Source of the DNA: an uncultured Rikenellaceae bacterium
GTDB lineage: Bacteria; Bacteroidota; Bacteroidia; Bacteroidales; VadinHA17
Reading direction: 5' to 3'
DNA: 64,000 nucleotides
Assembly: GCA_964634565.1 (NCBI GenBank)
Contig: CAZWLP010000001.1
Span: 29,146-93,145, forward strand
The notes under the pieces are model-generated. The model was not told the origin of the DNA. It worked only from the letters and a program-made list of their open reading frames with translations, and ran no database searches. Within the stretch, counting starts at the first letter, position 1; every line of letters starts with the position of its first letter. Made by a program: the position numbers and the translations under genes. Of the stretch, positions 1 through 64,000 are shown piece after piece.

Positions 1-2
1 TG

Positions 3-1160
3 TGGGGTGAAGACATCTACGGTCCGTTAATGATGGTGGATCCTGATACAAGACAGATTTATGCAAACTTCCAGGACGATGAAGGACTGCTAAAACCACG
101 GGACGGCATATTTGTAGGTATCTACCCAAAGGAAAAAGTAATAAGGGACTTTGCAGTAGTATTCGGTGGTACTCTTACAGGTATGGCTCAACTGAGGTCA
201 ACAGAGAACGAGTATGAAATCATATCCAGGTCTGTTCATGCCCTCTTCCACTGTTTACAGATAAGAAAAGGAATTGACACACCCGAATTCCATGCAAGTC
301 ACCTTAATGAAAAAACAGCCAGGCTCTGGGTTAAAATGGAGTGGAGAGCCCTACAAAGAGCAGTTCGTACTTCCGGAGATACAAGGACTCAGGCTATAAG
401 GGATGCACTTGTTTTCAGATCGGCCAGAAGGGAGATGTACCCAAGGTTTGTTACAGAAGAAAATAATTTTGAAAATTACGAGGGCACTACCACCTTTACC
501 TATATTTATCTGTGTAGCTCTAATTATAAAGAATATTTAAACCGACTGCTCAATTACTACGACAGGATCTATGATACCAGGAGTTATCCTAATTCATGGG
601 GATTTATCAATGGGGCACTTTACTCTCATCTTTTGTTTGAAAGTGGATTTGACTTCAAAACAATAAATAGCCGGGAAGTTGACCTGGGAGAAATAATCAG
701 GGAAAAATACAAGATCGGACTTCCTGAGATATCAAGAGATATTGCAGGATCTCTGGCCTTTAATTATGATATAGATCTTATTAATGAGGAAGAGCATTCC
801 AGGGAATTAAGGTTAAGAGAAGATCTCAGAAAGACTGTGTCTAAGTATATAGACAGGCCTGTAGTATATCTGGAGCTTGAAAGTCCTAATTTCAGCTTTG
901 AGCCGGGCGATATGACTCCGGTAGACACACTTGGAACGATTTATAATACTCTGAGGGTATCAGATAACTGGGGAAAAATTGTTGTGGATGAGGGTGGTTG
1001 CCTTGTCTCTCCCGGTCTTGAATTTATAAGGGTTCCGGCAAAAAATATAAATACCGACAAGAATCATATATCGGGTGACGGATGGCAGATAATATTAAAC
1101 GATAGCTGGGAGTTAGCTAAATATGACGAAAATTATATTATCAAAAAGCTTCTCCCCTGA
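3..1160 (+). CDS. Conserved Bacteroidota hypothetical protein, zincin/peptidase-like family, 5'-truncated by the window edge
   Basis: Frame is open from the window start (WGEDIYGPLMMVDP...); the track start at 30 is an internal Met. Has HALFH where the family, as I recall it, has HELFH (HExxH). Confidence 0.6.
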   Translation, partial: WGEDIYGPLMMVDPDTRQIYANFQDDEGLLKPRDGIFVGIYPKEKVIRDFAVVFGGTLTGMAQLRSTENEYEIISRSVHALFHCLQIRKGIDTPEFHASHLNEKTARLWVKMEWRALQRAVRTSGDTRTQAIRDALVFRSARREMYPRFVTEENNFENYEGTTTFTYIYLCSSNYKEYLNRLLNYYDRIYDTRSYPNSWGFINGALYSHLLFESGFDFKTINSREVDLGEIIREKYKIGLPEISRDIAGSLAFNYDIDLINEEEHSRELRLREDLRKTVSKYIDRPVVYLELESPNFSFEPGDMTPVDTLGTIYNTLRVSDNWGKIVVDEGGCLVSPGLEFIRVPAKNINTDKNHISGDGWQIILNDSWELAKYDENYIIKKLLP

Positions 1161-1174
1161 GAATACCAGGCTGC

Positions 1175-3808
1175 CTATTTTTTAAGCTCTTCAAGTCTTT
1201 TTTCCAATACCTTAATCTTGGTCTCTGCGTCGGACTGTTTCTTTCGTTCCATAGCGACAACCTTTTCGGGGGCATTATCCACAAAACTCTTATTGTCCAG
1301 CTTCTTCATAATAGTATTTAAAAATCCCTTCTGATAATTCAGTTCAGTTTTTATTTTCTCAATCTCAGTCTCAATATCAAGCTTCTCTCCTACGGGAACA
1401 AAGTACTCGGTAGTGCCTACAATAAATGAAACAGCTCCTTCTGGTTTCTCTTCCACATAATTAAAACTGGTAATATGTCCCAGCCTCTTTATCACACTCG
1501 AAAACTGAGGCAGCTCCTCCTTTCCTGAATAAAGAAGTTCAAGATCTTCCCTGTTTGGAATATTTTTATCCTTTCTTACTGTTCTGACAGATCCGATAAT
1601 CTGTCTGGCAATATCGAAATCCTTCAGGGTGGCAACAGAAATACTTTCAACCTGTGGCTGCCTTACAAGCATAATTGATTCACTACCCTTCCTTTCCTGC
1701 AAAAGCTGCCATATTTCTTCAGTAATAAATGGCATAAAGGGATGTATCAGTCTTACCAGCCTGTCGAAGAAATTAATAGTTGCATCAAGGGTCCTCTTAT
1801 CAATAGGTCTCTGATAATCAGGCTTTACGGCTTCCAGGTACCAGCTTGAAAAATCATCCCAGAATAAACGATAAACAATCATCAGAGCATCGCTTATCCT
1901 GTAATTGTCGAAAGCCTTATTATAATCAGATATAGCCTCTGACAGCCTGTTTTCGAACCACTTTATAGCATCAATACTCCATTTAGGTTGAGCTATTGTT
2001 TTATCACATTCCCAGGTTTTAACCAGCCTGAAAGCATTCCAGATTTTATTTGCATAATTCCTGCCCTGTTCCGGTAAACCATCATCATACAGAAGATCGT
2101 TTCCTGCGGGCGAACAAAGCAGCATACCTACCCTTACTCCATCAGCACCATATTTATTTATAAGAGTAAGCGGATCCGGTGAATTACCAAGCGATTTAGA
2201 CATTTTCTTTCTCTGCTTATCACGTACCAGTCCATGCAGGTAAACATCAGAGAAGGGCTTTTCACCCCGGTACTCATATCCTGAAATAATCATTCTGGCC
2301 ACCCAGAAGAATAATATTTCAGGAGCTGTGATAAGAGCATCTGTCGGATAATAGTACTTCATATCCTCACTGTCGGGTTCGAGTATCCCATTAAAACAGG
2401 TAATTGGCCATAACCATGAAGAAAACCAGGTGTCGAGTACATCTTCATCCTGCCTCAGATCGGCAATACTTATATTACTGTCGCCACTTGCTTCCCTTGC
2501 TTTCTCTAATGCTTCACCGATTGTCTCGGCAACCACAAAATCATTCCCATTGTAAAAATAAGCCGGGATCCGGTGCCCCCACCATAGCTGGCGACTAACA
2601 CACCAGTCTCTGACATTCTCCATCCAGTGCTTATAAACATTTCTGAATTTTGAAGGATGTATCCTTACCTCATTATTCATAACCGCATCCAGCGCGGGCT
2701 TAGCCAGGTCTTCCATCTTCAGGAACCACTGCATAGATAACTTTGGCTCAATTACAGCATCAGTTCTTTCCGACCTGCCAACCTTGTTTCTGTAATTTTC
2801 TGCCTTTACCAGGGCTCCTAAGCTATTCAGCTCTTTTTCAGCCAGATCACGGGCTTCAAATCTGTCCTTCCCTATAAATAAACCTGCTTCTTCTGATAAA
2901 GTACCATCATCATTAAATATATCAATGCTGGCCAGATTATGACGAACCCCAATCTCATAATCATTAATATCGTGGGCTGGTGTTATCTTAAGACAACCTG
3001 TTCCGAATTCCATATCCACATATTCATCAAAAATTACAGGTACTTCCCTTTCTGCCATGGGAACAATAACCTTCTTCCCCCGGAGATGCTTAAAGCGTTG
3101 ATCCAGCGGATTAACACATACTGCTGTATCGCCAAGGATGGTCTCCGGTCGTGTTGTTGCTATAGTAACAAAATTTTCTTCTCCTGCTATCCTGTAATTT
3201 ACATAATAGAGCTTTGAATCCTCCTCCCGGTATACTACCTCCTCATCAGAAACAGCCGTCCTGGCCTGAGGGTCCCAATTCACCATTCTTACGCCTCTGT
3301 AAATCTTACCCTTGTTAAACAGATCAACAAAGACTCTTATCACAGACTTGTACCTTATGTCATCCATTGTAAAAAGGGTCCTGTCCCAATCGCATGATGC
3401 GCCGAGGCTTTTAAGCTGTTCAAGTATTATGCCTCCATGTTTTTCAGTCCAGTCCCATGCATGTTTAAGAAACTCTTCGCGCGACAGATCATTCTTTTCA
3501 ATCCCTTCGCTCTTAAGCTTAGCAACCACTTTGGCCTCAGTAGCTATAGAAGCATGATCTGTACCTGGCACCCAGCAAACATTCTTGCCATTCATCCTTT
3601 CTCTCCTGACCAGTACATCCTGGATAGTATTGTTAAGCATATGTCCCATATGCAATACACCGGTAACATTTGGTGGAGGAATAGTTATAACATATGGCTC
3701 CCTCTTATCAGGCTCGCTCTTAAAAATACCTCTATCCATCCACTCTTTGTACCACCTTCCTTCGGCGGCTGCAGGTTCATATTTCGAAGGAATATTCATT
3801 TTGCTCAA
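1175..3808 (-). CDS. valS: Valine--tRNA ligase
   Basis: [13 protein letters not shown] (HIGH), KMSKS, DTWFSS, C-terminal coiled coil; 877 aa. Confidence 0.98.
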
Positions 3809-3824
3809 TTATTTTATAGAACTG

Positions 3825-3832
3825 CAAAAATA
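3825..3832 (-). promoter_or_regulatory. Bacteroidota sigma-70 -7 element (TAnnTTTG) for valS
   Basis: Minus strand TATTTTTG(CA), 16 nt upstream of the valS start. Confidence 0.55.
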
Positions 3833-3860
3833 TGAATAAATATGGAAGATTTAATCGATA

Positions 3861-3884
3861 GAAGATTGGAAGATTGGAAGATTG
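3861..3884. repeat. Tandem octamer (GAAGATTG)x3
   Basis: Read directly from the valS/aminotransferase divergent intergenic region. Confidence 0.9.
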
Positions 3885-3972
3885 GAGAACTTAGTTGCAA
3901 CTTTAGCTTGCTTTAGTCACTTTTGTTCACTCTTTTCTGCTATTAATCATAAATTTTCTTAAGCATAAATTA

Positions 3973-3980
3973 TACTTTTG
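3973..3980 (+). promoter_or_regulatory. -7 element (TAnnTTTG) for the aminotransferase
   Basis: TACTTTTG(CA), 30 nt upstream of ATG 4011. Confidence 0.55.
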
Positions 3981-4010
3981 CATATATAAACAAATTCAAG
4001 CAAAGAGATC

Positions 4011-5210
4011 ATGCCACAAATATCAGACAAGGGCAAAGCGATGCCTGCATCACCAATAAGAAAACTTGTTCCCTATTCAGAAGCAGCAAAAAAGAAAGGG
4101 CGCAAGGTATATCATCTTAATATCGGACAACCCGACATTCCTACGCCTGAAGTAGCACTTAATGCAGTAAGAAACCTTAAGGAAAAAGTTATTGCCTATT
4201 CCCACTCGGCAGGTAACGAATCATACCGGAAAAAACTGGCCGGATATTATAAATCTGTTGGTATAAATATCGAATATACCGATTTGCTTATTACTACAGG
4301 AGGTTCAGAAGCAGTTTTGTTTGCATTTATGACATGCCTGAACCCCGGGGAAGAAGTAATCGCACCGGAGCCATTTTACGCTAACTATAATGGATTCGCC
4401 ACAACTGCAGGAGTTAATATTGTGCCGGTAACATCTTATATTAAGAACGACTTTGCTCTTCCCCCCATCGAAGAAATTGAGAATAAGATAACAGATAAAA
4501 CAAGGGCTATACTGATATGTAACCCAAATAATCCTACAGGTTATCTCTATTCAAAAGAAGAACTACTACAACTTAGAGATATTGTCAAAAAACACGATCT
4601 CTATCTTTTATCCGACGAAGTTTACAGGGAATTTTGTTATGATGGAGAAGAACATTTCTCAGCAATGTTTCTGGAAGGAATAGAAGACAATGTAATAATG
4701 ATGGACTCAGTATCGAAGCGCTACAGTGAATGTGGAGTAAGAATCGGAGCACTGGTAACGCGAAACAAGGAAGTAATAAATACAGCTCTGAAATTTGCAC
4801 AGGCAAGGCTTAGTCCTCCAGGTCTTGGTCAGATAGTTGGTGAGGCTTCAATAGATACTCCACCAGAATATTTTAAGGAAGTTTACAATGAATATATAGG
4901 AAGAAGAGACTTTTTGGTTGAAGAACTGAATAAAATGCCAGGAGTCTACTGTCCGAAACCAAAAGGAGCATTTTACACTGTTGTTAAACTTCCTGTCGAC
5001 GACTCAGACAAGTTTGCCCAATGGATTCTTGAAGATTTTGAATATAATAACCAGACTGTTATGATGGCCCCGGCAAGCGGGTTCTACTCAACCAAAGGTA
5101 ATGGGAAAAACGAAGTAAGAATCGCATATGTGCTTAATAAGACTGATCTTGCCAGTGCAATGGAAACCCTTGCGGCTGCACTGAAGGCATATCCCGGAAA
5201 AGTCGAATAG
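4011..5210 (+). CDS. PLP-dependent aminotransferase class I/II (aspartate aminotransferase-like)
   Basis: NIGQPD, NPNNPTG, SDEVY, SVSKRYS (PLP lysine), RIG motifs. Confidence 0.9.
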   Translation: MPQISDKGKAMPASPIRKLVPYSEAAKKKGRKVYHLNIGQPDIPTPEVALNAVRNLKEKVIAYSHSAGNESYRKKLAGYYKSVGINIEYTDLLITTGGSEAVLFAFMTCLNPGEEVIAPEPFYANYNGFATTAGVNIVPVTSYIKNDFALPPIEEIENKITDKTRAILICNPNNPTGYLYSKEELLQLRDIVKKHDLYLLSDEVYREFCYDGEEHFSAMFLEGIEDNVIMMDSVSKRYSECGVRIGALVTRNKEVINTALKFAQARLSPPGLGQIVGEASIDTPPEYFKEVYNEYIGRRDFLVEELNKMPGVYCPKPKGAFYTVVKLPVDDSDKFAQWILEDFEYNNQTVMMAPASGFYSTKGNGKNEVRIAYVLNKTDLASAMETLAAALKAYPGKVE

Positions 5211-5233
5211 GAAGTAAAGCAGATCGAAAAGAC

Positions 5234-6409
5234 TTAGTTGTACAACAGATACTTTGATCTTATATGTTTAAAGCTCCCGAGATCGTACTGCCAGCTTTCT
5301 CTTATTTCTTCAGCACTTAAGCCATCTATGATTTGCTGTTTTAGCTTATCATTGCCGGCCAGGGTATTAAAGTAGGAATTAAAGAAGTTATCCTTATCGG
5401 AGAACTTATTATATGAATCTATAAGCCAATCGAGGTTCAGTTCTTTACCGGGCACAATACCCTCTTCTATAGCATCTGAAAGATCAAGGCCGTAGCATAT
5501 CTCTCCCTCCAGTTTTGGGTGAGCTGCGCCCTTGGCCGGAGCCGGAGTAAATGTAAAATCAGATACAGGATAGTCTGGATGACCAAAAACCTGGAAAGGT
5601 GAATCTGTGCCCCGGCCGCAGGAAAATACGGTACCCTCAAAAAAACATATTGAAGGATACAGGTAAACAGAATTCTGATTCGGGAGATTTGGTGAAGGCT
5701 CAATCGGTAAAATATACTCTGTGTCGTGAGTATAATTAAGGCAATGAACAACTGTAATATCACATTTAGCTCCTCCTTCCAGCCATCCTTCAGAATTTAT
5801 CATTGTGGCATACTCACCAACGGTCATACCATGAACAACAGGTATTTGCTGCATGCCTACAAAGGAAGTAAACTCAGGGTCCAGAACAGGACCGTCGACA
5901 TAGTGCCCGTTGGGGTTGGGCCTATCCAGAATAATAAGCTTAATGCCCTGCTCAGCTGCTCTTTCCATAACATACTGAAGAGTCGAAATATAGGTATAGA
6001 AACGTGCTCCCACATCCTGTATATCGAAAATAATAATATCCAGTCCTGCCATATCTTCAGGCAGAGGCTTTCTCCTGCTTCCATATAAAGATACAATTGG
6101 TAATCCTGTCAGCCTGTCAATGTCGTTTTCGATATGCTCACCTGCATCAATATCTCCCCTGAAGCCATGTTCTGGGCTAAAGATGCGAAGCAGGTTAACA
6201 TGCAGCGACAGCAGGGTATCGACCAGGTGGCTTTGTCCAAGCACACTGGTATGATTGGCCACGATGCCAACTCTGGAATTTTGGATCATGGGCAGATATA
6301 TATCTGTCCTTTCTGCACCACATATTATTTTATTGTCTCCCCTTCCCTCGGCACACGAATTAATAAGCGGGAGGAAAATAATAAGGGATAAGATAATTTT
6401 CCGGATCAT
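5234..6409 (-). CDS. namZ: Exo-beta-N-acetylmuramidase NamZ family (DUF1343) lipoprotein
   Basis: FSPEHGFRG, FDIQDVGARFYTY, LDRPNP, HGMTVGE, PSPNLP. Start moved to ATG 6409 (MIRKII...INSC lipobox), which has a -7 box upstream. Confidence 0.85.
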   Translation of the reverse strand: MIRKIILSLIIFLPLINSCAEGRGDNKIICGAERTDIYLPMIQNSRVGIVANHTSVLGQSHLVDTLLSLHVNLLRIFSPEHGFRGDIDAGEHIENDIDRLTGLPIVSLYGSRRKPLPEDMAGLDIIIFDIQDVGARFYTYISTLQYVMERAAEQGIKLIILDRPNPNGHYVDGPVLDPEFTSFVGMQQIPVVHGMTVGEYATMINSEGWLEGGAKCDITVVHCLNYTHDTEYILPIEPSPNLPNQNSVYLYPSICFFEGTVFSCGRGTDSPFQVFGHPDYPVSDFTFTPAPAKGAAHPKLEGEICYGLDLSDAIEEGIVPGKELNLDWLIDSYNKFSDKDNFFNSYFNTLAGNDKLKQQIIDGLSAEEIRESWQYDLGSFKHIRSKYLLYN

Positions 6410-6421
6410 TGCTTTTTTTAA

Positions 6422-6429
6422 CAAATGTA
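6422..6429 (-). promoter_or_regulatory. -7 element for namZ
   Basis: Minus strand TACATTTG, 12 nt upstream of ATG 6409. Confidence 0.5.
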
Positions 6430-6521
6430 AAATAATTGTAGTGTGTAATCAAAATATCTGGCATAGCGGTAATCCTATAACTAATAATAATTTGCTACTT
6501 TTACCCTTCAAATTACAGAAA

Positions 6522-7766
6522 TTGAGAACAGGCCTGTTTATATCGCGAAGACTTATTAAAGAACAAAAAGGAAGCACTTCCTTTTCAAGGCCCATTAATA
6601 TTATAGTTATTAGCGGTATTGCCATGGGTCTTGCAGTAATGATCCTTTCAATATCAATCCTTACAGGCTTTAAGAAAGAGATTCGCGATAGGATAGCCGG
6701 TTTTTCAGGACATATCCAGATTTTAAACTTTGATTCAAATTATTCATACGAAACCGTCCCGGTATCCGGCAATCAGAAATTTATTCCTGAGCTTCAGAAT
6801 AACCCGGCAATTCAGAATATCCAGGTATTTGCAACCAAAGCCGGTATTATTAAAACTGACGATAATATTCAGGGTGTGGTACTTAAAGGCGTCGGACCGG
6901 ATTATAACTGGGATTTCTTTAAAAATAATCTCACGGAAGGATCTGTATTAAGCCTCAGCGACTCTGCAAGATCGACCGATGTACTTATTTCCCGCCAGGT
7001 TTGCAGACTGCTTAATCTGAAATTAAACGATAATTTTGCGATGTACTTCGTGCAGGATCCGCCCAGGATGCGTCGTTTTACTATTAAAGGAATCTACGAG
7101 ACCAGCGTTGAACAAATGGACAAGATTTACGTACTCTGTGATATTCGGCAAATACGAAGACTTAATGGGTGGGAGTCTGATCAGGTAAGTGGCTTTGAGG
7201 TTTTACTTAATGATTTTAATGATATAGATCTTATGACCTATGCGATAAGGGATGCAATAGGTTACAGGTTTGAGGAAGATCAGGATCAGCTGAAGGTTAC
7301 CAATATAAGGCTGAAATATCCTCAGATCTTTGATTGGCTTGGTTTCCAGGATACAAATGTTGTAACTATTCTTGTGCTGATGCTTCTGGTGGCCGGTTTT
7401 AATATGATATCGGGTCTTCTGATCCTAATACTTGAAAAAACTAATTTTATTGGTATCCTGAAGGCTGTCGGATCGAACAATGGTCTGATCAGAAAAGTGT
7501 TCTTATATCAGGCAGCCTACCTGATTGTTAATGGCCTTGCCTGGGGTAATGTTATTGGCATCGGACTTGCCTTTCTTCAGAAAAGATTCGAGCTTATATC
7601 ACTCGACCCATCCTCATACTACCTCAGCACTGTACCAATCAATTTCAATATTTTTCATATCCTGTTGCTAAATATCGGCACCATGGCAATTATCTTAGCG
7701 ATGCTGATAATACCGTCAAGACTTATTTCAAGAATTACACCCGTAAAAGCAATCAGGTTTGATTAA
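6522..7766 (+). CDS. LolC/LolE (MacB/FtsX-type) ABC transporter permease
   Basis: N-terminal L(M)RTGLFISRR, TM1 GIAMGLAVMIL, periplasmic domain, EKTNFIGILKAVG, ends PVKAIRFD. Likely TTG start at 6522; the track start at 6255 overlaps namZ. Confidence 0.85.
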   Translation: MRTGLFISRRLIKEQKGSTSFSRPINIIVISGIAMGLAVMILSISILTGFKKEIRDRIAGFSGHIQILNFDSNYSYETVPVSGNQKFIPELQNNPAIQNIQVFATKAGIIKTDDNIQGVVLKGVGPDYNWDFFKNNLTEGSVLSLSDSARSTDVLISRQVCRLLNLKLNDNFAMYFVQDPPRMRRFTIKGIYETSVEQMDKIYVLCDIRQIRRLNGWESDQVSGFEVLLNDFNDIDLMTYAIRDAIGYRFEEDQDQLKVTNIRLKYPQIFDWLGFQDTNVVTILVLMLLVAGFNMISGLLILILEKTNFIGILKAVGSNNGLIRKVFLYQAAYLIVNGLAWGNVIGIGLAFLQKRFELISLDPSSYYLSTVPINFNIFHILLLNIGTMAIILAMLIIPSRLISRITPVKAIRFD

Positions 7767-7949
7767 TTGTTAAAAAAATATTTTCAGGCTGTTTACTTCC
7801 ATTTATTCGTGTATTTGCAAAAAAATCAAAATAAATTAAGGTAAATCAACCGTCACTGCATCAAATTTTAATTTTGAGCCTGGCTCAGAATGATAACTGA
7901 ATTTGATATCTCTGTTTTCTTGAATAAATTGCCGACCAAATTATTTTCA

Positions 7950-9935
7950 ATGAAGAAGTTTAATGCCCGAAAAAATTACGAGAGTACACGTAAAGAAATT
8001 GGCTTTGTAGATCTGAACGATGCAGCTATTGAAGATTATAAGAGGATAGGGTTTAAGTCCGGACTTGAAGTACACCAGCAATTACTCACTAAGAGCAAGC
8101 TTTTCTGCAGATGTCCTGCAGGTATTTATCACAATCATGATAATTTCGATGCTGAGGTAATCAGACATATGCGACCAACACTTAGTGAACTGGGCGAATA
8201 TGACGGAACGGCTCTCATGGAGTTTAAGACCAGAAAGGAGATTATATACCGTCTGAATAACGAAAATGCCTGCACATACGAAGTTGATGATACTCCTCCT
8301 TTTCCGATCGACAAGGAAGCTCTCGATATAGCCCTTGAAATTTCTTTGCTATCAAAACTCAATATTGTAGGAGAAGTTCATATTACAAGGAAACAGTATC
8401 TCGATGGAAGTATACCAACCGGATTCCAGAGAACAGCGATACTGGGTGTGGAAGGGGAAATTGAATTAAAAAATAAGAAGGTAAGGCTGATACAGTTAAG
8501 CATCGAGGAAGATTCCTGCAGGGAAATATCTGATATAGGCCATACCCGGATCTATAAAACCGACAGACTCGGGATGCCACTTATTGAGACAGTTACCTAC
8601 CCCGATATGGAGACACCTCAGGAACTGGCTGAAGCTGCAGAATATATAAGATACCTTAATCGCAGTACAGATAAGGTCAGGACAGGTATTGGTGCCGGAC
8701 GGGAAGATGTAAATGTTAGCTGCAGGGGAGGTAGCAGGGTTGAGATTAAAGGAGTGGCCCATATTCTGTGGATCCCCAGGCTGTCGCATAACGAAAGTTT
8801 CAGGCAATATGCCCTCCTTAATATAAGGTCTGTCCTGAATTCAAGGCTTAAGAACGGATCTTCCTGGAAAATGAATTATAAAGAAATTATATTTTCAAAT
8901 ATTAACCTGCTGACGGAGAACATTAAAGGTGCCCTGGATAAAAATTACAGGGTAATGGCTGTAAACCTGCCTCTCTGCAAAGGTATACTTTCACATTTTA
9001 CACAACCCGGTCATATCTTTGCAGACGAGCTGACTGACAGGCTAAAGGTAATTGCCTGTATAGAAAAGCCAAATATGATTCATTCCGAGGAACTCAACCC
9101 TCTTGAATCCGAGAAAGAATGGTCGAAGATAAGGGAATTTCTTGAGTCGGAACCAGAAGATGCTCAGCTTGTTATATGGGGACCGGATGAAGATATTTCA
9201 ACTGCCCTCGAAACAGTGGAAGAAAGAATTCGGATGGCCTTCGAAGGAGTTCCGCTTGAGACAAGGAAATCGTTACCCGATGGGACAACGATCTTCGAAA
9301 GAGTATTACCCGGATCTGACAGGATGTACCCTGATACTGACTCACCCCCTATTCCTCTTGAAGAATCATATATTGAGAACCTTAGAAAAAACCTTCCTGA
9401 AGATATCGCTATCAGGTTCTCACAAATGAGAGATTGGAAAATACCTGAAGGAACATTTAAATATTTACTGAGTAAAAACCTTATTCCTGTAATTGAAGAT
9501 ATAGCGGAAAATACTGGCTTTACTCATAAACAGATCGGAGCCTTCCTGGGACAGAGATTCAAGAGAATTGAAGGCATAAGAAAAGGGCATAACAACTTCA
9601 GTTTTAAGATTATCTCAAACCTGTTTTACTACCTTGATAATAACGGGCTTAAGTATGAAATTGCAGAACCTATGCTGCACATACTTTATGAACATCCTAA
9701 AATGAGGTATGAGTCAATTTTAACAACACTTAATTATAAGAAACTGAGTATTGATGACCTTATTGCACCACTTGATTTTCTGTATAAGAAATTTGAGGAA
9801 GACAAAGAAATTGTTGACAATTCCAGGTTAATAAACTGGCTTATGGGACAGTTAAGAAAACAGGCAAGAGGTAATATCGACCTAAGGGACCTGTATTTAA
9901 GAGTTAAGGATTTTGCAGAGAATAAAACAAAGTAG
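7950..9935 (+). CDS. gatE: Glu-tRNA(Gln) amidotransferase subunit GatE (archaeal type)
   Basis: GFKSGLEVHQQL, KLFCRCP, DGSIPTGFQRT, LSIEEDS, DRLGMPLIE, RTGIGAGREDVNVS, RVEIKGV, an AspRS-like insertion (...IHSEEL...) and GVPLETRK..PDGTT.FERVLPG..RMYPDTD. The insertion and the GVPxETR segment distinguish GatE from GatB. Likely ATG 7950 (track: 7890). Confidence 0.93.
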   Translation: MKKFNARKNYESTRKEIGFVDLNDAAIEDYKRIGFKSGLEVHQQLLTKSKLFCRCPAGIYHNHDNFDAEVIRHMRPTLSELGEYDGTALMEFKTRKEIIYRLNNENACTYEVDDTPPFPIDKEALDIALEISLLSKLNIVGEVHITRKQYLDGSIPTGFQRTAILGVEGEIELKNKKVRLIQLSIEEDSCREISDIGHTRIYKTDRLGMPLIETVTYPDMETPQELAEAAEYIRYLNRSTDKVRTGIGAGREDVNVSCRGGSRVEIKGVAHILWIPRLSHNESFRQYALLNIRSVLNSRLKNGSSWKMNYKEIIFSNINLLTENIKGALDKNYRVMAVNLPLCKGILSHFTQPGHIFADELTDRLKVIACIEKPNMIHSEELNPLESEKEWSKIREFLESEPEDAQLVIWGPDEDISTALETVEERIRMAFEGVPLETRKSLPDGTTIFERVLPGSDRMYPDTDSPPIPLEESYIENLRKNLPEDIAIRFSQMRDWKIPEGTFKYLLSKNLIPVIEDIAENTGFTHKQIGAFLGQRFKRIEGIRKGHNNFSFKIISNLFYYLDNNGLKYEIAEPMLHILYEHPKMRYESILTTLNYKKLSIDDLIAPLDFLYKKFEEDKEIVDNSRLINWLMGQLRKQARGNIDLRDLYLRVKDFAENKTK

Positions 9936-9937
9936 AT

Positions 9938-11323
9938 ATGACTGAAGATTTTTTCCAGGGATATAAAGGAGAAGCACTTAAGACTCTTAAGAAATACCGT
10001 GTAAGGGTATGGGGACAAACCGAAATTGATACCAGCAGGGGAACCTTTACTGGCACTGTGTTGCCAAGATCAGAAAATGACGACGACCTTCATATAGTTT
10101 TAAAAATAGAAACAGGATATAATATTGGTATTGATGTCGGCACAATAATAGGGATGAAAGAAACAGGCTATCAAAAAGCCAATTATAAGATCCCGGAAAA
10201 AGAATTTCCATATTCAGACAATAAGCCGTCGATTAAACTATTTGGCACCGGTGGGACTATTGCTTCAAGACTGGATTACAGGACGGGAGCTGTTATCCCG
10301 GCATTTTCGCCCGGAGAGCTCTATGGTGCTGTTCCTGAGCTTGCAGATATTTGTAATATCGACACCGAAAAACTTTTTGCAGTATTCAGTGAAAACATGG
10401 GCCCCGAACAGTATATTACACTGGCAAAGGCTATAGGAAAGGAAATAGAAAACGGCATTGATGGAATTGTAATAGGCCATGGCACAGATACACTGCACCA
10501 TACTGCTGCTGCATTATCATTTATGGTACAGGATCCGCCGGTACCAATTATACTCGTCGGATCACAAAGATCATCAGACAGACCCTCTTCAGATGCAGCC
10601 CTAAATCTTATCCATGCCTCCTGGGCAGCATCACATGGCGATATTGCCGAAGTACTTGTCTGTATGTTCGGACCAACCAGCGACGAGTATGGCTTTCTTC
10701 ACCGAGGAACCAGAGTACGTAAGATGCATAGTTCCTACAGATCAACATTCAGAACGATTGGTGATACCCCGGTTGCAACTATTACAAAAGAAGGAATTAA
10801 GCATATAAAGAAGAATTATAATCAAAGGAGAAAAGATAAGAAAGTAACTATACTGCCATATTTCTCTGAAAAAGTAAGTATGCTATATTATTATCCTCAT
10901 ATGCAGCCTGAAATTCTGGATAATCTTGTAGATCTGGGATATAAGGGCATTATTATTGTTGGCACAGGTCTCGGACATGTGAACCGGGAACTTTACCCCG
11001 CCCTGAAAAGAGCAAAGGATAAAGGTGTTTCCGTCTTTATGACCCTGCAAACCATATGGGGTTATGTTCATATGTTTGTTTACGAAACAGGACGCGATAT
11101 GATGGCCCTGGGAGTTACTCCCCTGGGTAATATGCTTCCCGAGGTAGCATGGGTAAAACTGGGCTGGGCCATGGGCCAGACTGAAGATCAGGAGGAAATT
11201 AAAAGAATAATGTTATCACCTGTTAATCAAGAGATCACAGAACGTGAGCCCTATAATGGTTATCTGGTATACCAGGGAGGGGTGCCCGAAGTCGAAAATT
11301 TTGTCAGAAGGTTCCATAAGTAA
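9938..11323 (+). CDS. gatD: Glu-tRNA(Gln) amidotransferase subunit GatD (asparaginase-fold glutaminase)
   Basis: GatD-type N-terminal domain (GTVLPRSE...IVLKIETGYNIGI), TGGTIASRLDYRTGAV, HGTDT, GSQRSSDRPSSDA, RVRKMHSS, MLPEVAWVKLGW. Starts 2 nt after the gatE stop. Confidence 0.93.
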   Translation: MTEDFFQGYKGEALKTLKKYRVRVWGQTEIDTSRGTFTGTVLPRSENDDDLHIVLKIETGYNIGIDVGTIIGMKETGYQKANYKIPEKEFPYSDNKPSIKLFGTGGTIASRLDYRTGAVIPAFSPGELYGAVPELADICNIDTEKLFAVFSENMGPEQYITLAKAIGKEIENGIDGIVIGHGTDTLHHTAAALSFMVQDPPVPIILVGSQRSSDRPSSDAALNLIHASWAASHGDIAEVLVCMFGPTSDEYGFLHRGTRVRKMHSSYRSTFRTIGDTPVATITKEGIKHIKKNYNQRRKDKKVTILPYFSEKVSMLYYYPHMQPEILDNLVDLGYKGIIIVGTGLGHVNRELYPALKRAKDKGVSVFMTLQTIWGYVHMFVYETGRDMMALGVTPLGNMLPEVAWVKLGWAMGQTEDQEEIKRIMLSPVNQEITEREPYNGYLVYQGGVPEVENFVRRFHK

Positions 11324-11389
11324 GTAATAATATACCTAAAATAGTATAACAATTTCTTCTATATTTGACTGTTCAGAAAAAGAGCGATA

Positions 11390-12007
11390 ATGATAGTATA
11401 TTTTCTAACCGGATTGGCAGCAAGTTCTCTGCATGTTGTTTCAGGACCTGACCACCTGGCAGCTGTTACCCCACTGGCGATTGAAAATAAAAAAAAGTCA
11501 TGGCTTGTCGGATTTACATGGGGGCTGGGCCATACATTGGGAGTGATAATTATCGGCATATTGTTTATTCTCTTCCGGGATCTGATACCCGTTGAAACAA
11601 TATCTGCCTATAGTGAACAGATGGTTGGCATACTTTTGATAATTATTGGTCTCTGGATCTTCTATAGAATTTTTTCAAACAAACCACACAAAAACTTCAA
11701 ACCAAAAAGAGATGATGCATGGACTGCACTGAGTATTGGTATTATACACGGAGTTGCAGGCGTAAGCCATCTTATTGGCATATTGCCAAGCCTTGCACTG
11801 CCTACCAGGGCTGATTCGGTTTCATATATTCTTGGCTTCAGTGTAGGTACAATAATCACCATGGTCGCATATTCCGCAATTATGGGCATGGTATCTCACA
11901 GAGCGACAAAAAATGATCATAGGAAATTATTACTTGGCATCAGAATAGCAGGAAGCACAGTTGCGATTCTTGTAGGTATTTTCTGGATCTTCCAGTCTTC
12001 CCATTAA
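11390..12007 (+). CDS. NicO/UreH/SodT-like Ni/Co permease (6 TM)
   Basis: LHVVSGPDH, WGLGH and GIIHGVAG..H motifs; hydrophobic helices. Confidence 0.7.
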   Translation: MIVYFLTGLAASSLHVVSGPDHLAAVTPLAIENKKKSWLVGFTWGLGHTLGVIIIGILFILFRDLIPVETISAYSEQMVGILLIIIGLWIFYRIFSNKPHKNFKPKRDDAWTALSIGIIHGVAGVSHLIGILPSLALPTRADSVSYILGFSVGTIITMVAYSAIMGMVSHRATKNDHRKLLLGIRIAGSTVAILVGIFWIFQSSH

Positions 12008-12039
12008 TCAAAGCAATAAATTACTTTAATTAACCAAAG

Positions 12040-12047
12040 TATCTTTG
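12040..12047 (+). promoter_or_regulatory. -7 element for the Nudix gene
   Basis: TATCTTTG, 48 nt upstream of ATG 12096. Confidence 0.45.
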
Positions 12048-12095
12048 GTGCAAAAAAATCCAGGCAGCAGCATAATATCTGATTATCTTTATAAA

Positions 12096-12749
12096 ATGAC
12101 TTTATCTGTAATTGCAAACAAACTTGGAGAGGCCCTTAAAGGAAAGTTGCCGGGTACTGATATTCAATGGGAAATGGCGTCATCCGATCGGATGATCAGT
12201 GACTTCCCCAGGAAAAAGAAAGAAGACTCCAGGCTCGCTGCTGTATTGATTACACTATATCCCTTAAATGGCAAAATCCATACTCTCTTTATTCAGCGTC
12301 CGGTATACAGCGGCATTCATAGCGGACAAATTGCCTTTCCTGGCGGAAAACAGGAAGACTCAGACATTGATCTTACAGCAACTGCCTTAAGAGAGGCCCA
12401 CGAAGAAACCGGCATATGCAGCTCAGATATTACAATAATGGGCAGCCTTACTCCTCTATATATTCCGGTAAGTAATATTGAGGTTACTCCTGTGGTGGCT
12501 TACTCAGCTACAAGACCGGATATCAACTCAGACAGCGATGAAGTTGTATCACTTATTGAAGCAGAATTATCTGCTTTTTATGATCCGGCACTAGTAAAAG
12601 AGAAGGCAATGCTAATAAGAGATGAAATGCTGAATATTAAATATTACGATTATAAGGGACATATTATCTGGGGAGCCACTGCAATGATATTATACGAGCT
12701 CCTGGTAGTTATCGAAGAAAACCGGATTATTTTAGAGCCAGGAGATTAG
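12096..12749 (+). CDS. CoA pyrophosphatase (Nudix, NudL-like)
   Basis: HSGQIAFPGG, Nudix box ALREAHEETG, IWGATA. Likely ATG 12096. Confidence 0.88.
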   Translation: MTLSVIANKLGEALKGKLPGTDIQWEMASSDRMISDFPRKKKEDSRLAAVLITLYPLNGKIHTLFIQRPVYSGIHSGQIAFPGGKQEDSDIDLTATALREAHEETGICSSDITIMGSLTPLYIPVSNIEVTPVVAYSATRPDINSDSDEVVSLIEAELSAFYDPALVKEKAMLIRDEMLNIKYYDYKGHIIWGATAMILYELLVVIEENRIILEPGD

Positions 12750-14151
12750 TATAATGCTCATAGCGGTCCAGAACCTCATTTACATAATTAAAAGGTTCCT
12801 CTCCACGACAGAATCCGTGTTCAACAACAGGATCGTGGTAGAATTCAGGATCTGATTTTTTAAGAAGGTAATAAGCAACATTATCATCCCAAATATCTGG
12901 ATCCCGTCCGTTTTTACGAGCCAGCCTCCTCGCATCAAGTACATGACCCGGACCTACATTATAAGATGCAAGAATAAATTTCAGTCTTTCAGATTCATCT
13001 TCGACTTTATCCTCGAACATCTCCTGAAGCCATTTAATATACATAACTCCGGCCTGTATATTCCTTTCTGGTGATTTTTTTACGTCTATTCCAAAATGTT
13101 CTCCTGTTGAAGGCATCAATTGCATAAGCCCATAAGCGCCTGCCCAGGAAGTTACATCAGGATCAAAACGTGATTCCTGTGCCACAAGTGAAGCAAGTAA
13201 ACGCCAATCCCAGCCAATGGAGTCGCTGTACTGCCTGAAATAATTATCATACTCTGAAACTCTTCCGCTAATAAGCGAGTAACTATCGCTCCTGACCATT
13301 GTACTCGACCTGGCATTCTTAAAATATTTGGCATATAAAAGCGCATAGCTTGTGCTCTTTCTGTATGTGTTTATCCAACTGTTCAGGCTGGCTACAAGTT
13401 CATTAGACCCGCTTTTACGTACAGCCCATGCAAAATTCTGGGGAAAACTTATCGGTGTATCAACATCCAGATTCGAATAGTAAGTACGGTTAACAAGACC
13501 AACGTTCTCATCACATACAGTATAGTCAATTTCCTTATCGGCCACAAGTGTTATCAATTCTTCAACCTCCATCGGAACTTCAACAATATTTATTGAATCA
13601 CCTATCTCATCCTCAAGATTCTTAAGTCGTTGTGCAAAAGAGGATCCACTCTGCACATATACCGTTTTACCTGCAAGATCAAGCTGGTTACGTACAAGTT
13701 CCCTGTCGATATCATCCCTGGTCATCTGGCGCCAGTTATCAGGCCTGCGCTGCACAAGGACCTGTCTTGTCTGGCCTATTGGTGCAGAAAATTTAACTCT
13801 TTCCTTTCTTTCATTATTTACGGCAAGGTTAAGAGCCATCAGGTCTACTTCTCCCCTGTCGAGCATTTCAAAAGAAATATTCAGGTCGTTCTCTGTGATT
13901 ATCTCAAGTTCCAGATCGATATAATCAGCAAAGGCCTGCAATAAATCAAACTGGAAGCCCATGGGCTCTCCCTTATATATAAAATAACTGGTTGAATTAT
14001 AATCGGTAATAGCTACAAGCTTACCCCCTTCGCGAATCTGACTAAGATCTTTATGTACAATTAATGACTGATTGTCATCATTGGAATATGTATTACAGGA
14101 AAAAGTAGTGAACAATAAAAATATTACAATTAATAAGAGTCTTGCACCCAA
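12727..14151 (-). CDS. mltF: MltF-like lytic transglycosylase (periplasmic-binding domain + SLT domain)
   Basis: YFIYKGEPMGFQFDL binding domain; QESRF, GAYGLMQLMP, ASYNVGPGHV SLT motifs. Confidence 0.85.
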   Translation of the reverse strand: MGARLLLIVIFLLFTTFSCNTYSNDDNQSLIVHKDLSQIREGGKLVAITDYNSTSYFIYKGEPMGFQFDLLQAFADYIDLELEIITENDLNISFEMLDRGEVDLMALNLAVNNERKERVKFSAPIGQTRQVLVQRRPDNWRQMTRDDIDRELVRNQLDLAGKTVYVQSGSSFAQRLKNLEDEIGDSINIVEVPMEVEELITLVADKEIDYTVCDENVGLVNRTYYSNLDVDTPISFPQNFAWAVRKSGSNELVASLNSWINTYRKSTSYALLYAKYFKNARSSTMVRSDSYSLISGRVSEYDNYFRQYSDSIGWDWRLLASLVAQESRFDPDVTSWAGAYGLMQLMPSTGEHFGIDVKKSPERNIQAGVMYIKWLQEMFEDKVEDESERLKFILASYNVGPGHVLDARRLARKNGRDPDIWDDNVAYYLLKKSDPEFYHDPVVEHGFCRGEEPFNYVNEVLDRYEHYTNLLALK

Positions 14152-14203
14152 AATACGTTATTTAGTTAGACATATGCCTTAATACCTGAGCAAAAAAGCG
14201 CGG

Positions 14204-14211
14204 CAAATATA
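14204..14211 (-). promoter_or_regulatory. -7 element for mltF
   Basis: Minus strand TATATTTG upstream of mltF. Confidence 0.45.
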
Positions 14212-14216
14212 CAAAA

Positions 14217-16154
14217 TTAATTATAAAACGTCCATGCAACACCATATTTGAACATCCTGACAGGCATCTGATAAGAAGGAACGTACTGATAATTATCTGA
14301 CATAAATTCAAGTCCCTGATTAACATGCTCAAACGAAAAGAAGAATCTTGTTCTCTTTAACTTTAAGTTAATGAAGGCATTAAGGTATGGGTAATTACCT
14401 GTCTTTATCTGGTCCTGGTTATAGAATGATCCGGTAGACGGCATATAACCCGATGCAAAGTATGAAGTATTGTAAATTCCTTCAACACCAATCTGAAATC
14501 CCAGCCGGCCACCTGTAACTTCAAATCTGATTAAATGATCAAAGTAGAACGAACTCTTTACTGCCATAAAAGGAAGATCAAGTATATCGGTATGACTCGA
14601 TTTCTGAATCAATATACGGTTAACAGACCTGAATTTCCAAAAATGAAAATTCTTATTAACCCTTATAGCCAGTACAGATATCGGACCATTAAACTGATCA
14701 GGTACAGCCTCCTTATTGAAATATAAATAGTTAGTTATCAGCGAATAGTCAGCAGACAGATCCAGATAAGTATGAGGTATTCTATATCCTCCTCCTATAT
14801 TTACCCGTAGTTCCTTCTGAAAATCATTACTCCATTCAAAGTGGTTGCTTCCATAACTCTTCTGCCAGAAAGATGGCTCACTATTTATAAATGATCCTGT
14901 ACCATATATTTCAGATGACCATTTACCTGAGCCAATAATCTTTTCTATTCGCCCCTTGATATTAAAATCACCCGCCTTATAACCCGAAATGTATAGATTA
15001 CCGTCTGCCTCCCACCAGAATTTCTCGCCGATTCTGTTTGATAATTTACCCAGAATAGCATTCGATGAATTCTTCCACTCGAGTGTATCTGAAAAAAAGA
15101 CAGTGTCATGAAGAGGTCTGATCTGGGAATACAAGTTCATCTCATTTGTTATACCTATTCCTATATCAAGCTGAAACTTTTTTCCTTCACCTGATGAAAA
15201 ATCGAATCTGATAGTATTTCGTAATACCCTGCTATAAAGAGAATCCAGCGTCGCAACATTATTCCTTACCCCGGTTATATAAACAGAATCGTAGAATCCA
15301 ATATCAGGAGATTCATCGTAATAGGTCTTTTTACCGTTTTCCCAGCTCAGAATATGGCTGAATGTTCCCATTACCGATGATATTTTTTTTGAAGAAGCAG
15401 AATCCCTTACTTCTTCTGAATTACCGCCAATGGTAAACTTCTGGACCAATAAAAAATCTTTATATCTGAATACCGACTCGGCATTATTTAAACCACCAAG
15501 ATTTGTTGGCAGGTCTTTAGTTGCCACTGTCCCTATCTGGCTGATATCTGCTATACCCCCGTTTTCGCCACCTTTAAAATTATTCAGGGTCCATGATCCA
15601 AAAACCTTATATCTCCTTCCCAGATAAGAAGAATGCAGGGTGAATGACCTGTCGTCTGTTGCCTGGTATCCATATTGTCCCAGGCTATTTATTATCTTCA
15701 GATCCAGACCTGCATTTAAGAACCTGTTAATATTCTGGGAATGTTTTATATTAAATGTCTGCTCTGCTTCTGTCCTTGCTCCTCCATAGGAAAACACCAG
15801 TTCGGTAAATGGAACCTGAGTGTCGAAATATACCTTATTTCCAAGGTGACTCATATATGGTTTATAATGTCTGTAAAGAAACTCATCAGATTTATAGGTC
15901 CTTCTGAAAAAATCGAATTCTTCAACGGGTAAACCATAGTTACCCAGAGATGAATAGAAAGGGCTCTGTTTATCAAGAATCTTATGCTCCTGAAATCCAG
16001 ACAGAGCAGTATCTATAGGTATAGGAACTATCAGAGTATAATCATCAGATAACATGTATTGCCTGGTAATACGAGCCAGCCTGGTGCTATCCTGCTGGGC
16101 GATTGCGGGGAATGTACCACCCAGCATAAATATGAATACAATCAATTTTCGCAT
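14217..16154 (-). CDS. Bacteroidota putative porin (outer-membrane beta-barrel)
   Basis: Signal peptide ending AIA-Q, SSLGNYGLP, PFTEL, alternating beta strands, C-terminal GVAWTFYN. Confidence 0.75.
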   Translation of the reverse strand: MRKLIVFIFMLGGTFPAIAQQDSTRLARITRQYMLSDDYTLIVPIPIDTALSGFQEHKILDKQSPFYSSLGNYGLPVEEFDFFRRTYKSDEFLYRHYKPYMSHLGNKVYFDTQVPFTELVFSYGGARTEAEQTFNIKHSQNINRFLNAGLDLKIINSLGQYGYQATDDRSFTLHSSYLGRRYKVFGSWTLNNFKGGENGGIADISQIGTVATKDLPTNLGGLNNAESVFRYKDFLLVQKFTIGGNSEEVRDSASSKKISSVMGTFSHILSWENGKKTYYDESPDIGFYDSVYITGVRNNVATLDSLYSRVLRNTIRFDFSSGEGKKFQLDIGIGITNEMNLYSQIRPLHDTVFFSDTLEWKNSSNAILGKLSNRIGEKFWWEADGNLYISGYKAGDFNIKGRIEKIIGSGKWSSEIYGTGSFINSEPSFWQKSYGSNHFEWSNDFQKELRVNIGGGYRIPHTYLDLSADYSLITNYLYFNKEAVPDQFNGPISVLAIRVNKNFHFWKFRSVNRILIQKSSHTDILDLPFMAVKSSFYFDHLIRFEVTGGRLGFQIGVEGIYNTSYFASGYMPSTGSFYNQDQIKTGNYPYLNAFINLKLKRTRFFFSFEHVNQGLEFMSDNYQYVPSYQMPVRMFKYGVAWTFYN

Positions 16155-16159
16155 TGGTC

Positions 16160-16167
16160 CAAAGATA
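16160..16167 (-). promoter_or_regulatory. -7 element only 5 nt upstream of the porin ATG
   Basis: Minus strand TATCTTTG. Confidence 0.5.
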
Positions 16168-16197
16168 GCAAAAAACTCCCTGCAGTAGTGCCTTTGA

Positions 16198-16431
16198 TCC
16201 CTTTGGCCGCGTAATTTGTTCCCTTTGGTCGCGTAATTTGCAACTTCGTTGCGTTATTGGCTTGTTTCACTCGCGTAAGATACTCCATTGCGTCGTTTAA
16301 TCTTTAAGAAACTATAATTACTAATTACGCTGAGCGCAGTGAAGCTCCTTACGCTGCAAAAGCAGCAAATTACATTGCCAAGCAATATATTTCGCCGTAC
16401 AGAGTACGGCAAATTACATCGCGCCAGCGAT
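16198..16431. repeat. ~22-bp-period array of constant AT-rich linkers and variable GC hairpins, two inverted arms (REP/BIME-like mosaic)
   Basis: GTAATTTG at 16211 and 16233, CAAATTAC at 16366 and 16410; hairpins such as GCCGTAC-AGA-GTACGGC (16394-16410) and GCTGC-AAAA-GCAGC (16353-16366). Confidence 0.75.
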
Positions 16432-17883
16432 TTAATCTACATTATCATTCAGATAAGCATTATCATCTCGTAAAACAGGTTCATCATCATCATCGCTAAG
16501 AGTAAAGGTAGAAATTTCAGATTTTTCCTTATCGTCCGATTTATTAATCTGAATATTCTTTCTTACAAAGGCAGGAACATCCTCAAACTCATCAATATTA
16601 TCCTTCATGGTATCGTTAGAAAGGCCCTTGTTTTTAATAATATTCTGCATATGCTTGATCTTCCTTAGGGTACCCTCTCCTGAATGATCGTGATCAGCAG
16701 ACTGGACATCACCGGCAGCAACTACGTCAAACTCAATTATTCCCTGCTTCTCATCCAGATCATCATCGCTGATTACAGACTTCTTTCGCTTTGCTTTTAT
16801 CAGCTCGTCGTCGGCAGTTTCTATAACTCTTTTAATTACCTTTTCTCCTGTATTAAGGGTAACCCTTTCTGTCTTTGAAACCGGCTTATATGGCTCAATA
16901 ATACTGTTTGATTCAAAACCTGTAGCTATAACCGTTACACTCACTTTAGCATCCAGGGTATTATCATTCGAGATTCCTCTTATAATAAGGGCGTCATTTG
17001 AAGCAACATCATATATATAATCAGTAATCTCGCCAAGCTCATCCATTGTAAGTTCATGCTCCCCTGTGCCTGATTTAACATTCAGGAGTATACTTTTTGC
17101 TCCGGTAATATTATTTGAATTCAGCAGGGGAGAATTAATTGCCTCCTGTATAGCTGCCAGAGCCCTGCCCTCACCACTGGCAAGTCCTGTGCCCATCACT
17201 GCCACACCTGAGTCACGCATTACCGTTTCCACATCTGAGAAATCAACGTTTATATAACCAGCCTCAGTAATAATCTCGGTTATACCCTTTACTGCTGTAG
17301 CAAGAACATCATCAGCTTTTGCAAATGCGGTAGATACACTCTGGTCGCCATAAATCTCCCTTAGTTTCTCATTATTAATAACCAGCAGGGAATCAACATG
17401 ATCTTTTAACTCGGTAATACCTTCAATAGCATTCTTAATCCTTATCTTTCCCTCCGACTTAAAAGGTATTGTAACAACCGCAATAGTCAGAATACCTGCT
17501 TCCCTGCATGCCCTGGCAATTACAGGTGTTGCCCCCGTACCCGTTCCTCCTCCCATTCCGGTAGTTATAAAAACCATCCTGGTATTGCCCGACAGAGCGG
17601 TCAGCACTTCTTCCAGGTTTTCTTCTGCCGACCGTTTACCTGTATCCGGTTTACTACCTGCTCCACGACCCTCTGTTAAAGATTCTCCTATCTGCACCTT
17701 AACAGGGACAGGGCTCTCAGCCAGGGCCTGAGCATCTGTATTACAGATCACAAAATTCACATCCTTAATACCATGGTTAAACATGTAGTTAACGGCATTA
17801 TTGCCGCCTCCACCTATCCCAAGAATTTTTATTATTGAAGACCTCTCTACCGGGAGATCAAAATTCATCAGATCATCTGACAT
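16432..17883 (-). CDS. ftsZ: Cell division GTPase FtsZ
   Basis: GIGGGGNNA, GMGGGTGTG, INVDFSD, C-terminal core peptide DVPAFVRK. Confidence 0.98.
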   Translation of the reverse strand: MSDDLMNFDLPVERSSIIKILGIGGGGNNAVNYMFNHGIKDVNFVICNTDAQALAESPVPVKVQIGESLTEGRGAGSKPDTGKRSAEENLEEVLTALSGNTRMVFITTGMGGGTGTGATPVIARACREAGILTIAVVTIPFKSEGKIRIKNAIEGITELKDHVDSLLVINNEKLREIYGDQSVSTAFAKADDVLATAVKGITEIITEAGYINVDFSDVETVMRDSGVAVMGTGLASGEGRALAAIQEAINSPLLNSNNITGAKSILLNVKSGTGEHELTMDELGEITDYIYDVASNDALIIRGISNDNTLDAKVSVTVIATGFESNSIIEPYKPVSKTERVTLNTGEKVIKRVIETADDELIKAKRKKSVISDDDLDEKQGIIEFDVVAAGDVQSADHDHSGEGTLRKIKHMQNIIKNKGLSNDTMKDNIDEFEDVPAFVRKNIQINKSDDKEKSEISTFTLSDDDDEPVLRDDNAYLNDNVD

Positions 17884-17938
17884 GACATATCGATTTTAAT
17901 TATTTTTCTTCAGCCTGCTTGTAAATATATAAACCATA

Positions 17939-19285
17939 TTAACTTATTCTCTGATCTTCTGTCTCAAACATTTTACCCAGGCTCTGCTTTAGCTTTTCAG
18001 TCCATGAAATTTTTGTCCCGGCATGTTCTTCGTATATTTCACTATGCTCATCATTAACAGGATCTGTATCTTTCAACCCGGTATTCTCATCAGTTCTGGA
18101 TCCTGCATTAAATGTACTTTTAAATGTTTCCAGATAATCAAAGCCCCTCATAATCAAGCCAACACTTGTAGCGAACATTGGCTGATTAATCTCTTCCCTG
18201 GATGATCCGGAAAGATTTTCATTTGGCAATCCGATCCTCACATCCATTGCTGTTTTAAACTTTACCAGCTGAGGAAGGTGCTTAAGCATTGCCCCTCCTC
18301 CAGTCAGGACTACTCCGGCCGATAGTTTCTCAGCATAACCTGAGCTCTGAATCTCAAAGTTAACAGCGTCAATAATTTCCTCCATCCTCGACTGTATAAT
18401 ATAAGCAAGGCTCTTAAAGGAAATTTCTTTGGGCTCACGTCCGCTTATTCCAGGAACAGAGACTACCTTATCTTCAGGAGCTATATCCCCAAGTGCTGAT
18501 CCATACTGCAATTTTAGCTGCTCGGCAAAACGCTGCAGAATAGAACAACCTTCCTTAATATCTTTTGTAACAACATTACCTCCAAATGGTATTACGGCAG
18601 TATGCCTGATAATATTATCGTAATATACTGCTACATCAGTAGTTCCTCCACCAATATCGACGAGTACAACCCCGGCCTCTTTCTCATCATCGGTCAGAAC
18701 TGCGTCTGAAGAAGCAAGTGGTTCAAGGATAAGATCCTTCACATTCAAACCTGCTTTCCTGATACATTTCTCAATATTTTTAGCAGAGGCAACCTGACCT
18801 ATTACTATATGAAAATTTGCTTCCAGTCTTCTTCCACACATCCCTATAGGATTCTTTACCCCTGTTTCATTATCGACAATAAAGTTCTGTGGAATAACAT
18901 GAATAATTTCCTCTCCGATCTCAATTGGAATTTTGTGCATATCCTGCGTCAGGTTAAACACATCTTCTTTCTGGATCTCATCATCACTGCTATCACGATT
19001 AATATAGCCGCGACTCTTCATGCTCTTAATATGCTGCCCTGCAATTCCCACAAAAACGTCGGTGAAAGCAACATCAGACCTGAGTTGAACATCTTCAACT
19101 GTTTTCCGGATAGCATTCACAGTTTCTTCGATATTTAAAACAACTCCTCTTTTTACTCCATTAGAGGGAGCTTTGCTCAAACCCAGAATCTCTATCCGGC
19201 CGTTTTCATTTTTTTTGCCGACTATGGATACAATTTTTGTTGTTCCAATGTCGATTGCTGCTACAAACTGTTCTCTCTGTTTCAT
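17939..19285 (-). CDS. ftsA: Cell division protein FtsA
   Basis: DIGTTKI, VDIGGGTTD, VLTGGGA actin-like motifs. Confidence 0.97.
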   Translation of the reverse strand: MKQREQFVAAIDIGTTKIVSIVGKKNENGRIEILGLSKAPSNGVKRGVVLNIEETVNAIRKTVEDVQLRSDVAFTDVFVGIAGQHIKSMKSRGYINRDSSDDEIQKEDVFNLTQDMHKIPIEIGEEIIHVIPQNFIVDNETGVKNPIGMCGRRLEANFHIVIGQVASAKNIEKCIRKAGLNVKDLILEPLASSDAVLTDDEKEAGVVLVDIGGGTTDVAVYYDNIIRHTAVIPFGGNVVTKDIKEGCSILQRFAEQLKLQYGSALGDIAPEDKVVSVPGISGREPKEISFKSLAYIIQSRMEEIIDAVNFEIQSSGYAEKLSAGVVLTGGGAMLKHLPQLVKFKTAMDVRIGLPNENLSGSSREEINQPMFATSVGLIMRGFDYLETFKSTFNAGSRTDENTGLKDTDPVNDEHSEIYEEHAGTKISWTEKLKQSLGKMFETEDQRIS

Positions 19286-19313
19286 AGTGAAATAAATATG
19301 GTTTTATTGCTTA

Positions 19314-20087
19314 TTATCTCTTTTTACAAACTATTTGTCCTTCAAACATCAAATTAATCTCCCTGTACTTATTCCATCCCGCCAGTGGGAGTGCCTGGCT
19401 GTATAATTCTTCCAGGTAGCCTAGTTTTTCTTCAAAACTATCAGGACTGCCAATCTTTACTACATGATTTCCTACCCTTGGTATAATATCTATATTCCCA
19501 TTGTCTGCAATCCATATCTGCTCTATCTGTCCGGCCCAGAATTCATTCTCGCTTACAGTAGTTATTATTCCCAGTATTTTTTTTACGATGCTGTCTTCAG
19601 GTAATGACCTTATATTACCCTCTGAAATAGAATTATCAGGTATGGAAATATTGCCGCTAACAACTAATACCCTTGGCGTATATATCTGGCTAAATGGAAT
19701 TATCTCTCCCTCACTGTCTATATAATAACTATTACCGTATGAGGTAATTATCCTTACAAGCGGATTGCGTTGATCTGCTTCTATATGCAACACACCATCA
19801 GCGGTTTTATATACCTCAACTGATTCAAGTTCTCTTATTTCCCTGACTCTCGTTTCAATTTCACCTGAAGAAATATCCTTGATGGGTTTCCCGAGTAAGA
19901 TCTCATTGTCGTTATCTACAAGCTCCCTAATATGCTCAGCCGTAACAAAGCTATAACTGGCTGAATCAATAACCCTGATACTTAAACTTTTGCAATTCTC
20001 ACCGAATACCCTGCTGGAAATAAATGATGGCATAATAATCATATATACCGCAAGGGGAAGCCACCATATTTTACGTATTATCTTCAT
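19314..20087 (-). CDS. ftsQ: Cell division protein FtsQ/DivIB
   Basis: Single N-terminal TM, POTRA-like region, dcw position. Confidence 0.85.
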   Translation of the reverse strand: MKIIRKIWWLPLAVYMIIMPSFISSRVFGENCKSLSIRVIDSASYSFVTAEHIRELVDNDNEILLGKPIKDISSGEIETRVREIRELESVEVYKTADGVLHIEADQRNPLVRIITSYGNSYYIDSEGEIIPFSQIYTPRVLVVSGNISIPDNSISEGNIRSLPEDSIVKKILGIITTVSENEFWAGQIEQIWIADNGNIDIIPRVGNHVVKIGSPDSFEEKLGYLEELYSQALPLAGWNKYREINLMFEGQIVCKKR

Positions 20088-21466
20088 AACAGACCTCCTT
20101 TCAGCATTTCTTCAAGCGGAGAAACAAGGGTGTCAATATCTCCTGCACCAACAGTAAGAAGAATATCGAGCTTCTTGTCTGAAAGAAATTCTACGAGGTT
20201 TTCCTTCTTAATAAGCACCCTGTCCTTACACTTCATCCTGTCAAAAATAATCTGAGAACTCACCCCTTCAATTGGCTCTTCCCTTGCAGGATAGACAGAC
20301 AATAAAACAACCCTGTCGGCAATATCGAGAGATCTCGCAAAGGCATCTGCATGATCGCGGGTACGTGAAAAAAGGTGGGGTTGAAAGACTATTGTAATAT
20401 GCCTGTCTCCATAAAATTCGCGAACCGAATTTATTAAGTAATCCAGCTCCTTCGGATGGTGCGCATAGTCATCAATATAAATAAGCCCATCACTGCTATA
20501 TCTGATATCAAATCTTCTTTTTACACCCTTAAAGTGAATCAGGGCTTTCCTTATCTCATCATCGCTTACACCAATCAGGGATGCAAGTGATATAGCAGCT
20601 ACAGTGTTTTCAAGATTAAGCTTTCCCGGAAGGTTGGATATAAGATCAGTAATTTCTCCCGACGGACTTATAACATTAAAATAATAAGCACCTTTTACAA
20701 TTCTCAGCTTATCGATTCTGAAGTCTGAGCTCTTATCAAGTCCATAGGTATAGACCGGTGTCTTGCCCTGTCCTTTAATCTGATCTCTTATTTTGCTGTT
20801 TACAACAAGAGAACCGCCCTCGCTGATCTTTGATACAAAAATATTATAAGCCTCTACCATATTATCCAGGCTGCCATATATATCAAGATGATCGGCGTCA
20901 AGTGAAGTAATAAGTGCCAGATATGGAGTTAAAAAATGGAAAGACCTGTCGTATTCATCAGCTTCAACAACTGTTATGTCGCCCCGTCCCGTAATAAGAT
21001 TACTATTATAGTTACAGGAAATACCACCCAGAAAAGCAGAACAATCTATGGCTGATTGTTTTAACAGGTGCGCTGTAAGAGTTGAAATACTTGTCTTTCC
21101 ATGTGTTCCTGCTACTGCGATTGCTGTGCTCCTGTCTGTTATTAAGCCAAGAAGTTCGGCTCTTTTAAATACTCTGAAGCCACCGTCGACAAAGTAATTA
21201 TATAAGCTATTATGTTGTGGTATGGCCGGAGTAAAAACAATTATTGTCTTATCCCTGTTATTAAATTTCCCGGGCAGTATATCAGTGCTATCTTCAAACT
21301 GAATTGCACATCCTTCAGCAAGCAGTTGGTCGGTTAACACTGTCCTTGTCCTGTCGTAACCACCAATATCAAATCCGCCTGCAAGGAAGTACCTTGCCAG
21401 GGCACTCATACCAATGCCCCCGACACCGATAAAGAAGATACTATCTATATTTCTGAACTCAATCAT
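20084..21466 (-). CDS. murC: UDP-N-acetylmuramate--L-alanine ligase
   Basis: GVGGIGMSALA, GTHGKT, VVEADEYDRSF, DDYAHHP. Confidence 0.97.
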   Translation of the reverse strand: MIEFRNIDSIFFIGVGGIGMSALARYFLAGGFDIGGYDRTRTVLTDQLLAEGCAIQFEDSTDILPGKFNNRDKTIIVFTPAIPQHNSLYNYFVDGGFRVFKRAELLGLITDRSTAIAVAGTHGKTSISTLTAHLLKQSAIDCSAFLGGISCNYNSNLITGRGDITVVEADEYDRSFHFLTPYLALITSLDADHLDIYGSLDNMVEAYNIFVSKISEGGSLVVNSKIRDQIKGQGKTPVYTYGLDKSSDFRIDKLRIVKGAYYFNVISPSGEITDLISNLPGKLNLENTVAAISLASLIGVSDDEIRKALIHFKGVKRRFDIRYSSDGLIYIDDYAHHPKELDYLINSVREFYGDRHITIVFQPHLFSRTRDHADAFARSLDIADRVVLLSVYPAREEPIEGVSSQIIFDRMKCKDRVLIKKENLVEFLSDKKLDILLTVGAGDIDTLVSPLEEMLKGGLL

Positions 21467-22572
21467 TCTGCCAGTTTAATTATTTCATTGGCAATCCTTT
21501 CGTCCGAATCACCAATTGCAAGCTCAGCTATATTACTGCCAAGTAATTTTCTTTTCTCTTCGTCCTTAATAAGTTCCAATACCATATCAACAAGTTGTTC
21601 TCCTGCATCTTTATCTGATATTGTAATCGCGGCCCCCTTCTCTGAAAGTGCCATAGCATTTTTTGTCTGGTGATCTTCGGCTACATTCGGAGACGGAACC
21701 AGGATAACGGGTCTTGCGCTCAGGCACAATTCAGAAATAGTTCCTGCTCCAGCCCTCGATACAATAATATCGGCTGCACTATAGGCATTCTCCATCCTGT
21801 CAATAAAGTCCAGCACCTTAATATCATTATTAATCCTTCCTACAGATTTTTCTGCCATACTCTTATAATAATACTTCCCTGTTTGCCATATTACCTGACA
21901 TCCTTTTTCAATAAATCTTTCCAGTCCGCTCAAAACTGAATTGTTTATCGTTGCTGAACCCAGCGACCCTCCCAGTATTAATACTACGGGCTTTATATCA
22001 GAGAAGCCAAAATAATCAAGGGCTTCCTTCCTGCCGACAGACATCTCAGAGATATCTTTTCTTACCGGATTACCGGTAAAAATAATCTTAGATGCATCAA
22101 AATATTTATCCATACCCTCATATGCGACGCATATCTTCGACGCCCTTCTGGCAAGCAGTCTGTTGGTAACGCCGGCATAGCTGTTTTGCTCCTGTATCAG
22201 GGTAGGTATTCCCATGGCGCCTGCTCTTCTCAAAAGAGGTCCGCTGGCATATCCTCCCACTCCTACAGCCACATCAGGCTTAAACTCTTTAATGATCATT
22301 GAAGCTTTCATTAAACTTCTAAATACCTTAAACAATACTGCAAAATTCCTTAAACTTATTTTCCTTCTGAGTCCTTCAACAGGTAATCCTATAATTCTAT
22401 AACCGGAAGCAGGAACCTTTTCCATCTCCATCCTTCCTTCAGCACCAACAAAAAGCAAATCAATATCGGGATCTAAGGCCTTTAATGCATTGGCAATAGA
22501 TATAGCCGGGAAAATATGTCCCCCCGTACCACCCCCGCTAATTATTATCCTCTTATGCTGGTGCTCCTTCAT
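21463..22572 (-). CDS. murG: Lipid II N-acetylglucosaminyltransferase
   Basis: GGGTGGHIFP, HEQN-equivalent QEQN, GGSLG, SRAGA, HQTKNA. Confidence 0.97.
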   Translation of the reverse strand: MKEHQHKRIIISGGGTGGHIFPAISIANALKALDPDIDLLFVGAEGRMEMEKVPASGYRIIGLPVEGLRRKISLRNFAVLFKVFRSLMKASMIIKEFKPDVAVGVGGYASGPLLRRAGAMGIPTLIQEQNSYAGVTNRLLARRASKICVAYEGMDKYFDASKIIFTGNPVRKDISEMSVGRKEALDYFGFSDIKPVVLILGGSLGSATINNSVLSGLERFIEKGCQVIWQTGKYYYKSMAEKSVGRINNDIKVLDFIDRMENAYSAADIIVSRAGAGTISELCLSARPVILVPSPNVAEDHQTKNAMALSEKGAAITISDKDAGEQLVDMVLELIKDEEKRKLLGSNIAELAIGDSDERIANEIIKLAE

Positions 22573-23764
22573 ATATTACTCCATCTTCTTCATTTTCAAC
22601 ATACTCATCATCAAGTTCTTCATTATTTACCCGGGCATTTACAACCCTGCTTACACCAAGTATTGCTCCCAGGGAAAAGCTTGTTACAAGCATTGAAGTT
22701 CTTCCCCAGCTTATCATAGGCAGAGTCTGCCCGGTAACAGGGAATAGACCCACTGCCACGGCCATATTCAGTATAGCCTGAACCACAATCATTATAGTCA
22801 GGCCCATCACAAGAAAGGCAGGAAAGGCTGTTTCACACTTTTTTGCAATTGCAATCGCTCTGAACAGCAGAATCAGGTACACAAATATTATTGGTACAGC
22901 CCCGAAGAATAATCCATATTCTTCAATTATTATTGCAAAAATAAAGTCTGAATTTGATTGTGGTAACATATTACGCTGCACACTATTACCAGGGGCCTTA
23001 CCTATCAGCCCTCCCGAGGCTATTGCGATTTTCGCCTGATTTGACTGGTAATCCCCATCAGCATCTTCCTCTCCTGATATAAAATTCTCAATCCTGTCTT
23101 TCCACACCGAGACTCTGTTAGCCTCAGTAGCCATATCCAGAAGCAGGGCAATTAAAATAACTCCCACTACTGCCATCCCCAACCATGCCGCTAAATATTT
23201 TAAGGGTACCCTGCCAATAAACAGAATTAACATACAGATTCCAAAAATAAGCAATGCCGTAGACAGGTTTTCCGGTAGTATCAGCGCACAGACTATTGCT
23301 ATCGGGACAATAAATACTCGTGTTAATAACTTAAAATCGTTTAATTCATGCTGATGCCTTGATAGTAAGCGAGCCATATAGATCACCAGCGAAACTTTTG
23401 CAATATCAGATGTCTGTATCCTGAAGCCTGTTCCCGGAATAGTTATCCACCTTGCAGCTTCATTAATCCTGACCCCGAAAATCAGGGTAAGAATTAATAG
23501 TATTATCGATACAAGCACGAAGAATCCTGCCAGTGATGAATAGATCCTATAGGGTAACTGATGCGTTACAACTATAATAAATAAACAGAAAACAAGCATT
23601 ACCCCCTGTGATTTCAGAAAGAAGGTAGTATTGCCATCATACCTCGAAAATGCTACACTCACGGAAGAGCTGTATACTGCAAGCAGTGAGTAAATCATAA
23701 AGACTACTATAAGCCCCCAGATAACTCTGTCTCCTTTGAATATGCTTCCGAATGTTGACTTCAT
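22553..23764 (-). CDS. ftsW: SEDS peptidoglycan polymerase FtsW
   Basis: ARWI, IQTSDIAK, YQ..Q, SDFIF, GQTLPMISWG; dcw position. Confidence 0.93.
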   Translation of the reverse strand: MKSTFGSIFKGDRVIWGLIVVFMIYSLLAVYSSSVSVAFSRYDGNTTFFLKSQGVMLVFCLFIIVVTHQLPYRIYSSLAGFFVLVSIILLILTLIFGVRINEAARWITIPGTGFRIQTSDIAKVSLVIYMARLLSRHQHELNDFKLLTRVFIVPIAIVCALILPENLSTALLIFGICMLILFIGRVPLKYLAAWLGMAVVGVILIALLLDMATEANRVSVWKDRIENFISGEEDADGDYQSNQAKIAIASGGLIGKAPGNSVQRNMLPQSNSDFIFAIIIEEYGLFFGAVPIIFVYLILLFRAIAIAKKCETAFPAFLVMGLTIMIVVQAILNMAVAVGLFPVTGQTLPMISWGRTSMLVTSFSLGAILGVSRVVNARVNNEELDDEYVENEEDGVIYEGAPA

Positions 23765-23776
23765 CTTCTTAACTTG

Positions 23777-25117
23777 TTATAAATTTCTTACAGCCTCCTT
23801 AAACTGTCTCCCCCTGTCTTCGTAGCTCTTAAACAGATCAAAACTGGCACATGCTGGCGATAATATTACAGTATCTCCGGTAGCTGCCAGGTAGTAAGAC
23901 GACTTCACTGCTTCTGCCATTGAATCAGTCTCAACAATTGTCGAAACAATGCTGTCAAAAGCCCCGACAATTTTATCATTATTCTTACCCAGGCATACAA
24001 TGGCTTTTACCTTCTTCCGGACAAGATCAGTCAATTCTGAATAATCATTTCCCTTATCCACACCTCCGGCTATCCATACAACATTATCAGGCATACACTC
24101 AAGGGCATACCACGTTGAATTAACGTTTGTAGCCTTGGAGTCATTAATAAACCTGATCCCATGAACCGATAATATGGTCTCCAGACGATGTTCCACTCCC
24201 TGGAAATCAGAAAGACACTCACGAATAAGCTCCTTCCTTATATTAACTATTTTACCCGCTATTGATGCCGCCATAGAATTGTAAGTATTATGACGACCTT
24301 TTAATGCAAAATCGTGGATTGACATAATCTGTTCACTTTTATTGTGGATATTGAGGAAAAGGATTTCTTCTTCTATAAATGCTGTCATTCCTTCCATTGA
24401 AGTATCAGAGAAAGGCATCAGGCGTGCCAGAGGCTTCCTGCTTTTTATTTCATCTTTAAGGATAGGATCATCGGCCCAGTAAATAAGATAATCAGATGGT
24501 GTCTGGTTATTTATTATTCTGAATTTTGAATCTATATAGTTTGAAAATTCATAATTATATCTGTCGAGGTGGTCAGGTGTTATGTTCATAATAATTGCTA
24601 CATCAGCCTTAAAACTATACATCCCATCCAGCTGGAAGCTGCTTAACTCAATTATATAATAATCGTGACTCTGTGTTGCTACCTGAAAAGCATAACTATG
24701 TCCGACATTACCGGCCAGACCAACTTTCAGACCTGCCCTTTTAAAGATTTCATATATAAGAGTTGTCGTGGTTGTTTTGCCATTGCTGCCTGTAACGCAA
24801 ATCTTAAAAGCCTCACAATACCTGCCTGCGAACTCAATCTCAGAAATTATTTCAATACCACTCTGCCGTGCTTCCATGATTAATGGTGCACTATCGGGAA
24901 TGCCCGGACTCTTAATAATTATATCAGCGTTCAATATCAAAGCTCTGCTGTGACCCTCCTGTTCGTAGCTGATATTATATTGCCCTAGCATAGAAAGGTA
25001 TTTATCTTTAATGGGGCCACTATCGGATACAAATACATTATAGCCCTTTGTGTTAGCCAGAATTGCTGACCCACAACCGCTTTCTCCTGCTCCCAATATG
25101 ACCGCTCTTTTACTCAC
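23777..25117 (-). CDS. murD: UDP-N-acetylmuramoyl-L-alanine--D-glutamate ligase
   Basis: GSNGKTT, ELSSFQL, NITPDHLDR, NDSKATN, SPACASFD; GTG start. Confidence 0.97.
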   Translation of the reverse strand: MSKRAVILGAGESGCGSAILANTKGYNVFVSDSGPIKDKYLSMLGQYNISYEQEGHSRALILNADIIIKSPGIPDSAPLIMEARQSGIEIISEIEFAGRYCEAFKICVTGSNGKTTTTTLIYEIFKRAGLKVGLAGNVGHSYAFQVATQSHDYYIIELSSFQLDGMYSFKADVAIIMNITPDHLDRYNYEFSNYIDSKFRIINNQTPSDYLIYWADDPILKDEIKSRKPLARLMPFSDTSMEGMTAFIEEEILFLNIHNKSEQIMSIHDFALKGRHNTYNSMAASIAGKIVNIRKELIRECLSDFQGVEHRLETILSVHGIRFINDSKATNVNSTWYALECMPDNVVWIAGGVDKGNDYSELTDLVRKKVKAIVCLGKNNDKIVGAFDSIVSTIVETDSMAEAVKSSYYLAATGDTVILSPACASFDLFKSYEDRGRQFKEAVRNL

Positions 25118-25130
25118 TTTGCTATACCTT

Positions 25131-25172
25131 ACTTTTTACTTTTTACTTTTTACTTTTTACTTTTTACTTTTT
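25131..25172. repeat. Perfect heptamer tandem repeat (ACTTTTT)x6 between mraY and murD
   Basis: Six exact copies counted, followed by CCTGTTT and CCTATTT. Confidence 0.95.
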
Positions 25173-25197
25173 CCTGTTTCCTATTTCCTCTCTCAAC

Positions 25198-26451
25198 CTA
25201 TCTTATCTTCAGTGTTACAACACTAAGTACTGCCAGAAGAATCGCCACTATCCAGAACCTGGTTACAATCTTAGGCTCCGGGAATCCTTTTTTCTGGTAA
25301 TGATGGTGGAGAGGAGCCATAAGAAATATTCTTCGGCCTTTACCAAATTTTCTTTTAGTCCTTTTAAACCATGCTACCTGGATCAATACCGAAAGGCTTT
25401 CGGCAAAGAACACCCCACAAAGGATCGGAATAAGCAATTCCTTTCGGATGATTATGGCAAATACAGCGATAATGCCTCCTATTGCCAGGCTTCCTGTATC
25501 TCCCATAAAAACCTGGGCCGGGTATGAATTATACCATAAAAAGCCAATGGCCGCACCAATAAATGCTCCGGCAAATATCATTAACTCGCCTGTGTAGGGG
25601 ATATACATAATATTCAGGTAACTTGAATAGATAATATTACCCGAGACATAGGCCAGGATACCAAGGGTTACAACCATTATAGCAGATGTACCTGTTGCCA
25701 GTCCATCAAGGCCGTCAGTCAGATTTGCACCATTGGAGACAGCCACCACAATGAATATTACCATAATCACAAAAACCAACCATCCCCATGGCTGTCGCTT
25801 ATCTTTGCTTACAAAGGGTACCAGCCAGGAGTAGTCAAACTCATTATCCTTAATAAAGGGAATGGTTGTCTTGGTTCCCTTTATATCCTCTGATGTATAT
25901 TCTATTACATCATTCTGGATTGGAGACCGCATAATCTGATTTAGTTCGGTATTTTCACCTTCTTCAAAAGAAATCTCCCTTATAACAACATCATCACTTA
26001 TATACAGAGTAATCCCAACCACCAGACCGAGGACCAGCTGACCGAGTATCTTAAACCTGCCTGCCAGACCTTCCTTATTCTTCCTGAATATCTTAATATA
26101 ATCGTCAACAAAGCCAATAAATCCAAGCCATATTGTCGTAATAATCATTAATATAACATAGATATTATCGAGGCGGGCAAACAGAAGTGTAGGAATCAGA
26201 ATTGACAAAATAATTATTATCCCGCCCATCGATGGAGTTCCTTCCTTGCGGTACTGACCCTCTAAATCCAGATCGCGAACCACTTCACCCACCTGCTTTA
26301 TCTGGAGATATCTTATTATCTTTTTCCCGAACAAGAGTGATATCAGCAGAGAAGTAATTATCGCAGAAGCTGTTCTGAACGAGATATATTCAAACAATCC
26401 TGCGCCAGGTACATTTAATTCTTCCAGGTATTTGAACAGATAGTATAACAT
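25198..26451 (-). CDS. mraY: Phospho-N-acetylmuramoyl-pentapeptide transferase
   Basis: [37 protein letters not shown]. Confidence 0.97.
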
Positions 26452-26472
26452 TCGGCTTTATTGCTTTTGTAT

Positions 26473-27927
26473 TTATAGTTCAAGAATTTTCTTAATCTCT
26501 TCACGGTCATCAAAATGACTTTTTTCTCCTTTTACTTCCTGGTATGTCTCATGCCCCTTACCTGCTACCAGAACAATATCTTTATCCTCTGCCAGCATCA
26601 GAGCCGTTTTAATTGCCTCTCTTCGATCGCTGACCCTGAGAACTCTTTTTAATGCATCTGCCGGCACACCACTTATTATATCATCGATAATTTTTTCCGG
26701 ATCTTCACTGCGCGGATTATCAGAAGTAAAAACCACCCTGGTGCTTCCTGCTGAAGCTATCTTACCCATTACAGGTCTCTTTGATTTATCCCTGTCTCCC
26801 CCGGCTCCCACAACCGTTATAAGAGACATCCCTTCGATCTTAATCCGGTTAAGCGCATTCAGTACATTTTCAAGTGCATCGGGAGTATGAGCATAATCTA
26901 CAATTGCGGTTAGTCCTTCTGAAGATCTTATTACCTCCAGCCTGCCTTCTACAGGATCCATACTACTTATGGCAACCAGAACTTCAGTTTTATCTGCGCC
27001 CATCTCCACAGCTGCTGAATAAACGGCGAGCAGGTTATAAGCATTAAAGTCTCCAATAAACTTTGTTGATATCTCACTGTTATCAATCTTCAGAAGCATC
27101 CCTTCAAATCTTTCCTCAAGGATCCTGCACCTGTAGTTTGCATCTCTCCTTAAAGCATAGCTCCTTTTTCTCGCACAACAGTTCTGCAGCATAACTTCAC
27201 TCCTCCTGTCATCCAGATTTACCAGGGCAAAAGACAAGGGTGGTAATTCGTCAAAGAATCTTTTTTTCGCGGTGATATAATTATCAAAATTCAGATGGTA
27301 ATCAAGATGATCATGAGTCAGGTTCGTAAACAATCCGCCTTCAAATACCAATCCGTCTGTTCTATGCTGATCGAGGGCTATTGAACTAACCTCCATAAAA
27401 GCATATTCACAACCTTCATCTACCATACTACATAAAAGGCTGTTCAGTTGAACCGGGTCGGGAGTAGTATGCGTTGCATCAAGCTGCTTTCTGAAGATCT
27501 TATTTCCTATTGTTGAAATCAGACCGGCTTTATATCCGAGAGAGATAAATAATTCATACAGGAGGCTTGCAATAGTTGTTTTCCCGTTTGTGCCTGTAAC
27601 ACCTACAAGCCTTAGTTTCCGGGAAGGATTATCGTAGAAATTTGCAGCCAGGTAAGAAAGTGCCTTTGCCGAATTTTCTGTTAATATCCAACATATATCG
27701 TCGTTAATATTATCAGGTAATTCTTCACAGACAATTACTCTTGCTCCCGATTCTATTGCCCGGTCAATGTAGATATGACCGTCTGTTTGAGTTCCCTTTA
27801 CTGCGACGAAGAGGCTATGTTCAGACACATTTCTTGAATCAAAACAGATACTGCCAATAGAGATATTGACATCTCCGATTATCCGGGAAGTCTCAATATC
27901 ACTCAATATGTGGCTTAGCACAACCAT
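26473..27927 (-). CDS. murE: UDP-N-acetylmuramoyl-dipeptide--diaminopimelate ligase
   Basis: GTNGKTT, HTTPD, MEVSS, DYAHTPD, DNPR (meso-DAP specificity motif). Confidence 0.97.
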   Translation of the reverse strand: MVVLSHILSDIETSRIIGDVNISIGSICFDSRNVSEHSLFVAVKGTQTDGHIYIDRAIESGARVIVCEELPDNINDDICWILTENSAKALSYLAANFYDNPSRKLRLVGVTGTNGKTTIASLLYELFISLGYKAGLISTIGNKIFRKQLDATHTTPDPVQLNSLLCSMVDEGCEYAFMEVSSIALDQHRTDGLVFEGGLFTNLTHDHLDYHLNFDNYITAKKRFFDELPPLSFALVNLDDRRSEVMLQNCCARKRSYALRRDANYRCRILEERFEGMLLKIDNSEISTKFIGDFNAYNLLAVYSAAVEMGADKTEVLVAISSMDPVEGRLEVIRSSEGLTAIVDYAHTPDALENVLNALNRIKIEGMSLITVVGAGGDRDKSKRPVMGKIASAGSTRVVFTSDNPRSEDPEKIIDDIISGVPADALKRVLRVSDRREAIKTALMLAEDKDIVLVAGKGHETYQEVKGEKSHFDDREEIKKILEL

Positions 27928-30032
27928 CAGCTCCTTAATTCAAGTTCAATTACATCTCCCCGATTTATCCTGGTTCCCGGCATAACAGACTGCCTTACCA
28001 CCCTTCCTTTACCAGTAATCTTTACCTTCAGACCTGCATTTTCAAGAAGAAATAAGGCATCCCTTAGTCCCATTCCTGTTGCATCGGGCACCAGGTTTTC
28101 GATCACTGTATGTTCCCTTATCAAAATAGTATCTGATCGTCGTACAGGATTCAGCCATTTCGCATCGGGTCTTACGGCTATCCCGTTAATCCCAAGATGG
28201 GCCAGCACCCTGTATGTGTCGGGTGCATATCCTTTCAGAATAAATGGATACTCTTTTTGTGAAGGTTCTTCAATCTGTTTATAAAAACTGGTAGCATAAA
28301 CCTTATCGGCTATCTCCTTAAATACTGGTCCGGCAACCAGGTTTCCATAATAAATAGAATTTGTGGGGGCGTTAATAACCACTATACATGAATAAACAGG
28401 ATTGTCAGCCGGAAAATATCCTACAAATGATGCCTGGTATGATACTTTTCCATCCTGTTTATACCCATATTTATCGTTTGCTATCTGGGCTGTTCCTGTT
28501 TTACCTGCTATACTGTAGGTATCATTTCTAAGGTTTGTTGCAGTTCCTTCTGTAACAACTCCCTCCAGAAGCTCTTTAACCATCTTTATTGTTGATCTTG
28601 AACAAATTGATGATCTCATAACCTCAGGTTCGAAGGCTTCAATCAATTCACCATGGTAGCGAATCTCCTTCACTATCCTGGGCCTCATCATCTTACCATC
28701 ATTAGCAACAGCATTATAAAATGTAAGTATCTGTAGAGGAGTCATCTGTACCTCGTAGCCATGCGACATCATCGGAAGTGAAATTCCTGACCAGTATTTA
28801 TCACCTGGGTACCTTATAAGAGGAGATCCTTCTCCTCTTATTTCAATTCCAACCTTTTCATTAAGGCCCATCCTGTAAAGTCGGTCAACGAAATCACCCG
28901 GGTGATCCTTATAGTTTTCATTAATTATTTTAGCCGTGCCAACATTAGAGGATTTCTCAAAAACCTCCCTTGCTGTTATTGTTCCATAGCCTCCCCTATG
29001 ACTGTCGCGTATTACCTTATCGTAATATTTTACCTCACCATTGCCTGTGTCGATTGAATCATCAAGGCTTATAACGCCATCTTCAAGTGCAACCATAAAC
29101 GAAGCCAGCTTAAATGTTGAACCCGGCTCCGTGCTCTCGCCTATAGCATAATTATATGATTCATAATAATTACCGTTATCTCCGACCTTAAGATTGGCAA
29201 TCGCTTTAATATCTCCTGTATTTACCTCCATCAGGATTGCCGTGCCATGATGGGCCCCATGCTGATTTAGTTGAGTATACAGGGCACTTTCTGCAACATC
29301 CTGAAGATCTATATCAATGGTTGTAAGTATATCATTGCCATCGCGGGGCTCAACTGAGTTATCATCATTTACAGGCATCCATGCTCCTCCTGTCAGACGC
29401 TGCTTAAGCACGCTTCCGTTGGTTCCGGTAAGATCACGGTCGAAAGCACCTTCCAATCCTACAACGTTTCCGGCGGCCCCCTTTGTAAGGGATCCTATGG
29501 TTCTGCTTGCAAGAATCATATTGGGAAGAATACGCCTGTTATCCAGCTCGGCAATCAGGCCACCCTTATACCTGCCTTCCCTGAATATTGGCAAAGACCT
29601 GAGCTCCTTTAATTCTCCATGACTTACCTTTCTTTTAATCAGGTAGTATCTATCGCCTTTAAGCCTTGCCTGGGTCAGATCATTTTTCCAGGAATTAGCA
29701 GATTTTAAACCAACTGTTTTCGATAAGCCCTCTGCCAATCCGTCAATTCCCCCGGCCCATACCTTTGTATCCATACCGCTGGACCTGGTATCCATATAAA
29801 TATTATAGTATGGCACTGAACTAGCAAGTACCCTTCCGTCTTCCGCTAATATATCGCCTCTGTTTGCCGGCACATCATCAGTCTTATAGATATAGCCCTC
29901 TCCCATCTCAGTCCACTTATCACCCTCAACAAATTGTATATAAACCACCCTGCCAAGGATAGCCAGAGCTATTACGATAATCATTATATAGATTATCCCG
30001 CTTCTCCATACTATTTCATCCCTTAATGCCAT
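27927..30032 (-). CDS. ftsI: Division transpeptidase FtsI/PBP3 with C-terminal PASTA domain
   Basis: EPGSTFK (SxxK), SSN (SxN), KTGT; PASTA VPDATGM. Confidence 0.93.
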   Translation of the reverse strand: MALRDEIVWRSGIIYIMIIVIALAILGRVVYIQFVEGDKWTEMGEGYIYKTDDVPANRGDILAEDGRVLASSVPYYNIYMDTRSSGMDTKVWAGGIDGLAEGLSKTVGLKSANSWKNDLTQARLKGDRYYLIKRKVSHGELKELRSLPIFREGRYKGGLIAELDNRRILPNMILASRTIGSLTKGAAGNVVGLEGAFDRDLTGTNGSVLKQRLTGGAWMPVNDDNSVEPRDGNDILTTIDIDLQDVAESALYTQLNQHGAHHGTAILMEVNTGDIKAIANLKVGDNGNYYESYNYAIGESTEPGSTFKLASFMVALEDGVISLDDSIDTGNGEVKYYDKVIRDSHRGGYGTITAREVFEKSSNVGTAKIINENYKDHPGDFVDRLYRMGLNEKVGIEIRGEGSPLIRYPGDKYWSGISLPMMSHGYEVQMTPLQILTFYNAVANDGKMMRPRIVKEIRYHGELIEAFEPEVMRSSICSRSTIKMVKELLEGVVTEGTATNLRNDTYSIAGKTGTAQIANDKYGYKQDGKVSYQASFVGYFPADNPVYSCIVVINAPTNSIYYGNLVAGPVFKEIADKVYATSFYKQIEEPSQKEYPFILKGYAPDTYRVLAHLGINGIAVRPDAKWLNPVRRSDTILIREHTVIENLVPDATGMGLRDALFLLENAGLKVKITGKGRVVRQSVMPGTRINRGDVIELELRS

Positions 30033-30392
30033 TTAATCCTTTACAATCAGTTTATATGGTGGTTCCTTCAGTTCTTTCAGTCCCAGATTTCTTTCATTTA
30101 CCATTCTGACAACCTCAGATTGCTTGCTCAGAAACATTAATTCAGCTGATGTCGCCAATGCCTCTGATCTTAATTCTTTTACTTCGCGTTGCAGCTGACT
30201 GCTTAAGCGAATTGTCTTTTCAGCATGGAACTTGTTAGCGATATAAATAGCGCCAAGAAATGTAAGCAGAGTAAGAAGTCCCAGATTCTTAAGCACCAGT
30301 CTCTCGCTTAACAGCGATCCGCTTATCAGGGTCTTTAGAAATCCGTCCTTCCTTTTATTCTCTTTATTTGTGCTATTTATATTATCTTCCAT
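30033..30392 (-). CDS. ftsL: FtsL-like cell division protein
   Basis: One TM helix plus coiled coil, between rsmH and ftsI. Confidence 0.85.
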   Translation of the reverse strand: MEDNINSTNKENKRKDGFLKTLISGSLLSERLVLKNLGLLTLLTFLGAIYIANKFHAEKTIRLSSQLQREVKELRSEALATSAELMFLSKQSEVVRMVNERNLGLKELKEPPYKLIVKD

Positions 30393-30393
30393 C

Positions 30394-31290
30394 TTAAATC
30401 TTTTCCGCTATCCTGAGCCGGGCACTCCTGGCCCTGCTGTTTATTTCCACTTCCGTCTCCCCGGGCACTATTACCTTCCTGTTTATAAGTCTGAAAGGAG
30501 AGTGGGTATTTCCATAAAAATCCTTACTTTCAATACCTGTGAAATTTCCTGTTTTAAAAAAATTCTTTACCACCCTGTCTTCTATTGAATGGTAGCTTAT
30601 AACAACCAGTCTGCCTCCGGGTTTTAATATTTCGCCCGCCTGGAATAACATCTCCTTTAAAAACTCAATCTCCCTGTTTACCTCAATCCTCAGCGACTGA
30701 AATACCTTTGCATAAAACTTATTCTCCCTGCCCCGGGGAGCAAATTCCCTGAGCACATCAATCAGGTCACCCGTGGTAACAAATCTCTGCTGCTCCCTTT
30801 GTCTTATTATTGAATCTGCAATCCTGCCAGAGCCTTTCAATTCTCCGTAGTCTCTTAAAACTATTATAAGATCATCTCTCTTATAAGAGTTTAGAATCTC
30901 TGCTGCCGTCTTTCCTCCTTTGTTGTTCATTCTCATGTCGAGATCTGAATCAAAGCGAAAAGAAAAACCCCTCCCTGCCTCATCAAACTGGTGAAATGAA
31001 ACACCCAGATCAGCCAGTAAGCCATCGATACTCTCTATTCCATTATGTCTTAAATTGCTTCTCAGAAATCTGAAATTCTGATTTAAAAAGAGAAACCGGT
31101 TATCAACCGGCTTATTCTTTTCAGCATCACTATCCTGGTCGAATGCAATCAGTTTTCCGTCTCCAAGCAGTTCAAGTATTCTTTTTGAATGTCCTCCTCC
31201 ACCGAAAGTTACATCGACATAAATCCCTTTGGGCTGAATGTTCAGCCCTTCAATACATTCATTCAGCAATGCAGGGACATGATACGTCAT
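30394..31290 (-). CDS. rsmH: 16S rRNA m4C1402 methyltransferase
   Basis: HVPALL, TFGGGGHS, DLGVS, RIEVN, ISYHSIEDR, RARSARLR. Confidence 0.97.
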   Translation of the reverse strand: MTYHVPALLNECIEGLNIQPKGIYVDVTFGGGGHSKRILELLGDGKLIAFDQDSDAEKNKPVDNRFLFLNQNFRFLRSNLRHNGIESIDGLLADLGVSFHQFDEAGRGFSFRFDSDLDMRMNNKGGKTAAEILNSYKRDDLIIVLRDYGELKGSGRIADSIIRQREQQRFVTTGDLIDVLREFAPRGRENKFYAKVFQSLRIEVNREIEFLKEMLFQAGEILKPGGRLVVISYHSIEDRVVKNFFKTGNFTGIESKDFYGNTHSPFRLINRKVIVPGETEVEINSRARSARLRIAEKI

Positions 31291-31292
31291 TT

Positions 31293-31757
31293 TTATTCAT
31301 CTTCAGTGATTAGCCCACCCATCAGTTTCTCAGCCAGATCAGCAAAATCGTCAACAGGCATATCTATCGCTTCATACTTATCCTTCGACCATATTTCTAT
31401 CCTGCCATCCTGCCCGGCAAGAACCACCTCCTTTTCAATTTCCGCCAGCTGCAACAGCTTTTTCGGAACCAGCAACCTGTTGCTTGCATCGAGTGACAGT
31501 TCGGCAGTGCCCTTAAAAAAGTTTCTCAAAAACCTGTTGTGCTCACGGTTATAAGGATTTATCCGGCTCCTGATCTTATTCATTTGCTCTTCCCAGTCCT
31601 CGGCTGTAAACAAAACCAGGCAATTCTCGAAGATGTCGCGCCGCACTACAAAATGGTCGCTCCATGACGACTCCATCTGCTTTTTAAAGGCAGAAGGAAA
31701 AATCATCCTTCCCTTGGAATCAATCTTGCAACTGTAATCACCTATAAATGTGGCCAT
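31293..31757 (-). CDS. mraZ: Transcriptional regulator MraZ
   Basis: IDSKGR and LDASNR (DxxxR) repeats; first gene of the dcw cluster. Confidence 0.95.
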   Translation of the reverse strand: MATFIGDYSCKIDSKGRMIFPSAFKKQMESSWSDHFVVRRDIFENCLVLFTAEDWEEQMNKIRSRINPYNREHNRFLRNFFKGTAELSLDASNRLLVPKKLLQLAEIEKEVVLAGQDGRIEIWSKDKYEAIDMPVDDFADLAEKLMGGLITEDE

Positions 31758-31797
31758 AAAAAAATCCAGGTTTTAAATGTAAAAGTAGCAATTTATT

Positions 31798-31822
31798 CCC
31801 ACTTTACCCCACTTCCTCCCAT
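31798..31822 (-). promoter_or_regulatory. MraZ operator: three (G/A)TGGG boxes at 10-bp period
   Basis: Minus strand ATGGG-AGGAA-GTGGG-GTAAA-GTGGG upstream of mraZ; matches the established MraZ direct-repeat site. Confidence 0.8.
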
Positions 31823-31950
31823 TTTTTTACACTTTGTTGAAAACTTTTAACTATCCCGCCGGCCTTTATAGTATACGTACTGTAGACTAGCCACTTATGA
31901 TTATTTAAAATGATAAAAGGCATTAATGCCCTTTACATACTATTTTTTAA

Positions 31951-31958
31951 TAAATTTG
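31951..31958 (+). promoter_or_regulatory. -7 element for the acyltransferase pair
   Basis: TAAATTTG, 32 nt upstream of ATG 31991. Confidence 0.5.
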
Positions 31959-31990
31959 TAGCGCAAATTGACCATTGTAGGACAGCAATA

Positions 31991-32824
31991 ATGGAAGGGG
32001 AAAATCCTTTACAAATTGACGTAGCACAGATTCTGAAAGATAAGAGTCCGGGGATTTCAAAATTTGTACCGAAATTCCTGATAAATTATCTCAGAAAAAT
32101 AATCCACGAAGAAGATTTAAATAACTTTTTTAAGGATTTCGGCAATCTTCATAATGTAGATCTTGTGAGGGCAGGACTTACTTATATGGGGATTAAATAC
32201 AGTGTTCATAACAAGGAAGCTATTCCCTGCTCGGGTAGAAATATCTTTGTTTCAAATCACCCCCTGGGTGGTCTTGACGGGCTGATTTTTATGACTGAAT
32301 TATCCAAGTATTTCGATAAGATAAAATTCCCGGTCAACGATATTCTGATGAATGTCACAAATATGGAAGATGTATTCCTTCCGATCAACAAGCATGGGGC
32401 ACAGGGAAAGGAGGCTGCTATAGCCATTGATAAGGCATATGCCTCTGACAGTCAGATCTTATACTTCCCGGCAGGACTTTGCTCAAGAAAAAAAAAGGGC
32501 GAAATTAAAGACCTGGTGTGGCATAAGAGTTTTCTTACAAAGGCGATTAAACACAAAAGGACTATTGTTCCGATTTATTTTTCAGGGCGTAATTCGGATT
32601 TCTTCTATAATCTGTCGAATATAAGACTGGGTATGGGAATAAAATGGAATTTCGAAATGCTTTACCTCGTTGACGAAATGTTCAGACAAACAGATAAGGA
32701 TCTTCACCTTGTATTTGGCAAAGGGTATTCGTGGGATACGTTCGACAGATCAAAAACTCCTATGGAGTGGGCCGACTGGCTAAGGTCAAAATCGTATGAA
32801 CTGGCAAAACATATTCCAGATTAA
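31991..32824 (+). CDS. PlsC-family acyltransferase (candidate amino-lipid O-acyltransferase, GlsA-like)
   Basis: NHPLGGLDG (HxxxxD), YFPAG. Likely ATG 31991 (track: 31910). Confidence 0.75.
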   Translation: MEGENPLQIDVAQILKDKSPGISKFVPKFLINYLRKIIHEEDLNNFFKDFGNLHNVDLVRAGLTYMGIKYSVHNKEAIPCSGRNIFVSNHPLGGLDGLIFMTELSKYFDKIKFPVNDILMNVTNMEDVFLPINKHGAQGKEAAIAIDKAYASDSQILYFPAGLCSRKKKGEIKDLVWHKSFLTKAIKHKRTIVPIYFSGRNSDFFYNLSNIRLGMGIKWNFEMLYLVDEMFRQTDKDLHLVFGKGYSWDTFDRSKTPMEWADWLRSKSYELAKHIPD

Positions 32825-32916
32825 AATAAAAAGCATATTTTTGATTAAATTATTCGGATAAATCATTTAATCGGTCTAAAATTAACAGAAACAAGTAATC
32901 GGATATTGATTAAACC

Positions 32917-33867
32917 ATGAAGAAGATAGCGTTAAAAACACCGGCAGAAGAGATTGAAAAGGAACTGACCGAAGATAGATTTCTGAGAAAAACGAACAAT
33001 GCCAATAACGATGTATATCTTTTTAAAAGTCACGACTCTGAGATCCTGATGAGGGAGGTTGGTCGTTTGAGGGAGCTTACTTTCAGAAGTGCAGGTGGAG
33101 GAACGGGTAAGGAACTGGATCTTGACGAATATGACTATTCCGAAACAGCCCCTCATCAGCAGCTAATAGTTTGGGATCCTGATCATAAGGAGATTGTTGG
33201 TGGATACAGATTCCTTATCCATGACAAAAGGATTAAGCCGACCGATCCTTCAGATATGGCATCTGCTTCATTCTTTAATTTTTCAGACAAATTCAATACA
33301 GAATTTCTTCCCTATTTAATGGAGCTCGGCCGCTCATTTGTTCAGCCTGATTACCAGTCTAAGGCAATGGGACGAAAGAGCCTTTTTGCCCTCGATAATC
33401 TTTGGGATGGACTGGGTGCAATCGCTATTGAAAATCCAAATGTCAAATATTTGTTTGGGAAAGTTACCATGTATGAACATTTCAATATCGATGCAAGGGA
33501 TATGATACTTTACTTTATGAAGAAACATTTCTCAGACAGAGACAAACTTGTAACACCCAAAAAGGATATTTCTGTCAATATTGATGTCGATAAAATGAAG
33601 AAGATATTTATAAACGACAACTACAAGGACGACTATAAAATTTTATCTCAGGAAGTCAGAGAGCTGGGAGAAAATATCCCCCCGCTGATTAATGCCTATA
33701 TGAACCTCTCGCCAACGATGCGTACCTTTGGTACAGTTTTTAACGAAGGATTTGGCAAGGTTGAAGAAACAGGTATTATGATTACTATCAGGGATATTTA
33801 TATCGATAAAATAAACCGACATCTTGCCTCATACAGGGATGATTACCAGATCGGGGTAGGATATTAA
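32917..33867 (+). CDS. GNAT_5/OlsB-like N-acyltransferase (candidate GlsB; often annotated hemolysin)
   Basis: EVGRLRELTF, DLDEYD, IVGGYR, ELGRSFV, PPLINAY motifs. Confidence 0.78.
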   Translation: MKKIALKTPAEEIEKELTEDRFLRKTNNANNDVYLFKSHDSEILMREVGRLRELTFRSAGGGTGKELDLDEYDYSETAPHQQLIVWDPDHKEIVGGYRFLIHDKRIKPTDPSDMASASFFNFSDKFNTEFLPYLMELGRSFVQPDYQSKAMGRKSLFALDNLWDGLGAIAIENPNVKYLFGKVTMYEHFNIDARDMILYFMKKHFSDRDKLVTPKKDISVNIDVDKMKKIFINDNYKDDYKILSQEVRELGENIPPLINAYMNLSPTMRTFGTVFNEGFGKVEETGIMITIRDIYIDKINRHLASYRDDYQIGVGY

Positions 33868-35762
33868 TAAGCCCTTTCGTTTCGGCCCTCAATAAAATTA
33901 ATATACGACTGATTTACAACGCGGTTACCACCGGGAGTTGGATAATTTCCGGTAAAGTACCAGTCGCCGGTATTATCAGGACATGCATTATGCAATCCTT
34001 CAATCGACTGGTATACAATCTCAACCTCAGCATTAATAGTTGGAAGTTTTAGCATCTTGCCAATCTGATCTGAAATCTCGTCAGCACTGTAAGGATCATA
34101 AATCTGCTTGACTATATTCCGTATCTCATTTACCGGCTTTTTAACCTCCTGTCTGGCCTGCTGGTAAACTTCTGTTATCAGTTTCTCCTTCCCTGAAAGT
34201 TTTAATAGCTCAATTGCTGCCCTGAAAGCAATAAAGTCGCCCATCTTTGCCATGTCGATCCCATAACAATCAGGATATCTTATCTGTGGTGATGATGATA
34301 CAATAACGATTTTCTTTGGGTCAAGGCGATCGAGTATTCTGATAATACTCTTCTTTAATGTTGTTCCTCTCACAATAGAATCATCGATCACAACCATACT
34401 GTCTACACCTCGCTTAATAATTCCGTAGGTTACGTCGTAAACATGGCCAACCAGGTCGTCCCTTGATTTATCCTCAGTAATAAATGTTCTTAATTTAGCA
34501 TCTTTCACTGCCAGCTTTTCAATCCTGGGGCGCAGAGACATTATTTTTTCAAGGTCTTCCCTTGAGAGATTATTACCACGCTTAAGAATTATATCCATCT
34601 TATTATTATTAAGATAATCCTCAAGCCCCTTTAACAGTCCGTAAAATGCACTCTCGGCAGTATTGGGAACATACGAAAATACAGTATGCTCTATATCATA
34701 GTCGACAGCCTCGAGTATCCTGGTTGTAAGTTGTTCTCCCAGCCTCTTTCTTTCCCTGTATATTGATTTATCAGTGCCCCGGGAGAAATATATTCTTTCA
34801 AATGAACATTTACTTGCAACTTCATTTTCTCTTACTCTTTCTATAAAAACCTTTCCCGATTTTTTTGCAATAATTGCCGTTCCTGGTTCAAGCTCATTTA
34901 CCTGGTCTGTTTTCAGATTAAAAACTGTCTGAATTACCGGTCTTTCTGATGCAACTACAAGCACCTCCTCGTCGTGATAATAAAATGCAGGCCGGATACC
35001 CCACGGATCGCGTGTAACAAAGGCATCTCCATGACCAATCATTCCAGCCATGGCATATCCCCCATCCCATTTCCGGCTTGCTCTTGAAATAATTTTTGAG
35101 ATAGAAATATTCTCTTCTATTTTAGGCGAAATCTCCTGCTTGCTAAGTCCCTGAGCCCTATACTCTCTGAACAACTCCTCCACTTCCTCATCGAGGAAAT
35201 GACCAACATTTTCAAGAATGGTAACGGTATCTGAGAAATCAATAGGGTTCTGACCTATCTTAATCAGGTCGTTAAAAATATCACTTACATTAGTCAGATT
35301 AAAATTTCCTGCAAGGACAATATTTCTGGATCGCCAGTTGTTCTCCCTCGATACAGGATGAACATAGTCAATATTATAATTACCATAAGTACCATACCTC
35401 ACATGCCCCAGATAAAGATTGCAGGCGTATGGTAAGGTTTCTTTAATAAAGTCGATATTATTGGGATCAGACTCCTGCGACATTACAGTATCTGCTGCTT
35501 TATAGATCGAATCAAAAACATCCTTAATGGGATTTGCTCCGTTTGATCTCTCCCTGAAGATATACCTGTTACCTGGCTTAACCCCCGGCTTCAGGGCCGC
35601 TATACCGGCACCATCCTGACCCCTGTTATGCTGCTTTTCAAGCAGCAGGTACATTTTCTGAAGTCCATAGTCCCATGAGCCGTATTTTTCAATATAGTAC
35701 TCAAGCGGTTTTAGCAATTTCACCATTGCTATACCGCACTCGTGTAAGATTTTGTCGCTCAT
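33864..35762 (-). CDS. purF: Amidophosphoribosyltransferase
   Basis: HECG (Ntn Cys after a short propeptide), QHNRGQD, GHVRY, CSFERIYF, DDSIVRGTT PRPP loop. Confidence 0.93.
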   Translation of the reverse strand: MSDKILHECGIAMVKLLKPLEYYIEKYGSWDYGLQKMYLLLEKQHNRGQDGAGIAALKPGVKPGNRYIFRERSNGANPIKDVFDSIYKAADTVMSQESDPNNIDFIKETLPYACNLYLGHVRYGTYGNYNIDYVHPVSRENNWRSRNIVLAGNFNLTNVSDIFNDLIKIGQNPIDFSDTVTILENVGHFLDEEVEELFREYRAQGLSKQEISPKIEENISISKIISRASRKWDGGYAMAGMIGHGDAFVTRDPWGIRPAFYYHDEEVLVVASERPVIQTVFNLKTDQVNELEPGTAIIAKKSGKVFIERVRENEVASKCSFERIYFSRGTDKSIYRERKRLGEQLTTRILEAVDYDIEHTVFSYVPNTAESAFYGLLKGLEDYLNNNKMDIILKRGNNLSREDLEKIMSLRPRIEKLAVKDAKLRTFITEDKSRDDLVGHVYDVTYGIIKRGVDSMVVIDDSIVRGTTLKKSIIRILDRLDPKKIVIVSSSPQIRYPDCYGIDMAKMGDFIAFRAAIELLKLSGKEKLITEVYQQARQEVKKPVNEIRNIVKQIYDPYSADEISDQIGKMLKLPTINAEVEIVYQSIEGLHNACPDNTGDWYFTGNYPTPGGNRVVNQSYINFIEGRNERAY

Positions 35763-35765
35763 ATA

Positions 35766-36227
35766 CTAATTATCAAGATCCGGAAATTCAATAATATCCG
35801 GTACTATGTAGGCATTGGGGAATTTCTTTTTAATTGCCAGAAAGTCTTGCATAGCATCCCTCTTTGTTCTGTAGTTACCAACCCTTACCTTAAAGAAATT
35901 TGGGGCTGCAAAATCCAAATACGACTCTATGCCAGGAAATTCTGAGATAAAATCTGAATTTGCCTCATTTGCCTCTTCTCTTGCAGTCCTTCTGGATCCA
36001 TTAAATATCTGAATCCGGAACCCGTCAAAGCCTCCATGCTTCCTGTTTGCATTTATATGTCTTGTAAGAAGTGTGTCGATTGCGGGGTCCTGATTTAGGA
36101 CAACACGACCTTCACTGTAACTGCCATCTCCTTTCACAATATTTTCTGCCTTTATTATGCTCTGAGCATTAACCAGGCTGAGGCTGGAAAACACTATTAA
36201 AAGAAATAATATATGCCTCTTTTTCAT
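35766..36227 (-). CDS. SPOR-domain protein
   Basis: Signal peptide (VNA-Q), GFRIQIF, FKVRVGNY, FPNAYIV. Confidence 0.85.
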   Translation of the reverse strand: MKKRHILFLLIVFSSLSLVNAQSIIKAENIVKGDGSYSEGRVVLNQDPAIDTLLTRHINANRKHGGFDGFRIQIFNGSRRTAREEANEANSDFISEFPGIESYLDFAAPNFFKVRVGNYRTKRDAMQDFLAIKKKFPNAYIVPDIIEFPDLDN

Positions 36228-36231
36228 AGGC

Positions 36232-36239
36232 CAAAAATA
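36232..36239 (-). promoter_or_regulatory. -7 element 4 nt upstream of the SPOR gene ATG
   Basis: Minus strand TATTTTTG. Confidence 0.45.
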
Positions 36240-36284
36240 GAATAATTCATATAAATAATTCAGACTAATATATTAGTATTAATA

Positions 36285-37388
36285 TTAATAATCAGCATTA
36301 CCTGATTTTAATGCATAATAGAATTTTCCTTCTTTCGATCCAGCAATAAAATAATTATCCTCATATGTAATAGATAAAGCTCTGCCCAGGGTCTTTGTAT
36401 CATATGAATCACAAACATCCAATACTCTGATTTGCCGGGCATTTCCTCCTTCAGGCAGACTTATGCCTGTCAGAATAAGACAATTCTGGTTTAGCAGCAT
36501 AAGGTTCATTGCAGAATCAAAATCCAGGTCTGTGCCATAATTTGAATTCTCGGCATAAACCTTCCAGTTTACCATCCCTCCTCTTGTAAGGGAGGCAACA
36601 AAAGAGTTACTTACCTCTCCGCTTGTACCTGTATACTCAGTTCGTCCTGCCACATAGAGAAATTCCCCATCCTCTGCAATTGATAGTGATCCGGCAGTAT
36701 AATCCCTGTTATTAATAAGCTCTGTTTCCCATATAATAGCGCCCTCATCTGTTATCCTGGCAACTGAGGCCTTACTGTTATTATCGGCCAGATTCTTGGT
36801 AAGAGACACAAAAATATCATTTGGAGATATAACTTCCAGGTCGGTAAGAGAGGCATTGAAACCGGGATTAGCCTCATTTATCTGCAGAATATTACCATTA
36901 CTATCGAATAGAGCTACGATATAGGTAGATGAATTTAAAGAATCAGGATCATCGCTCGCAACAAGCATAAATGTATCTTCATTATACCAGGATATCTGCG
37001 TTGTTCTTATGTCGGGGACAACAGATATAATTGTGTCCCATTGTTCTAATCCTTCACCGTCAATTAAGGCCAGTAAAATATCACCCTCAGAACAACCTGC
37101 AAGCAGGTAAGTGCTTTGAACCGGATTTTCGGCTGAGATCTCAAGCACTTCAGTATAGCTACCCTTATAATCCGGAGAATAGTTTATATCTATGCCCGAG
37201 CCTGAAGCTGTTTTAATAAACAAGGGTTTCAGATCAGATTCTCCAACAATAATAAAACTCGTATCCGACGTTATCTCCGTATCATATGCCGATCCGGTCC
37301 CGAAAGATTTTTCAAGTAAAAATTCCGCCTTATCCTTTTTACACGAAACAAGATGCAATAATACCAGTAAGAGAAAAATATTTCTCAT
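36285..37388 (-). CDS. Hypothetical lipoprotein, probable beta-propeller
   Basis: Lipobox LVSC; repeated beta-rich units ending in G...W (EQW, IIW, VNW). Confidence 0.55.
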   Translation of the reverse strand: MRNIFLLLVLLHLVSCKKDKAEFLLEKSFGTGSAYDTEITSDTSFIIVGESDLKPLFIKTASGSGIDINYSPDYKGSYTEVLEISAENPVQSTYLLAGCSEGDILLALIDGEGLEQWDTIISVVPDIRTTQISWYNEDTFMLVASDDPDSLNSSTYIVALFDSNGNILQINEANPGFNASLTDLEVISPNDIFVSLTKNLADNNSKASVARITDEGAIIWETELINNRDYTAGSLSIAEDGEFLYVAGRTEYTGTSGEVSNSFVASLTRGGMVNWKVYAENSNYGTDLDFDSAMNLMLLNQNCLILTGISLPEGGNARQIRVLDVCDSYDTKTLGRALSITYEDNYFIAGSKEGKFYYALKSGNADY

Positions 37389-37405
37389 GGCTTTATATTT
37401 TAAGT

Positions 37406-38152
37406 TTATCCTAATTCCGCAGCCAACTCATCTGTCATTTCCAGGTTATGAAACACATTCTGAACATCATCATCATCCTCAAGTGCATCAATAAGCCTCA
37501 GAACACTTTTGGATGACTCAAGGTCAAGAGTTTTTGTGTCATTTGGTATACGCTGTAATTCGGCACTTATTGCCTCAACACCAATTTCTTCAAGCTTCTT
37601 ATTTACACTGCCAAAGTCTTCCAAAGCACAGGTAACGGTAATAATATCATCTTCTATCTCAATATCCTCTGCTCCTGCGTCAATAAGTTCAAGTTCCAAT
37701 TCATCCATGTCCATACCCTCTGCTTTATTAATTGAGAATAGTCCCTTTCTCTCAAACAGAAAACTTAATGAACCATTTGTTCCCAGGCTCCCGCCATACT
37801 TATTAAAGGCTGCCCTGACACTTGAAACTGTACGGTTATTATTATCCGACAGACACTCCACAAAAACTGCTACACCATTTGCCGCATAGCCCTCGAAAGT
37901 ATACTCCTGGTAATTAGAACCATCAGCATCTGTAGCCTTCTTAATAGCTCTTTCGATATTATCCTTGGGCATATTAGCTCCCTTAGCATTTTGCACAGCC
38001 AGCCTTAATGAAGGATTTGAATCAGGATCAGGACCACCATTCCTGGCAGCAATAGTAATTTCCTTTATTATCCTGGTAAAAAGCTTACCTCGCTTAGCAT
38101 CGATAGCTCCTTTTTTTCTCTTTATAGTCGACCATTTACTATGTCCTGACAT
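37406..38152 (-). CDS. yebC: YebC/PmpR family protein
   Basis: MSGHSKWSTIKRKK, NMPKDNIERAI, DNNNRT, DDDDVQNVFHN. Start moved to ATG 38152. Confidence 0.95.
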   Translation of the reverse strand: MSGHSKWSTIKRKKGAIDAKRGKLFTRIIKEITIAARNGGPDPDSNPSLRLAVQNAKGANMPKDNIERAIKKATDADGSNYQEYTFEGYAANGVAVFVECLSDNNNRTVSSVRAAFNKYGGSLGTNGSLSFLFERKGLFSINKAEGMDMDELELELIDAGAEDIEIEDDIITVTCALEDFGSVNKKLEEIGVEAISAELQRIPNDTKTLDLESSKSVLRLIDALEDDDDVQNVFHNLEMTDELAAELG

Positions 38153-38176
38153 TTCTATATAATTTTGATTCCAGCA

Positions 38177-38184
38177 CAAAAATA
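38177..38184 (-). promoter_or_regulatory. -7 element for yebC
   Basis: Minus strand TATTTTTG, with a TTTG (-33-like) 19 nt upstream inside the heptamer repeat. Confidence 0.6.
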
Positions 38185-38193
38185 GCCAAATAT

Positions 38194-38224
38194 GAGCTAA
38201 GAGCAAAGAGCTAAGAGCAAAGAG
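38194..38224. repeat. Alternating heptamer repeat GAGCTAA/GAGCAAA (4 units + GAG)
   Basis: Read directly from sequence. Confidence 0.9.
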
Positions 38225-38260
38225 TGAAAACGGAAGGGTAAAGGGAATAATAGTGGAGAC

Positions 38261-38303
38261 AAAATAATGCCGCTATTTCTATAAAAGAAGATAACGGCAT
38301 TAT
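38261..38303 (-). terminator. Probable intrinsic terminator after the DUF975-like gene
   Basis: Perfect 9-bp arms ATAATGCCG (38264-38272) / CGGCATTAT (38295-38303), imperfect inner stem, short T tail on the minus strand. Confidence 0.55.
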
Positions 38304-38330
38304 CTGAAACAGTCGGGTTATATTTTTATT

Positions 38331-39026
38331 CTATTGTTCTTCAAGCACCTCAACAAGTTCTCCCTTTTCTTCAAGAACTGCCTGGTAAATCGAGGCAAAG
38401 GCCAAACGTATCCACATAAAAGAAATAAATACACCGAAGCCAAGACATAATAGTCCGAGAATAATAACAAAGAACGCAATTATTGACATCCAGAATATTC
38501 TCCAGCCATGCCCCCTGGTAAGTCTCCAGCTCTCTTCAACAGCTTTTACAGGATCAAGTTTTTTATCCATAACCATGTAGGGTACAAATACAAGACGGCA
38601 GGCAAAGATTATTCCAGGTATAATTACCATAAAAATACCAAAAGTAATAATCGCTCCTGTAAGAAGTGATGCAAGTACTACATTAAGATAATTCTTAAAT
38701 GAATCAAATACTTCAACAACCTCAGCCTTCTTTTCGCGAACACTCTGCAGATAAATCCATTTAACACCATAATCCAGGGGTGAAATAACAAAGAGTGAAT
38801 AGGCAATGGTAAAAATTTGTCCGAAAACCACTGCAATAGCCATAAAGCTAAAATAATTATTATCAAACTCAGCCAGGTTAGCCGGAATGGCAAAAGGCAT
38901 TACAGCAACTACCACTACTAAAGACACGAGTAATAAAGTAATAAAATACTTCCATAGAACTTTCCATCCGTGGCTGTATGCTGCCCCTGCCCTTGGTACC
39001 AGTTTCTTACTATCAGGATTTTTCAT
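38331..39026 (-). CDS. Integral membrane protein, DUF975-like
   Basis: Several TM helices; PGIIFACRL..VPY, A..ESW.LT.GH.WRIF motifs. Confidence 0.7.
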   Translation of the reverse strand: MKNPDSKKLVPRAGAAYSHGWKVLWKYFITLLLVSLVVVVAVMPFAIPANLAEFDNNYFSFMAIAVVFGQIFTIAYSLFVISPLDYGVKWIYLQSVREKKAEVVEVFDSFKNYLNVVLASLLTGAIITFGIFMVIIPGIIFACRLVFVPYMVMDKKLDPVKAVEESWRLTRGHGWRIFWMSIIAFFVIILGLLCLGFGVFISFMWIRLAFASIYQAVLEEKGELVEVLEEQ

Positions 39027-39097
39027 TGTTTTATAATTTATAATTAATATTTTTTATAATTGTTCTGTAAATATATCACCGGGGATGGTCGGGATCA

Positions 39098-39141
39098 ATC
39101 CATCTTTAGTAGGAAATACTCCTTATCCTACTTTGGTTGGA
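39098..39141. promoter_or_regulatory. Putative LuxR/NarL-type operator pair
   Basis: Two 17-mers 27 bp apart, ATCCATCTTTAGTAGGA and ATCCTACTTTGGTTGGA, between the DUF975-like gene and the LuxR gene. Confidence 0.4.
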
Positions 39142-39198
39142 GAAAGTGTTGTTATATTTTATATCTTAACGCTACAATTTGCATAGCACAACCTTAAT

Positions 39199-40146
39199 AT
39201 GATTCGCTTTATTTTTATACTTGCAACAATTATCTCAATCGCCTGTGGATCATATGCTTTAATATTATTGAGCAGGCTTAGAAAAATTTATAAGCTCGAC
39301 TTTATTTCCAGCTTCCTGTATTATGAAATACTAAAACTGGGGTTTGGACTATATGGAATTTTTGGCGGTCTGGCAATAAAAGAAATACTACTTAAGTACG
39401 AGCTTCAGTCGGGTCAGATTGAGTCAATAGTTATTGCCCTTCCTTTTTTTGGAGTCCCCTTTATTATAGCTGCCTGGTATCTTCTTATTAAGATGACCAA
39501 CGAAATGGCAGGTCGCAAAGTAAATCAGTCTGTTTCAATCAGCTATTTCATCCTTACTACAGTTTTCTTCCTGGCATACGGACTAATATTAAGGTCGTCG
39601 CCCGACAGCAGGAATGTTGATCCTGATAATCTCTCACAGCTTATCAGAATAATTTTTTACGTTCTCGACTTCCTGGTAAAACTATATGTTGTAGTTATTC
39701 TTCTCAGCCAGGGTAAGAAATCAAGATATGCTAAGTACCCATCACTTATCAGCAGGTTTAGTTTACTGCTTCTTGTAACAGCCCTGATGAGTTCAGCTGC
39801 TCTTCACTTTGCCTATGTTCATCCCCTTATCGGAATTTATTTTATACTGCTCTTCTTCGGAGCCGACCTTGCTCTAATTATTATTTTAAGAATATACCTT
39901 AATAATAATCAGAATGAATACTCTGATTTAACGGATACACTGGAAAACCTGTACCAGCAATATGGAATCTCAAAAAGAGAAAGAGATATAATAAAAGAAA
40001 TTGGTAATGGCCTCACAAACCAGCAGATTGCTGATAAACTTTTTATTTCCCTCCAAACTGTCAAAGACCATACTCATAATATTTTCAGAAAGGTAAATGT
40101 ATCAAACAGAGTGCAGCTTACACAGATATTTTCAGTGGCATACTAA
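39199..40146 (+). CDS. Membrane-anchored LuxR-type HTH regulator (multi-TM N-terminus)
   Basis: About 7 hydrophobic helices, then ISKRERDII..I.NGLTNQQIADKLFISLQTVKDHTHNIFRKVNVSNR. Confidence 0.9.
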   Translation: MIRFIFILATIISIACGSYALILLSRLRKIYKLDFISSFLYYEILKLGFGLYGIFGGLAIKEILLKYELQSGQIESIVIALPFFGVPFIIAAWYLLIKMTNEMAGRKVNQSVSISYFILTTVFFLAYGLILRSSPDSRNVDPDNLSQLIRIIFYVLDFLVKLYVVVILLSQGKKSRYAKYPSLISRFSLLLLVTALMSSAALHFAYVHPLIGIYFILLFFGADLALIIILRIYLNNNQNEYSDLTDTLENLYQQYGISKRERDIIKEIGNGLTNQQIADKLFISLQTVKDHTHNIFRKVNVSNRVQLTQIFSVAY

Positions 40147-40217
40147 TATAAACATCAGGGTAATTCACAATACTTCTGCAAAAAAGGACTCTGTAATAAT
40201 GCAACGCTTTTTTTATA

Positions 40218-40225
40218 TAAATTTG
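40218..40225 (+). promoter_or_regulatory. -7 element 5 nt upstream of the EEP lipoprotein ATG
   Basis: TAAATTTG(CA). Confidence 0.5.
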
Positions 40226-40230
40226 CAGTC

Positions 40231-41139
40231 ATGCAAAAATTCCTCCATTACTACTTAAAGAGTATTACGGGTATCATACTTATACTTATGATCATCCTTG
40301 GATCGTGTCGCAAGCCTTCCGATCCTCCCGCACCGGATACCACAACAAAATATGATGCCTGCTTCGATGGGGGAAGCAGCAGCAGTCTGGATATTGTTAC
40401 CTTTAATGTTGAGCAATTTCCAAAAAACGGATATGAAACGATTGCCGAGCTGGCTACACTTATCAATGCAATAAATGCAGATATAATTGCCCTTCAGGAA
40501 GTAACATCTGATTCAGACCTTGATAAACTGGATGATCTTCTGGATGATTATTCTGCTCTGGCCTACCCTATTGATAATTCAGACTGGAACCTGGCCTACC
40601 TCTTCAGGAATTCAGAAATTCAAATAGATGCCTCCGAAACAAAAATTTTATTTGAAGACGACTGGTATTCATTTCCCAGGCCACCCTTCGAGATTCATGC
40701 TACACATATACCAAGCTCAACCGAAGTAATCCTTTTGAACAATCACCTGAAATGCTGTGGCGGATCAGATAATGAAGACAGAAGAAGGACAGCTTCAGAA
40801 AAACTGCATAATTATATTGAATCTAATTATCCCGATGATGCTGTAATAGTACTGGGCGACCTGAACGATGAAATAGACGGTACATCTGAAGCAAGCAACG
40901 TCTTCTGGGATTTTGTAAATGATCCTTCCGACTTTGCTGTTGCAGATATGATTATAGCTACCGGTAGTCCGCTATGGTGGTCTTACCCTTCATGGCCCAG
41001 CCATATCGACCATATTATTATTAGCGACGAGCTGTTCGACATGGTTGATGAAGTATCGACTCTTAAGGCAGATGCCTGCTATAGCGATTATCCGGATATT
41101 ATCTCCGATCACAGACCCGTCTATTTAAGGTTGAAATGA
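40231..41139 (+). CDS. Endonuclease/exonuclease/phosphatase (DNase I-like) lipoprotein
   Basis: Lipobox LGSC; TFNVE, ALQEV, NNHLK, LGDLND, HIDH, SDHRPV. Confidence 0.88.
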   Translation: MQKFLHYYLKSITGIILILMIILGSCRKPSDPPAPDTTTKYDACFDGGSSSSLDIVTFNVEQFPKNGYETIAELATLINAINADIIALQEVTSDSDLDKLDDLLDDYSALAYPIDNSDWNLAYLFRNSEIQIDASETKILFEDDWYSFPRPPFEIHATHIPSSTEVILLNNHLKCCGGSDNEDRRRTASEKLHNYIESNYPDDAVIVLGDLNDEIDGTSEASNVFWDFVNDPSDFAVADMIIATGSPLWWSYPSWPSHIDHIIISDELFDMVDEVSTLKADACYSDYPDIISDHRPVYLRLK

Positions 41140-41154
41140 TCGCTTCGAATAATG

Positions 41155-41214
41155 GTTGAGATGGCAGCAAGCTGCCAATAGTTGAGATGCCTGCGTCGCA
41201 GGCAATAGTTGAGA
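41155..41214. repeat. Linker-hairpin mini-array: GTTGAGA x3 separated by perfect GC hairpins
   Basis: GGCAGC-AA-GCTGCC (41163-41176) and GCCTGCG-T-CGCAGGC (41189-41203), each followed by AATAGTTGAGA. Confidence 0.85.
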
Positions 41215-41225
41215 ATTTGTTTTTC

Positions 41226-41296
41226 AACCCAGTTTAAACCCAGTCTCAACCCAGTCTCAACCCAGTCTCAACCCAGTCTCAACCCAGTTTCAACCC
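41226..41296. repeat. 11-bp tandem repeat (AACCCAGTCTC), 6 units + partial
   Basis: Four exact units at 41237-41280 plus two variant flanking units. Confidence 0.95.
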
Positions 41297-41302
41297 TTCC
41301 TC

Positions 41303-42340
41303 CTATTCCATTTGTTTAACAACAATAATATATACCGGGAAATGATCACTATAACCTCCCTGGTGGGTTGTGCCAACATAAGTCCTGAAAGGATATCCCT
41401 TGAACTGACCGTCCTGCTGCATCAGGAAATCCTTATTAAAAACCCGGGCTGCATAGTAGGTAAGTGTTCTATAATCATTGCCGAGCAGGCCCTGTGAAAT
41501 TACAATCTGGTCGAAAAGGTTCCATGCGTCGCGGTAGGCCAGGGATCCTATACCCTGCTTAAATAAAGGAAACATACAGTTAAATAACTCCCCCTCTTCC
41601 AGATGATCAATATGATCGCTGGCCCTGAGAACATCTTTCATACTTATATTTACCGGGTCGTCGTTAAAATCGCCCATTAGAATAATATTTGCATCGGGAT
41701 CAATGGCCAGAAGACTATCAGTAATTGCCCGTGATAATCCCGCAGCAGCATTTCTTCTTGGCCTGCTTGCCTTTTCCCCTCCCCTTCTTGAGGGCCAGTG
41801 ATTAACAATAAAATGTACTTCCTCATCAATAAATGTTCCGCTCACCAACAGCTGATCCCTGGTATAGATTCTTTTCCCCTCATCATCAAACAGGGGTAAC
41901 TCAAGACTGGCTGAACTTTCAGGTGTAAAATACCTTGGCTGATATAAGAGGGCTACATCCACACCCCTGAGGTCAGGAGAATCATAATGGACAATCCTGT
42001 AATCAGCATTTTTAAGATAGGGATGTGCTACAAGATCCTCAAGAACTAATCTGTTTTCTATCTCCGATACCCCAAGTATGGCCGGTCCTCCCGGGATGCC
42101 TTCATCCTCACCTATTTTTGAAATAACCCCTGCCATTCTTTCTATTTTTTCAAGGTATCTTTTACCGGTCCATTCGTTAGGACCATCGGGCGTAAATTCC
42201 TCGTCAAGAACACCTTCTGTATTTATAGTGTCAAACAGGTTTTCGAGGTTATAAAAAGCTACCACACCCGCTTTGAGAGATTGAGAATAAAGTCCTGCAG
42301 AAATAAAAACAAGTATAATTATTGTAAGTATCCTTTTCAT
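41303..42340 (-). CDS. Secreted endonuclease/exonuclease/phosphatase family nuclease
   Basis: Signal peptide (LYS-Q); FYNLENLFD, SEIEN, NHWPSRRGG, GDFND, FDQI, YSDHFPV. Confidence 0.9.
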   Translation of the reverse strand: MKRILTIIILVFISAGLYSQSLKAGVVAFYNLENLFDTINTEGVLDEEFTPDGPNEWTGKRYLEKIERMAGVISKIGEDEGIPGGPAILGVSEIENRLVLEDLVAHPYLKNADYRIVHYDSPDLRGVDVALLYQPRYFTPESSASLELPLFDDEGKRIYTRDQLLVSGTFIDEEVHFIVNHWPSRRGGEKASRPRRNAAAGLSRAITDSLLAIDPDANIILMGDFNDDPVNISMKDVLRASDHIDHLEEGELFNCMFPLFKQGIGSLAYRDAWNLFDQIVISQGLLGNDYRTLTYYAARVFNKDFLMQQDGQFKGYPFRTYVGTTHQGGYSDHFPVYIIVVKQME

Positions 42341-42455
42341 AATATTTATCTTTTGCTGTAAAAATAGGATTAAGTCTTATCTCCTCCAATTTGTTATGGC
42401 TAAATTAAAATTTTTACCCAATATTGGTTATCTTTAGGCCCCAATTTTTATATAT

Positions 42456-44960
42456 ATGAGAAACTTAAAATTACTAATTGCGGCACTGGCTTTGTCGGCC
42501 ATTTCTTTGCCTCAATTTGCACAGCAAAATATTGTTAAAGACACTATTGCAGATAAGAATATTTCTGCATTTAAACAGGACCTGCCAACATTCAGCATAA
42601 CAGATTCTGATGCAGATAACAGTCTGGAATCACAAACAATAAATGGACTTTTGAGTTCTTCGTCCGATATTTTTGTTTCGACTGCTGCCTATACCTTCGG
42701 GCCGGCGAGATTCAGAATAAAAGGATACGATCAAAAATATTCGACTGTTATGATCAACGGGTTTATTGTAAACGAAGTTGAATCGGGCGGACCATACTGG
42801 TCGAACTGGGGAGGCCTTAACGATGTGATGAGAAATAATGTTGTGACAAGTAACTCTGCACCGGAAGGAACAATTTTTGAGCCTGTTGGTGGCATTACCA
42901 GGGTAATAACCAACGCTTCTGAATATAGAAAAGGGCTTAAAGCCGTATACTCACTTTCAAACCGTACCTACCGGAACAGGGTGATGCTTACCTATTCAAC
43001 TGGCTTACTTGAAAACAACTGGGCATTCACCGGGTCAGTTTCCCGCAGATGGAGCCAGGAAGGATTTGTAGACGGCACCTTTTACGATGCAAACAGTTTC
43101 TTTCTTTCTGCAGAAAAAATTATAAATAAGAAGCACAGCCTCAACTTCACAGCACTCGATGCAATGTACAAGCGGGGAGTAGGTGGCGGTTCTGTTCAGG
43201 AAGCTTACGATCTTACCGGGTCAAATTACTATAATCCCTACTGGGGATTTCAGGACGGAGGCGTAAGGAACTCACGGGTCAGATCATCAAATAAACCCTT
43301 AATCACTATTAAACATACCTGGAAGGCAGGAGAAAACACCACTATTAAAACAAGCGCCGGCTCATGGTTTGGCAGGGGAGGATATACTGCCCTTAACTGG
43401 TACGATGCCCCCGATCCACGACCCGATTACTGGAGAAATCTTCCCAGCTACTATACTCTGGAAGAAGATCAGCAGAGGATTGCTGCAGGCTGGTCTGATC
43501 CCTCTGTCAGTCAGCTTAACTGGAACCATTTCTACACCACAAACCGAAAAAACCTCTTCACAATGGAAGATGTAGACGGGGTAGCGGGCAAAACATATAC
43601 AGGTTACAGGTCGAAATATATAATTGAAGACAGGCGCAACGATATATCACAGTTTCAGTTTAATAGCAATATAAGACATGAGGCTGGAAATATAACCCTT
43701 AGCGGTGGTATATCAGCAGATATTTACCAGGGACATAACTTTAATGTTATTGAAGACCTGCTTGGAGGCGAATACTGGGTTGATATCGACCAGTTTGCTG
43801 AGCGTGATTATCCCGACGACCCCGATGCTATACAAAACGACTTAAATAATCCCAACAGGATAGTAAAAGAAGGTGATACTTACAGCCATAACTATACAGC
43901 TCACCAGAATAAGTTTGGCGGATGGGGTCTTCTGGAATATGATCTTAACAAATTTTATGGATACCTCGGAACAAGCCTCTCGACAACAAGTATCTGGAGA
44001 GAGGGACATACCAGGAAAGGATTATTCCCCGACAACTCGTTTGGAGATTCCGAGCATCTCAACTTCACAACATTCGGAATTAAGGCAGGAAGTGAAATCA
44101 GATTAAGCGGAAGACATATTGTGCAATTCAATGCCATGTATCAGGGACTTCCTCCAACATTTACTAATTCATTTGTTTCACCCAGAACCAGAAATACTGC
44201 AACACCCGGCCTGACAGCAGAAAAGCTTACCAGTATAGACGCCTCATATATAGCAAGATTACCATGGGTAACAGGGCGGTTAACAGCATATTATACGAAA
44301 TTCAGTGACCAGACAGAACTGTCGAGTTTTTATCATGACGAACTAAGGACCTTCGTTAATTATTCCGTAAGCGGCATTGATAAAGAACACTATGGAATTG
44401 AGTACGGGGCAGAGTTTAAACTTACTTCTACACTAACACTGAATACAGTAGCAGCTATCGGACAGTACATGTGGGTAAGCAACCCAAATATTCTGATAAC
44501 TCAGGATAATAACAGCGAAATACTAAGTAACGATGAGGTATGGGTTCAGTATTTCAGGGTAGATGGTACTCCCCAGACAGCTCTTGCTGCAGGTATCGAG
44601 TACAGCTCCCCGAATTATTGGTGGGCAGGAATTACAGGAAGTTTTTATGATCATATATATATAGACTTTAACCCTGTATCACGCACAAAGGATGAAAGCG
44701 GATACTATCCCAACTGGACCTCAATGCAAAAACAAAATTCGGCCTTCCTTGTTGATGCTTTTATTGGTAAATCATGGGCCGTAGACGATATGTATATTAC
44801 CCTGAGTGCTAATCTTAGTAATATTACCAATACTACAGACTTTGTTACCGGCGGATTTGAACAATACAGGTTTGATCCTTCTAACCCGGAAAGATTTCAA
44901 CCTAAGTACTACTACTATTACGGGTTTAATTATTTTATCAACTTCAGTATAAGAATGTAA
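42456..44960 (+). CDS. TonB-dependent receptor (non-SusC type)
   Basis: Signal peptide; plug with RFRIKGYD..YS.VMING and WSNWGGLND; beta-barrel; no N-terminal extension domain. Confidence 0.85.
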   Translation: MRNLKLLIAALALSAISLPQFAQQNIVKDTIADKNISAFKQDLPTFSITDSDADNSLESQTINGLLSSSSDIFVSTAAYTFGPARFRIKGYDQKYSTVMINGFIVNEVESGGPYWSNWGGLNDVMRNNVVTSNSAPEGTIFEPVGGITRVITNASEYRKGLKAVYSLSNRTYRNRVMLTYSTGLLENNWAFTGSVSRRWSQEGFVDGTFYDANSFFLSAEKIINKKHSLNFTALDAMYKRGVGGGSVQEAYDLTGSNYYNPYWGFQDGGVRNSRVRSSNKPLITIKHTWKAGENTTIKTSAGSWFGRGGYTALNWYDAPDPRPDYWRNLPSYYTLEEDQQRIAAGWSDPSVSQLNWNHFYTTNRKNLFTMEDVDGVAGKTYTGYRSKYIIEDRRNDISQFQFNSNIRHEAGNITLSGGISADIYQGHNFNVIEDLLGGEYWVDIDQFAERDYPDDPDAIQNDLNNPNRIVKEGDTYSHNYTAHQNKFGGWGLLEYDLNKFYGYLGTSLSTTSIWREGHTRKGLFPDNSFGDSEHLNFTTFGIKAGSEIRLSGRHIVQFNAMYQGLPPTFTNSFVSPRTRNTATPGLTAEKLTSIDASYIARLPWVTGRLTAYYTKFSDQTELSSFYHDELRTFVNYSVSGIDKEHYGIEYGAEFKLTSTLTLNTVAAIGQYMWVSNPNILITQDNNSEILSNDEVWVQYFRVDGTPQTALAAGIEYSSPNYWWAGITGSFYDHIYIDFNPVSRTKDESGYYPNWTSMQKQNSAFLVDAFIGKSWAVDDMYITLSANLSNITNTTDFVTGGFEQYRFDPSNPERFQPKYYYYYGFNYFINFSIRM

Positions 44961-44972
44961 GTTAAACCCACA

Positions 44973-46343
44973 ATGAATAATACCATGAAAATATCATATA
45001 AAATAGCGCTGACCCTTTTTGCAATATTTATAGCAGCTGTAGCATGTGTCGAAAAATTTGATACTCCTCCGGAAAATGTCCCCTTCGAAACCGGGACAAT
45101 AGTTAGCATCAGCCAGCTTAAAGCACTTTATGACGACGAGCTGTTAAAAGACTGGTTCGACCGCACTCCTGTAGAAATAACTGATAACTGGGCCATAAGG
45201 GGTATCGTTACCGGAAGTGATAAAAAGGACGGAAATCTCTATAAGGAAGGATATATTGAAGATGCATCTTCCGGCATACTGCTAAAATTTGAATCAACAG
45301 GCGGATTCTACCTGGGCGATTCGGTTATTATAAATGTTAAAGGTCTTTTCCTTGGAGACTATGGAGACTTTGTTCAAATGGGCGGAGTCCCTTATACAGA
45401 TGCAGGCGGAAGCCTCAGGGTCTCGGGATTCAATAAAGATAAACAGATGATAATAGTATCTGTCGGTAATGCTTCACACCCTACCCTGACTACAATAAGC
45501 GAGATAGAGTCGGGTGATTTCCTTGGCAAATTAGTAACTCTGAATGATGTTCAGTTCTCAGGTGGTGATATAGGCAAAACATACGCCGACCCCGTGTCTG
45601 ACCCTCCACAATCAATGAATCGCTACCTCGAAGATTGTGACGGCAACAGTATTATTGTAAGGAGCAGTGGATATTCGACTTTTGCAGGCGACCCCCTGCC
45701 CGAAGGTAATGGCACTATTACAGGGATTGTAACAAAATTTAATACCGACCTGCAGATAATTATAAGAGATATCAGCGAAGTGGATATGACAGGAGAGCGT
45801 TGCGCTCAGGTGCTCGGAACACTGGGATCGCCGGTGGAAACTCTGAGTGAAGATTTTGAGGGCTTTGCAGATTATGATAATATTGAAGTAGACGGATGGC
45901 AGAGTATGATAGTAAAGGGAGGAAGATACTGGATAGCACAGGAATTCGACAATAATTTATATATGCAGGCCTCAGGCCATAATTCAGGGGTTGACGAAAT
46001 GGAAACCTGGGTTATTACCCAACCCATAACTATATCTGCCCAGAAAGTTCTTACATTCAGATCGGCAATGGCTTACTGGGAGCATGACCCCGGCAATGAT
46101 CCCTTTGAACTCCTTTTTTCTACCGATTATAACGGAACAAATATAGAATCTGCTACATGGACTCCTCTCACTGCAGTCTTAGCCGACGACGACAATAGCA
46201 ACTATGAATGGGTGGCTTCGGGTGATATTAATCTCCCTGTACAGACAGGAGCATCAGGTGTTATTGCCTTTAAGTATTCGGGAAGTAATACCGAAAGTAC
46301 AAGTTTTATAATTGATGATGTTGTTGTAAGTGCAGCTAAATAA
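44973..46343 (+). CDS. DUF5689-like lipoprotein (OB-fold-like region + C-terminal beta-sandwich)
   Basis: Lipobox VAC; IRGIVT..D..GNLYK..YIED.SSGI, GKLVTLNDVQF, VRSSGYSTFA..PLPEGNGTITG; C-terminal EDFE...FIIDDV domain. Confidence 0.75.
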   Translation: MNNTMKISYKIALTLFAIFIAAVACVEKFDTPPENVPFETGTIVSISQLKALYDDELLKDWFDRTPVEITDNWAIRGIVTGSDKKDGNLYKEGYIEDASSGILLKFESTGGFYLGDSVIINVKGLFLGDYGDFVQMGGVPYTDAGGSLRVSGFNKDKQMIIVSVGNASHPTLTTISEIESGDFLGKLVTLNDVQFSGGDIGKTYADPVSDPPQSMNRYLEDCDGNSIIVRSSGYSTFAGDPLPEGNGTITGIVTKFNTDLQIIIRDISEVDMTGERCAQVLGTLGSPVETLSEDFEGFADYDNIEVDGWQSMIVKGGRYWIAQEFDNNLYMQASGHNSGVDEMETWVITQPITISAQKVLTFRSAMAYWEHDPGNDPFELLFSTDYNGTNIESATWTPLTAVLADDDNSNYEWVASGDINLPVQTGASGVIAFKYSGSNTESTSFIIDDVVVSAAK

Positions 46344-46355
46344 ACATAACTGAAA

Positions 46356-47600
46356 ATGATTAAATCTATCAAGAAAACAATAGGCCTGCTGGCAATAATA
46401 AGTATACTTACTCTCAGCGCATGCGACAGAGAGCCAATACCTCCGCCACAACCCAGGATCGAACAAATCTCAATTGCAGATCTGAAAGCTATGCACCAGG
46501 GAAGTACAGTGGTAATTGATTCGGCTGTTTTTATCCAGGGAATTGTTACCCTTACTCCCGAGAAAAACAATATTCCTGATTTTGTAGGTTATATGCAGGA
46601 CGAAACTGGCGGTATTACCTTAACAGTTGATGGCAATAATAACCTTTCAGAAGGCTCCGAGATAAAGATTTTTTGCGAAGGAATTGAGCTGTCTGATTAC
46701 AATGGACTTCTCCAATTTGGAAATATAGACCTTGGGACACAATCCGAGCTGATAAGTATCTCTGCCGACCCCATCACCCCGGTTAGTGTAACTATCCAGG
46801 ATATACTTGATGGTGAGCATATTGCTGAACTGGTTTCTATAAGTGGAGTAGAATTCTCTGATAAAGGAAGCTTCTCGGGTAGTCAGACGCTTACAAACTG
46901 CTCGGAGGAAATTGCTGTTTACACAAGATCGGATGCAACATTCTCCGGAGATATTATGCCCGAAGGAAATGGAACTTTTGTTGGGGTAGCTTCTGTATAT
47001 AACGATGCTCAGCTGCTGATGAGAGATCCTGCAGATCTGGATATGACAGGTACAAGATGTGAGCCTTTCTTTGAAGGAATCTTCCAGGAAAATTTTAGTT
47101 CGCTATCCTATTTAGATCCTGTCACCGTTATAGATGGTTGGATAAGCAGTTTGCAAGAAGGTGATAGGGAATGGGCAGGAAATAATTACCTCGAAAACAA
47201 ATACGTCCAGGCAACTGCGCATGGTTCCGGTCTTGCCAGTATGATCGCATGGATGATTACCCCTTCAATTGATCTGTCAAATTCTATAAACCCTGTATTT
47301 TCGTTTGATAGTAAGCTTGGTTATCCAAATGGTGCAACTCTGGATGTTTTTATCTCATCAGACTACGATGGCTCTGCGAATCCATGGAATTATACCTGGA
47401 CAGCTCTTAATCCAACTCTGCCAACGGAGGTCATTCCTGGCTCAAATTATTCAGACTGGTTATCGTCGGGTAATATTGATCTGTCAGCCTATAGTTCAAC
47501 CATATATATAGCATTTGTTTATACAGGTAGTGATGGAGCAAGCAAGCAAACAACAACCTGGCAGATTGATAATGTAATTATTGACGAAAGCAGTAAATGA
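46356..47600 (+). CDS. Second DUF5689-like lipoprotein, paralogue of the upstream gene
   Basis: Lipobox LSAC; IQGIVT, QDETGGI, AELVSI.GVEF, F....MPEGNGTF.G, C-terminal WQIDNV. Confidence 0.75.
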   Translation: MIKSIKKTIGLLAIISILTLSACDREPIPPPQPRIEQISIADLKAMHQGSTVVIDSAVFIQGIVTLTPEKNNIPDFVGYMQDETGGITLTVDGNNNLSEGSEIKIFCEGIELSDYNGLLQFGNIDLGTQSELISISADPITPVSVTIQDILDGEHIAELVSISGVEFSDKGSFSGSQTLTNCSEEIAVYTRSDATFSGDIMPEGNGTFVGVASVYNDAQLLMRDPADLDMTGTRCEPFFEGIFQENFSSLSYLDPVTVIDGWISSLQEGDREWAGNNYLENKYVQATAHGSGLASMIAWMITPSIDLSNSINPVFSFDSKLGYPNGATLDVFISSDYDGSANPWNYTWTALNPTLPTEVIPGSNYSDWLSSGNIDLSAYSSTIYIAFVYTGSDGASKQTTTWQIDNVIIDESSK

Positions 47601-48676
47601 ATAATATAAGGTTTATTTCAACCTTATTCCTCTCTGTTTTTATAACAGGATATCTCGGGGCCCAGGCTCCGTCAGGGTATTATAATTCAGCTGCAGGATT
47701 AACGGGTACCACGCTTCAGCAGGCACTGCATGATATTATCGACAATCATACTGTACTAAGCTATACTCCGGGTCTCTGGGATGCCGTAAAGTCAACTGAT
47801 GCCAGGGGCGATGGAACAGTCTGGGACATGTATTCCGACAATCCTTCAGGAATTAATCCTTACAATTACACCTTTGTTACCGACCAGTGCGGTAGTACAG
47901 GCTATAATTCTGAATCAGACTGTTACAACCGGGAGCACTCCTTCCCAAAAAGCTGGTTTGACGATTCATCACCGATGTATACCGACCTTAATCATATCTT
48001 TCCGACCGACGGATATGTTAACAGCAAGAGAAGCAATTATGCCTTTGGTGAAACAAACAGTCCTTCGTGGACATCTCAGAACGGAAGTAAAGTGGGACCC
48101 TCTTCTGTTTCAGGGTTTTCAGGAACAATATTTGAACCTATTGATGAATACAAAGGTGATTTTGCCAGAACACATCTTTATATGGCTGTAAGGTACTACG
48201 GTGAGGATTCTTCCTGGCCGGGAGGAGATATGACAGATGGCGCACAGCCAAAAGAATGGGCTCTGGATATGCTCCTGATATGGCATAAGGATGATCCTGT
48301 AAGTCAGAAAGAAAAAGACCGTAATAACCAGATATATAGTCTCCAGGATAATCGTAATCCATTTATCGATGATCCCTCTTTTGCAGAAAAAATCTGGAGC
48401 GCCACAGGGATAAGCAATAAGAAGATTGAAACAGACGAAGATCTGAAAATCTACCCTAACCCCGCAGGTGAAGAGCTTCGATTCACAATAAATGAAAATA
48501 TAGATTCAGAGTTAAGCATTCAGATCTGCTCCTTAACGGGATCAGTAATTAAATATCTTTCAATAAAATCCACATCCGAAAACCATATTAATATCCAATC
48601 CCTCGAAAAAGGATCATATATTTTACTTATCAGGACCGGAAATAATATCTACAGAAGTCGTTTTATTAAATTATAA
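47597..48676 (+). CDS. Endonuclease I family nuclease with T9SS type-A C-terminal sorting domain
   Basis: YNREHSFPKSW, DLNHIFP, NSKRSN, KGDFAR, RNPFID; CTD IYPNP...GSYILLI...FIK. Confidence 0.9.
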   Translation: MNNIRFISTLFLSVFITGYLGAQAPSGYYNSAAGLTGTTLQQALHDIIDNHTVLSYTPGLWDAVKSTDARGDGTVWDMYSDNPSGINPYNYTFVTDQCGSTGYNSESDCYNREHSFPKSWFDDSSPMYTDLNHIFPTDGYVNSKRSNYAFGETNSPSWTSQNGSKVGPSSVSGFSGTIFEPIDEYKGDFARTHLYMAVRYYGEDSSWPGGDMTDGAQPKEWALDMLLIWHKDDPVSQKEKDRNNQIYSLQDNRNPFIDDPSFAEKIWSATGISNKKIETDEDLKIYPNPAGEELRFTINENIDSELSIQICSLTGSVIKYLSIKSTSENHINIQSLEKGSYILLIRTGNNIYRSRFIKL

Positions 48677-48689
48677 AACCCTTTTTTAC

Positions 48690-48775
48690 CACGCAGAGCG
48701 TGATCTTCGCTTCGCTCCGACTTTTTACTTTTTCCCTTCCCGGTTTCTGGTTTCCTGTTTCCGGTTTCCTGTTCC
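48690..48775. repeat. Hairpin plus heptamer-periodic tract
   Basis: CACGC-AGA-GCGTG (48690-48702), (ACTTTTT)x2 at 48720-48733, then six CGGTTTC-like heptamers. Confidence 0.75.
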
Positions 48776-48870
48776 CACTTCATATAAACATATCTAGAGT
48801 GATAAATATGATCTTTTTTTTATAAGGATTTTTTTCTTATTTTATGGCTCAAATCCTAAAGCTAATTACT

Positions 48871-49233
48871 ATGAAATATCTAAGTATTATATCAATTATT
48901 TTCTTGCTGGCCATTTCGTGCCAGAACAACGAATCCCAGAAGGCTGATGCCAAAGAAACTGTAGCTACTGAGCTTGAAGCTCCGGTGGATTATGTTGAGT
49001 ATAGTGTTAGTATTGAAGGCATGACCTGTACAGGATGTGAAGAGACTATTGAAGCAGGAGTTACAAAGATAGAAGGAGTAGGATCTGTTGAAGCTAATTT
49101 TACAGATGGAAAGGCCATTCTTCAATTTGATAAAAACAATATCGACACCCTGGAGGTAAAAAATGTAATTGAAGCTGCAGGTTATAAAGTTGTGTCATTT
49201 AATAAGGTTCCTGATTCTGCAATAGCAGAATAA
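48871..49233 (+). CDS. Heavy-metal-associated (HMA, MerP/CopZ-like) lipoprotein
   Basis: Lipobox AISC; GMTCTGCE metal loop; IEAAGY. Likely ATG 48871 (track: 48844). Confidence 0.88.
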   Translation: MKYLSIISIIFLLAISCQNNESQKADAKETVATELEAPVDYVEYSVSIEGMTCTGCEETIEAGVTKIEGVGSVEANFTDGKAILQFDKNNIDTLEVKNVIEAAGYKVVSFNKVPDSAIAE

Positions 49234-49257
49234 GCTCTGGAAGATATCTGATAATAC

Positions 49258-50238
49258 ATGGAAGAAGAAAAAAAGAATCAATCAAAGCGGCCAGGAGAAG
49301 AGAAAGATCCGGAGAAAAGCTCCAGACGTGATTTTATGAAATCGGTTGGCCTTGTTGGTGCGGCAGCAATAACAGGCGGAGCAGCAATATATTCAGGCTA
49401 TAAACACGAAAAGTCGAAGGGACCAAAAGAAACTGTGAGGGTACTAACCGAAGACAATCGATTGGTTGAGATACCGGTTGATCAGATTGAGGAAGTAGCC
49501 TCATCCCTTAAAGTATTACAAACCAGGGGACGTGAAGGTATAGCCGGACGCAGGTGGGTTATGGTTATCGACCTGGCAAAGTGCCGTAATGCAAGGCAGT
49601 GTGTTAACGCCTGCCAGTCGGCTCACGGACTAAGACCTTATGAGTATCATATCAATACTCTTGCAATGCAGGAGAATGAGACATCGGCTCCGTATTTTAT
49701 GCCGAAACCATGTCAGCATTGCGATAATCCACCCTGCGTAGCTGTCTGCCCTGTCGATGCCACATACAAGAGACAGGACGGGATAGTATTAATTGATAAT
49801 GAAAGATGCATTGGATGCCGCTTCTGTATTGCTGCCTGCCCCTACTCAGCCAGAATGTTTCACTGGGAACAACCAAAAGAGATTGATATAAGCGAAGATA
49901 CCGTCTACGATGTTGAACTCAATATCCCTCAAAGGAAGGGTACTGTTACAAAGTGCCTGTTCAGCGCCGACAGGGTAAGAGAGGGAAAATTGCCATATTG
50001 CGTATCTGCCTGCCCTAACGGGGTCTTTTATTTTGGTGACGAAAATGAAGATGCTGTAACTAATGGCACAACTAAAGAGACTGTTCGGCTGAGTCAGCTT
50101 CTGGAAGATAATGCAGGCTACCGTCTTATGCCTGAACTGGGAACTCAACCAAGGGTATACTACCTGCCTCCAAAGAATCGTCTTTTCGATTTTCCAGATG
50201 ATCAGGGCCCGGACAATATCGATAACAAACATGTTTAA
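49258..50238 (+). CDS. Tat-exported 4Fe-4S dicluster protein (NrfC/DmsB/QrcC-like)
   Basis: SRRDFMK twin-arginine signal; CQHCDNPPCVAVCP and CIGCRFCIAACP intact; motifs I and IV each lack one Cys; ends GTQPRVYY. Confidence 0.9.
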   Translation: MEEEKKNQSKRPGEEKDPEKSSRRDFMKSVGLVGAAAITGGAAIYSGYKHEKSKGPKETVRVLTEDNRLVEIPVDQIEEVASSLKVLQTRGREGIAGRRWVMVIDLAKCRNARQCVNACQSAHGLRPYEYHINTLAMQENETSAPYFMPKPCQHCDNPPCVAVCPVDATYKRQDGIVLIDNERCIGCRFCIAACPYSARMFHWEQPKEIDISEDTVYDVELNIPQRKGTVTKCLFSADRVREGKLPYCVSACPNGVFYFGDENEDAVTNGTTKETVRLSQLLEDNAGYRLMPELGTQPRVYYLPPKNRLFDFPDDQGPDNIDNKHV

Positions 50239-50254
50239 TTTGTGAATTTATTAT

Positions 50255-51601
50255 ATGTCAGATTCAGATAAAAAATTCCTTGCCCGGCCCGAAGTAATTG
50301 ATAAGGTGTCTTCTGACCTGCTCAGGCCGGTAAGGCTAAACAGGAGCTTCGTGCTCTGGATGATGCTGCTTGGCGTATCTCTTGTTCTATGCCTCTATGC
50401 TTACTCGATACAGCTCAAAAAAGGTCTGATTGTAACCGGCATGCGTGATTATATAAGCTGGGGTATGTATATAGCCAACTTTGTATTTTTTGTTGCTACA
50501 AGTCTTGTTGGTATGCTTATAAGCGCAGTACTGGGACTGATTGGTTATTCATGGGTAAAACCAATTGCAAGGATTGCCGAAATTATTGCAGTAGCTTTTG
50601 CAGCCATCGCAGGTATTGTAATTATCTCTGATATGGGTCGCCCCGAAAGATTGCCATTTTTATTCTTGCACGGCCGCATTCAGTCACCCATCCTATGGGA
50701 TGTAACTGTTGTAACAACCTATTTTGTTATCAGTCTGCTGCTTTATTTCCTCCCCCTGATTCCCGATCTGGCAATAGCCCGTAATCGTTTAATCGGAGCT
50801 CCGGTATGGTTGCAAAAGGTATATAAAATCCTTTCCTTAAGATGGGTACATAAGAACAGTCAGTACAAAATTATTATAAAATCCATCCGCATACTGCTTA
50901 TCCTGATTATCCCGACTGCCTTTGCCATTCATACAGTTACATCATGGCTCTTCGCTGTTACAACACGCGCAGGATGGGACAGTACAATATTTGGCCCCTA
51001 CTTCCTTACCGGGGCCTTTGTTGCCGGAAGTGCGGCAGTGATTATCGCTATGTTCTTTTTCAGAAATAGTTACAGGCTTAAAGACTACCTTACAGATATG
51101 CATTTTGATAAGATGTCTAAGCTGCTTGTTCTTGTTGCAATTGTTTACCTCTATTTTAATATTAACGAATTTCTGGTACCGGCATATAAGCTAAAGAAAT
51201 TTGATGCCGTGCATATACATGCTTTATTCAGTGGCCATTATGCCTTACTTTTCTGGGGCACTCAACTACTGGGTCTTATTATTCCAACTATCTTACTGCT
51301 ATTTAAACCCTTACGCAAACCTCTGCCTGCTACCATCATTTCTGTTTTTGTTATTATTGGCAGCTGGCTAAAGCGATATATAATTGTTGTACCAACACAG
51401 GAACATCCTTTCCTTCCAATACAACACGTACCAGGTGAATGGTTTGTATATAAACCAACTCTTATTGAGACAGCAATAACCATGGGATCGATAATTCTGG
51501 TACTTATAATTATTAGTGTCCTCTCAAAAATCTTTCCTGTAATACCTATCTGGGAAATGGCAGAGGAAAGAGAAAAAGAATTAAGAGATAAAGAGAGATA
51601 A
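50255..51601 (+). CDS. NrfD/PsrC-family quinol-binding membrane subunit
   Basis: WGMYIANFVF, DMGRPER, SPILWD, HTVTSW, FGPYF; about 10 TM. Confidence 0.9.
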   Translation: MSDSDKKFLARPEVIDKVSSDLLRPVRLNRSFVLWMMLLGVSLVLCLYAYSIQLKKGLIVTGMRDYISWGMYIANFVFFVATSLVGMLISAVLGLIGYSWVKPIARIAEIIAVAFAAIAGIVIISDMGRPERLPFLFLHGRIQSPILWDVTVVTTYFVISLLLYFLPLIPDLAIARNRLIGAPVWLQKVYKILSLRWVHKNSQYKIIIKSIRILLILIIPTAFAIHTVTSWLFAVTTRAGWDSTIFGPYFLTGAFVAGSAAVIIAMFFFRNSYRLKDYLTDMHFDKMSKLLVLVAIVYLYFNINEFLVPAYKLKKFDAVHIHALFSGHYALLFWGTQLLGLIIPTILLLFKPLRKPLPATIISVFVIIGSWLKRYIIVVPTQEHPFLPIQHVPGEWFVYKPTLIETAITMGSIILVLIIISVLSKIFPVIPIWEMAEEREKELRDKER

Positions 51602-51616
51602 TACAAAAACCAGGCA

Positions 51617-52516
51617 ATGAGATATAAACTATTAATATTATTAATCTTATTAGGACAGCAGATTGTTTTAGCCCAGAAATGGGAAGTCCCCCAGGACAGA
51701 AGCGACAAACTCTCTACTTTTGAATTTACTGATGCCACAAGAAATGCAGGTGAAGCTATCTATTCTCTCGACTGTAAATCATGTCATGGAAATCCCGGCA
51801 AGGGTAACTACCAGTCCCTTAACCCAATACCAGGAGATCCGGCAACAGAAAAGATACAGATTAACAGTGATGGTGCCCTTCATTATAAGATAAGTGAAGG
51901 AAGAGGACTGATGCCATCGTTTAAAAGGATTTTATCTCCGGATGATATCTGGAATGTTATATCCTTCCTCAGAAGCTTTAACCCCGACTATAAACAGGTG
52001 TTTGCAACAGCAAGCAAACTAACTAACCTGAAGTGGTCGGAGATTAAGATCATGGTTGATCTTATTGAAGAGAAACATCAGCTTGTTGCAAAACTTATCG
52101 GACTGGAAGGAGATAAATGGACTCCTGTTACTGACACTGAATTAAGGTTAACGGCAAAAAGATATTTTGGAACCATAGCTATTGACGATCCAAAGATATC
52201 TGATAGCAAAGGCGAAGCTATATTTGATGTTTCCGGTGATTTGCCCGGAAATAGCGAAGGTGGAATTGAGCTTACTGTTCAGCTAACAGATTTAGAATTA
52301 TTCGGAGACCTTAAAAAAGATACAATACTGATTATCGGGATCGCTTCCCTGGCACCGCCATTAAATAAGGAAAGAGCAATGTGGAACATTAACAGGAAGG
52401 CCCCTGTCTGGCTGATATTAGCATATTCAGCAGTTTTGCTAACAGTATGGTGCTTTATATTTTATGTCCTGTTCAGGCTCAGGACCATTCACAAGGAAGG
52501 AGAAGACGAAGAATAA
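51617..52516 (+). CDS. Monoheme cytochrome c with extra beta domain and C-terminal membrane anchor
   Basis: Signal peptide (VLA-Q), CKSCH, distal Met in GRGLMPSF, C-terminal TM helix. Confidence 0.85.
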   Translation: MRYKLLILLILLGQQIVLAQKWEVPQDRSDKLSTFEFTDATRNAGEAIYSLDCKSCHGNPGKGNYQSLNPIPGDPATEKIQINSDGALHYKISEGRGLMPSFKRILSPDDIWNVISFLRSFNPDYKQVFATASKLTNLKWSEIKIMVDLIEEKHQLVAKLIGLEGDKWTPVTDTELRLTAKRYFGTIAIDDPKISDSKGEAIFDVSGDLPGNSEGGIELTVQLTDLELFGDLKKDTILIIGIASLAPPLNKERAMWNINRKAPVWLILAYSAVLLTVWCFIFYVLFRLRTIHKEGEDEE

Positions 52517-52534
52517 TATTTCTTATATGCAACT

Positions 52535-54949
52535 CTACCTGATAAAATTCAGGTCCATATTCTCTTCCTGAGCCCTTTGCCTGTAATTGTTGAAATTATA
52601 TGTAAATGTAAGAGTAACAACCTGTGATTCGGGTTGCATTGAAGTTATCGTAAGGTAGTCTTCTCCTCGTATTTCGTTCTCCATTACAAATGTCTTGAAC
52701 AGGTCTCTTACACTTAGAGCAAGAGAAGCCTTTCTTTTTAACAACTCCTGACGTACACCAAAATTAAACATATACGATTCCTTACGCGATCCCTGGAGGG
52801 TAATCGATGGTCCGTTATAAATTGCAGATAATGTAAGTCGTGTACTTTTTGTAGGAAGAAAAACTGAAGTAAAGTTTGCTGTCCACACAAAACTGCTATT
52901 ATCATTTTCTTCGTAAAACGTATCATCCTCAAGTACATAATAATAAAAGTTACCCGTAGTTATCACTCTAAGCCACTGTGCAGGCTGAATATTTGCCATC
53001 AGTTCGGTTCCTGCTGAATGTGACCTGTTGGCATTTACAAAGTGCTGATGCATAACACCATCATCCTCAGGTGTAAGGATGTTGGTCATAAGATCATTTA
53101 CCATCCTGTAATAAGCCTCTGCAGAAACAAAACCCATCTTTACCTGATTCTGGTAGGCCAGCTCGTAGGAGTCGATAAATTCAGGTCTTATATCAGGACT
53201 GCCACTTACAATAAGCTGGTTGTCGGCATACTGCCTTACCGGGTTAAGTTGCTGACGTCCCGGCCTGTTAATCCGCCTGCTATAGCTTAGCTGCAATTGC
53301 TGGTTATCTTTAAATTTCCTGGTAATATTAGCGCTTGGAAATACATTAAATTTCGAATAGGAGTACTCTGTTGAGCTGTCGACCTGCTCAAGAATCCTGT
53401 CGGTATATTCATTTCTTAAGCCCAGCTGGTAATTAAACTTTCCAAGGTCTCCACCCCAGGTAAGGTAAACTGCATAAATAGTCCTGTCTAGTTGAAACTC
53501 ATTACTTAATGCCGCGTCCTCAACCCAGGTTCCACCCGGAAGCACATAATCTTCGTGTACCTGGTCATTATTTTCAAGCAGCCTGCGATACTGGTATCCA
53601 AGCTCCAGTTTCCCTTTCCCTTCAAAGCTATTTTCATAGTCTGTCTTTAACCGTATATCATTAATATCCATTGCATTATTTAGTCTCCTGCGATCTGTAA
53701 AAACACCTGTAGGCTGCCAGCTGGCATCCATGGCTTCCTCAGACAGTCCCTGGATAAGATTACCCTGAAAGCCACCTACAAACATGCTGGTCTGCATTTT
53801 GCTACCCTCCTTCTTAAACTTATGATCCCAGGTAATATCTGGCATATAGAATGTACCATTTACCTGCAGGTCGTTAGAAAAATTGAAATTACCTGTTAAG
53901 ACCGGATCTGTTACTGTCCGGACTATTTCATTATCAACCAGGGCATTAATATCCTGGGGACCAAATCGTCCTGACAGACTGATACTATTACGCTCGTTAA
54001 TGCTATAATCCATTCCAAGGTTCCCTACCAAGGTGTTTATTTTTGCAGACTGCCCAAAACCGTTTGTTATCTCGCTCTCATTCCCTGGTGCTGAGGTTTC
54101 GCGAAAGATACTCCCGCTTACATCCGTATTATAACTTGTACCTGTTACACCTGCAAACATATTTACTTTCCCCTTACGATAATTAAATTGAGCATCCCCA
54201 TTATACTTATCCCTCAGTCCTGCCATCAATGAAATCTGACCATTAAGACCTGCCTCAGTCTGCTTTTTCAGAACCAGATTAATTATTCCTGTAACTCCAT
54301 CCGGATCGTATTTTGCAGAAGGGTTAGTCATTATCTCAATATCCTCAACCATCTCAGGTGGTATCTGCCGAAGCATATTAATCCCTACTCCCGGCACCGG
54401 TTTCCCGTCGATCAAAAGAGTATAATTTCCACTACCCCTCAGTAAGACATTACCCTCGGCATCAAGTGTAACAGACGGGGCATTTTCGAGTACCTCCGAG
54501 AGAGTAGAGGCACCTGCGTCCTGAAACTCCTTCACCTTCAGTATCTTCTTATTATCACGGTATACTATCTGTGGTTTTACTGCAACAACACTTACACTGC
54601 CCAGGTCTTCAGCTGCTTCAACAAGTGCGATATCGCCCACATCAAAAACAGGATCATCATCAGACAGGCTGAAGCTAAAGCTTTTTGCCATATATCCGAC
54701 AAATGTAGCAGTGAGCGTGTACACTCCTGCCGGCAAATCACTAATAATAAATTCTCCATTAAGGTCAGTGGCAGCCCCGGTTATTATCGACGAATCTGGC
54801 TGACTGTATACTGCTATCGTTGCATTCTCAATAGTAGTTGCGTTTATCCCGTCAATCACCCGCCCTTTAACCTGTCCTGATAATACAGGCCTGGCAATCA
54901 TGGGAGGAATCAAAAATATTGAAATAAATAAAATAATTACCCTTTTCAT
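52535..54949 (-). CDS. TonB-dependent / outer-membrane beta-barrel protein with N-terminal carboxypeptidase-like domain
   Basis: GRVID...IENATI, LENAPSV, LIDGKP, TNPSAKYD..G..GIIN, YSRRINRP, C-terminal FTYNFN. Confidence 0.85.
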   Translation of the reverse strand: MKRVIILFISIFLIPPMIARPVLSGQVKGRVIDGINATTIENATIAVYSQPDSSIITGAATDLNGEFIISDLPAGVYTLTATFVGYMAKSFSFSLSDDDPVFDVGDIALVEAAEDLGSVSVVAVKPQIVYRDNKKILKVKEFQDAGASTLSEVLENAPSVTLDAEGNVLLRGSGNYTLLIDGKPVPGVGINMLRQIPPEMVEDIEIMTNPSAKYDPDGVTGIINLVLKKQTEAGLNGQISLMAGLRDKYNGDAQFNYRKGKVNMFAGVTGTSYNTDVSGSIFRETSAPGNESEITNGFGQSAKINTLVGNLGMDYSINERNSISLSGRFGPQDINALVDNEIVRTVTDPVLTGNFNFSNDLQVNGTFYMPDITWDHKFKKEGSKMQTSMFVGGFQGNLIQGLSEEAMDASWQPTGVFTDRRRLNNAMDINDIRLKTDYENSFEGKGKLELGYQYRRLLENNDQVHEDYVLPGGTWVEDAALSNEFQLDRTIYAVYLTWGGDLGKFNYQLGLRNEYTDRILEQVDSSTEYSYSKFNVFPSANITRKFKDNQQLQLSYSRRINRPGRQQLNPVRQYADNQLIVSGSPDIRPEFIDSYELAYQNQVKMGFVSAEAYYRMVNDLMTNILTPEDDGVMHQHFVNANRSHSAGTELMANIQPAQWLRVITTGNFYYYVLEDDTFYEENDNSSFVWTANFTSVFLPTKSTRLTLSAIYNGPSITLQGSRKESYMFNFGVRQELLKRKASLALSVRDLFKTFVMENEIRGEDYLTITSMQPESQVVTLTFTYNFNNYRQRAQEENMDLNFIR

Positions 54950-55060
54950 AGCTGGTTTTTAATAGTTAGTTTTATTTTCCCATTAATAACTACATCATTC
55001 TAAAAACAAATATCATATTACCTTACAACTCCTGAAAAAAAAATCTATTTCTTACCCTGA

Positions 55061-55136
55061 TTTATCTGTGAAACAGGAGTAATAGGCCCTAAGACCATTT
55101 ATGCCGGTTCACAGATAAAATGGCATTACTTACAGA
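55061..55136. promoter_or_regulatory. Putative LytTR-binding region
   Basis: Perfect 12-bp inverted repeat TTTATCTGTGAA (55061-55072) / TTCACAGATAAA (55108-55119), and ACAGA repeated 21 bp apart (55111, 55132). Confidence 0.4.
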
Positions 55137-55201
55137 ATATTTTTGGTGAGCGCTGGCGATTTTAGTTACATTTACAGCTCAATTAGTAACAGTAAGAAAA
55201 T

Positions 55202-56227
55202 ATGAAGAAGGTTGCAATCATATTTATCCATGTGATGATATGGCTTATTGTCATTGTGGCACCGGTATTTCTTTCGCTTGTTTCAAAGGATGTGCCAGAT
55301 GATATACTAACCTATTACATTATTGAATCATTCTTTCACCCTATTGTCTTTTATACCTTCTTTATATATATAATTCCTGCAACCATATACCGTAAAGGGA
55401 AAGTTATATCTACTATTTTCATCTACCTCCTGACTATGGTGGCCCTTGTTGCAATAAAAACCGGGATAATATATGCGATTATAAATATTGCAGAGCTTGA
55501 CCTCGGAGATCACAATATGTTCGATATAAGAACTATCGCAGGAACATGTGTAAATATGGTTTTTATGATTGTTCTGGCCCTGCTTGTAAGAATAGCTATA
55601 TACTGGGCCAGGGATCAGCGCAAAAGCACAGAATTGCAATTACAGGAACATAAGATGGAGGTAGAGTTGCTGAAAGCACAAATAAATCCGCATTTCTTTT
55701 TCAATACACTTAATAACATCTACTCGCTGGTATATAAAAAATCAGATGATGCACCTGCTGCTGTAATGAAACTATCTGAGATTATGAGATATATTATCTA
55801 CGATTCAAAATCGCAGATGGTGCCAATGGAGAAAGAAGTTGAACAACTCTATAATTATATAGAACTGGAAAGACTCAGATCACGCGACCCCGAATTTATT
55901 GAAATCGAGACAAGGGGAAATATGTCTGCTCATGTTGTACCACCAATGATCTTTCTGTCGTTCGCCGAAAATGCATTTAAACACGGCAAGCGTAAAGTTA
56001 AAAAGCCGGGTATAAAATTCAGTATTATTATTGAGGATGGTAAAATAAAATTTAATGTTATTAATTACATCCTTACCGAACCACATAATAATCATATAGG
56101 TGAAGGTATAGGCTTACAAAATACAAGAAGGAGGATAGAACTATTATACCCGAATTGTCATAAGCTGAGTATCAGGAAGGATAATGAAAAATATGAGGTA
56201 AGATTAGAACTAACATGTAAAAGCTAA
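55202..56227 (+). CDS. LytS/YehU-family sensor histidine kinase
   Basis: TM helices; LKAQINPHFFFNTLNNIY, ENAFKHG, GIGLQN. Confidence 0.92.
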   Translation: MKKVAIIFIHVMIWLIVIVAPVFLSLVSKDVPDDILTYYIIESFFHPIVFYTFFIYIIPATIYRKGKVISTIFIYLLTMVALVAIKTGIIYAIINIAELDLGDHNMFDIRTIAGTCVNMVFMIVLALLVRIAIYWARDQRKSTELQLQEHKMEVELLKAQINPHFFFNTLNNIYSLVYKKSDDAPAAVMKLSEIMRYIIYDSKSQMVPMEKEVEQLYNYIELERLRSRDPEFIEIETRGNMSAHVVPPMIFLSFAENAFKHGKRKVKKPGIKFSIIIEDGKIKFNVINYILTEPHNNHIGEGIGLQNTRRRIELLYPNCHKLSIRKDNEKYEVRLELTCKS

Positions 56228-56233
56228 TTAGAG

Positions 56234-56962
56234 ATGAAACTAAGATGCATTGCCATAGATGATGAGCCTCTGGCTCTTGAAATAATAAGCGATTATATTT
56301 CAAAGGTCCCCTTCCTGGAGCTGATTGAGACTTTCGATAATGCTCTCGACTCAATAGATTTTATAAAAACCCGCGAACCTGATCTTATGTTCCTTGATAT
56401 TCAGATGGAATCGTTTACCGGCATCCAGCTTGTTCAGTCCCTTTCAAAACGTCCGGAGGTTATTTTTACAACGGCGCACGACAATTATGCAGTGGAAGGC
56501 TTCGAATTAAATGCTGCCGACTACCTTTTGAAACCTATCTCATTTGAAAGATTTGTAAAGGCCGTCGATAAAGTTTATAATAAGCTGCGGCCATATCCTG
56601 AAAAGAGGAAATATTCAGAAGTTACAATATCGAATCCGGCAGAAAAGTATTTTTTTGTTAAAACAGAAAACAGATTACAGAAGGTTTTTTATGATGATAT
56701 CCTATATATTGAAGGGCAGGGGGATTATCTCAGAATAATTTCCAGGCTTGATAAAATTATGACCCTTCAGAATTTTAAGACCCTCAAAGCGATACTGCCT
56801 GAAAGCAACTTTATCAGAGTGCATAAATCATATATGGTTGCAATTGATAAGATTGATAGTGTGAGTAGAAACAGAATTACAATTGGTGAAACTATTATTC
56901 CTATAAGCGATAGCTATAAGAATAACTTTAACGACACCATCAGAGAGAAAGGACTGATTTAA
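56234..56962 (+). CDS. LytTR-family response regulator
   Basis: DDE, FLDIQM, FTTA, DYLLKP; LytTR domain FIRVHKSY. Confidence 0.93.
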   Translation: MKLRCIAIDDEPLALEIISDYISKVPFLELIETFDNALDSIDFIKTREPDLMFLDIQMESFTGIQLVQSLSKRPEVIFTTAHDNYAVEGFELNAADYLLKPISFERFVKAVDKVYNKLRPYPEKRKYSEVTISNPAEKYFFVKTENRLQKVFYDDILYIEGQGDYLRIISRLDKIMTLQNFKTLKAILPESNFIRVHKSYMVAIDKIDSVSRNRITIGETIIPISDSYKNNFNDTIREKGLI

Positions 56963-56972
56963 TAAATCCTAA

Positions 56973-57968
56973 ATGAAGAAACATCTTATTAATTCTGCTG
57001 CTGGTATTGGCTTTGCATCCCTGTTTATGTTTCTTACCCTGAGAAACAAACCGATGGGTGAGATATTCTCACTTCTGGCTGAGGCCAGAACAGGATGGAT
57101 CCTTTCCAGCATTGTGTTTTTGAGTCTGATATTCCTCTTCAGAACACTTCGCTGGCAACTATTCCTAAACAATAACCATGAAAATGCTCCGCTTAAACAT
57201 GTAGCATATTCCCTTCTTCTGGGCACCTTTGTAAATGCTTTTACTCCCAAACTGGGCGAGGTGATAAGGTGTACATCCCTCGAAAAAAGCACTGGTATAA
57301 GTACATCAAAAGCAATGGGCACGGTTATCTCCGACAGGATATGGGATCTGGTAGTACTTTTTTCAGGAGTTATTATTATACTCCTTTTCGAATTTGAAAA
57401 ACTCGGGTCTCTTGTTGTTGAGGCCTTTAAAACTATGTTTAGTTCATTTGGCAACAATATAACAGGGATATTGATTATTATCCTAATAATTGTCTCTGTA
57501 ATATTAAGCGCCTGGTACCTGGCAAAAAGATTTGGTCTTTCTGAGAAGATCAGAATTTTCTGGAAAGGAGTTATCTCTACCGCACGAAAAACATTCAGAA
57601 TAAAAAGATCACAAACATTCGCTCTATATACCCTACTTATCTGGATACTTATGATTCTAATGAATTATGCCTGCCTGAGAGCTCTTCCATCCACCGATAA
57701 CCTGAGCCTGTATTTTGCGGCGGTAGCATTATTTATTGGGACACTTGGATGGGCGATTCCAAGTCCTGCCGGGATAGGAACATCACATTTCTTTGTTTTA
57801 CAGTTATTTATTCTCTTCGGACTGAGTAAAGAATCGGGTGTTGCATATGGACTTCTGATAAACGGAGTTCAGGTGATAATTACATTAGGATCAGGAGTGT
57901 TAATGCTTACGGCAGTATATATTTACAGAATTATTAAACCCTTACCTGAGTCAGAATCTGAACAATAA
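56973..57968 (+). CDS. Lysylphosphatidylglycerol synthase TM-region (UPF0104, flippase-like) protein
   Basis: RTLRW, PKLGEVIR, DRIWD, PSPAGIG; multi-TM. Confidence 0.82.
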   Translation: MKKHLINSAAGIGFASLFMFLTLRNKPMGEIFSLLAEARTGWILSSIVFLSLIFLFRTLRWQLFLNNNHENAPLKHVAYSLLLGTFVNAFTPKLGEVIRCTSLEKSTGISTSKAMGTVISDRIWDLVVLFSGVIIILLFEFEKLGSLVVEAFKTMFSSFGNNITGILIIILIIVSVILSAWYLAKRFGLSEKIRIFWKGVISTARKTFRIKRSQTFALYTLLIWILMILMNYACLRALPSTDNLSLYFAAVALFIGTLGWAIPSPAGIGTSHFFVLQLFILFGLSKESGVAYGLLINGVQVIITLGSGVLMLTAVYIYRIIKPLPESESEQ

Positions 57969-57991
57969 TAATAGTAGTTGGTTAAGAAAAT

Positions 57992-59314
57992 ATGAGCAGA
58001 AAATTATATATAGAAACCTATGGTTGCCAGATGAATGTAGCCGACAGCGAAGTGGTGGTGTCGATTATGAAGGAAAAAGGTTACTCTGTAACCGAAGATA
58101 TCAACGCTGCTGATTTAATCCTGATAAATACATGCTCGATCAGGGATAATGCTGAGCAAAGAGTCTGGGGAAGGCTGGATTTATTTAAGAGTATCAAAAG
58201 GAATAAACCGGGTACTCTTGTAGGGGTTATTGGCTGCATGGCTGAACGACTTAAGGAGCAACTTCTGGAAACCGGCAAGATGGTAGATATTGTTGTTGGA
58301 CCGGATGCATACCGAGACCTCCCACGCCTGGTCGGAGATGCCTTCGAAGGACATAAGGGAGTTAATGTCCTGCTCTCAAGGGAGGAAACTTATTCAGATA
58401 TATCTCCTGTTAGAATGGACCGGAATGGTGTTTCGTCCTTTGTATCAATTATGAGGGGATGTAATAATATGTGTTCATACTGTGTCGTTCCCTACGTCCG
58501 TGGTGCAGAACGCAGCAGGGATCCTGAAACTATTTTAAGAGAAGTAAGAGAACTTTTCGACGCTGGCTACAGGGAAGTAACTTTACTCGGACAAAATGTT
58601 GATTCGTATAAGTGGGAAAAGGGTAAAGACAAAATTGGATTTTCAGAGTTACTGGAGAAAGTGGCGCTATTTAATAAGAATATGCGCGTACGCTTTTCTA
58701 CCTCCCACCCTAAGGATATGTCGGATGAAGTACTTTATACAATGAGCAGGCACGCTAATATATGCAAACATATACACCTGCCGGCACAGAGTGGAAGCAG
58801 CAGGATATTGGACTTAATGAATCGCAAATACGACCGCCAGTGGTATATGGGAAGAATTGAAGCTATTCGAAGAATTCTTCCCGAATGCTCTGTTTCAACA
58901 GATATGATTACAGGTTTCTGTACTGAAACAGAAGAAGACCACAGTGAATCTCTTAGCCTTATGAAAGAAGTTGGTTACGACTTTGCCTATATGTTTAAAT
59001 ATAGTGAAAGACCCAATACTAAAGCAGCCCGGAAATATAAGGATGATGTGCCGGAAGATATAAAAACACGAAGGCTGAATGAGATTATAAAGCTTCAGAA
59101 CCGCATGTCGGAGGCAAGTAAAAAGAGCGACCTGGGTAAGACATTCGAAGTGCTCGTTGAAGGAATATCCAAAAAGTCGGATAAAGAATTATCAGGCCGT
59201 ACATCACAAAATAAAGTAGTTGTATTTCCCCGCAAGGATTACAAGCCTGGCGATTATGTGAGGGTGAAAATTATTGACTGCACCTCTGCGACCCTGCTTG
59301 GTAATCCGGAGTAA
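57992..59314 (+). CDS. miaB: tRNA-2-methylthio-N6-dimethylallyladenosine synthase
   Basis: [21 protein letters not shown], radical-SAM [17 protein letters not shown] domain. Confidence 0.97.
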
Positions 59315-59434
59315 GTATTTACCTGTCTGTTTATCAAGTTATTACAATTATTCGGAATATGCATTTTATTGGGATTATTCCAATTAATTGTATAAATTTA
59401 CGTTGAACATATACCTAACTTAAATAATCAGAGT

Positions 59435-60082
59435 ATGAAAAAGCTAAGAAACATATTAATAATTATCAGTGCTCTTTTAATTTTGGCTCCTGCTGCCAGG
59501 GCACAGGATTCAGATTATTTACCCAGCATGGTATTGAAAACTAACCCCCTTGCAGCACTTGGAGGTCCGATGTATATTGCCATAATACCAATCACAGGAG
59601 AGTATAAAGCTCTGTTTGAGCTAAAGACAACTGCAAAGCAATCCATTACCCTTGGAGCTTCATTCCTGGGACCCAGTTTATTAATCAACCTTGATCAACT
59701 CGCCACAGATGATGAAGGTATATCTCAGCTCAACACATCAGGTTTCAGGGGACAGCTATGGTATAAGTTTTACATCGGAAGGGATACCGAGGCCCCGAAA
59801 GGCTTCTACGTTGGTCCTCACTTCTCGTTTGCCAGCGCAAACCTGATTGTAAATGACGTAGATGAAAATAAGCTGGGTATTCAGAAAATAAACTTCAACG
59901 GTGTAATAGGATACCAGATTATTAGTGATGGAGGATTTGCTCTTGACATTTTTACAGGGCTAGGAGTAAAAAACATCAAATACACTATTGAAGGAGATAC
60001 CGAAGATATTATAGATGCTGAATTTGAGGATAAGTTTACTCCCGGGGTTGTTTTCGGTCTGAATTTCGGATACGCATTCTAA
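59435..60082 (+). CDS. DUF3575-like outer-membrane beta-barrel protein
   Basis: Signal peptide (ARA-Q), LKTNPL, GFYVGP, C-terminal GLNFGYAF. Confidence 0.65.
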   Translation: MKKLRNILIIISALLILAPAARAQDSDYLPSMVLKTNPLAALGGPMYIAIIPITGEYKALFELKTTAKQSITLGASFLGPSLLINLDQLATDDEGISQLNTSGFRGQLWYKFYIGRDTEAPKGFYVGPHFSFASANLIVNDVDENKLGIQKINFNGVIGYQIISDGGFALDIFTGLGVKNIKYTIEGDTEDIIDAEFEDKFTPGVVFGLNFGYAF

Positions 60083-60146
60083 GCTTATTCATATTGAAGC
60101 CGGGATATTAAATATATGATCCCTTCTTTCGCAGGGATTACAATAT

Positions 60147-60180
60147 GCAGGCTCCTATTCAGGGGCCTGCTTAATTTTTA
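60147..60180 (+). terminator. Probable terminator between the convergent DUF3575-like gene and aspS
   Basis: GCAGGCTCCT-ATTC-AGGGGCCTGC hairpin followed by TTAATTTTTA; overlaps the aspS stop codon. Confidence 0.5.
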
Positions 60181-61912
60181 TACCAAGCTCATTTAGTTGA
60201 TCTTCAGATATAGTTGCTGGCGAATCAATCATCACATCCCTTCCCTGGTTGTTCTTTGGGAAGGCTATATAATCTCTTATTGTCTCTGATCCGTCAAAGA
60301 GAGATACCATCCTGTCAAAGCCAAGTGCTATACCACCATGAGGGGGGGCTCCATATTTAAATGCATTAAGAATAAATCCGAATTGCTTTTCTGCTTCCTC
60401 CCTTGTAAAACCCAGGGTTTTAAACATCAGGCTCTGTAACTCTGAATCATGAATCCTGATCGATCCCCCTCCTATCTCCACTCCGTTTATTACCAGGTCA
60501 TGAGCAATAGCTTTTACCTTGCCGGGGTCGGTCTCCATAAGCGAAATATCTTCTTTTCTGGGTGAAGTAAAGGGGTGGTGCATAGCATGGTAACGACCAT
60601 ATTCCTTATCCCATTCAAGAAGGGGGAAATCCAATACCCAGAGGGGAACAAAATCCTCGGGGTCACGCAGGTCGAGCCTGTCGCCCATCTCCAGCCTGAG
60701 CACGCCAAGAGAATTCAGGGTATGAGCTCTCTCTCCTGCAAGTATTAGCAGAAGATCGCCAGGTTCAGCACCGGCAAACCTGAGCCATTCCCTTAAATCA
60801 TTTTCAGAGTAAAATTTATCGACAGACGACTTAACAGAACCGTCTTCATTATATTTCACGTAAACCAAGCCCTTAGCCCCGATCTGCTGACTCTTTACAA
60901 AGTCTGTAAGCTTATCCAGTTCCTTTCTGGAATATCCCGCACACCCGGCTGCATTAATAGCACCTACATATTCCGCATCGTCAAAAACAACAAAGTCATG
61001 ACCCTGAACAATGGAAGTTAAATTGGTAAATTCCATGCCAAAGCGCAGATCAGGCTTATCAGAACCATATTTCTCTAGCGCTTCATCATATGATATTCGG
61101 GGAAATTTATTATCTATTTCGACACCCTTAATTTCCCTGAATAAGTGCTTAAATAATCCTTCAAAGGTATTCAGTATATCTTCCTGTTCAACAAAGGAAA
61201 GTTCGCAGTCAACCTGGGTAAATTCGGGCTGACGGTCTGCCCTGAGATCTTCATCCCTGAAACATTTTACAATCTGAAAATACTTATCAAATCCTGAAAT
61301 CATCAAAAGCTGCTTAAAAGTCTGTGGTGACTGAGGTAAAGCATAAAACTCACCCTGGTTCATTCTTGACGGGACAACAAAATCCCGAGCACCCTCGGGT
61401 GTGGATTTAATAAGCACAGGGGTCTCTACCTCAATAAATCCTTCTCCGTCAAGATAGCGACGTACCTCCTGAGCCATTTTATGGCGATGAATAATACTCT
61501 GCTTAACCGGTTCGCGCCTCAGATCAAGATATCTGTACTTCATCCTTAGCTCATCACCTCCATCACTTTTATTCTCAATAGTAAACGGAGGCGTCTTACT
61601 GGAATTTAAAACAGTCAATTCTTTAACATCCAGCTCAATATCACCTGTAAGCATATTAGGGTTCTTGTTACTTCTCTCCATCACCTCTCCCTTAACCTGT
61701 ATAACAAACTCACGACCAAGCCTTCTTGCTTCTTCACATAACTCAGATCGTTTATCCATATTAAATACAAGCTGGGTCTTGCCATACCTGTCGCGCAGAT
61801 CGATAAAAGTCATTCCACCCAGGTCTCTCGACTTCTGAATCCATCCGCTTAATGTAACTTTTTCTCCTACATTGTTGATATTCAACTCTCCACAAGTGTG
61901 TGTCCTGTACAT
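60155..61912 (-). CDS. aspS: Aspartate--tRNA ligase (bacterial type)
   Basis: [56 protein letters not shown]. Start moved to 61912. Confidence 0.97.
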
Positions 61913-61934
61913 TGCCCTGTTTTTTATATTTCTG

Positions 61935-61942
61935 CAAAGATA
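61935..61942 (-). promoter_or_regulatory. -7 element for aspS
   Basis: Minus strand TATCTTTG(CA), with a TTTG 21 nt upstream inside the heptamer tract. Confidence 0.6.
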
Positions 61943-61943
61943 G

Positions 61944-61978
61944 AAAAGATAAAAGACGAACGACAAAAGACAAAAGGC
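61944..61978. repeat. Degenerate heptamer tract (AAAAGAC-like) x5
   Basis: AAAAGAT AAAAGAC GAACGAC AAAAGAC AAAAGGC. Confidence 0.75.
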
Positions 61979-62091
61979 AAATGGAATAAAAAAGTTGAAC
62001 TGGGTTGAAAAGATTGAAAGCTAATTGAACATTATCCTGGACTTCTTCACCCCGTGCTCCATGCCCCCTGCCAATACTCAAACCTTTTTTA

Positions 62092-62099
62092 TACTTTTG
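62092..62099 (+). promoter_or_regulatory. -7 element for tadA
   Basis: TACTTTTG, 14 nt upstream of ATG 62114. Confidence 0.5.
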
Positions 62100-62113
62100 T
62101 ACAAACTACTTTA

Positions 62114-62569
62114 ATGGACGAGATTTTATCGGATGAATATTTTATGAAAGCAGCCCTGGGAGAAGCTAAGGAGGCATACTCCAGGGACGAGGTTCCTGTG
62201 GGTGCTGTTGTAGTATGCAATAACAAAATTATTGCCAGGGCACATAATCTGACCGAAACATTAAACGATCCCACAGCACATGCTGAGATGCAGGTTATAA
62301 CTGCAGCTACATCATATCTGGGTGGAAAATACCTGAAAGATTGTACAGTTTATATTACACTCGAACCATGTACAATGTGTGCAGGAGCTCTTTACTGGTG
62401 TCAGCCAGACAGGATAGTCTACGGCGCTAGTGACGGCAAGAAAGGATATACAGTTTTCAACAAACAGGTCCTTCACCCTAAAACACTTGTTAAACAAGGT
62501 GTTATGGAGAATGAATGTTCAGCAATACTTAAGGAATTCTTCGCTTCAAAAAGAGAAAATAATAAGTAA
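62114..62569 (+). CDS. tadA: tRNA adenosine(34) deaminase
   Basis: EVPVGAVVV, DPTAHAE, TLEPCTMCAGA. Likely ATG 62114. Confidence 0.9.
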   Translation: MDEILSDEYFMKAALGEAKEAYSRDEVPVGAVVVCNNKIIARAHNLTETLNDPTAHAEMQVITAATSYLGGKYLKDCTVYITLEPCTMCAGALYWCQPDRIVYGASDGKKGYTVFNKQVLHPKTLVKQGVMENECSAILKEFFASKRENNK

Positions 62570-62635
62570 GATATTATTGACATTTTATTGGACCATTTGA
62601 AAAAATTGATTTAGGTTTGTATAAAGAATTAACAG

Positions 62636-63115
62636 ATGACTTTCGATAATGGCAGAACAATTATAGCATTGAGGCTCAGGCTTTTTATAGCCACTGTTCT
62701 TCTGATTGTTTATTTATACCTGGTTTATTTCGGAAAAGAACTTCGCTTTCCTCTCCTTGGCCTGGAGGCTGGTGCATGGACCACAATTGTTCTGGCTATC
62801 TTTACTATTATCGCATTTTATCCCCTTGCACTCAATTACAGGTATTTTTATTTTTCTGACGATGGACCCGTACTGGTATTCCGGTATTATTCTGTAGGTT
62901 TTTTTGCAGGGAAAAAACAATCTGTTGAGATACCGAAAAATGAATTTGCAGGATATAAAACAGAAAATTACCTCGGACTTTTTAAAAAGATTATTCTCGC
63001 AAGAAAAATTGACAGGAAGATTGCCTATTATCCTTTAATACACCTTAGCTCACTTAAAAAAAAGGAAATAGTAAAACTCTTATCATCGCTTGATTCATTT
63101 TCACAGTCTAAATAA
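62636..63115 (+). CDS. Hypothetical membrane protein (2 TM + soluble beta domain)
   Basis: Clean 159-aa ORF in an otherwise empty interval; no family recognised. Confidence 0.6.
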   Translation: MTFDNGRTIIALRLRLFIATVLLIVYLYLVYFGKELRFPLLGLEAGAWTTIVLAIFTIIAFYPLALNYRYFYFSDDGPVLVFRYYSVGFFAGKKQSVEIPKNEFAGYKTENYLGLFKKIILARKIDRKIAYYPLIHLSSLKKKEIVKLLSSLDSFSQSK

Positions 63116-63204
63116 TTATAAACTTATGAGTTAAATCATTTTATTTGAATCAGGAAGAAGAGAATTTTGTCAAATAAATAATCAATATTTCTAATCCATA
63201 ATAA

Positions 63205-64000
<796 letters not shown>

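Follow-up and report, generated by a model that had tools for sequence, protein, structure and literature searches.

We consider it on balance probable that the gatE-gatD gene pair found in the window, i.e. the whole stretch of 64,000 nucleotides analysed here, is a functional, vertically inherited operon whose predicted product, a heterodimer, is a tRNA-dependent amidotransferase belonging to a bacterial line of GatDE. Its most likely function would be the tRNA-dependent amidation of Glu-tRNA(Gln), where we infer the substrate and the use in translation by analogy with the archaeal enzyme. According to this model, GatE would bind mis-acylated Glu-tRNA(Gln) and, driven by ATP/Mg2+, would phosphorylate the side-chain carboxylate using His42, Glu186 and Glu213, while GatD would hydrolyse Gln or Asn by means of Thr107 and Thr183-Asp184-Lys262. 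The ammonia released would reach GatE via an intramolecular tunnel, yielding Gln-tRNA(Gln) for translation. GatE keeps both its tRNA-binding tail and its insertion domain, which argues against a tRNA-independent role.

The co-evolution of GatDE and archaeal tRNA(Gln) (A1-U72) has been used to explain the absence of GlnRS acquisition by archaea, and it has also been invoked in discussing which amidotransferases LUCA had. These ideas meet a natural experiment in the monophyletic and strongly constrained bacterial GatDE clade, which hundreds of species carry. If acting on tRNA(Gln), bacterial GatDE must cope with a U1-A72 tRNA and with a bacterial GluRS, and the elements implicated in both are the changed ones.

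The gatE-gatD locus and its bacterial chromosome

Both genes are full-length and located on the same strand (+), the open reading frames having the coordinates already given by the earlier note (Table 1). The gatE gene runs from an ATG at 7950 to a TAG stop codon at 9933-9935, gatD from an ATG at 9938 to a TAA at 11321-11323, leaving an intergenic gap of 2 nt (AT). Open reading frames and NCBIfam matches thus agree with the two-gene operon of full-length GatE and GatD separated by 2 nt described before. An alternative in-frame ATG upstream at 7890 would result in a GatE of 681 aa; the start at 7950 is favoured because GatE homologues comprise 657-665 aa. Strong purifying selection acts on the two genes, with dN/dS values of 0.038 (gatE) and 0.020 (gatD) in comparison to a relative of 84% identity.

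Table 1. Features of the gatE-gatD locus; positions are those of the window.
Feature	Position	Strand	Details
gatE	7950..9935	+	661 aa plus stop; predicted tRNA-dependent kinase/transamidase subunit
GatE catalytic pocket (predicted)	8073..8588	+	His42 8073-8075, Glu186 8505-8507, Glu213 8586-8588
Loop R244-T245-G246-I247	8679..8690	+	column-equivalent of S. aureus GatB 3-10 turn K183-E186
AspRS-like (GAD-like) insertion domain	8847..9239	+	~residues 300-430; GatE-specific
Bacterial-clade insertion P374-N375	9069-9074	+	within the insertion domain
C-terminal helical/YqeY-like tail	9627..9932	+	~residues 560-661; NF003107 match reaches model position 617/630
gatD	9938..11323	+	461 aa plus stop; predicted glutaminase/asparaginase-type ammonia donor subunit
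GatD N-terminal domain	~10022-10138	+	
GatD catalytic residues (predicted)	10256..10723	+	Thr107 10256-10258; Thr183-Asp184 10484-10489; Lys262 10721-10723

The neighbouring genes, encoding a LolE-like permease, NamZ, a NUDIX protein, MltF, Porin_10 and the dcw cluster, are ordinary Bacteroidota genes as the earlier note had stated, and the dcw cluster, Mur ligases, a T9SS-sorted protein and TonB receptors mark the host as a bacterium. We found the identical locus in four independent assemblies (three ENA metagenome assemblies and one Logan assembly) and the same gene order on a 1.02 Mb contig of a relative of 84% identity as well as on a 4.27 Mb chromosome; around gatDE this order is kept across Bacteroidales down to ~60% GatE identity, Marinifilum included. 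Archaeal contamination or a chimeric join at 7.7-12 kb is refuted by the agreement of the four assemblies and by the gene order of the relatives. The flat GC content of ~0.40 throughout the locus and the placement of both genes in a bacteria-specific clade that has characteristic indels also speak against such an artefact, in favour of which we found nothing and the probability of which we regard as negligible. The contig is bacterial and non-chimeric, and the claim of an intact archaeal-type GatDE in a true Bacteroidota chromosome stands.

Conserved catalytic residues and altered tRNA-reading elements

Using the NCBI curated equivalog cut-offs for GatE and GatD as the membership criterion, GatE scores 468.9 bits against NF003107 (cut-off 456; match covering residues 29-649) and 418.8 bits against TIGR00134 (cut-off 319.55), and GatD scores 491.1 bits against NF003217 (cut-off 310) and 489.7 bits against TIGR02153 (cut-off 324). 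The nearest solved structures are the archaeal GatDE complexes 2D6F and 1ZQ1 (E=8e-89 for GatE, E=3.5e-113 for GatD), GatE residues 29-523 aligning to 2D6F chain C and GatD residues 8-437 to chain A. The AF2 model of GatE (pLDDT 87.9) has the 2d6f/1zq1 GatE chains as top fold matches with target-normalised TM-scores of 0.79-0.82, and the window GatE is identical at 68 of the 74 columns showing at least 93% conservation in archaeal GatE. We rejected an identity as GatB, as no GatB model gives more than 122.8 bits against cut-offs of at least 315 (338 for the best-scoring one), the insertion domain is present and GatB forms the outgroup at bootstrap 100. The gatA gene is absent from every locus examined, and neither gatA nor gatC is found near gatDE.

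Within the cradle domain, His42, Glu186 and Glu213 correspond by alignment to His15, Glu157 and Glu184 of M. thermautotrophicus, which are Mg2+ ligands essential for both kinase and transamidase activity (PMC2330236). All three are present without variation in 83/83 bacterial GatE and conserved to at least 98% in the bacterial as well as the archaeal clade. GatD is composed of the Pfam domains GatD_N (PF18195), Asparaginase (PF00710) and Asparaginase_C (PF17763). GatD enzymes use a Thr nucleophile plus a Thr-Lys-Asp triad (PMC2330236); Thr107, Thr183, Asp184 and Lys262 align to T101, T177, D178 and K254 of 2D6F chain A and are invariant in 72/72 bacterial GatD. These are the residues named earlier, i.e. 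Thr107 of TGGT, Thr183/Asp184 of HGTDT and Lys262 of RKM, with the Lys codon AAG exactly at the position reported. GatD also passes the asparaginase subfamily model TIGR00519 (376 vs 260.5), scoring below its GatD-model values. A stand-alone type I L-asparaginase was rejected since the GatD models score higher, GatD_N is present and gatE is adjacent; in a PDB search the GatD match had E=1e-113 compared to 2e-39 for the top asparaginase.

Judged from the alignments, bacterial-clade GatE is unlike archaeal GatE in those elements predicted to face the tRNA's first base pair and D-loop and the GluRS partner. In S. aureus GatB, the 3-10 turn K183-E186 adjoins the first tRNA base pair (PMC2811023). 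The equivalent loop is V-K-R-G in archaeal GatE, position 245 being Arg in 97% of 90 representatives, and V-R-T-G in the window, which therefore lacks the conserved archaeal basic loop by the A1-U72 pair. Thr245 is present in 100% of 15 Bacteroidales representatives and in 73/83 loci, other bacterial GatE having Arg (52%) or Thr (33%). Gly234, invariant in archaeal GatE, is replaced by Arg in the window.

The insertion domain, reported earlier as an AspRS-like element absent from GatB, aligns to its 2D6F counterpart, coincides with a gap in GatB and is folded in the AF2 model. In archaea it forms the docking pocket for ND-GluRS (PMC2943598); its motif G-x-x-H-x-D-E-L, conserved to 93-97% in archaea, shows up in bacterial GatE in degenerate form, and P374 is found in 82/83 bacterial loci at a position being a gap in 98% of archaeal sequences. 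The tail shows confident helices in the AF2 model, and Pfam PF02637 was undetected there. The archaeal tail motif LMG..M...RG..DG, having a role at the D-loop and in Gln/Asn discrimination (PMC2811023), is altered to WLMGQL...ARGN..L, the diverged window motif reading W-L-M-G-Q-L-R-K-Q-A-R-G-N-I-D-L. In our reading, the enzyme would have been adapted by this remodelling to a bacterial GluRS and to tRNA(Gln) of the bacterial type (U1-A72). This fits the altered tRNA recognition that had been anticipated, as archaeal GatE has a different insertion-domain motif, a different tail motif and a different loop in the place of the 3-10 turn. The loss of the Arg together with the Bacteroidales-specific change of the tail suggests that the tRNA substrate may differ from the archaeal one.

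Distribution, origin and substrate of bacterial GatDE

All GatE proteins from bacteria group together in a single clade (bootstrap 100) spanning Bacteroidales, KSB1, Calditrichia, Aminicenantes, Krumholzibacteria and others, with at least ~300 GTDB species as carriers, among them the cultured Marinifilum flexuosum DSM 21950 and Perlabentimonas gracilis M08_MB. Reviews up to 2022 regard GatDE as exclusive to archaea. The view of GatDE as an archaea-only signature protein, repeated in the earlier note, does not hold in light of the bacterial host and of clade members lying in bacterial gene contexts in several phyla. As suspected, annotation pipelines already label such genes; we found no functional or descriptive study of bacterial GatDE in the literature, and the bacterial branch is large and previously undiscussed. 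The presence of GatDE can no longer be taken to indicate archaea when metagenomes are binned or checked for contamination.

The two genes lie side by side in 82/89 loci, and contig ends account for four of the seven exceptions; three Lentimicrobiaceae-type loci have gatE without gatD within 10 kb. The identity gradients of GatD and GatE run in parallel, and the two proteins occur together and appear to co-evolve. Comparing the neighbourhoods of related loci, we found no further gene consistently linked across phyla, which fits a housekeeping enzyme that is self-contained. Vertical inheritance of gatDE counts among the points shown, as do the monophyly of the clade and the divergence of its recognition elements. 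In a GatE tree rooted with GatB, the deep archaeal nodes of which are weakly supported, the bacterial clade is nested within archaeal diversity, archaeal monophyly being recovered in just 5/100 replicates, and the nearest labelled archaeal relative is the GatE of Heimdallarchaeota (sister, bootstrap 62). Identities of GatD to the window follow the same order as those of GatE (Heimdall 51% > Methanothermobacter 45%). Of the old archaea-to-bacteria transfer proposed before, the age is supported by the gene order kept to ~60% GatE identity; a transfer into this lineage alone is not, the clade being multi-phylum. If there was such an event, it would predate Bacteroidales.

Vertical descent of bacterial GatDE from LUCA with loss in most bacteria, in place of a transfer from archaea, appears distinctly unlikely. 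It is in line with reviews placing both GatDE and GatCAB in LUCA (PMC9499178), with a monophyletic, multi-phylum and deep clade (mean distance 0.98 within the clade vs 1.11 within archaea) and with the poorly supported deep archaeal nodes, whereas the position inside archaea under the GatB root, the matching rank order of the GatD identities and the origin of the labelled members from limited bacterial phyla, several of these of the FCB group, argue against it. Regarding the substrate, tRNA(Gln), gltX, glnS and gatCAB are all absent from the window and from the related loci, which amount to 1.45 Mb. For the six Bacteroidales genomes retrieved from Table S1 of a 2014 survey, the entries read, with the column order inferred, as GlnRS and AsnRS present and GatCAB absent in 6/6 (PMC4206432 Table S1), making redundancy of GatDE with GlnRS a serious possibility.

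In such GlnRS-bearing Bacteroidales, the same chemistry might be directed to Asp-tRNA(Asn), or to both tRNAs, in a GatCAB-like role in tRNA-dependent asparagine synthesis, which we judge to be unlikely but worth considering. Archaeal GatDE rejects Asp-tRNA(Asn) via the first base pair, D-loop positions 19/20 and the tail motif (PMC2330236; PMC2811023), U1-A72 is common to bacterial tRNA(Asn) and tRNA(Gln) (PMC4206432; PMC2330236), and the Bacteroidales changes comprise the Arg to Thr exchange in the first-base-pair loop and the tail motif. The synthetase genotype of the six surveyed genomes points in the same direction, as does the retention of an amidotransferase in 68 bacterial genera possessing both synthetases (PMC4206432). 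This is opposed by the retained insertion domain of GatE, which is predicted to clash with the class II ND-AspRS (PMC2943598), and an Asp-specific GatDE would have no biochemical precedent. Even less probable is a repurposed enzyme acting outside tRNA charging for translation, e.g. as a regulated asparaginase/glutaminase or as an amidotransferase for other carboxylates: the recognition elements unlike archaeal GatE and the three loci having gatE without nearby gatD would be compatible with it, but all kinase and glutaminase residues, the tail and the insertion domain are kept at dN/dS values of 0.02-0.04, no metabolic neighbour gene is conserved across phyla, and archaeal GatD is inactive unless Glu-tRNA(Gln) is bound to GatE (PMC2330236).

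Returning to amidation of Glu-tRNA(Gln) as the most likely function, we tentatively put forward, as a possibility we doubt somewhat more than we believe, that carrier Bacteroidales, KSB1, Calditrichota, Aminicenantes and others lack GlnRS and GatCAB, and that their Gln-tRNA(Gln) comes solely from an essential GatDE whose specificity has shifted from A1-U72 to U1-A72 tRNA(Gln) and towards bacterial GluRS, an Asgard-like archaeon having been its source in a single acquisition followed by very long inheritance. If true, bacteria would have a third way of decoding glutamine. The two cultured carriers make the substrate, the essentiality and the effect of the Arg-to-Thr exchange directly testable.

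Comparison with known amidotransferases

The archaeal GatDE of Methanothermobacter thermautotrophicus (2D6F) and Pyrococcus abyssi (1ZQ1) share with the window the order of GatD (N-terminal, asparaginase N and asparaginase C domains) and of GatE (cradle, AspRS-like insertion, helical and tail domains) and all catalytic residues (GatE His/Glu/Glu; GatD Thr and Thr-Asp-Lys), with identities of just 34-36% for GatE and 45% for GatD. The window differs from these by its bacterial host, the Arg to Thr exchange in the loop, the replacement of Gly234 by Arg, the diverged tail motif and, within the GluRS-docking domain, a P-N insertion in place of the G-x-x-H-x-D-E-L motif of archaea. The Heimdallarchaeota (Asgard) proteins (P0392/TET29438.1, locus L096; 39% GatE and 51% GatD identity) keep the VKRG loop, the GILHTDEL motif and the LMG..M...RG..DG tail without the P-N insertion, and their genes lie in an archaeal context with gatD and gatE being divergent, in contrast to the co-directional gatE-gatD of the window.

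Bacterial GatCAB (S. aureus 3IP4) uses the same three-step chemistry, its GatB having a cradle and tail homologous to GatE, and acts on bacterial U1-A72 tRNAs (PMC2811023). At the Arg234 position, S. aureus GatB has the same residue as the window, unlike the Gly of archaeal GatE. GatB has no insertion domain, a K-M-E-E 3-10 turn and a Lys-rich tail motif, and its partners are the amidase GatA and GatC, whereas the window GatE adjoins an asparaginase-type gatD. The other bacterial GatDE (KSB1, Calditrichia, Aminicenantes, Krumholzibacteria, CSSED10-310, Ca. Desulfaltia; 40-55% GatE identity) share with the window the gatE-gatD operon, the P-N insertion and the loss of the archaeal insertion motif. 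Their tail motif is near-archaeal (G..M...RGR..G), most keep a detectable Pfam GatB_Yqey tail, and about half retain the Arg in the first-base-pair loop. The Bacteroidales subclade is more derived than the bacterial GatE of other phyla.

Integrity and bacterial setting of the gatE-gatD pair

Both open reading frames lie where an earlier note on this DNA had placed them and are co-directional, as described there, with a spacer of 2 nt (AT). An alternative in-frame ATG at 7890 would result in a GatE of 681 aa, homologues having 657-665 aa. The encoded GatE exceeds the cut-offs of the curated NCBIfam GatE equivalogs NF003107 (468.9 bits, cut-off 456) and TIGR00134 (418.8, cut-off 319.6); with GatB models it reaches at most 122.8 bits at cut-offs of at least 315. 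GatD scores 491.1 with NF003217 (cut-off 310) and 489.7 with TIGR02153 (cut-off 324; both NCBIfam) and contains the Pfam domains GatD_N, Asparaginase and Asparaginase_C. For both proteins the top PDB matches are the archaeal GatDE structures 2D6F (Methanothermobacter thermautotrophicus) and 1ZQ1 (Pyrococcus abyssi), covering residues 29-523 of GatE (E=8e-89) and 8-437 of GatD (E=3.5e-113), GatB and asparaginases being much weaker matches. The AlphaFold2 model of GatE (pLDDT 87.9, pTM 0.84) matches GatE of 2D6F/1ZQ1 with target-normalised TM scores of 0.79-0.82, above every GatB chain.

The GatD residues pointed out in the earlier note are all present, i.e. Thr107 within TGGT, Thr183/Asp184 within HGTDT and Lys262, the AAG codon of which is found exactly at 10721-10723, and the Thr nucleophile and the Thr-Asp-Lys triad are invariant in 72 of 72 bacterial GatD. 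GatE His42, Glu186 and Glu213 are the counterparts of the essential Mg2+ ligands His15, Glu157 and Glu184 of M. thermautotrophicus GatE (PMC2330236) and are invariant in 83 of 83 bacterial GatE. Among the 74 columns with a conservation of 93% or more in archaeal GatE (90 representatives), 68 are identical in the window GatE. Comparison with an 84%-identical relative gives a dN/dS of 0.038 for gatE and of 0.020 for gatD; these values are approximate, with dS being about 2, and are clearly far below 1. At the level of sequence, these analyses show gatDE to encode an intact and constrained tRNA-dependent amidotransferase of the GatDE type.

Positions of gatE, gatD and further features within the 64,000 nt
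Feature	Position	Strand	Remark
ValRS	1175-3808	-	same 64 kb as gatDE
NamZ gene	5234-6424	-	
LolE-like permease	6255-7766	+	mechanical ORF, 503 aa
gatE	ATG 7950 to TAG 9933-9935	+	661 aa ORF
gatD	ATG 9938 to TAA 11321-11323	+	461 aa ORF
TonB-dependent receptor-like/endonuclease I run	42456-48676	+	co-directional
Redox-like gene group	48844-52516	+	
AspRS, bacterial-type, GAD insertion	60155-61966	-	same 64 kb as gatDE
TadA-like tRNA adenosine deaminase	62054-62569	+	assigned by eye

The window is bacterial in gene content. Its dcw cluster is complete, extending from mraZ past the mur genes to ftsA and ftsZ, and further genes encode ValRS, an AspRS of bacterial type with a GAD domain, a TonB-dependent receptor, an endonuclease I sorted by the T9SS and a transglycosylase resembling MltF. 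Throughout the gatE-gatD locus the GC content stays flat, close to 0.40. Three ENA metagenome scaffolds of 105-142 kb and one Logan contig have an identical GatE amid the same gene order, which also surrounds the 84%-identical GatE on a 1.02 Mb contig of GCA_942492595.1. The flat GC, the identical independent assemblies and the conserved order in relatives led us to reject a chimera or archaeal contamination; the assignment to a Bacteroidota chromosome made in the earlier note thus stands.

Spread and origin of bacterial GatDE

The best 120 GatE relatives listed are all 65-87% identical to the window GatE, and the named ones among them are GatE of Bacteroidales, Bacteroidia or Bacteroidota MAGs (PGAP or JGI). 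An exhaustive search of 1.84 billion representative proteins revealed a gradient of identity, with a single representative of the Bacteroidales group (63%), some 30 representatives in the range of 45-55% and classical archaeal GatE at 30-40%. The intermediate group is bacterial by gene context (sigma-54 activators, RND/OEP efflux, hybrid histidine kinases, Mur ligases, MraZ, RsmH, Lnt) and by source names, including candidate division KSB1, Calditrichia, Ca. Aminicenantes, Ca. Krumholzibacteria, Ca. Desulfaltia and CSSED10-310; gatD lies directly 3' of gatE in every case, and several of these gatE are on contigs of 1.7-6.0 Mb.

We scanned one genome per GTDB species with the peptides KQYLDGSI and RHMRPTLSE, which are nearly clade-specific (53 of 57 bacterial as against 4 of 90 and 1 of 90 archaeal representatives), and obtained at least 597 confirmed stretches. 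Since both peptides occur in 78 of the 80 retrieved loci, this corresponds to at least about 300 genomes, the species count being a lower bound. The best 80 loci are nearly all from Bacteroidales and include the cultured Marinifilum flexuosum DSM 21950 (Marinilabiliales, Marinifilaceae) and Perlabentimonas gracilis M08_MB (Bacteroidales, Tenuifilaceae), the complete 4.27 Mb chromosome OY764960.1 and MAGs labelled Lentimicrobiaceae, Salinivirgaceae, Tenuifilaceae and Marinilabiliales; MAG labels are taken as deposited, a few being implausible. Four loci deposited as Lentisphaeria, Ignavibacteriaceae, Aminicenantes and Eubacteriales MAGs (L013, L058, L073 and L087) have a GatE within the Bacteroidales subclade (59-67% identity), which looks like mis-binning or mislabelling rather than transfer. 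A plasmid collection yielded no bacterial GatDE, only a haloarchaeal copy and GatB genes used as outgroup. A 987 kb haloarchaeal replicon of Natrinema thermotolerans (CP031304.1, ~706-708 kb) has a GatE-like frame of 481 aa, possibly truncated, which is 42% identical in the cradle domain and without an annotated gene in the plasmid table.

In a neighbour-joining tree (150 sequences, 622 trimmed columns, 100 bootstraps, three GatB as outgroup; deep nodes weak), GatE separates from GatB with bootstrap 100, bearing out the placement of the window protein in the earlier note. All bacterial GatE (57 representatives) form a single clade with bootstrap 100, within which the Bacteroidales subclade also has bootstrap 100. 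This single clade across phyla replaces the archaea-to-bacteria transfer proposed in the earlier note, if that is read as a transfer into this particular lineage. The two-residue P-N insertion in the GatE insertion domain, which at least 90% of bacterial GatE have and 98% of archaeal GatE lack, independently supports bacterial monophyly. The sister of the bacterial clade is Heimdallarchaeota GatE (bootstrap 62), the gene context of which is archaeal, and GatD identities to the window rank the groups in the same order as the GatE tree (Bacteroidales 76-94%, other bacteria 59-64%, Heimdall 51%, Methanothermobacter 45%). In the Heimdallarchaeota locus (L096, 5939-9488) gatD and gatE are adjacent but divergent, whereas the bacterial clade has a co-directional gatE-gatD, often overlapping or nearly touching. 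Bacterial GatDE as a relic of LUCA would be expected to leave archaeal GatE monophyletic, but this grouping appears in only 5 of 100 replicates. Most likely, bacteria acquired GatDE once, long ago, and it then spread or was retained across phyla; the donor was probably an Asgard-like archaeon, a point which neighbour-joining with weak deep nodes cannot settle.

The family itself is known and annotation pipelines already label these genes; new here is a bacterial GatDE lineage with its own signature. We found no description of bacterial GatDE in the open-access literature searched; an earlier report may exist elsewhere.

Genomic neighbourhood

Within Bacteroidales the position of gatE-gatD is kept, with LolE-like/NamZ/aminotransferase/ValRS genes on one side and NUDIX/MltF/Porin_10/FtsZ on the other. 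The LolE-like neighbour is retained in 41 of 89 loci, down to ~60% GatE identity, and in the Marinifilum locus the downstream neighbours directly follow gatD. This conserved chromosomal position indicates vertical inheritance from an early Bacteroidales ancestor. A functional neighbour conserved across phyla was not found: the LolE-like, NamZ, DsbD_2-like, NUDIX and MltF genes are syntenic within Bacteroidales only, and we rejected them as functional partners, regarding them as ordinary chromosomal neighbours. Scans for sigma-70 promoters and terminators, which are unsuited to Bacteroidota promoters, gave no more sites than shuffled sequence.

gatE and gatD are adjacent in 82 of 89 loci, four of the seven exceptions being contig ends. 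gatD immediately follows gatE in all complete loci except three Lentimicrobiaceae-type MAG contigs and one Bacteroidales MAG. The former, i.e. L044 (gatE 9109-11064), L071 (4279-6216) and L076 (5070-7004), encode an intact GatE of 656-673 aa with no gatD within 10 kb downstream or elsewhere in the locus. In the latter (L036, 11986-13934) two genes are inserted; one encodes a protein of 213 aa in which a P-loop-type motif, GESGSGKS, is seen, and the other is an ORF of 421 aa. With 753 aa, one further GatE ORF (L083, 9983-12244) exceeds the common length of 657-665 aa by ~90 aa near the C-terminus; there is a 4-nt overlap with gatD, and the tblastn match covers query residues 1-583 only.

The mechanical ORF of the LolE-like permease overlaps the NamZ gene by ~170 nt. 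As contigs that are identical or related have differing gene calls of 380, 414 and 492 aa, translation probably begins well downstream of 6255. Just outside the window, ~8 kb upstream of gatE, there is a glutamine synthetase gene (Gln-synt_N/C; 265-1770 in L001, the locus extending beyond the window start). Both this organism and the 84% relative (L005) have it upstream of ValRS, outside the more widely conserved neighbourhood. The TonB-dependent receptor-like run (834 aa for the receptor-like protein) continues with two lipoprotein-like ORFs, the first being DUF5689/DUF5017, and endonuclease I with a T9SS C-terminal sorting domain, and possibly serves to scavenge extracellular DNA or nucleotides. 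In the group next to it, a small lipoprotein, the C-x-x-C motif of which is similar (by eye only) to heavy-metal-binding domains, is followed by an NrfC-like 4Fe-4S protein, a membrane protein of the NrfD family and a cytochrome c; together they have the look of a quinol-linked redox module.

Putative role and recognition elements

We regard Glu-tRNA(Gln) amidation for translation as the most likely role, with moderate confidence, because the enzyme has retained its entire apparatus for catalysis and tRNA binding, gatE and gatD form a self-contained pair and remodelling has affected the very elements in which adaptation to a U1-A72 tRNA(Gln) and a bacterial GluRS would be expected. For this role, the host genotype (glnS, gltX, gatA/B, tRNA(Gln)) is the chief uncertainty. 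Across the window and 88 related loci, 1.45 Mb in total, gatE was the sole match in tblastn searches with GlnRS and GluRS of E. coli and GatA/GatB of S. aureus, Legionella and E. faecalis, and ARAGORN found no tRNA-Gln or tRNA-Glu, all of which speaks for these loci only. In Table S1 of a 2014 survey (PMC4206432), the column order of which is inferred from the B. subtilis and B. bacteriovorus rows, six Bacteroidales genomes (Bacteroides, Barnesiella, Paludibacter, Parabacteroides, Alistipes and 'Bacteroidales bacterium CF') read as GatCAB-negative, AsnRS-positive and GlnRS-positive, and the flavobacterial genus Owenweeksia as GlnRS-negative and GatCAB-positive. As far as this table goes, the phylum is thus non-uniform and GatDE carriers could go either way. 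If carriers have GlnRS, action on Asp-tRNA(Asn) or dual specificity becomes attractive, U1-A72 being common to bacterial tRNA(Asn) and tRNA(Gln) and the Bacteroidales-specific changes being situated in Gln/Asn discrimination elements.

The differences of bacterial GatE appear to lie on elements tied by published work to tRNA or partner recognition, as judged from alignment columns and published roles. Archaeal GatE has an insertion domain forming a pocket which docks non-discriminating GluRS (PMC2943598), with a motif G-x-x-H-x-D-E-L that is 93-97% conserved; bacterial GatE has C-[IL]-x-x-P-N-x-x-H-S-[DE] in its place. The tail motif LMG..M...RG..DG of archaea is nearly retained in other bacteria (G..M...RGR..G) and reads W.MG.L...A.GN..L in Bacteroidales, in agreement with the loss of a detectable Pfam GatB_Yqey match in that group. 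In S. aureus GatB, the 3-10 turn K183-M184-E185-E186 reads U1-A72, and GatE has at that spot a short, conserved, basic loop adjoining A1-U72 (PMC2811023). Residues 244-247 of the window GatE align to this turn. The loop is V-K-R-G in archaeal GatE (Arg in 97%) and V-R-T-G in all Bacteroidales representatives (Thr in 73 of 83 loci), other bacteria having Arg in 52% and Thr in 33%. Nearby, Gly234, present in 100% of archaeal GatE, gives way in Bacteroidales to Arg, a residue shared with S. aureus GatB.

Follow-up and report, generated by a model that had tools for sequence, protein, structure and literature searches.

The six genes at positions 40231-48676 of the window (the whole 64,000-nucleotide stretch of DNA that was analysed) very probably constitute a ddb-type system for the utilization of extracellular nucleic acid, the analogue for DNA of a polysaccharide-utilization locus (PUL). 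Their products most likely capture and cleave extracellular nucleic acid and import it in a TonB-driven step. The locus is real and widely conserved, and it is a variant of the ddb family shown in 2025 to work in gut Bacteroides, not a new kind of system.

The reference genes, ddbABCDEF, were described in Bacteroides thetaiotaomicron DFI.1.47, with the subtypes Bt1, Bt2, Pv1 and Pv2 (Sharan et al., PNAS 2025, PMC12478041), and are the BT3560-3563 region of strain VPI-5482 (PMC8851478). They encode an SPII nuclease, an SPI nuclease, a TonB-dependent transporter, its DUF5689 partner, an SPII accessory protein and an extracellular nuclease. The six-gene locus of B. thetaiotaomicron is needed for DNA depletion, its three nucleases (DdbA, DdbB and DdbF) cut DNA in vitro, and a DdbC-DdbD complex has been predicted (PMC12478041). 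The window locus corresponds to it position by position: each has six genes spanning about 8.5-8.9 kb, gene roles that agree from first to last, and a transporter without SusD. This correspondence supports the PUL-like nucleic-acid system of the original prediction and bears out its suggestion that the locus is a relative of the gut Bacteroides DNA-degradation locus.

Layout and conservation of the locus

The ORF listing gave the same six-gene span and tight packing as had been noted at first: the last four genes are separated twice by 12 nt and then overlap by 4 nt (ATGA). The features are:

ORF1, 40231-41139, plus strand, 302 aa: ddbA-like EEP-fold nuclease lipoprotein, predicted to be in the outer membrane
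ORF2, 41303-42340, minus strand, 345 aa: ddbB-like EEP-fold nuclease with an SPI signal peptide, predicted to be periplasmic
Divergent intergenic region between the ddbB-like and ddbC-like genes, 42341-42455, 115 nt: presumed promoters for both
ORF3, 42456-44960, plus strand, 834 aa: ddbC-like TonB-dependent outer-membrane transporter, without the N-terminal carboxypeptidase-regulatory-like domain
ORF4, 44973-46343, plus strand, 456 aa: ddbD-like lipoprotein, DUF5689 with a C-terminal choice-of-anchor-J jelly-roll
ORF5, 46356-47600, plus strand, 414 aa: ddbE-like lipoprotein, DUF5689 with choice-of-anchor-J
ORF6, 47597-48676, plus strand, 359 aa: ddbF-analogous endonuclease I with a T9SS type-A C-terminal sorting domain

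The divergent intergenic region is AT-rich and contains near-matches, identified by eye only, to the Bacteroidota TAnnTTTG element. Both a sigma-70 promoter scan, which does not cover Bacteroidota promoters (42 candidates versus 29 ± 5 expected), and a terminator scan (10 found, 8 ± 2.7 expected) were uninformative.

Between 36 and 55 kb of the window there is no gene for SusD, a glycoside hydrolase or a classical competence protein, and Pfam and NCBIfam searches with the six proteins and nine neighbours gave no match to SusD, SusC-type or glycoside hydrolase families. The predicted absence of SusD and glycoside hydrolases was thus reproduced. The predicted absence of competence genes stands for the classical com genes in that interval, but relatives of ORF3 and ORF4 are essential for natural transformation in Riemerella (PMC8459023). 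Regarding the flanks, a LuxR-family gene at 39199-40146 was rejected as regulator of the locus: it is kept only in the 93% relative L004, with about 2.4 kb between it and gene A. The downstream HMA, Fe-S, NrfD and cytochrome c genes are unrelated to the locus.

Conservation was followed in the 80 closest species-level loci. The full set of six, arranged and oriented as in the window (A B' C D E F), is found in 28 of them, a linkage far beyond chance, and the possibility raised at the outset that the genes are unlinked in other genomes was not borne out. This is also the commonest architecture among the loci with enough flank (20/50). An ORF1-type gene lies upstream of B in 28 loci, and D directly follows C wherever the contigs of relatives reach beyond the transporter gene. 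The B gene stands opposite C in 53 loci, including those of Saprospiraceae, Lewinellaceae and Flavobacteriaceae-like genomes, to which the B'-C-D core extends; the divergent orientation is kept as far as the last of these.

Proteins encoded by the locus

Pfam matches and signal motifs gave the three nucleases routed in three ways that had been anticipated, namely the lipobox-bearing EEP protein ORF1, the SPI-type ORF2 and the T9SS-tailed ORF6. Catalytic motifs are intact in all three by sequence reading and, for ORF6, by alignment. ORF1 matched the generic Exo_endo_phos model PF03372 (E=6e-12), its only Pfam match, and its best NCBIfam matches were weak and all nucleases (MnuA, ExeM/NucH and Xth). 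The EEP motifs FNVEQF, ALQEV, NNHL, GDLND and SDHRP are legible, and the lipobox ILGS-C, followed by a basic RK, is conserved, with a lipobox present in 27/34 orthologs; ORF1 is taken as a membrane-anchored EEP lipoprotein of uncertain orientation. ORF2 matched Exo_endo_phos_3 (PF19580) over its full length (E=1e-127), and its signal peptide has no lipobox Cys. PDB sequence searches found no relatives for either protein. The split EEP arrangement, first considered a possible variant, turned out to be the one known from the ddb system, with DdbA as lipoprotein and DdbB in the periplasm.

The putative secreted nuclease, ORF6, carries an N-terminal signal peptide, a full-length Endonuclease_1 domain at residues 36-260 (PF04231, E=3e-80) and a sorting tail at residues 285-358 (Por_Secre_tail PF18962, E=3e-12; TIGR04183, E=1e-12). 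Its PDB sequence matches are to Vibrio endonuclease I (Vvn, 1oup). In the alignment of ORF6 with 31 orthologs, the NREH catalytic motif is invariant in the 32 sequences, with Endonuclease_1 in 32/32 and the T9SS tail in 30/32. It is the only PF04231 gene in its genome, which also encodes the T9SS translocon SprA (2728 bits); signal peptide, Por_Secre_tail and an SprA-encoding genome together characterize a T9SS type-A cargo. Neither PF04231 nor SprA had a match in the B. thetaiotaomicron control genome. Since PF04231 is unmatched there, ORF6 is, judged by sequence, analogous only and not homologous to DdbF of that organism, and the T9SS endonuclease, also proposed as a variant, is a real difference.

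The assignment of the transporter came from the fold, since sequence searches alone failed. ORF3 had no Pfam or NCBIfam match at E<=0.01, a weak Plug match at residues 47-131 (E=0.049) and no PDB sequence match with phmmer, and a 30-sequence profile yielded nothing useful. The AlphaFold2 model (pLDDT 72, pTM 0.75), however, matched the TonB-dependent transporters Fiu, PqqU, YncD, FecA and BtuB in Foldseek with E of about 1e-26 to 1e-19 and probability 1.0, and no SusC-like transporter appears in the descriptions of the 50 matches listed. The non-SusC TonB receptor of the original prediction, not confirmable by sequence, was therefore confirmed by the predicted fold. A TonB-box-like segment, QDLPTFSIT, is conserved.

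The ORF3 family has more than 4600 homologs, named TonB-dependent receptor or carboxypeptidase-like regulatory domain protein, which are typically about 905 aa long with PF13715/PF13620 at the N-terminus. In the alignment, about 70 N-terminal residues are cleanly absent from ORF3 and from its counterparts in L004 and L005, while the nearest sisters keep the domain; by this comparison, the ORF3 lineage has lost a carboxypeptidase-regulatory-like domain of about 70 residues. The N-terminal domain is considered important for SusC-type transporters. Its natural loss is a small test case for the role of the domain, and if the domain is as important here as in SusC-type transporters, this clade would differ in how it couples to TonB or to its partners.

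Homology of ORF3 to DdbC (WP_008762511.1) is proposed from shared annotation, fold, partner gene and synteny. ORF3 has the fold of a TonB-dependent transporter and the expected neighbours, and typical members of its family carry the N-terminal domain reported for Riemerella RA0C_RS04915. For a locus to be placed in a described subtype, its DdbC must exceed 50% identity to the Bt1, Bt2, Pv1 or Pv2 query across more than 75% of the query's length. No genome other than G000 exceeded 54% identity in the phylum sample, and the locus is therefore probably outside all four subtypes. The survey of Sharan et al. took in only those DdbC homologs more than 50% identical to the four query proteins (PMC12478041); at this threshold, the lineage of the window was probably left out of its count.

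The two lipoproteins expected beside the transporter are ORF4 and ORF5, each with a lipobox (AVA-C in ORF4; LSA-C and then DREP in ORF5, kept in 32/39 orthologs), and ORF4 starts 12 nt past ORF3. They are paralogs, 31% identical in the alignment and with the same two-domain architecture of DUF5689 (PF18942; E=1e-54 for ORF4, E=9e-34 for ORF5) and choice-of-anchor J (NF038128; E=4e-17 and E=2e-16). The genome encodes two copies of DUF5689, both in the locus and nowhere else. ORF4 matched over its full length NF052645, 'M949_1556 family lipoprotein', a family named after a Riemerella locus tag, with 211.7 bits, and ORF5 scored 118.3 bits; at a subfamily cut-off of 475 bits, they are relatives and not members.

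DUF5689 is the family of DdbD (PMC12478041) and of Riemerella RA0C_RS04920 (PMC8459023), and in ORF4 it is presumed to bind DNA. An OB/HIN-like DNA-binding fold has been reported for DdbD (PMC12478041). As for this fold in the window proteins, scanning the N-terminal halves against Pfam at relaxed stringency gave only DUF5689, and PDB profile matches were insignificant. The AlphaFold2 model of ORF4 (pLDDT 88.5) was searched as a whole protein in Foldseek, where the result was dominated by the C-terminal jelly-roll, a domain resembling the gingipain cleaved-adhesin, MAM and Eph ligand-binding domains. None of ORF1, ORF4 and ORF5 has the strict lipoprotein export signal C(x/xx)(D/E)(D/E) (PMC12478041), and their surface exposure is therefore only assumed.

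Proposed function and competing explanations

The substrate, localisation, order of steps and physiological role that we infer for this organism are the following. ORF6 would be exported across the outer membrane by the T9SS, either surface-held or released, and would cut extracellular DNA, possibly also RNA, to fragments. ORF4 and ORF5 would hold nucleic acid at the cell surface, with ORF4 standing in for SusD as the transporter's lid or substrate-binding partner. Oligonucleotides would be imported to the periplasm by ORF3 and degraded further by the soluble, periplasmic ORF2 and the membrane-anchored ORF1, whose orientation is uncertain. Salvage would be finished by the products of genes located outside the locus in the same genome, three of the 5'-nucleotidase family and one for a CNT nucleoside transporter. 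Since DNA is a poor sole C, N or P source for B. thetaiotaomicron (PMC12478041), the term 'feeding' may overstate the role of the locus.

The same proteins could instead form the outer-membrane stage of DNA uptake in natural transformation, with the DUF5689 lipoprotein binding DNA, the TonB-dependent barrel passing it and ComEC receiving it. In Riemerella, RA0C_RS04915, a carboxypeptidase-regulatory-domain outer-membrane protein, and RA0C_RS04920, with DUF5689 and DUF5017, are essential for transformation (PMC8459023). ORF4 matches the Riemerella-named NF052645 end to end, the B'<->C-D core also occurs in Flavobacteriaceae-like genomes, and ComEC is encoded in the genome, although it is near-universal and unlinked to the locus. 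Against this, the window locus goes beyond the three-gene core with two further nucleases, of which one would be secreted, and with another binding protein, a layout shared with the catabolic locus of B. thetaiotaomicron and not with that of Riemerella. Moreover, a secreted endonuclease I such as Vibrio Dns antagonises transformation by destroying incoming DNA. Transformation as the main role is thus considered improbable, and the catabolic and transformation roles are not mutually exclusive.

Less probable still is that the nucleases mainly remodel the extracellular DNA of the cell's own biofilm matrix or clear surface DNA, with the transporter recycling the products. The precedent is BT3563, the nuclease at the end of the B. 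thetaiotaomicron locus, which is needed for dense, bile-dependent biofilm; deletion of BT3560-3563 was slightly worse than that of BT3563 alone (PMC8851478). The strict co-conservation of the transporter, two binding lipoproteins and a periplasmic nuclease is, however, hard to explain unless import is selected. A biofilm role is compatible, as a side role, with nucleic-acid import and degradation as the main one.

That phosphatase or lipid phosphodiesterase activity is the function of the EEP proteins, and that the imported substrate is a phosphoester other than nucleic acid, for example in phosphorus scavenging, is very hard to credit: the superfamily does include phosphatases and sphingomyelinases, ORF1 matches only a generic Pfam model and neither EEP protein has PDB sequence relatives, but DdbA and DdbB degrade DNA in vitro (PMC12478041), the best NCBIfam matches of ORF1 are all nucleases, the last gene of the operon encodes an endonuclease I with intact catalytic residues, and DUF5689 partners are tied to DNA in two experimental systems.

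Relation to known systems

Reading the locus as a ddb-type system extends the DNA-utilization system of gut Bacteroides to environmental Bacteroidales, where its commonest architecture places a T9SS-secreted endonuclease I outside; the known picture of how ddb-type loci work is unchanged. Sediments contain a large nutrient pool in the form of extracellular DNA, and the ddb family may therefore serve as a genomic marker for DNA-degrading Bacteroidota. A broader proposal, in which the T9SS six-gene form is the main environmental ddb form, with the small clade of the window locus lacking the transporter N-terminal domain and perhaps with a dual use in catabolism and ComEC-dependent transformation in anoxic sediments, is speculative and, taken as a whole, unlikely.

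Compared with ddb of B. thetaiotaomicron, the window locus shares the DUF5689 and PF19580 families, both also matched in the control genome, a DUF5689 gene directly beside the transporter gene, and nucleases with differing signal peptides, as predicted from sequence. It differs in the terminal nuclease, a T9SS endonuclease I instead of an SPII lipoprotein nuclease (T9SS is not mentioned in Sharan et al., PMC12478041), in the E protein, which is here a DUF5689 paralog of D, in the transporter, which lacks the N-terminal domain carried by most family members, and in the host, an environmental Marinilabiliaceae MAG as opposed to gut Bacteroides.

With Riemerella anatipestifer RA0C_RS04915/RA0C_RS04920 and the adjacent ddbB-like nuclease (Huang et al., Front Microbiol 2021, PMC8459023), the window locus has in common the core of a PF19580-type nuclease, a TonB-dependent barrel and a DUF5689 lipoprotein with DUF5017/choice-of-anchor-J. 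The Riemerella core tied to transformation consists of three genes, whereas the window locus has six, the extra three encoding a lipoprotein nuclease, another DUF5689 protein and an endonuclease predicted to be secreted.

The gammaproteobacterial endonuclease I enzymes (Vibrio Vvn/Dns, E. coli EndA) have the same full-length domain and NREH motif as ORF6, but they are periplasmic or use other secretion routes and are encoded by stand-alone genes, whereas ORF6 has a T9SS sorting domain, and its gene is translationally coupled to the transporter operon.

Finally, SusC/SusD loci follow the same logic of surface binders, a surface hydrolase, a TonB-dependent importer with an adjacent lipoprotein partner and a periplasmic hydrolase. 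The window locus departs from them in having no SusC-like transporter, SusD-family gene or CAZyme such as a glycoside hydrolase: its hydrolases are nucleases, and its transporter is nearest, as judged from how the 50 listed structural matches are described, to those of the Fiu/PqqU/YncD/FecA/BtuB type.

Gene content and layout

The six open reading frames originally predicted at 40231-48676 were found with exactly the same coordinates in the ORF listing of the window, and five of the six assignments were confirmed by family searches (Pfam, NCBIfam), ORF3 being the exception there. The genes are lettered after ddbABCDEF, with B' on the divergent strand:

ORF1 (A), 40231-41139, + strand: EEP-fold protein (PF03372, E=6e-12), lipobox ILGS|C
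ORF2 (B'), 41303-42340, - strand: Exo_endo_phos_3 (PF19580, E=1e-127, full length), signal peptide, no lipobox cysteine
ORF3 (C), 42456-44960, + strand: TonB-dependent transporter by the fold of its predicted model
ORF4 (D), 44973-46343, + strand: lipoprotein, N-terminal DUF5689 (1e-54), C-terminal choice-of-anchor-J domain
ORF5 (E), 46356-47600, + strand: lipoprotein, N-terminal DUF5689 (9e-34), C-terminal choice-of-anchor-J domain
ORF6 (F), 47597-48676, + strand: endonuclease I (3e-80) with a type-A T9SS sorting domain (3e-12)

Between ORF3 and ORF4, and again between ORF4 and ORF5, lie 12 nt; ORF5 and ORF6 overlap by 4 nt. The EEP motifs of ORF1 and ORF2, read from the sequence, are complete, and the NREH catalytic motif of endonuclease I showed no variation in 32 aligned sequences. 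None of the flanking genes is related to the locus: the upstream side encodes YebC, DUF975 and one LuxR-family protein, the downstream side HMA, Fe-S, NrfD and cytochrome c proteins.

ORF1 and ORF2 converge on a 163-nt spacer that contains an 11-nt tandem repeat, TCAACCCAGTC (41224-41296, 6.6 copies, 93% matches). Only about 2.5 copies occur at the same place in L004, the 93%-identical relative, so the copy number differs between close relatives. The 167-nt gap 3' of ORF6 carries a short 7/14-nt tandem repeat, GTTTCCGGTTTCCT (48740-48773, 2.2 copies), and a terminator scan of this gap detected no hairpin resembling an intrinsic terminator. The next gene encodes a small heavy-metal-associated (HMA) domain protein (48844-49233). 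Weak HMA matches (27-29% identity) are also present immediately 3' of F in four distant loci (L017 16166-16399, L021 16584-16775, L023 10753-10980 and L029 12401-12610), all without the Fe-S/NrfD/cytochrome c operon of the window; this recurrence may be coincidence. That operon (49258-52516; 4Fe-4S dicluster protein, NrfD-type membrane subunit, c-type cytochrome) shares 87-93% identity with L004, resembles a quinone-linked respiratory oxidoreductase module and is unrelated to DNA utilization.

The transporter and its N-terminus

Searches with ORF3 gave no Pfam or NCBIfam match at E<=0.01, a Plug match of borderline significance (residues 47-131, E=0.049) and no relative in the PDB by sequence, with either the single sequence or a 30-sequence profile. 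Since these searches were empty or marginal, the predicted TonB receptor was unproven by sequence. AlphaFold2, given 30 homologs, predicts a plug-plus-barrel (pLDDT 72, pTM 0.75), and Foldseek matched this model to Fiu, PqqU, YncD, FecA, BtuB, FhuA and OprC (E=7e-26 to 1e-19, probability 1.0); among the 50 matches listed, no description names a SusC-like transporter. The fold and these matches to TonB-dependent transporters uphold a non-SusC TonB receptor. In addition, a TonB-box-like segment, QDLPTFSIT, is conserved N-terminal to the plug. The family is very large (>4600 matches).

ORF3 and the transporters of its closest relatives (L004, L005) lack a whole carboxypeptidase-regulatory-like N-terminal domain of about 70 residues, which is retained in 64 of 84 compared transporter sequences (window included) and kept by the next sister transporters, 70% identical to ORF3. 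The loss is clean in this small clade and is located at the N-terminus of ORF3 (42456-42600). A missed exon-like start upstream was rejected as its cause, as the 115-nt gap leaves no room. The transporters of the rumen C-D-D group (L050-L073) are likewise without the domain, and this absence is apparently independent.

Conservation and proposed function

The nearest public locus has a transporter 93% identical to ORF3. The caveat raised at the outset, that the genes might be unlinked in other genomes, fails decisively: all six, in the same order and orientation, occur in 28 of the 80 species-level loci retrieved with the transporter, and this architecture is the commonest among loci with enough flanking sequence (20 of 50). 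The divergent B'-C-D core extends to Saprospiraceae, Lewinellaceae and Sphingobacteriales, and to Flavobacteriaceae-like genomes in a Riemerella-like three-gene form, while rumen MAGs carry C-D-D without B. An ORF3 homolog (E<=1e-20) is encoded in 96 of 401 genomes sampled evenly from the phylum. Several relatives labelled Prolixibacteraceae or Rikenella show a seven-gene form with an extra, weak DUF5689-like gene (26-33% identity) upstream of A (L017, L018, L020, L022, L023, L029, L043, L047, L048), which is absent in the window.

In the proposed mechanism, ORF6 would be exported by the T9SS and fragment DNA outside the cell, ORF4 and ORF5 would bind DNA at the surface, with ORF4 as the partner of the transporter, and oligonucleotides would be imported through TonB-energised ORF3. 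The DUF5689 of both lipoproteins is presumed to be a DNA-binding fold. Oligonucleotides would then be degraded by soluble periplasmic ORF2 and membrane-anchored ORF1. Basic residues directly after the lipid cysteine are conserved among ORF1 orthologs, which suggests a possible periplasmic orientation of ORF1. The strict lipoprotein export signal of Sharan et al. (PMC12478041) was found in none of the three locus lipoproteins. Salvage could be completed by three 5'-nucleotidase-family genes and one CNT nucleoside transporter encoded elsewhere in the genome. Two more PF19580 paralogs also lie outside the locus, on contigs C13 (36349-37257, E=7e-77) and C115 (4119-5018, E=5e-59).

Remodelling of biofilm eDNA, as for BT3563, is compatible with DNA utilization as a side function. 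Natural transformation is possible, since ComEC is present in the genome and Riemerella anatipestifer cannot undergo this process without its homologs of DdbC and DdbD (Huang et al., PMC8459023), but the two extra nucleases, one of them secreted, make it less likely as the main role; utilization and transformation could coexist. A substrate other than nucleic acid is unlikely.

Comparison with known systems

The ddbABCDEF locus was defined in Bacteroides thetaiotaomicron by Sharan et al. (PNAS 2025, PMC12478041). It comprises an SPII nuclease (DdbA), an SPI nuclease (DdbB), a TonB-dependent transporter (DdbC), a DUF5689 protein for which docking on DdbC and resemblance to the DNA-binding HIN domain of p202 are predicted (DdbD), an SPII protein with no function assigned (DdbE) and an SPII extracellular nuclease (DdbF), the last a homolog of BT3563 (PMC8851478). 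All three nucleases cleave DNA in vitro, and a ddb deletion mutant no longer depletes exogenous DNA (PMC12478041). The window locus has an equivalent layout, position by position, which supports the original prediction of a PUL-like nucleic-acid system possibly related to a gut Bacteroides locus. In Riemerella, RA0C_RS04915 is an outer-membrane protein with a carboxypeptidase-regulatory domain and RA0C_RS04920 a DUF5689 and DUF5017 protein (PMC8459023); ORF4 matches NF052645, an NCBIfam family with a Riemerella name, over the full length, but its score of 212 bits falls short of the subfamily cut-off of 475 bits.

Three differences from the B. thetaiotaomicron locus can be observed. DdbF is an SPII nuclease, whereas ORF6 is, by its sequence, an endonuclease I with predicted T9SS export; since a search of the B. 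thetaiotaomicron control genome for PF04231 came back empty, ORF6 is analogous, not homologous, to the DdbF of that genome. The genome of the window encodes SprA, for which the control likewise gave no match, and Sharan et al. make no mention of the T9SS (PMC12478041). The T9SS tail is kept in 30 of 32 aligned ORF6-type sequences and is therefore the normal state for this branch. Moreover, ORF5 is a paralog of ORF4 (31% identical, both domains shared), and the transporter lacks the N-terminal domain. The survey of Sharan et al. took in only DdbC homologs >50% identical to its four queries (PMC12478041), so this lineage probably falls outside the Bt1/Bt2/Pv1/Pv2 subtypes. The window locus is a modest variant of the published, experimentally defined ddb kind.

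Follow-up and report, generated by a model that had tools for sequence, protein, structure and literature searches.

A putative three-subunit quinol:cytochrome c oxidoreductase probably orphaned by deletion of its oxidase in an uncultured Rikenellaceae bacterium

The link from quinol to cytochrome c oxidase in bacteria is thought to run via the bc1/b6f complexes or via the six- to seven-subunit alternative complex III (ACIII). ACIII (ActABCDEF), with the solved structures 6F0K (Rhodothermus marinus), 6BTM (Flavobacterium johnsoniae), 6LOD (Roseiflexus) and 8K9E, is among the closest described systems for the locus reported here. Smaller NrfCD modules encoded without a catalytic subunit have been proposed to reduce periplasmic multihaem cytochromes in Melioribacter roseus (Mros1571-1572, PMC3534657), and the same type of module was proposed for MBNT15 (PMC9386147). 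A trio of Fe-S protein, NrfD-like protein and anchored cytochrome c combined with an oxidase was not found described in the literature outside subscription journals.

Four genes of this kind are present on the forward strand of the window, that is, the whole stretch of 64,000 nucleotides analysed. The first gene (48871..49233) encodes an HMA-domain lipoprotein (PF00403, 45.7 bits) whose sequence contains a lipobox (LLAISC) and a metal motif (GMTCTGC), and the second (49258..50238) encodes a Tat-type four-cluster Fe-S subunit resembling NrfC and DsrO (Fer4_11, 84 bits), with the twin-arginine stretch SRRDFMKSVG. The third (50255..51601) encodes an NrfD-like subunit integral to the membrane, of the long type seen in ActC and DsrP, which belongs to the NrfD/PsrC superfamily (PF03916, 112 bits; cut-off 25.8), while the fourth (51617..52516) encodes an anchored monohaem class I cytochrome c (PF13442/PF00034) with a signal peptide, a CKSCH motif and a C-terminal hydrophobic helix. 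The first-pass annotation had described four co-oriented genes with 15-24 nt gaps, a DMGRP motif in the NrfD protein, and a cluster lacking any molybdopterin subunit, hydrogenase, multihaem cytochrome or oxidase; the open reading frames, separated by 24, 16 and 15 nt, the translation of 50255-51601 and the gene content of the cluster bear out all of this. The gene order is kept in 80 related loci, so the arrangement is not due to chance. Downstream, an 18-nt spacer (52517..52534) forms a deletion junction between the stop codon of the cytochrome gene and that of the next gene, a convergent TonB-dependent receptor (52535-54949).

The Fe-S protein has 326 aa and only a weak match to the TAT_signal profile. 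Its CISM-type fold is preserved, as are motifs II and III, and two cysteines are missing, since the second Cys is replaced by Ala in motif I (CxxAxxCxxxC) and by Ser in motif IV (CxxS); both replacements are kept across the clade in the motif alignment, and they would predict either a [3Fe-4S] cluster or one cluster fewer. The best PDB matches were PsrB (108.6 bits) and ArrB, compared with only 57-74 bits for ActB, to which the alignment was confined to about residues 780-1017. For the NrfD-like protein, the nearest solved structures were ActC (8k9e_C, E 8.5e-49; range E 1e-43 to 1e-49). Asp126 (in DMGRP), Ser144 and Asp149, the presumed quinol site, are invariant in 21/21 NrfD proteins of the module, and Ser144 and Asp126 fall on quinone-site positions listed in PMC8076601. 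The quinone-site Ser and Asp are missing from the non-quinone subunit ActF (alignment; PMC8076601), and the pattern of the module, Asp, Ser, Asp, Leu, is that of DsrP. As stated in the first-pass annotation, ActC has His where the module has Asp (His in 14/14 ActC, Asp in 21/21 module proteins; PMC8076601). In the phylogenetic tree, which covered the module, ActC, ActF and DsrP, the last from 53 Bacteroidota genomes (presumably Chlorobia), the module NrfD proteins form a separate clade (100/99) outside ActC+ActF, with DsrP more distant. The ActC clade (100/99) excludes the module, and a forced clade of module and ActC was rejected (p-AU 8.2e-5). Nesting within ActC or QrcD had been named in the first-pass annotation as evidence against its proposal; the former is rejected by the phylogeny, and for QrcD the score of 63.4 bits is far below the cut-off of 570.

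The cytochrome is a class I c-type cytochrome (PF13442, 41.5 bits; confident cytochrome c fold) whose single CxxCH motif, CKSCH at residues 53-57, is invariant in 51 sequences. The haem domain spans residues ~26-120; beyond a linker come a stalk with a beta-sandwich fold (142-239) and, at the C-terminus, a transmembrane helix (264-298), a layout with which the AlphaFold model (pLDDT 88) agrees. The best Foldseek match was ActE (6lod_E, E 1e-5), with c552/c6 cytochromes about equally good. The stalk has no Pfam match and retrieved only generic Ig-like folds with Foldseek; together with the helix, it is homologous to a haem-less 295-aa protein of a paralogous cluster on contig C8 of the same genome (E 1e-12), and to L141 anchor proteins. 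In addition, some homologues of about 760 aa are fusions of NrfD and cytochrome c.

Of the 66 related loci in which 4.5 kb or more of sequence follows the trio, 60 have a haem-copper oxidase subunit I gene after it. The usual downstream block is SCO1-CoxI-CoxIII-CoxIV-CoxII(cyt c)-CtaB, with the Pfam identities SCO1, COX1 (490.8 bits), COX3, COX4_pro, COX2 plus cytochrome c, and UbiA/CtaB, and in three loci a cbb3 operon replaces it. In other Bacteroidota, canonical ACIII operons likewise lie ahead of this block, the gene order of which is unchanged and the CoxI of which is 62-64% identical. The statement that the module has no catalytic subunit therefore holds for the window genome only and fails for the family, and the idea of an unidentified, perhaps metal-linked periplasmic acceptor gives way to cytochrome c oxidase of the caa3 or, in the three loci, cbb3 type. 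Homologues accompanied by a catalytic subunit had been named in the first-pass annotation as evidence against its own proposal, and with an oxidase downstream in 60/66 loci this is largely what was found. In the Prolixibacteraceae loci, an ORF of ~975 aa upstream of NrfD was considered as ActB and rejected, as it is divergently transcribed and by eye resembles FAD/Fe-S oxidoreductases unrelated to the module.

The trio was found in 27/151 sampled genomes of the order Bacteroidales. Saccharicrinis, Geofilum and the L010 MAG carry the module and caa3 without full-length ActB and without a bc1-type cytochrome b, so that the trio is the only visible route to caa3 in some cultured species. Labilibacter and Marinilabilia carry the module alongside ACIII and/or cytochrome b, and thus the module is not always the sole route to the oxidase.

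The window's lack of a partner stems from a deletion, which came to light only by comparison with relatives. The two closest, G553 (NrfD 93% identical) and L010 (90%), share the flanking genes with the window and carry the 5.1-kb oxidase block, where the window has 14 bp instead. By blastn, window 47648-52521 corresponds to L010 5456-10267 and window 52536-54490 to L010 15386-17340, and the comparison with G553 gives the same boundaries (L166 9847|14960). A single lineage-specific deletion of ~5.1 kb removed exactly SCO1-CoxI-CoxIII-CoxIV-CoxII-CtaB. Moreover, no cytochrome c oxidase is left anywhere in the assembly: tblastn against the whole genome found no SCO1, A-type CoxI, CoxIII, CoxIV, CoxII, CtaB, CcoP or CcoG, and a CcoNO query weakly matched only part of a divergent haem-copper protein on contig C2 (33% over 97 aa). 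This 541-aa protein is the sole COX1-family match in the genome (183 bits), its top NCBIfam model is CtaD at 99 bits (cut-off 670), and subunit II of the C2 enzyme lacks the CuA cysteines.

Taken together, the cluster is most probably (at roughly 0.78) the surviving upstream half of a conserved, approximately ten-gene Bacteroidales operon for electron transfer from quinol to cytochrome c oxidase, from which the oxidase has been deleted here, leaving its feeder orphaned. The Fe-S, NrfD-like and anchored cytochrome c proteins would form a three-subunit quinol:cytochrome c oxidoreductase and might take the role of ACIII or bc1 for the oxidase encoded downstream. Quinol, presumably menaquinol, would be oxidised at the P-side site of the NrfD-like subunit, after which the iron-sulfur chain of the Tat-exported subunit might carry electrons to the single haem c, whose domain would be held to the complex by the stalk and the transmembrane helix. 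The haem c might then reduce the CuA/cytochrome c entry of caa3, or the cbb3 entry in some lineages, while copper for oxidase assembly would probably come from the HMA lipoprotein and SCO1. The direction, the quinone type and the partner of the module are predictions drawn from sequence comparison. Operon context, fusions, conserved quinone-site residues and phylogeny agree with that part of the first-pass annotation which proposed a quinol:cytochrome c oxidoreductase of three subunits, a simpler enzyme than those of complex III type.

The HMA lipoprotein would probably serve as a copper chaperone in the periplasm, most plausibly together with SCO1 in oxidase assembly. Its gene lies at the head of the operon, upstream of the trio, in 29/69 related loci (~40%) and is absent in 40/69. 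All matches to NCBIfam models of the CopZ/MerP type were below their cut-offs. Constraint is weakest in this gene among the four (dN/dS 0.19), with lineage-specific changes of 12 in the window lineage versus 5 in G553, which is not significant, and an asymmetry of 16 versus 3 in the comparison with L010.

The other three genes show no relaxed constraint, with dN/dS of 0.045 for the Fe-S gene, 0.052 for the NrfD gene and 0.097 for the cytochrome gene. The lineage-specific changes in this core are 37 on the window branch versus 43 in G553, and neutral decay over the entire branch would be expected to give roughly 600-700. The feeder genes are intact and constrained as in the oxidase-bearing sister, which implies either a very recent loss or a different acceptor. 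Lasting constraint after loss of the oxidase is not expected of a pure relic, unless the deletion is very young. Within one genus, species have the full operon, the feeder only (through two independent deletions) or neither: in L147, a second deletion with other breakpoints removed the oxidase and spared all four genes, and in G552 both module and oxidase are lost. In G443, the entire operon is decaying together. In G420, the trio is followed by non-oxidase genes, and the genome has no oxidase match. As for other respiratory functions, MenA was not detected in the window genome nor in the other four genomes of the genus, and this says nothing specific to the window genome. A suspected loss of cytochrome c maturation (no PF01578 match in G000) was discarded, as CcsBA lies at C8:2-2356, truncated by the contig end.

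These observations leave some room for the possibility, tentative at present, that the module is kept by selection in this lineage and delivers electrons from quinol to something other than a cytochrome c oxidase. The acceptor might be encoded in the C8 cluster, in which a paralogous Fe-S and NrfD pair lies beside multihaem cytochrome and DUF5777 porin genes, or might be the C2 haem-copper enzyme. The lack of surplus amino-acid changes on the oxidase-less branch, the low dN/dS, the separate deletion in L147 that again spared the four genes and the G420 arrangement are consistent with such an acceptor, and the window genome encodes several periplasmic multihaem cytochromes as well as CcsBA. However, neither candidate adjoins the module, CCP, NosZ and NrfA were not found in the genome, and the C2 subunit II without CuA cysteines is a poor fit. 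The double loss in G552 and the joint decay in G443 suggest that the module is dispensable without its oxidase, and a very recent deletion accounts for the same selection data. A somewhat less probable and more speculative extension is that the trio acts as a menaquinol dehydrogenase of a portable, plug-in kind, retained by selection in this oxidase-less population as its tethered cytochrome c may now feed an unrecognised acceptor such as the C8 cluster or the C2 enzyme; if this were true, a three-subunit substitute for complex III would have been caught in the middle of rewiring toward anaerobic electron output.

That this is, as read in the first-pass annotation, a minimal quinol-oxidising module complete in itself, which would naturally pass electrons to an unrecognised substrate in the periplasm (perhaps a metal that the HMA protein handles), is improbable. 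The window cluster does lack a catalytic gene, and the 24-nt spacing puts the HMA gene in co-transcription with the others, but the oxidase directly follows the trio in 60/66 relatives, the HMA gene is missing from more than half of the loci and co-occurs with SCO1 and copper-containing oxidases, and the missing partner corresponds to a deletion that can be dated against G553 and L010. Still less probable is a module of DsrOP or Qrc type that runs in reverse, reducing quinone with electrons from cytochrome c as part of sulfur or hydrogen metabolism. The top NCBIfam models of the two subunits are indeed DsrO (188.7 bits) and DsrP (122.6 bits), and the quinone site has DsrP-type residues; however, these scores are under the cut-offs of 200 and 350, QrcC (118.3 bits) and QrcD are under theirs (400 and 570), true DsrP forms a clade outside the group of module and ActC/F, neither dsrMKJ nor qrcAB is linked to the module in any of 80 loci, and the operon partners are O2 reductases. 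An artefact of assembly or binning is a very improbable cause of the missing oxidase, even though the draft genome comprises 189 contigs at 94.8% completeness and the seeming absence of CcsBA was itself a contig-end truncation. The junction is internal to a 98.8-kb contig and recurs in 6 independently assembled contigs from three sources (ENA, JGI, Logan; 99.95-100% identical to the window), both flanks match the relatives base for base across the breakpoint, and the six oxidase genes are all missing elsewhere in the genome.

If confirmed, the trio would be the simplest known analogue of complex III and a tractable model for NrfD-type coupling of quinol oxidation to energy conservation. In addition, the genus provides a natural experiment on the dismantling of aerobic respiration in Bacteroidales that lean towards an anaerobic life, and the series of its genomes allows the question of whether the feeder has an oxidase-independent role to be asked.

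Among the closest known systems is ACIII, with which the module shares the operon slot ahead of the SCO1-CoxI-III-IV-II-CtaB block, ActC as the closest solved relative of its membrane subunit, a periplasmic Fe-S module of the four-cluster type, a monohaem cytochrome with ActE as best structural match (c552/c6 being about as good) and, presumably, the function of a caa3-feeding quinol:cytochrome c oxidoreductase; the oxidase linkage applies to the 60/66 relatives and not to the window. In contrast to ACIII, the module has three subunits instead of six or seven, one NrfD-family gene per locus and hence no ActF, and no ActD. No multihaem ORF corresponding to the pentahaem ActA is present in the window cluster or the 80 loci, whereas genuine ACIII loci encode a 189-219-aa protein with five CxxCH motifs. 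The molybdopterin-like ActB1 domain, which in ACIII is fused to the Fe-S B2 domain, is absent as well, ActB having ~1000 aa against the 326 aa of the module Fe-S protein, which loses Cys in motifs I and IV where ActB loses Cys in motif III. Moreover, the NrfD protein lies outside the ActC+ActF clade, with Asp in place of the His139-type ligand of ActC and Leu in place of Asp253, and the cytochrome has its own stalk and C-terminal helix. DsrMKJOP shares the long membrane subunit, the Asp, Ser, Asp, Leu pattern and the highest curated models for both subunits, but both scores remain below their cut-offs, the DsrP clade is distinct and more distant, and the partners of the module are oxygen reductases instead of DsrMKJ. 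For QrcABCD, the QrcC and QrcD scores fall far short of their cut-offs. The NrfCD-type modules have a comparable Fe-S and NrfD pair that lacks a molybdopterin subunit and has been interpreted as a quinol dehydrogenase serving c-type cytochromes, and the C8 cluster of the window genome is of such a kind; the module described here differs in that its acceptor would be a dedicated tethered monohaem cytochrome, and in having a caa3 or cbb3 oxidase, not multihaem cytochromes, as its operon partner.

The four genes of the cluster were all found as open reading frames on the forward strand of the window, separated by gaps of 24, 16 and 15 nt, as the first-pass annotation had described. The first (48871-49233, +) encodes a 120-aa HMA protein (PF00403) that has both a lipoprotein signal (LLAISC) and a GMTCTGC motif, and it is followed by a four-cluster ferredoxin of 326 aa with a twin-arginine leader (49258-50238, +; Fer4_11, 84 bits), an NrfD-family protein of 448 aa containing DMGRP (50255-51601, +; PF03916, 112 bits) and a 299-aa cytochrome c, which bears a signal peptide, a single CKSCH motif and, at its C-terminus, a hydrophobic helix (51617-52516, +; PF13442/PF00034). 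The next gene, encoding a TonB-dependent receptor, is convergent (52535-54949). No catalytic subunit is encoded among the four genes, in line with the same annotation.

More than 7,500 relatives of the NrfD protein are present in databases; identity is 68% or higher throughout the best 120, some of which are NrfD-cytochrome c fusions of ~760 aa. The gene neighbourhood was surveyed at 80 genomic loci of Bacteroidales/Marinilabiliales, among them loci from Marinilabilia, Labilibacter, Saccharicrinis and Geofilum. The Fe-S gene lies 5' of NrfD at 62 of 69 loci, the cytochrome adjoins NrfD at 70 of 78, and the HMA gene is upstream at 29 of 69. The electron acceptor had been regarded as unknown, a view that the survey does not support for the family: a haem-copper oxidase subunit I follows the trio of Fe-S protein, NrfD and cytochrome at 60 of the 66 loci whose downstream flank extends for 4.5 kb or more, usually in the order (optional DoxX-like gene), SCO1, CoxI (PF00115, 490.8 bits), CoxIII, CoxIV, CoxII bearing a cytochrome c domain at its C-terminus, and UbiA-family haem O synthase. 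At three loci, a cbb3 operon (CcoNO fusion, CcoP, CcoG, CcoH) takes the place of this block. The six loci without an oxidase belong to a single Prolixibacteraceae/Tangfeifania sub-clade (L014-L017, L020, L021, L054) with NrfD-cytochrome pairs that have no adjoining Fe-S gene; these pairs also adjoin the divergently transcribed gene of a 975-aa protein, which by eye resembles FAD/Fe-S oxidoreductases. In other Bacteroidota, operons of alternative complex III (ACIII), consisting of a five-haem ActA, a ~1,000-aa ActB, ActC, a 379-aa monohaem protein, ActF and a 313-aa monohaem protein, are followed by the same oxidase genes in unchanged order (CoxI 62-64% identical), and the trio therefore occupies exactly the operon position of ActABCDEF.

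In an order-wide sample, the module is present at E <= 1e-130 in 27 of 151 genomes, and a strong A-type or cbb3-type oxidase is found in 23 of the 26 other module genomes, often within ~3 kb. Saccharicrinis sp. FJH62, Geofilum rubicundum and a Marinilabiliaceae MAG (L010) contain the module and caa3, while neither full-length ActB nor a bc1-type cytochrome b was found in these three; a cytochrome b occurs in Marinilabilia, and in Labilibacter together with ActB. NrfCD pairs without a molybdopterin subunit have been proposed to reduce periplasmic multihaem cytochromes (PMC3534657, PMC9386147). A literature search found no description of the trio as an ACIII substitute ahead of caa3/cbb3 oxidases, nor is a minimal NrfCD plus monohaem module described in the NrfD-family review (PMC8076601). 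The cluster is a putative minimal quinol:cytochrome c module, which would act like ACIII and lies outside ACIII, DsrOP and Qrc by membership tests, and its family is a so far uncharacterised variant within a known type of system. This part of the first-pass annotation stands, whereas the claim that the module is partnerless does not, the partner being a cytochrome c oxidase that the window's lineage has deleted.

The deletion can be read from the flanking genes on both sides, which are common to the window, L010 and the congener G553, with NrfD identities to the window of 90% and 93%, respectively. Window positions 47648-52521 align with L010 5456-10267 and 52536-54490 with L010 15386-17340, and the breakpoints are unchanged against G553 (L166, boundary 9847/14960). 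Given these matching flanks and breakpoints, where the relatives carry a 5.1-kb block with six oxidase genes the window has just 14 bases that do not align. Six contigs from independent assemblies (ENA, JGI, Logan) contain the junction, and their 99.95-100% identity to the window indicates, from sequence, a single population. When the six oxidase proteins together with CcoP and CcoG were searched by tblastn against the window's genome (94.8% complete), none was found, while CcoNO matched only part of a haem-copper protein on contig C2, and weakly (33% over 97 aa).

That divergent 541-aa protein (C2:84954-87178; PF00115, 183 bits) is the single COX1-family match in the genome, and among NCBIfam models it scores best with CtaD (99 bits; cut-off 670). 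Its subunit II-like partner (190 aa, cupredoxin-like) has S-T-E-Y-S at the would-be CuA cysteine sites, and the gene adjoins an Rrf2-like regulator and genes that are hemerythrin-like by eye; the enzyme may be NO-handling, its family being unclassified. The search for terminal reductases elsewhere in the genome yielded a cytochrome bd quinol oxidase and a Psr-type molybdoenzyme, as well as two further NrfC/NrfD pairs, and no cytochrome c oxidase; CCP, NosZ and NrfA were also not found there. Loss of cytochrome c synthase was considered and rejected, as CcsBA is present at the end of contig C8 (C8:2-2356, its ORF cut by the contig end). MenA (TIGR00751) was detected neither in this genome nor in any of its four congeners (G551-G554), which makes menaquinone a presumed quinone. 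Enzymes that depend on quinone (cytochrome bd, Psr, NrfD paralogues) nevertheless occur in the genus, and the missing MenA could be explained by a divergent prenyltransferase, by the futalosine route or by quinone auxotrophy.

Whether the module is a recent orphan or has been re-wired to another use was weighed from its distribution and from selection. Among the congeners, G551, G553 and G554 have the module with an adjoining oxidase and G552 lacks both, while the window's genome has the module alone. A further locus, L147 (ENA ERZ4787356 NODE_37, 10268-12036; ~90% nucleotide identity to L010), bears a separate set of deletions with breakpoints unlike those of the window, which removed the stretch from the 3' part of SCO1 to the 5' part of CoxII, CtaB further on, and an internal segment of the TonB receptor, thereby breaking the receptor and leaving a 184-aa CoxII fragment, with all four module genes intact. 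The remnants match L010 (90%) about as well as the intact genes do, so this loss appears recent. In genome G443 (L154, G443:C7, 5151-13912), the whole ten-gene module and caa3 operon is broken up, with NrfD N-terminally truncated and the cytochrome and CoxI each in two pieces; it appears pseudogenised, sequencing error being possible. In selection tests with G553 as sister and L147/L010 as outgroup, dN/dS was 0.045 for the Fe-S protein (15 changes on the window branch vs 12 on that of G553), 0.052 for NrfD (14 vs 14), 0.097 for the cytochrome (8 vs 17) and 0.186 for the HMA protein (12 vs 5). The three core genes thus show 37 changes against 43, and six flanking control genes 146 against 90. 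Had the 1,073 core residues decayed neutrally along the entire branch, ~600-700 changes would be expected by a rough estimate, so either the deletion is confined to the final few per cent of the branch or selection still acts on the module; a recent orphan is weighted somewhat above a re-wired module. Unlike the respiratory module, the TonB receptor (52535-54949; 33 lineage-specific amino-acid changes vs 8 in G553) and a second DUF5689 lipoprotein (46356-47600; 53 vs 26) evolved significantly faster on the window branch.

The AlphaFold model of the cytochrome subunit (51 homologues, mean pLDDT 88) comprises a cytochrome c fold, a flexible linker (132-137), a beta-sandwich stalk (142-239) and a long C-terminal helix (264-298). 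By sequence, the haem domain matches small c552/c6 cytochromes among solved structures, and in a Foldseek search the model comes closest to ActE of Roseiflexus ACIII (E 1e-5), with c552 and c6 cytochromes next; for the stalk, generic Ig-like domains are the sole matches. Stalk and helix are homologous to a haem-less 295-aa protein of a paralogous cluster on C8 (E 1e-12) and to the anchor proteins of locus L141, each of which is followed by a separate small monohaem cytochrome. It follows that the conserved core consists of Fe-S protein, NrfD and stalk-anchor, to which the cytochrome is fused in the module clade.

The C8 cluster itself (C8:3276-10904, outside the window) pairs its stalk-anchor with a 320-aa Fe-S protein and a 436-aa NrfD, the latter 98% identical between congeners, and also encodes a cytochrome b561, a c7/c3-like multihaem cytochrome bearing a transmembrane helix, a small haem lipoprotein and a DUF5777 outer-membrane barrel. 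CcsBA adjoins it, and two genes are transcribed divergently from it, one for an MtrC/MtrF-like multihaem lipoprotein whose N-terminus is collagen-like, the other for a regulator that is Crp/Fnr-like by eye; the whole has the look of an electron-output system, periplasmic or extracellular. A fourth pair, NrfC (318 aa) and NrfD (440 aa), lies at C55:13712-17693, flanked (by eye) by two glycine-cleavage H-like proteins, a haem-motif sensor kinase and a sigma-54-type response regulator.

A maximum-likelihood tree (LG+G4) of 60 NrfD sequences took in 21 module proteins, 14 ActC (two from solved Chloroflexota structures), 11 ActF, six DsrP (presumably from Chlorobia) and own-genome paralogues; QrcD was left out. 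The module proteins form one clade (100/99), two L141 proteins of the paralogue cluster are its sister (100/99), and both join a group of the C8 paralogue, L140 and ActC+ActF at 98/91, with DsrP outside all of these (100/99). The C55 protein groups with L126 and L139, away from the ActC/DsrP set. Constraining module and ActC to one clade costs 79 log-likelihood units (p-AU 8.2e-5), and the module thus does not nest inside ActC. The NrfD-family review places ActC, ActF and DsrP in one group and gives Asp in DsrP and QrcD, and His139 in ActC, at the quinone-site position (PMC8076601). The His that the first-pass annotation gave for ActC was borne out: the position of Asp126 (DMGRP) is Asp in 21/21 module and 6/6 DsrP proteins, His in 14/14 ActC and hydrophobic in ActF (n=11). 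Ser144 and Asp149 are each invariant in the module (21/21), DsrP (6/6) and ActC (14/14) and variable in ActF (n=11), while the position of ActC Asp253 is Leu in the module and DsrP and Asp in ActC and ActF.

The top NCBIfam models of the two subunits are DsrO (188.7 bits, cut-off 200) and DsrP (122.6 bits, cut-off 350), with QrcC and QrcD scoring far lower (QrcD 63 bits, cut-off 570). DsrP proteins above the curated cut-off (419-426 bits) occur in G355 and G295, two genomes of the window's class, Bacteroidia, outside the family with most DsrP matches (presumably Chlorobiaceae), which hints at Dsr-type sulfur metabolism in Bacteroidia. Among solved structures, NrfD matches ActC subunits alone (8k9e_C, E 8.5e-49, then 6lod_C, 6f0k_C and 6btm_C), and the Fe-S subunit matches PsrB and ArrB most strongly and the ActB C-terminal domain more weakly. 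In the module, the second Cys of Fe-S motif I is replaced by Ala, as in the C8 and L141 paralogues, and that of motif IV by Ser, a change specific to the module clade. ActB of ACIII instead misses the second Cys of motif III, and these differing losses argue that the Fe-S cluster chemistry of the module differs from that of ACIII.
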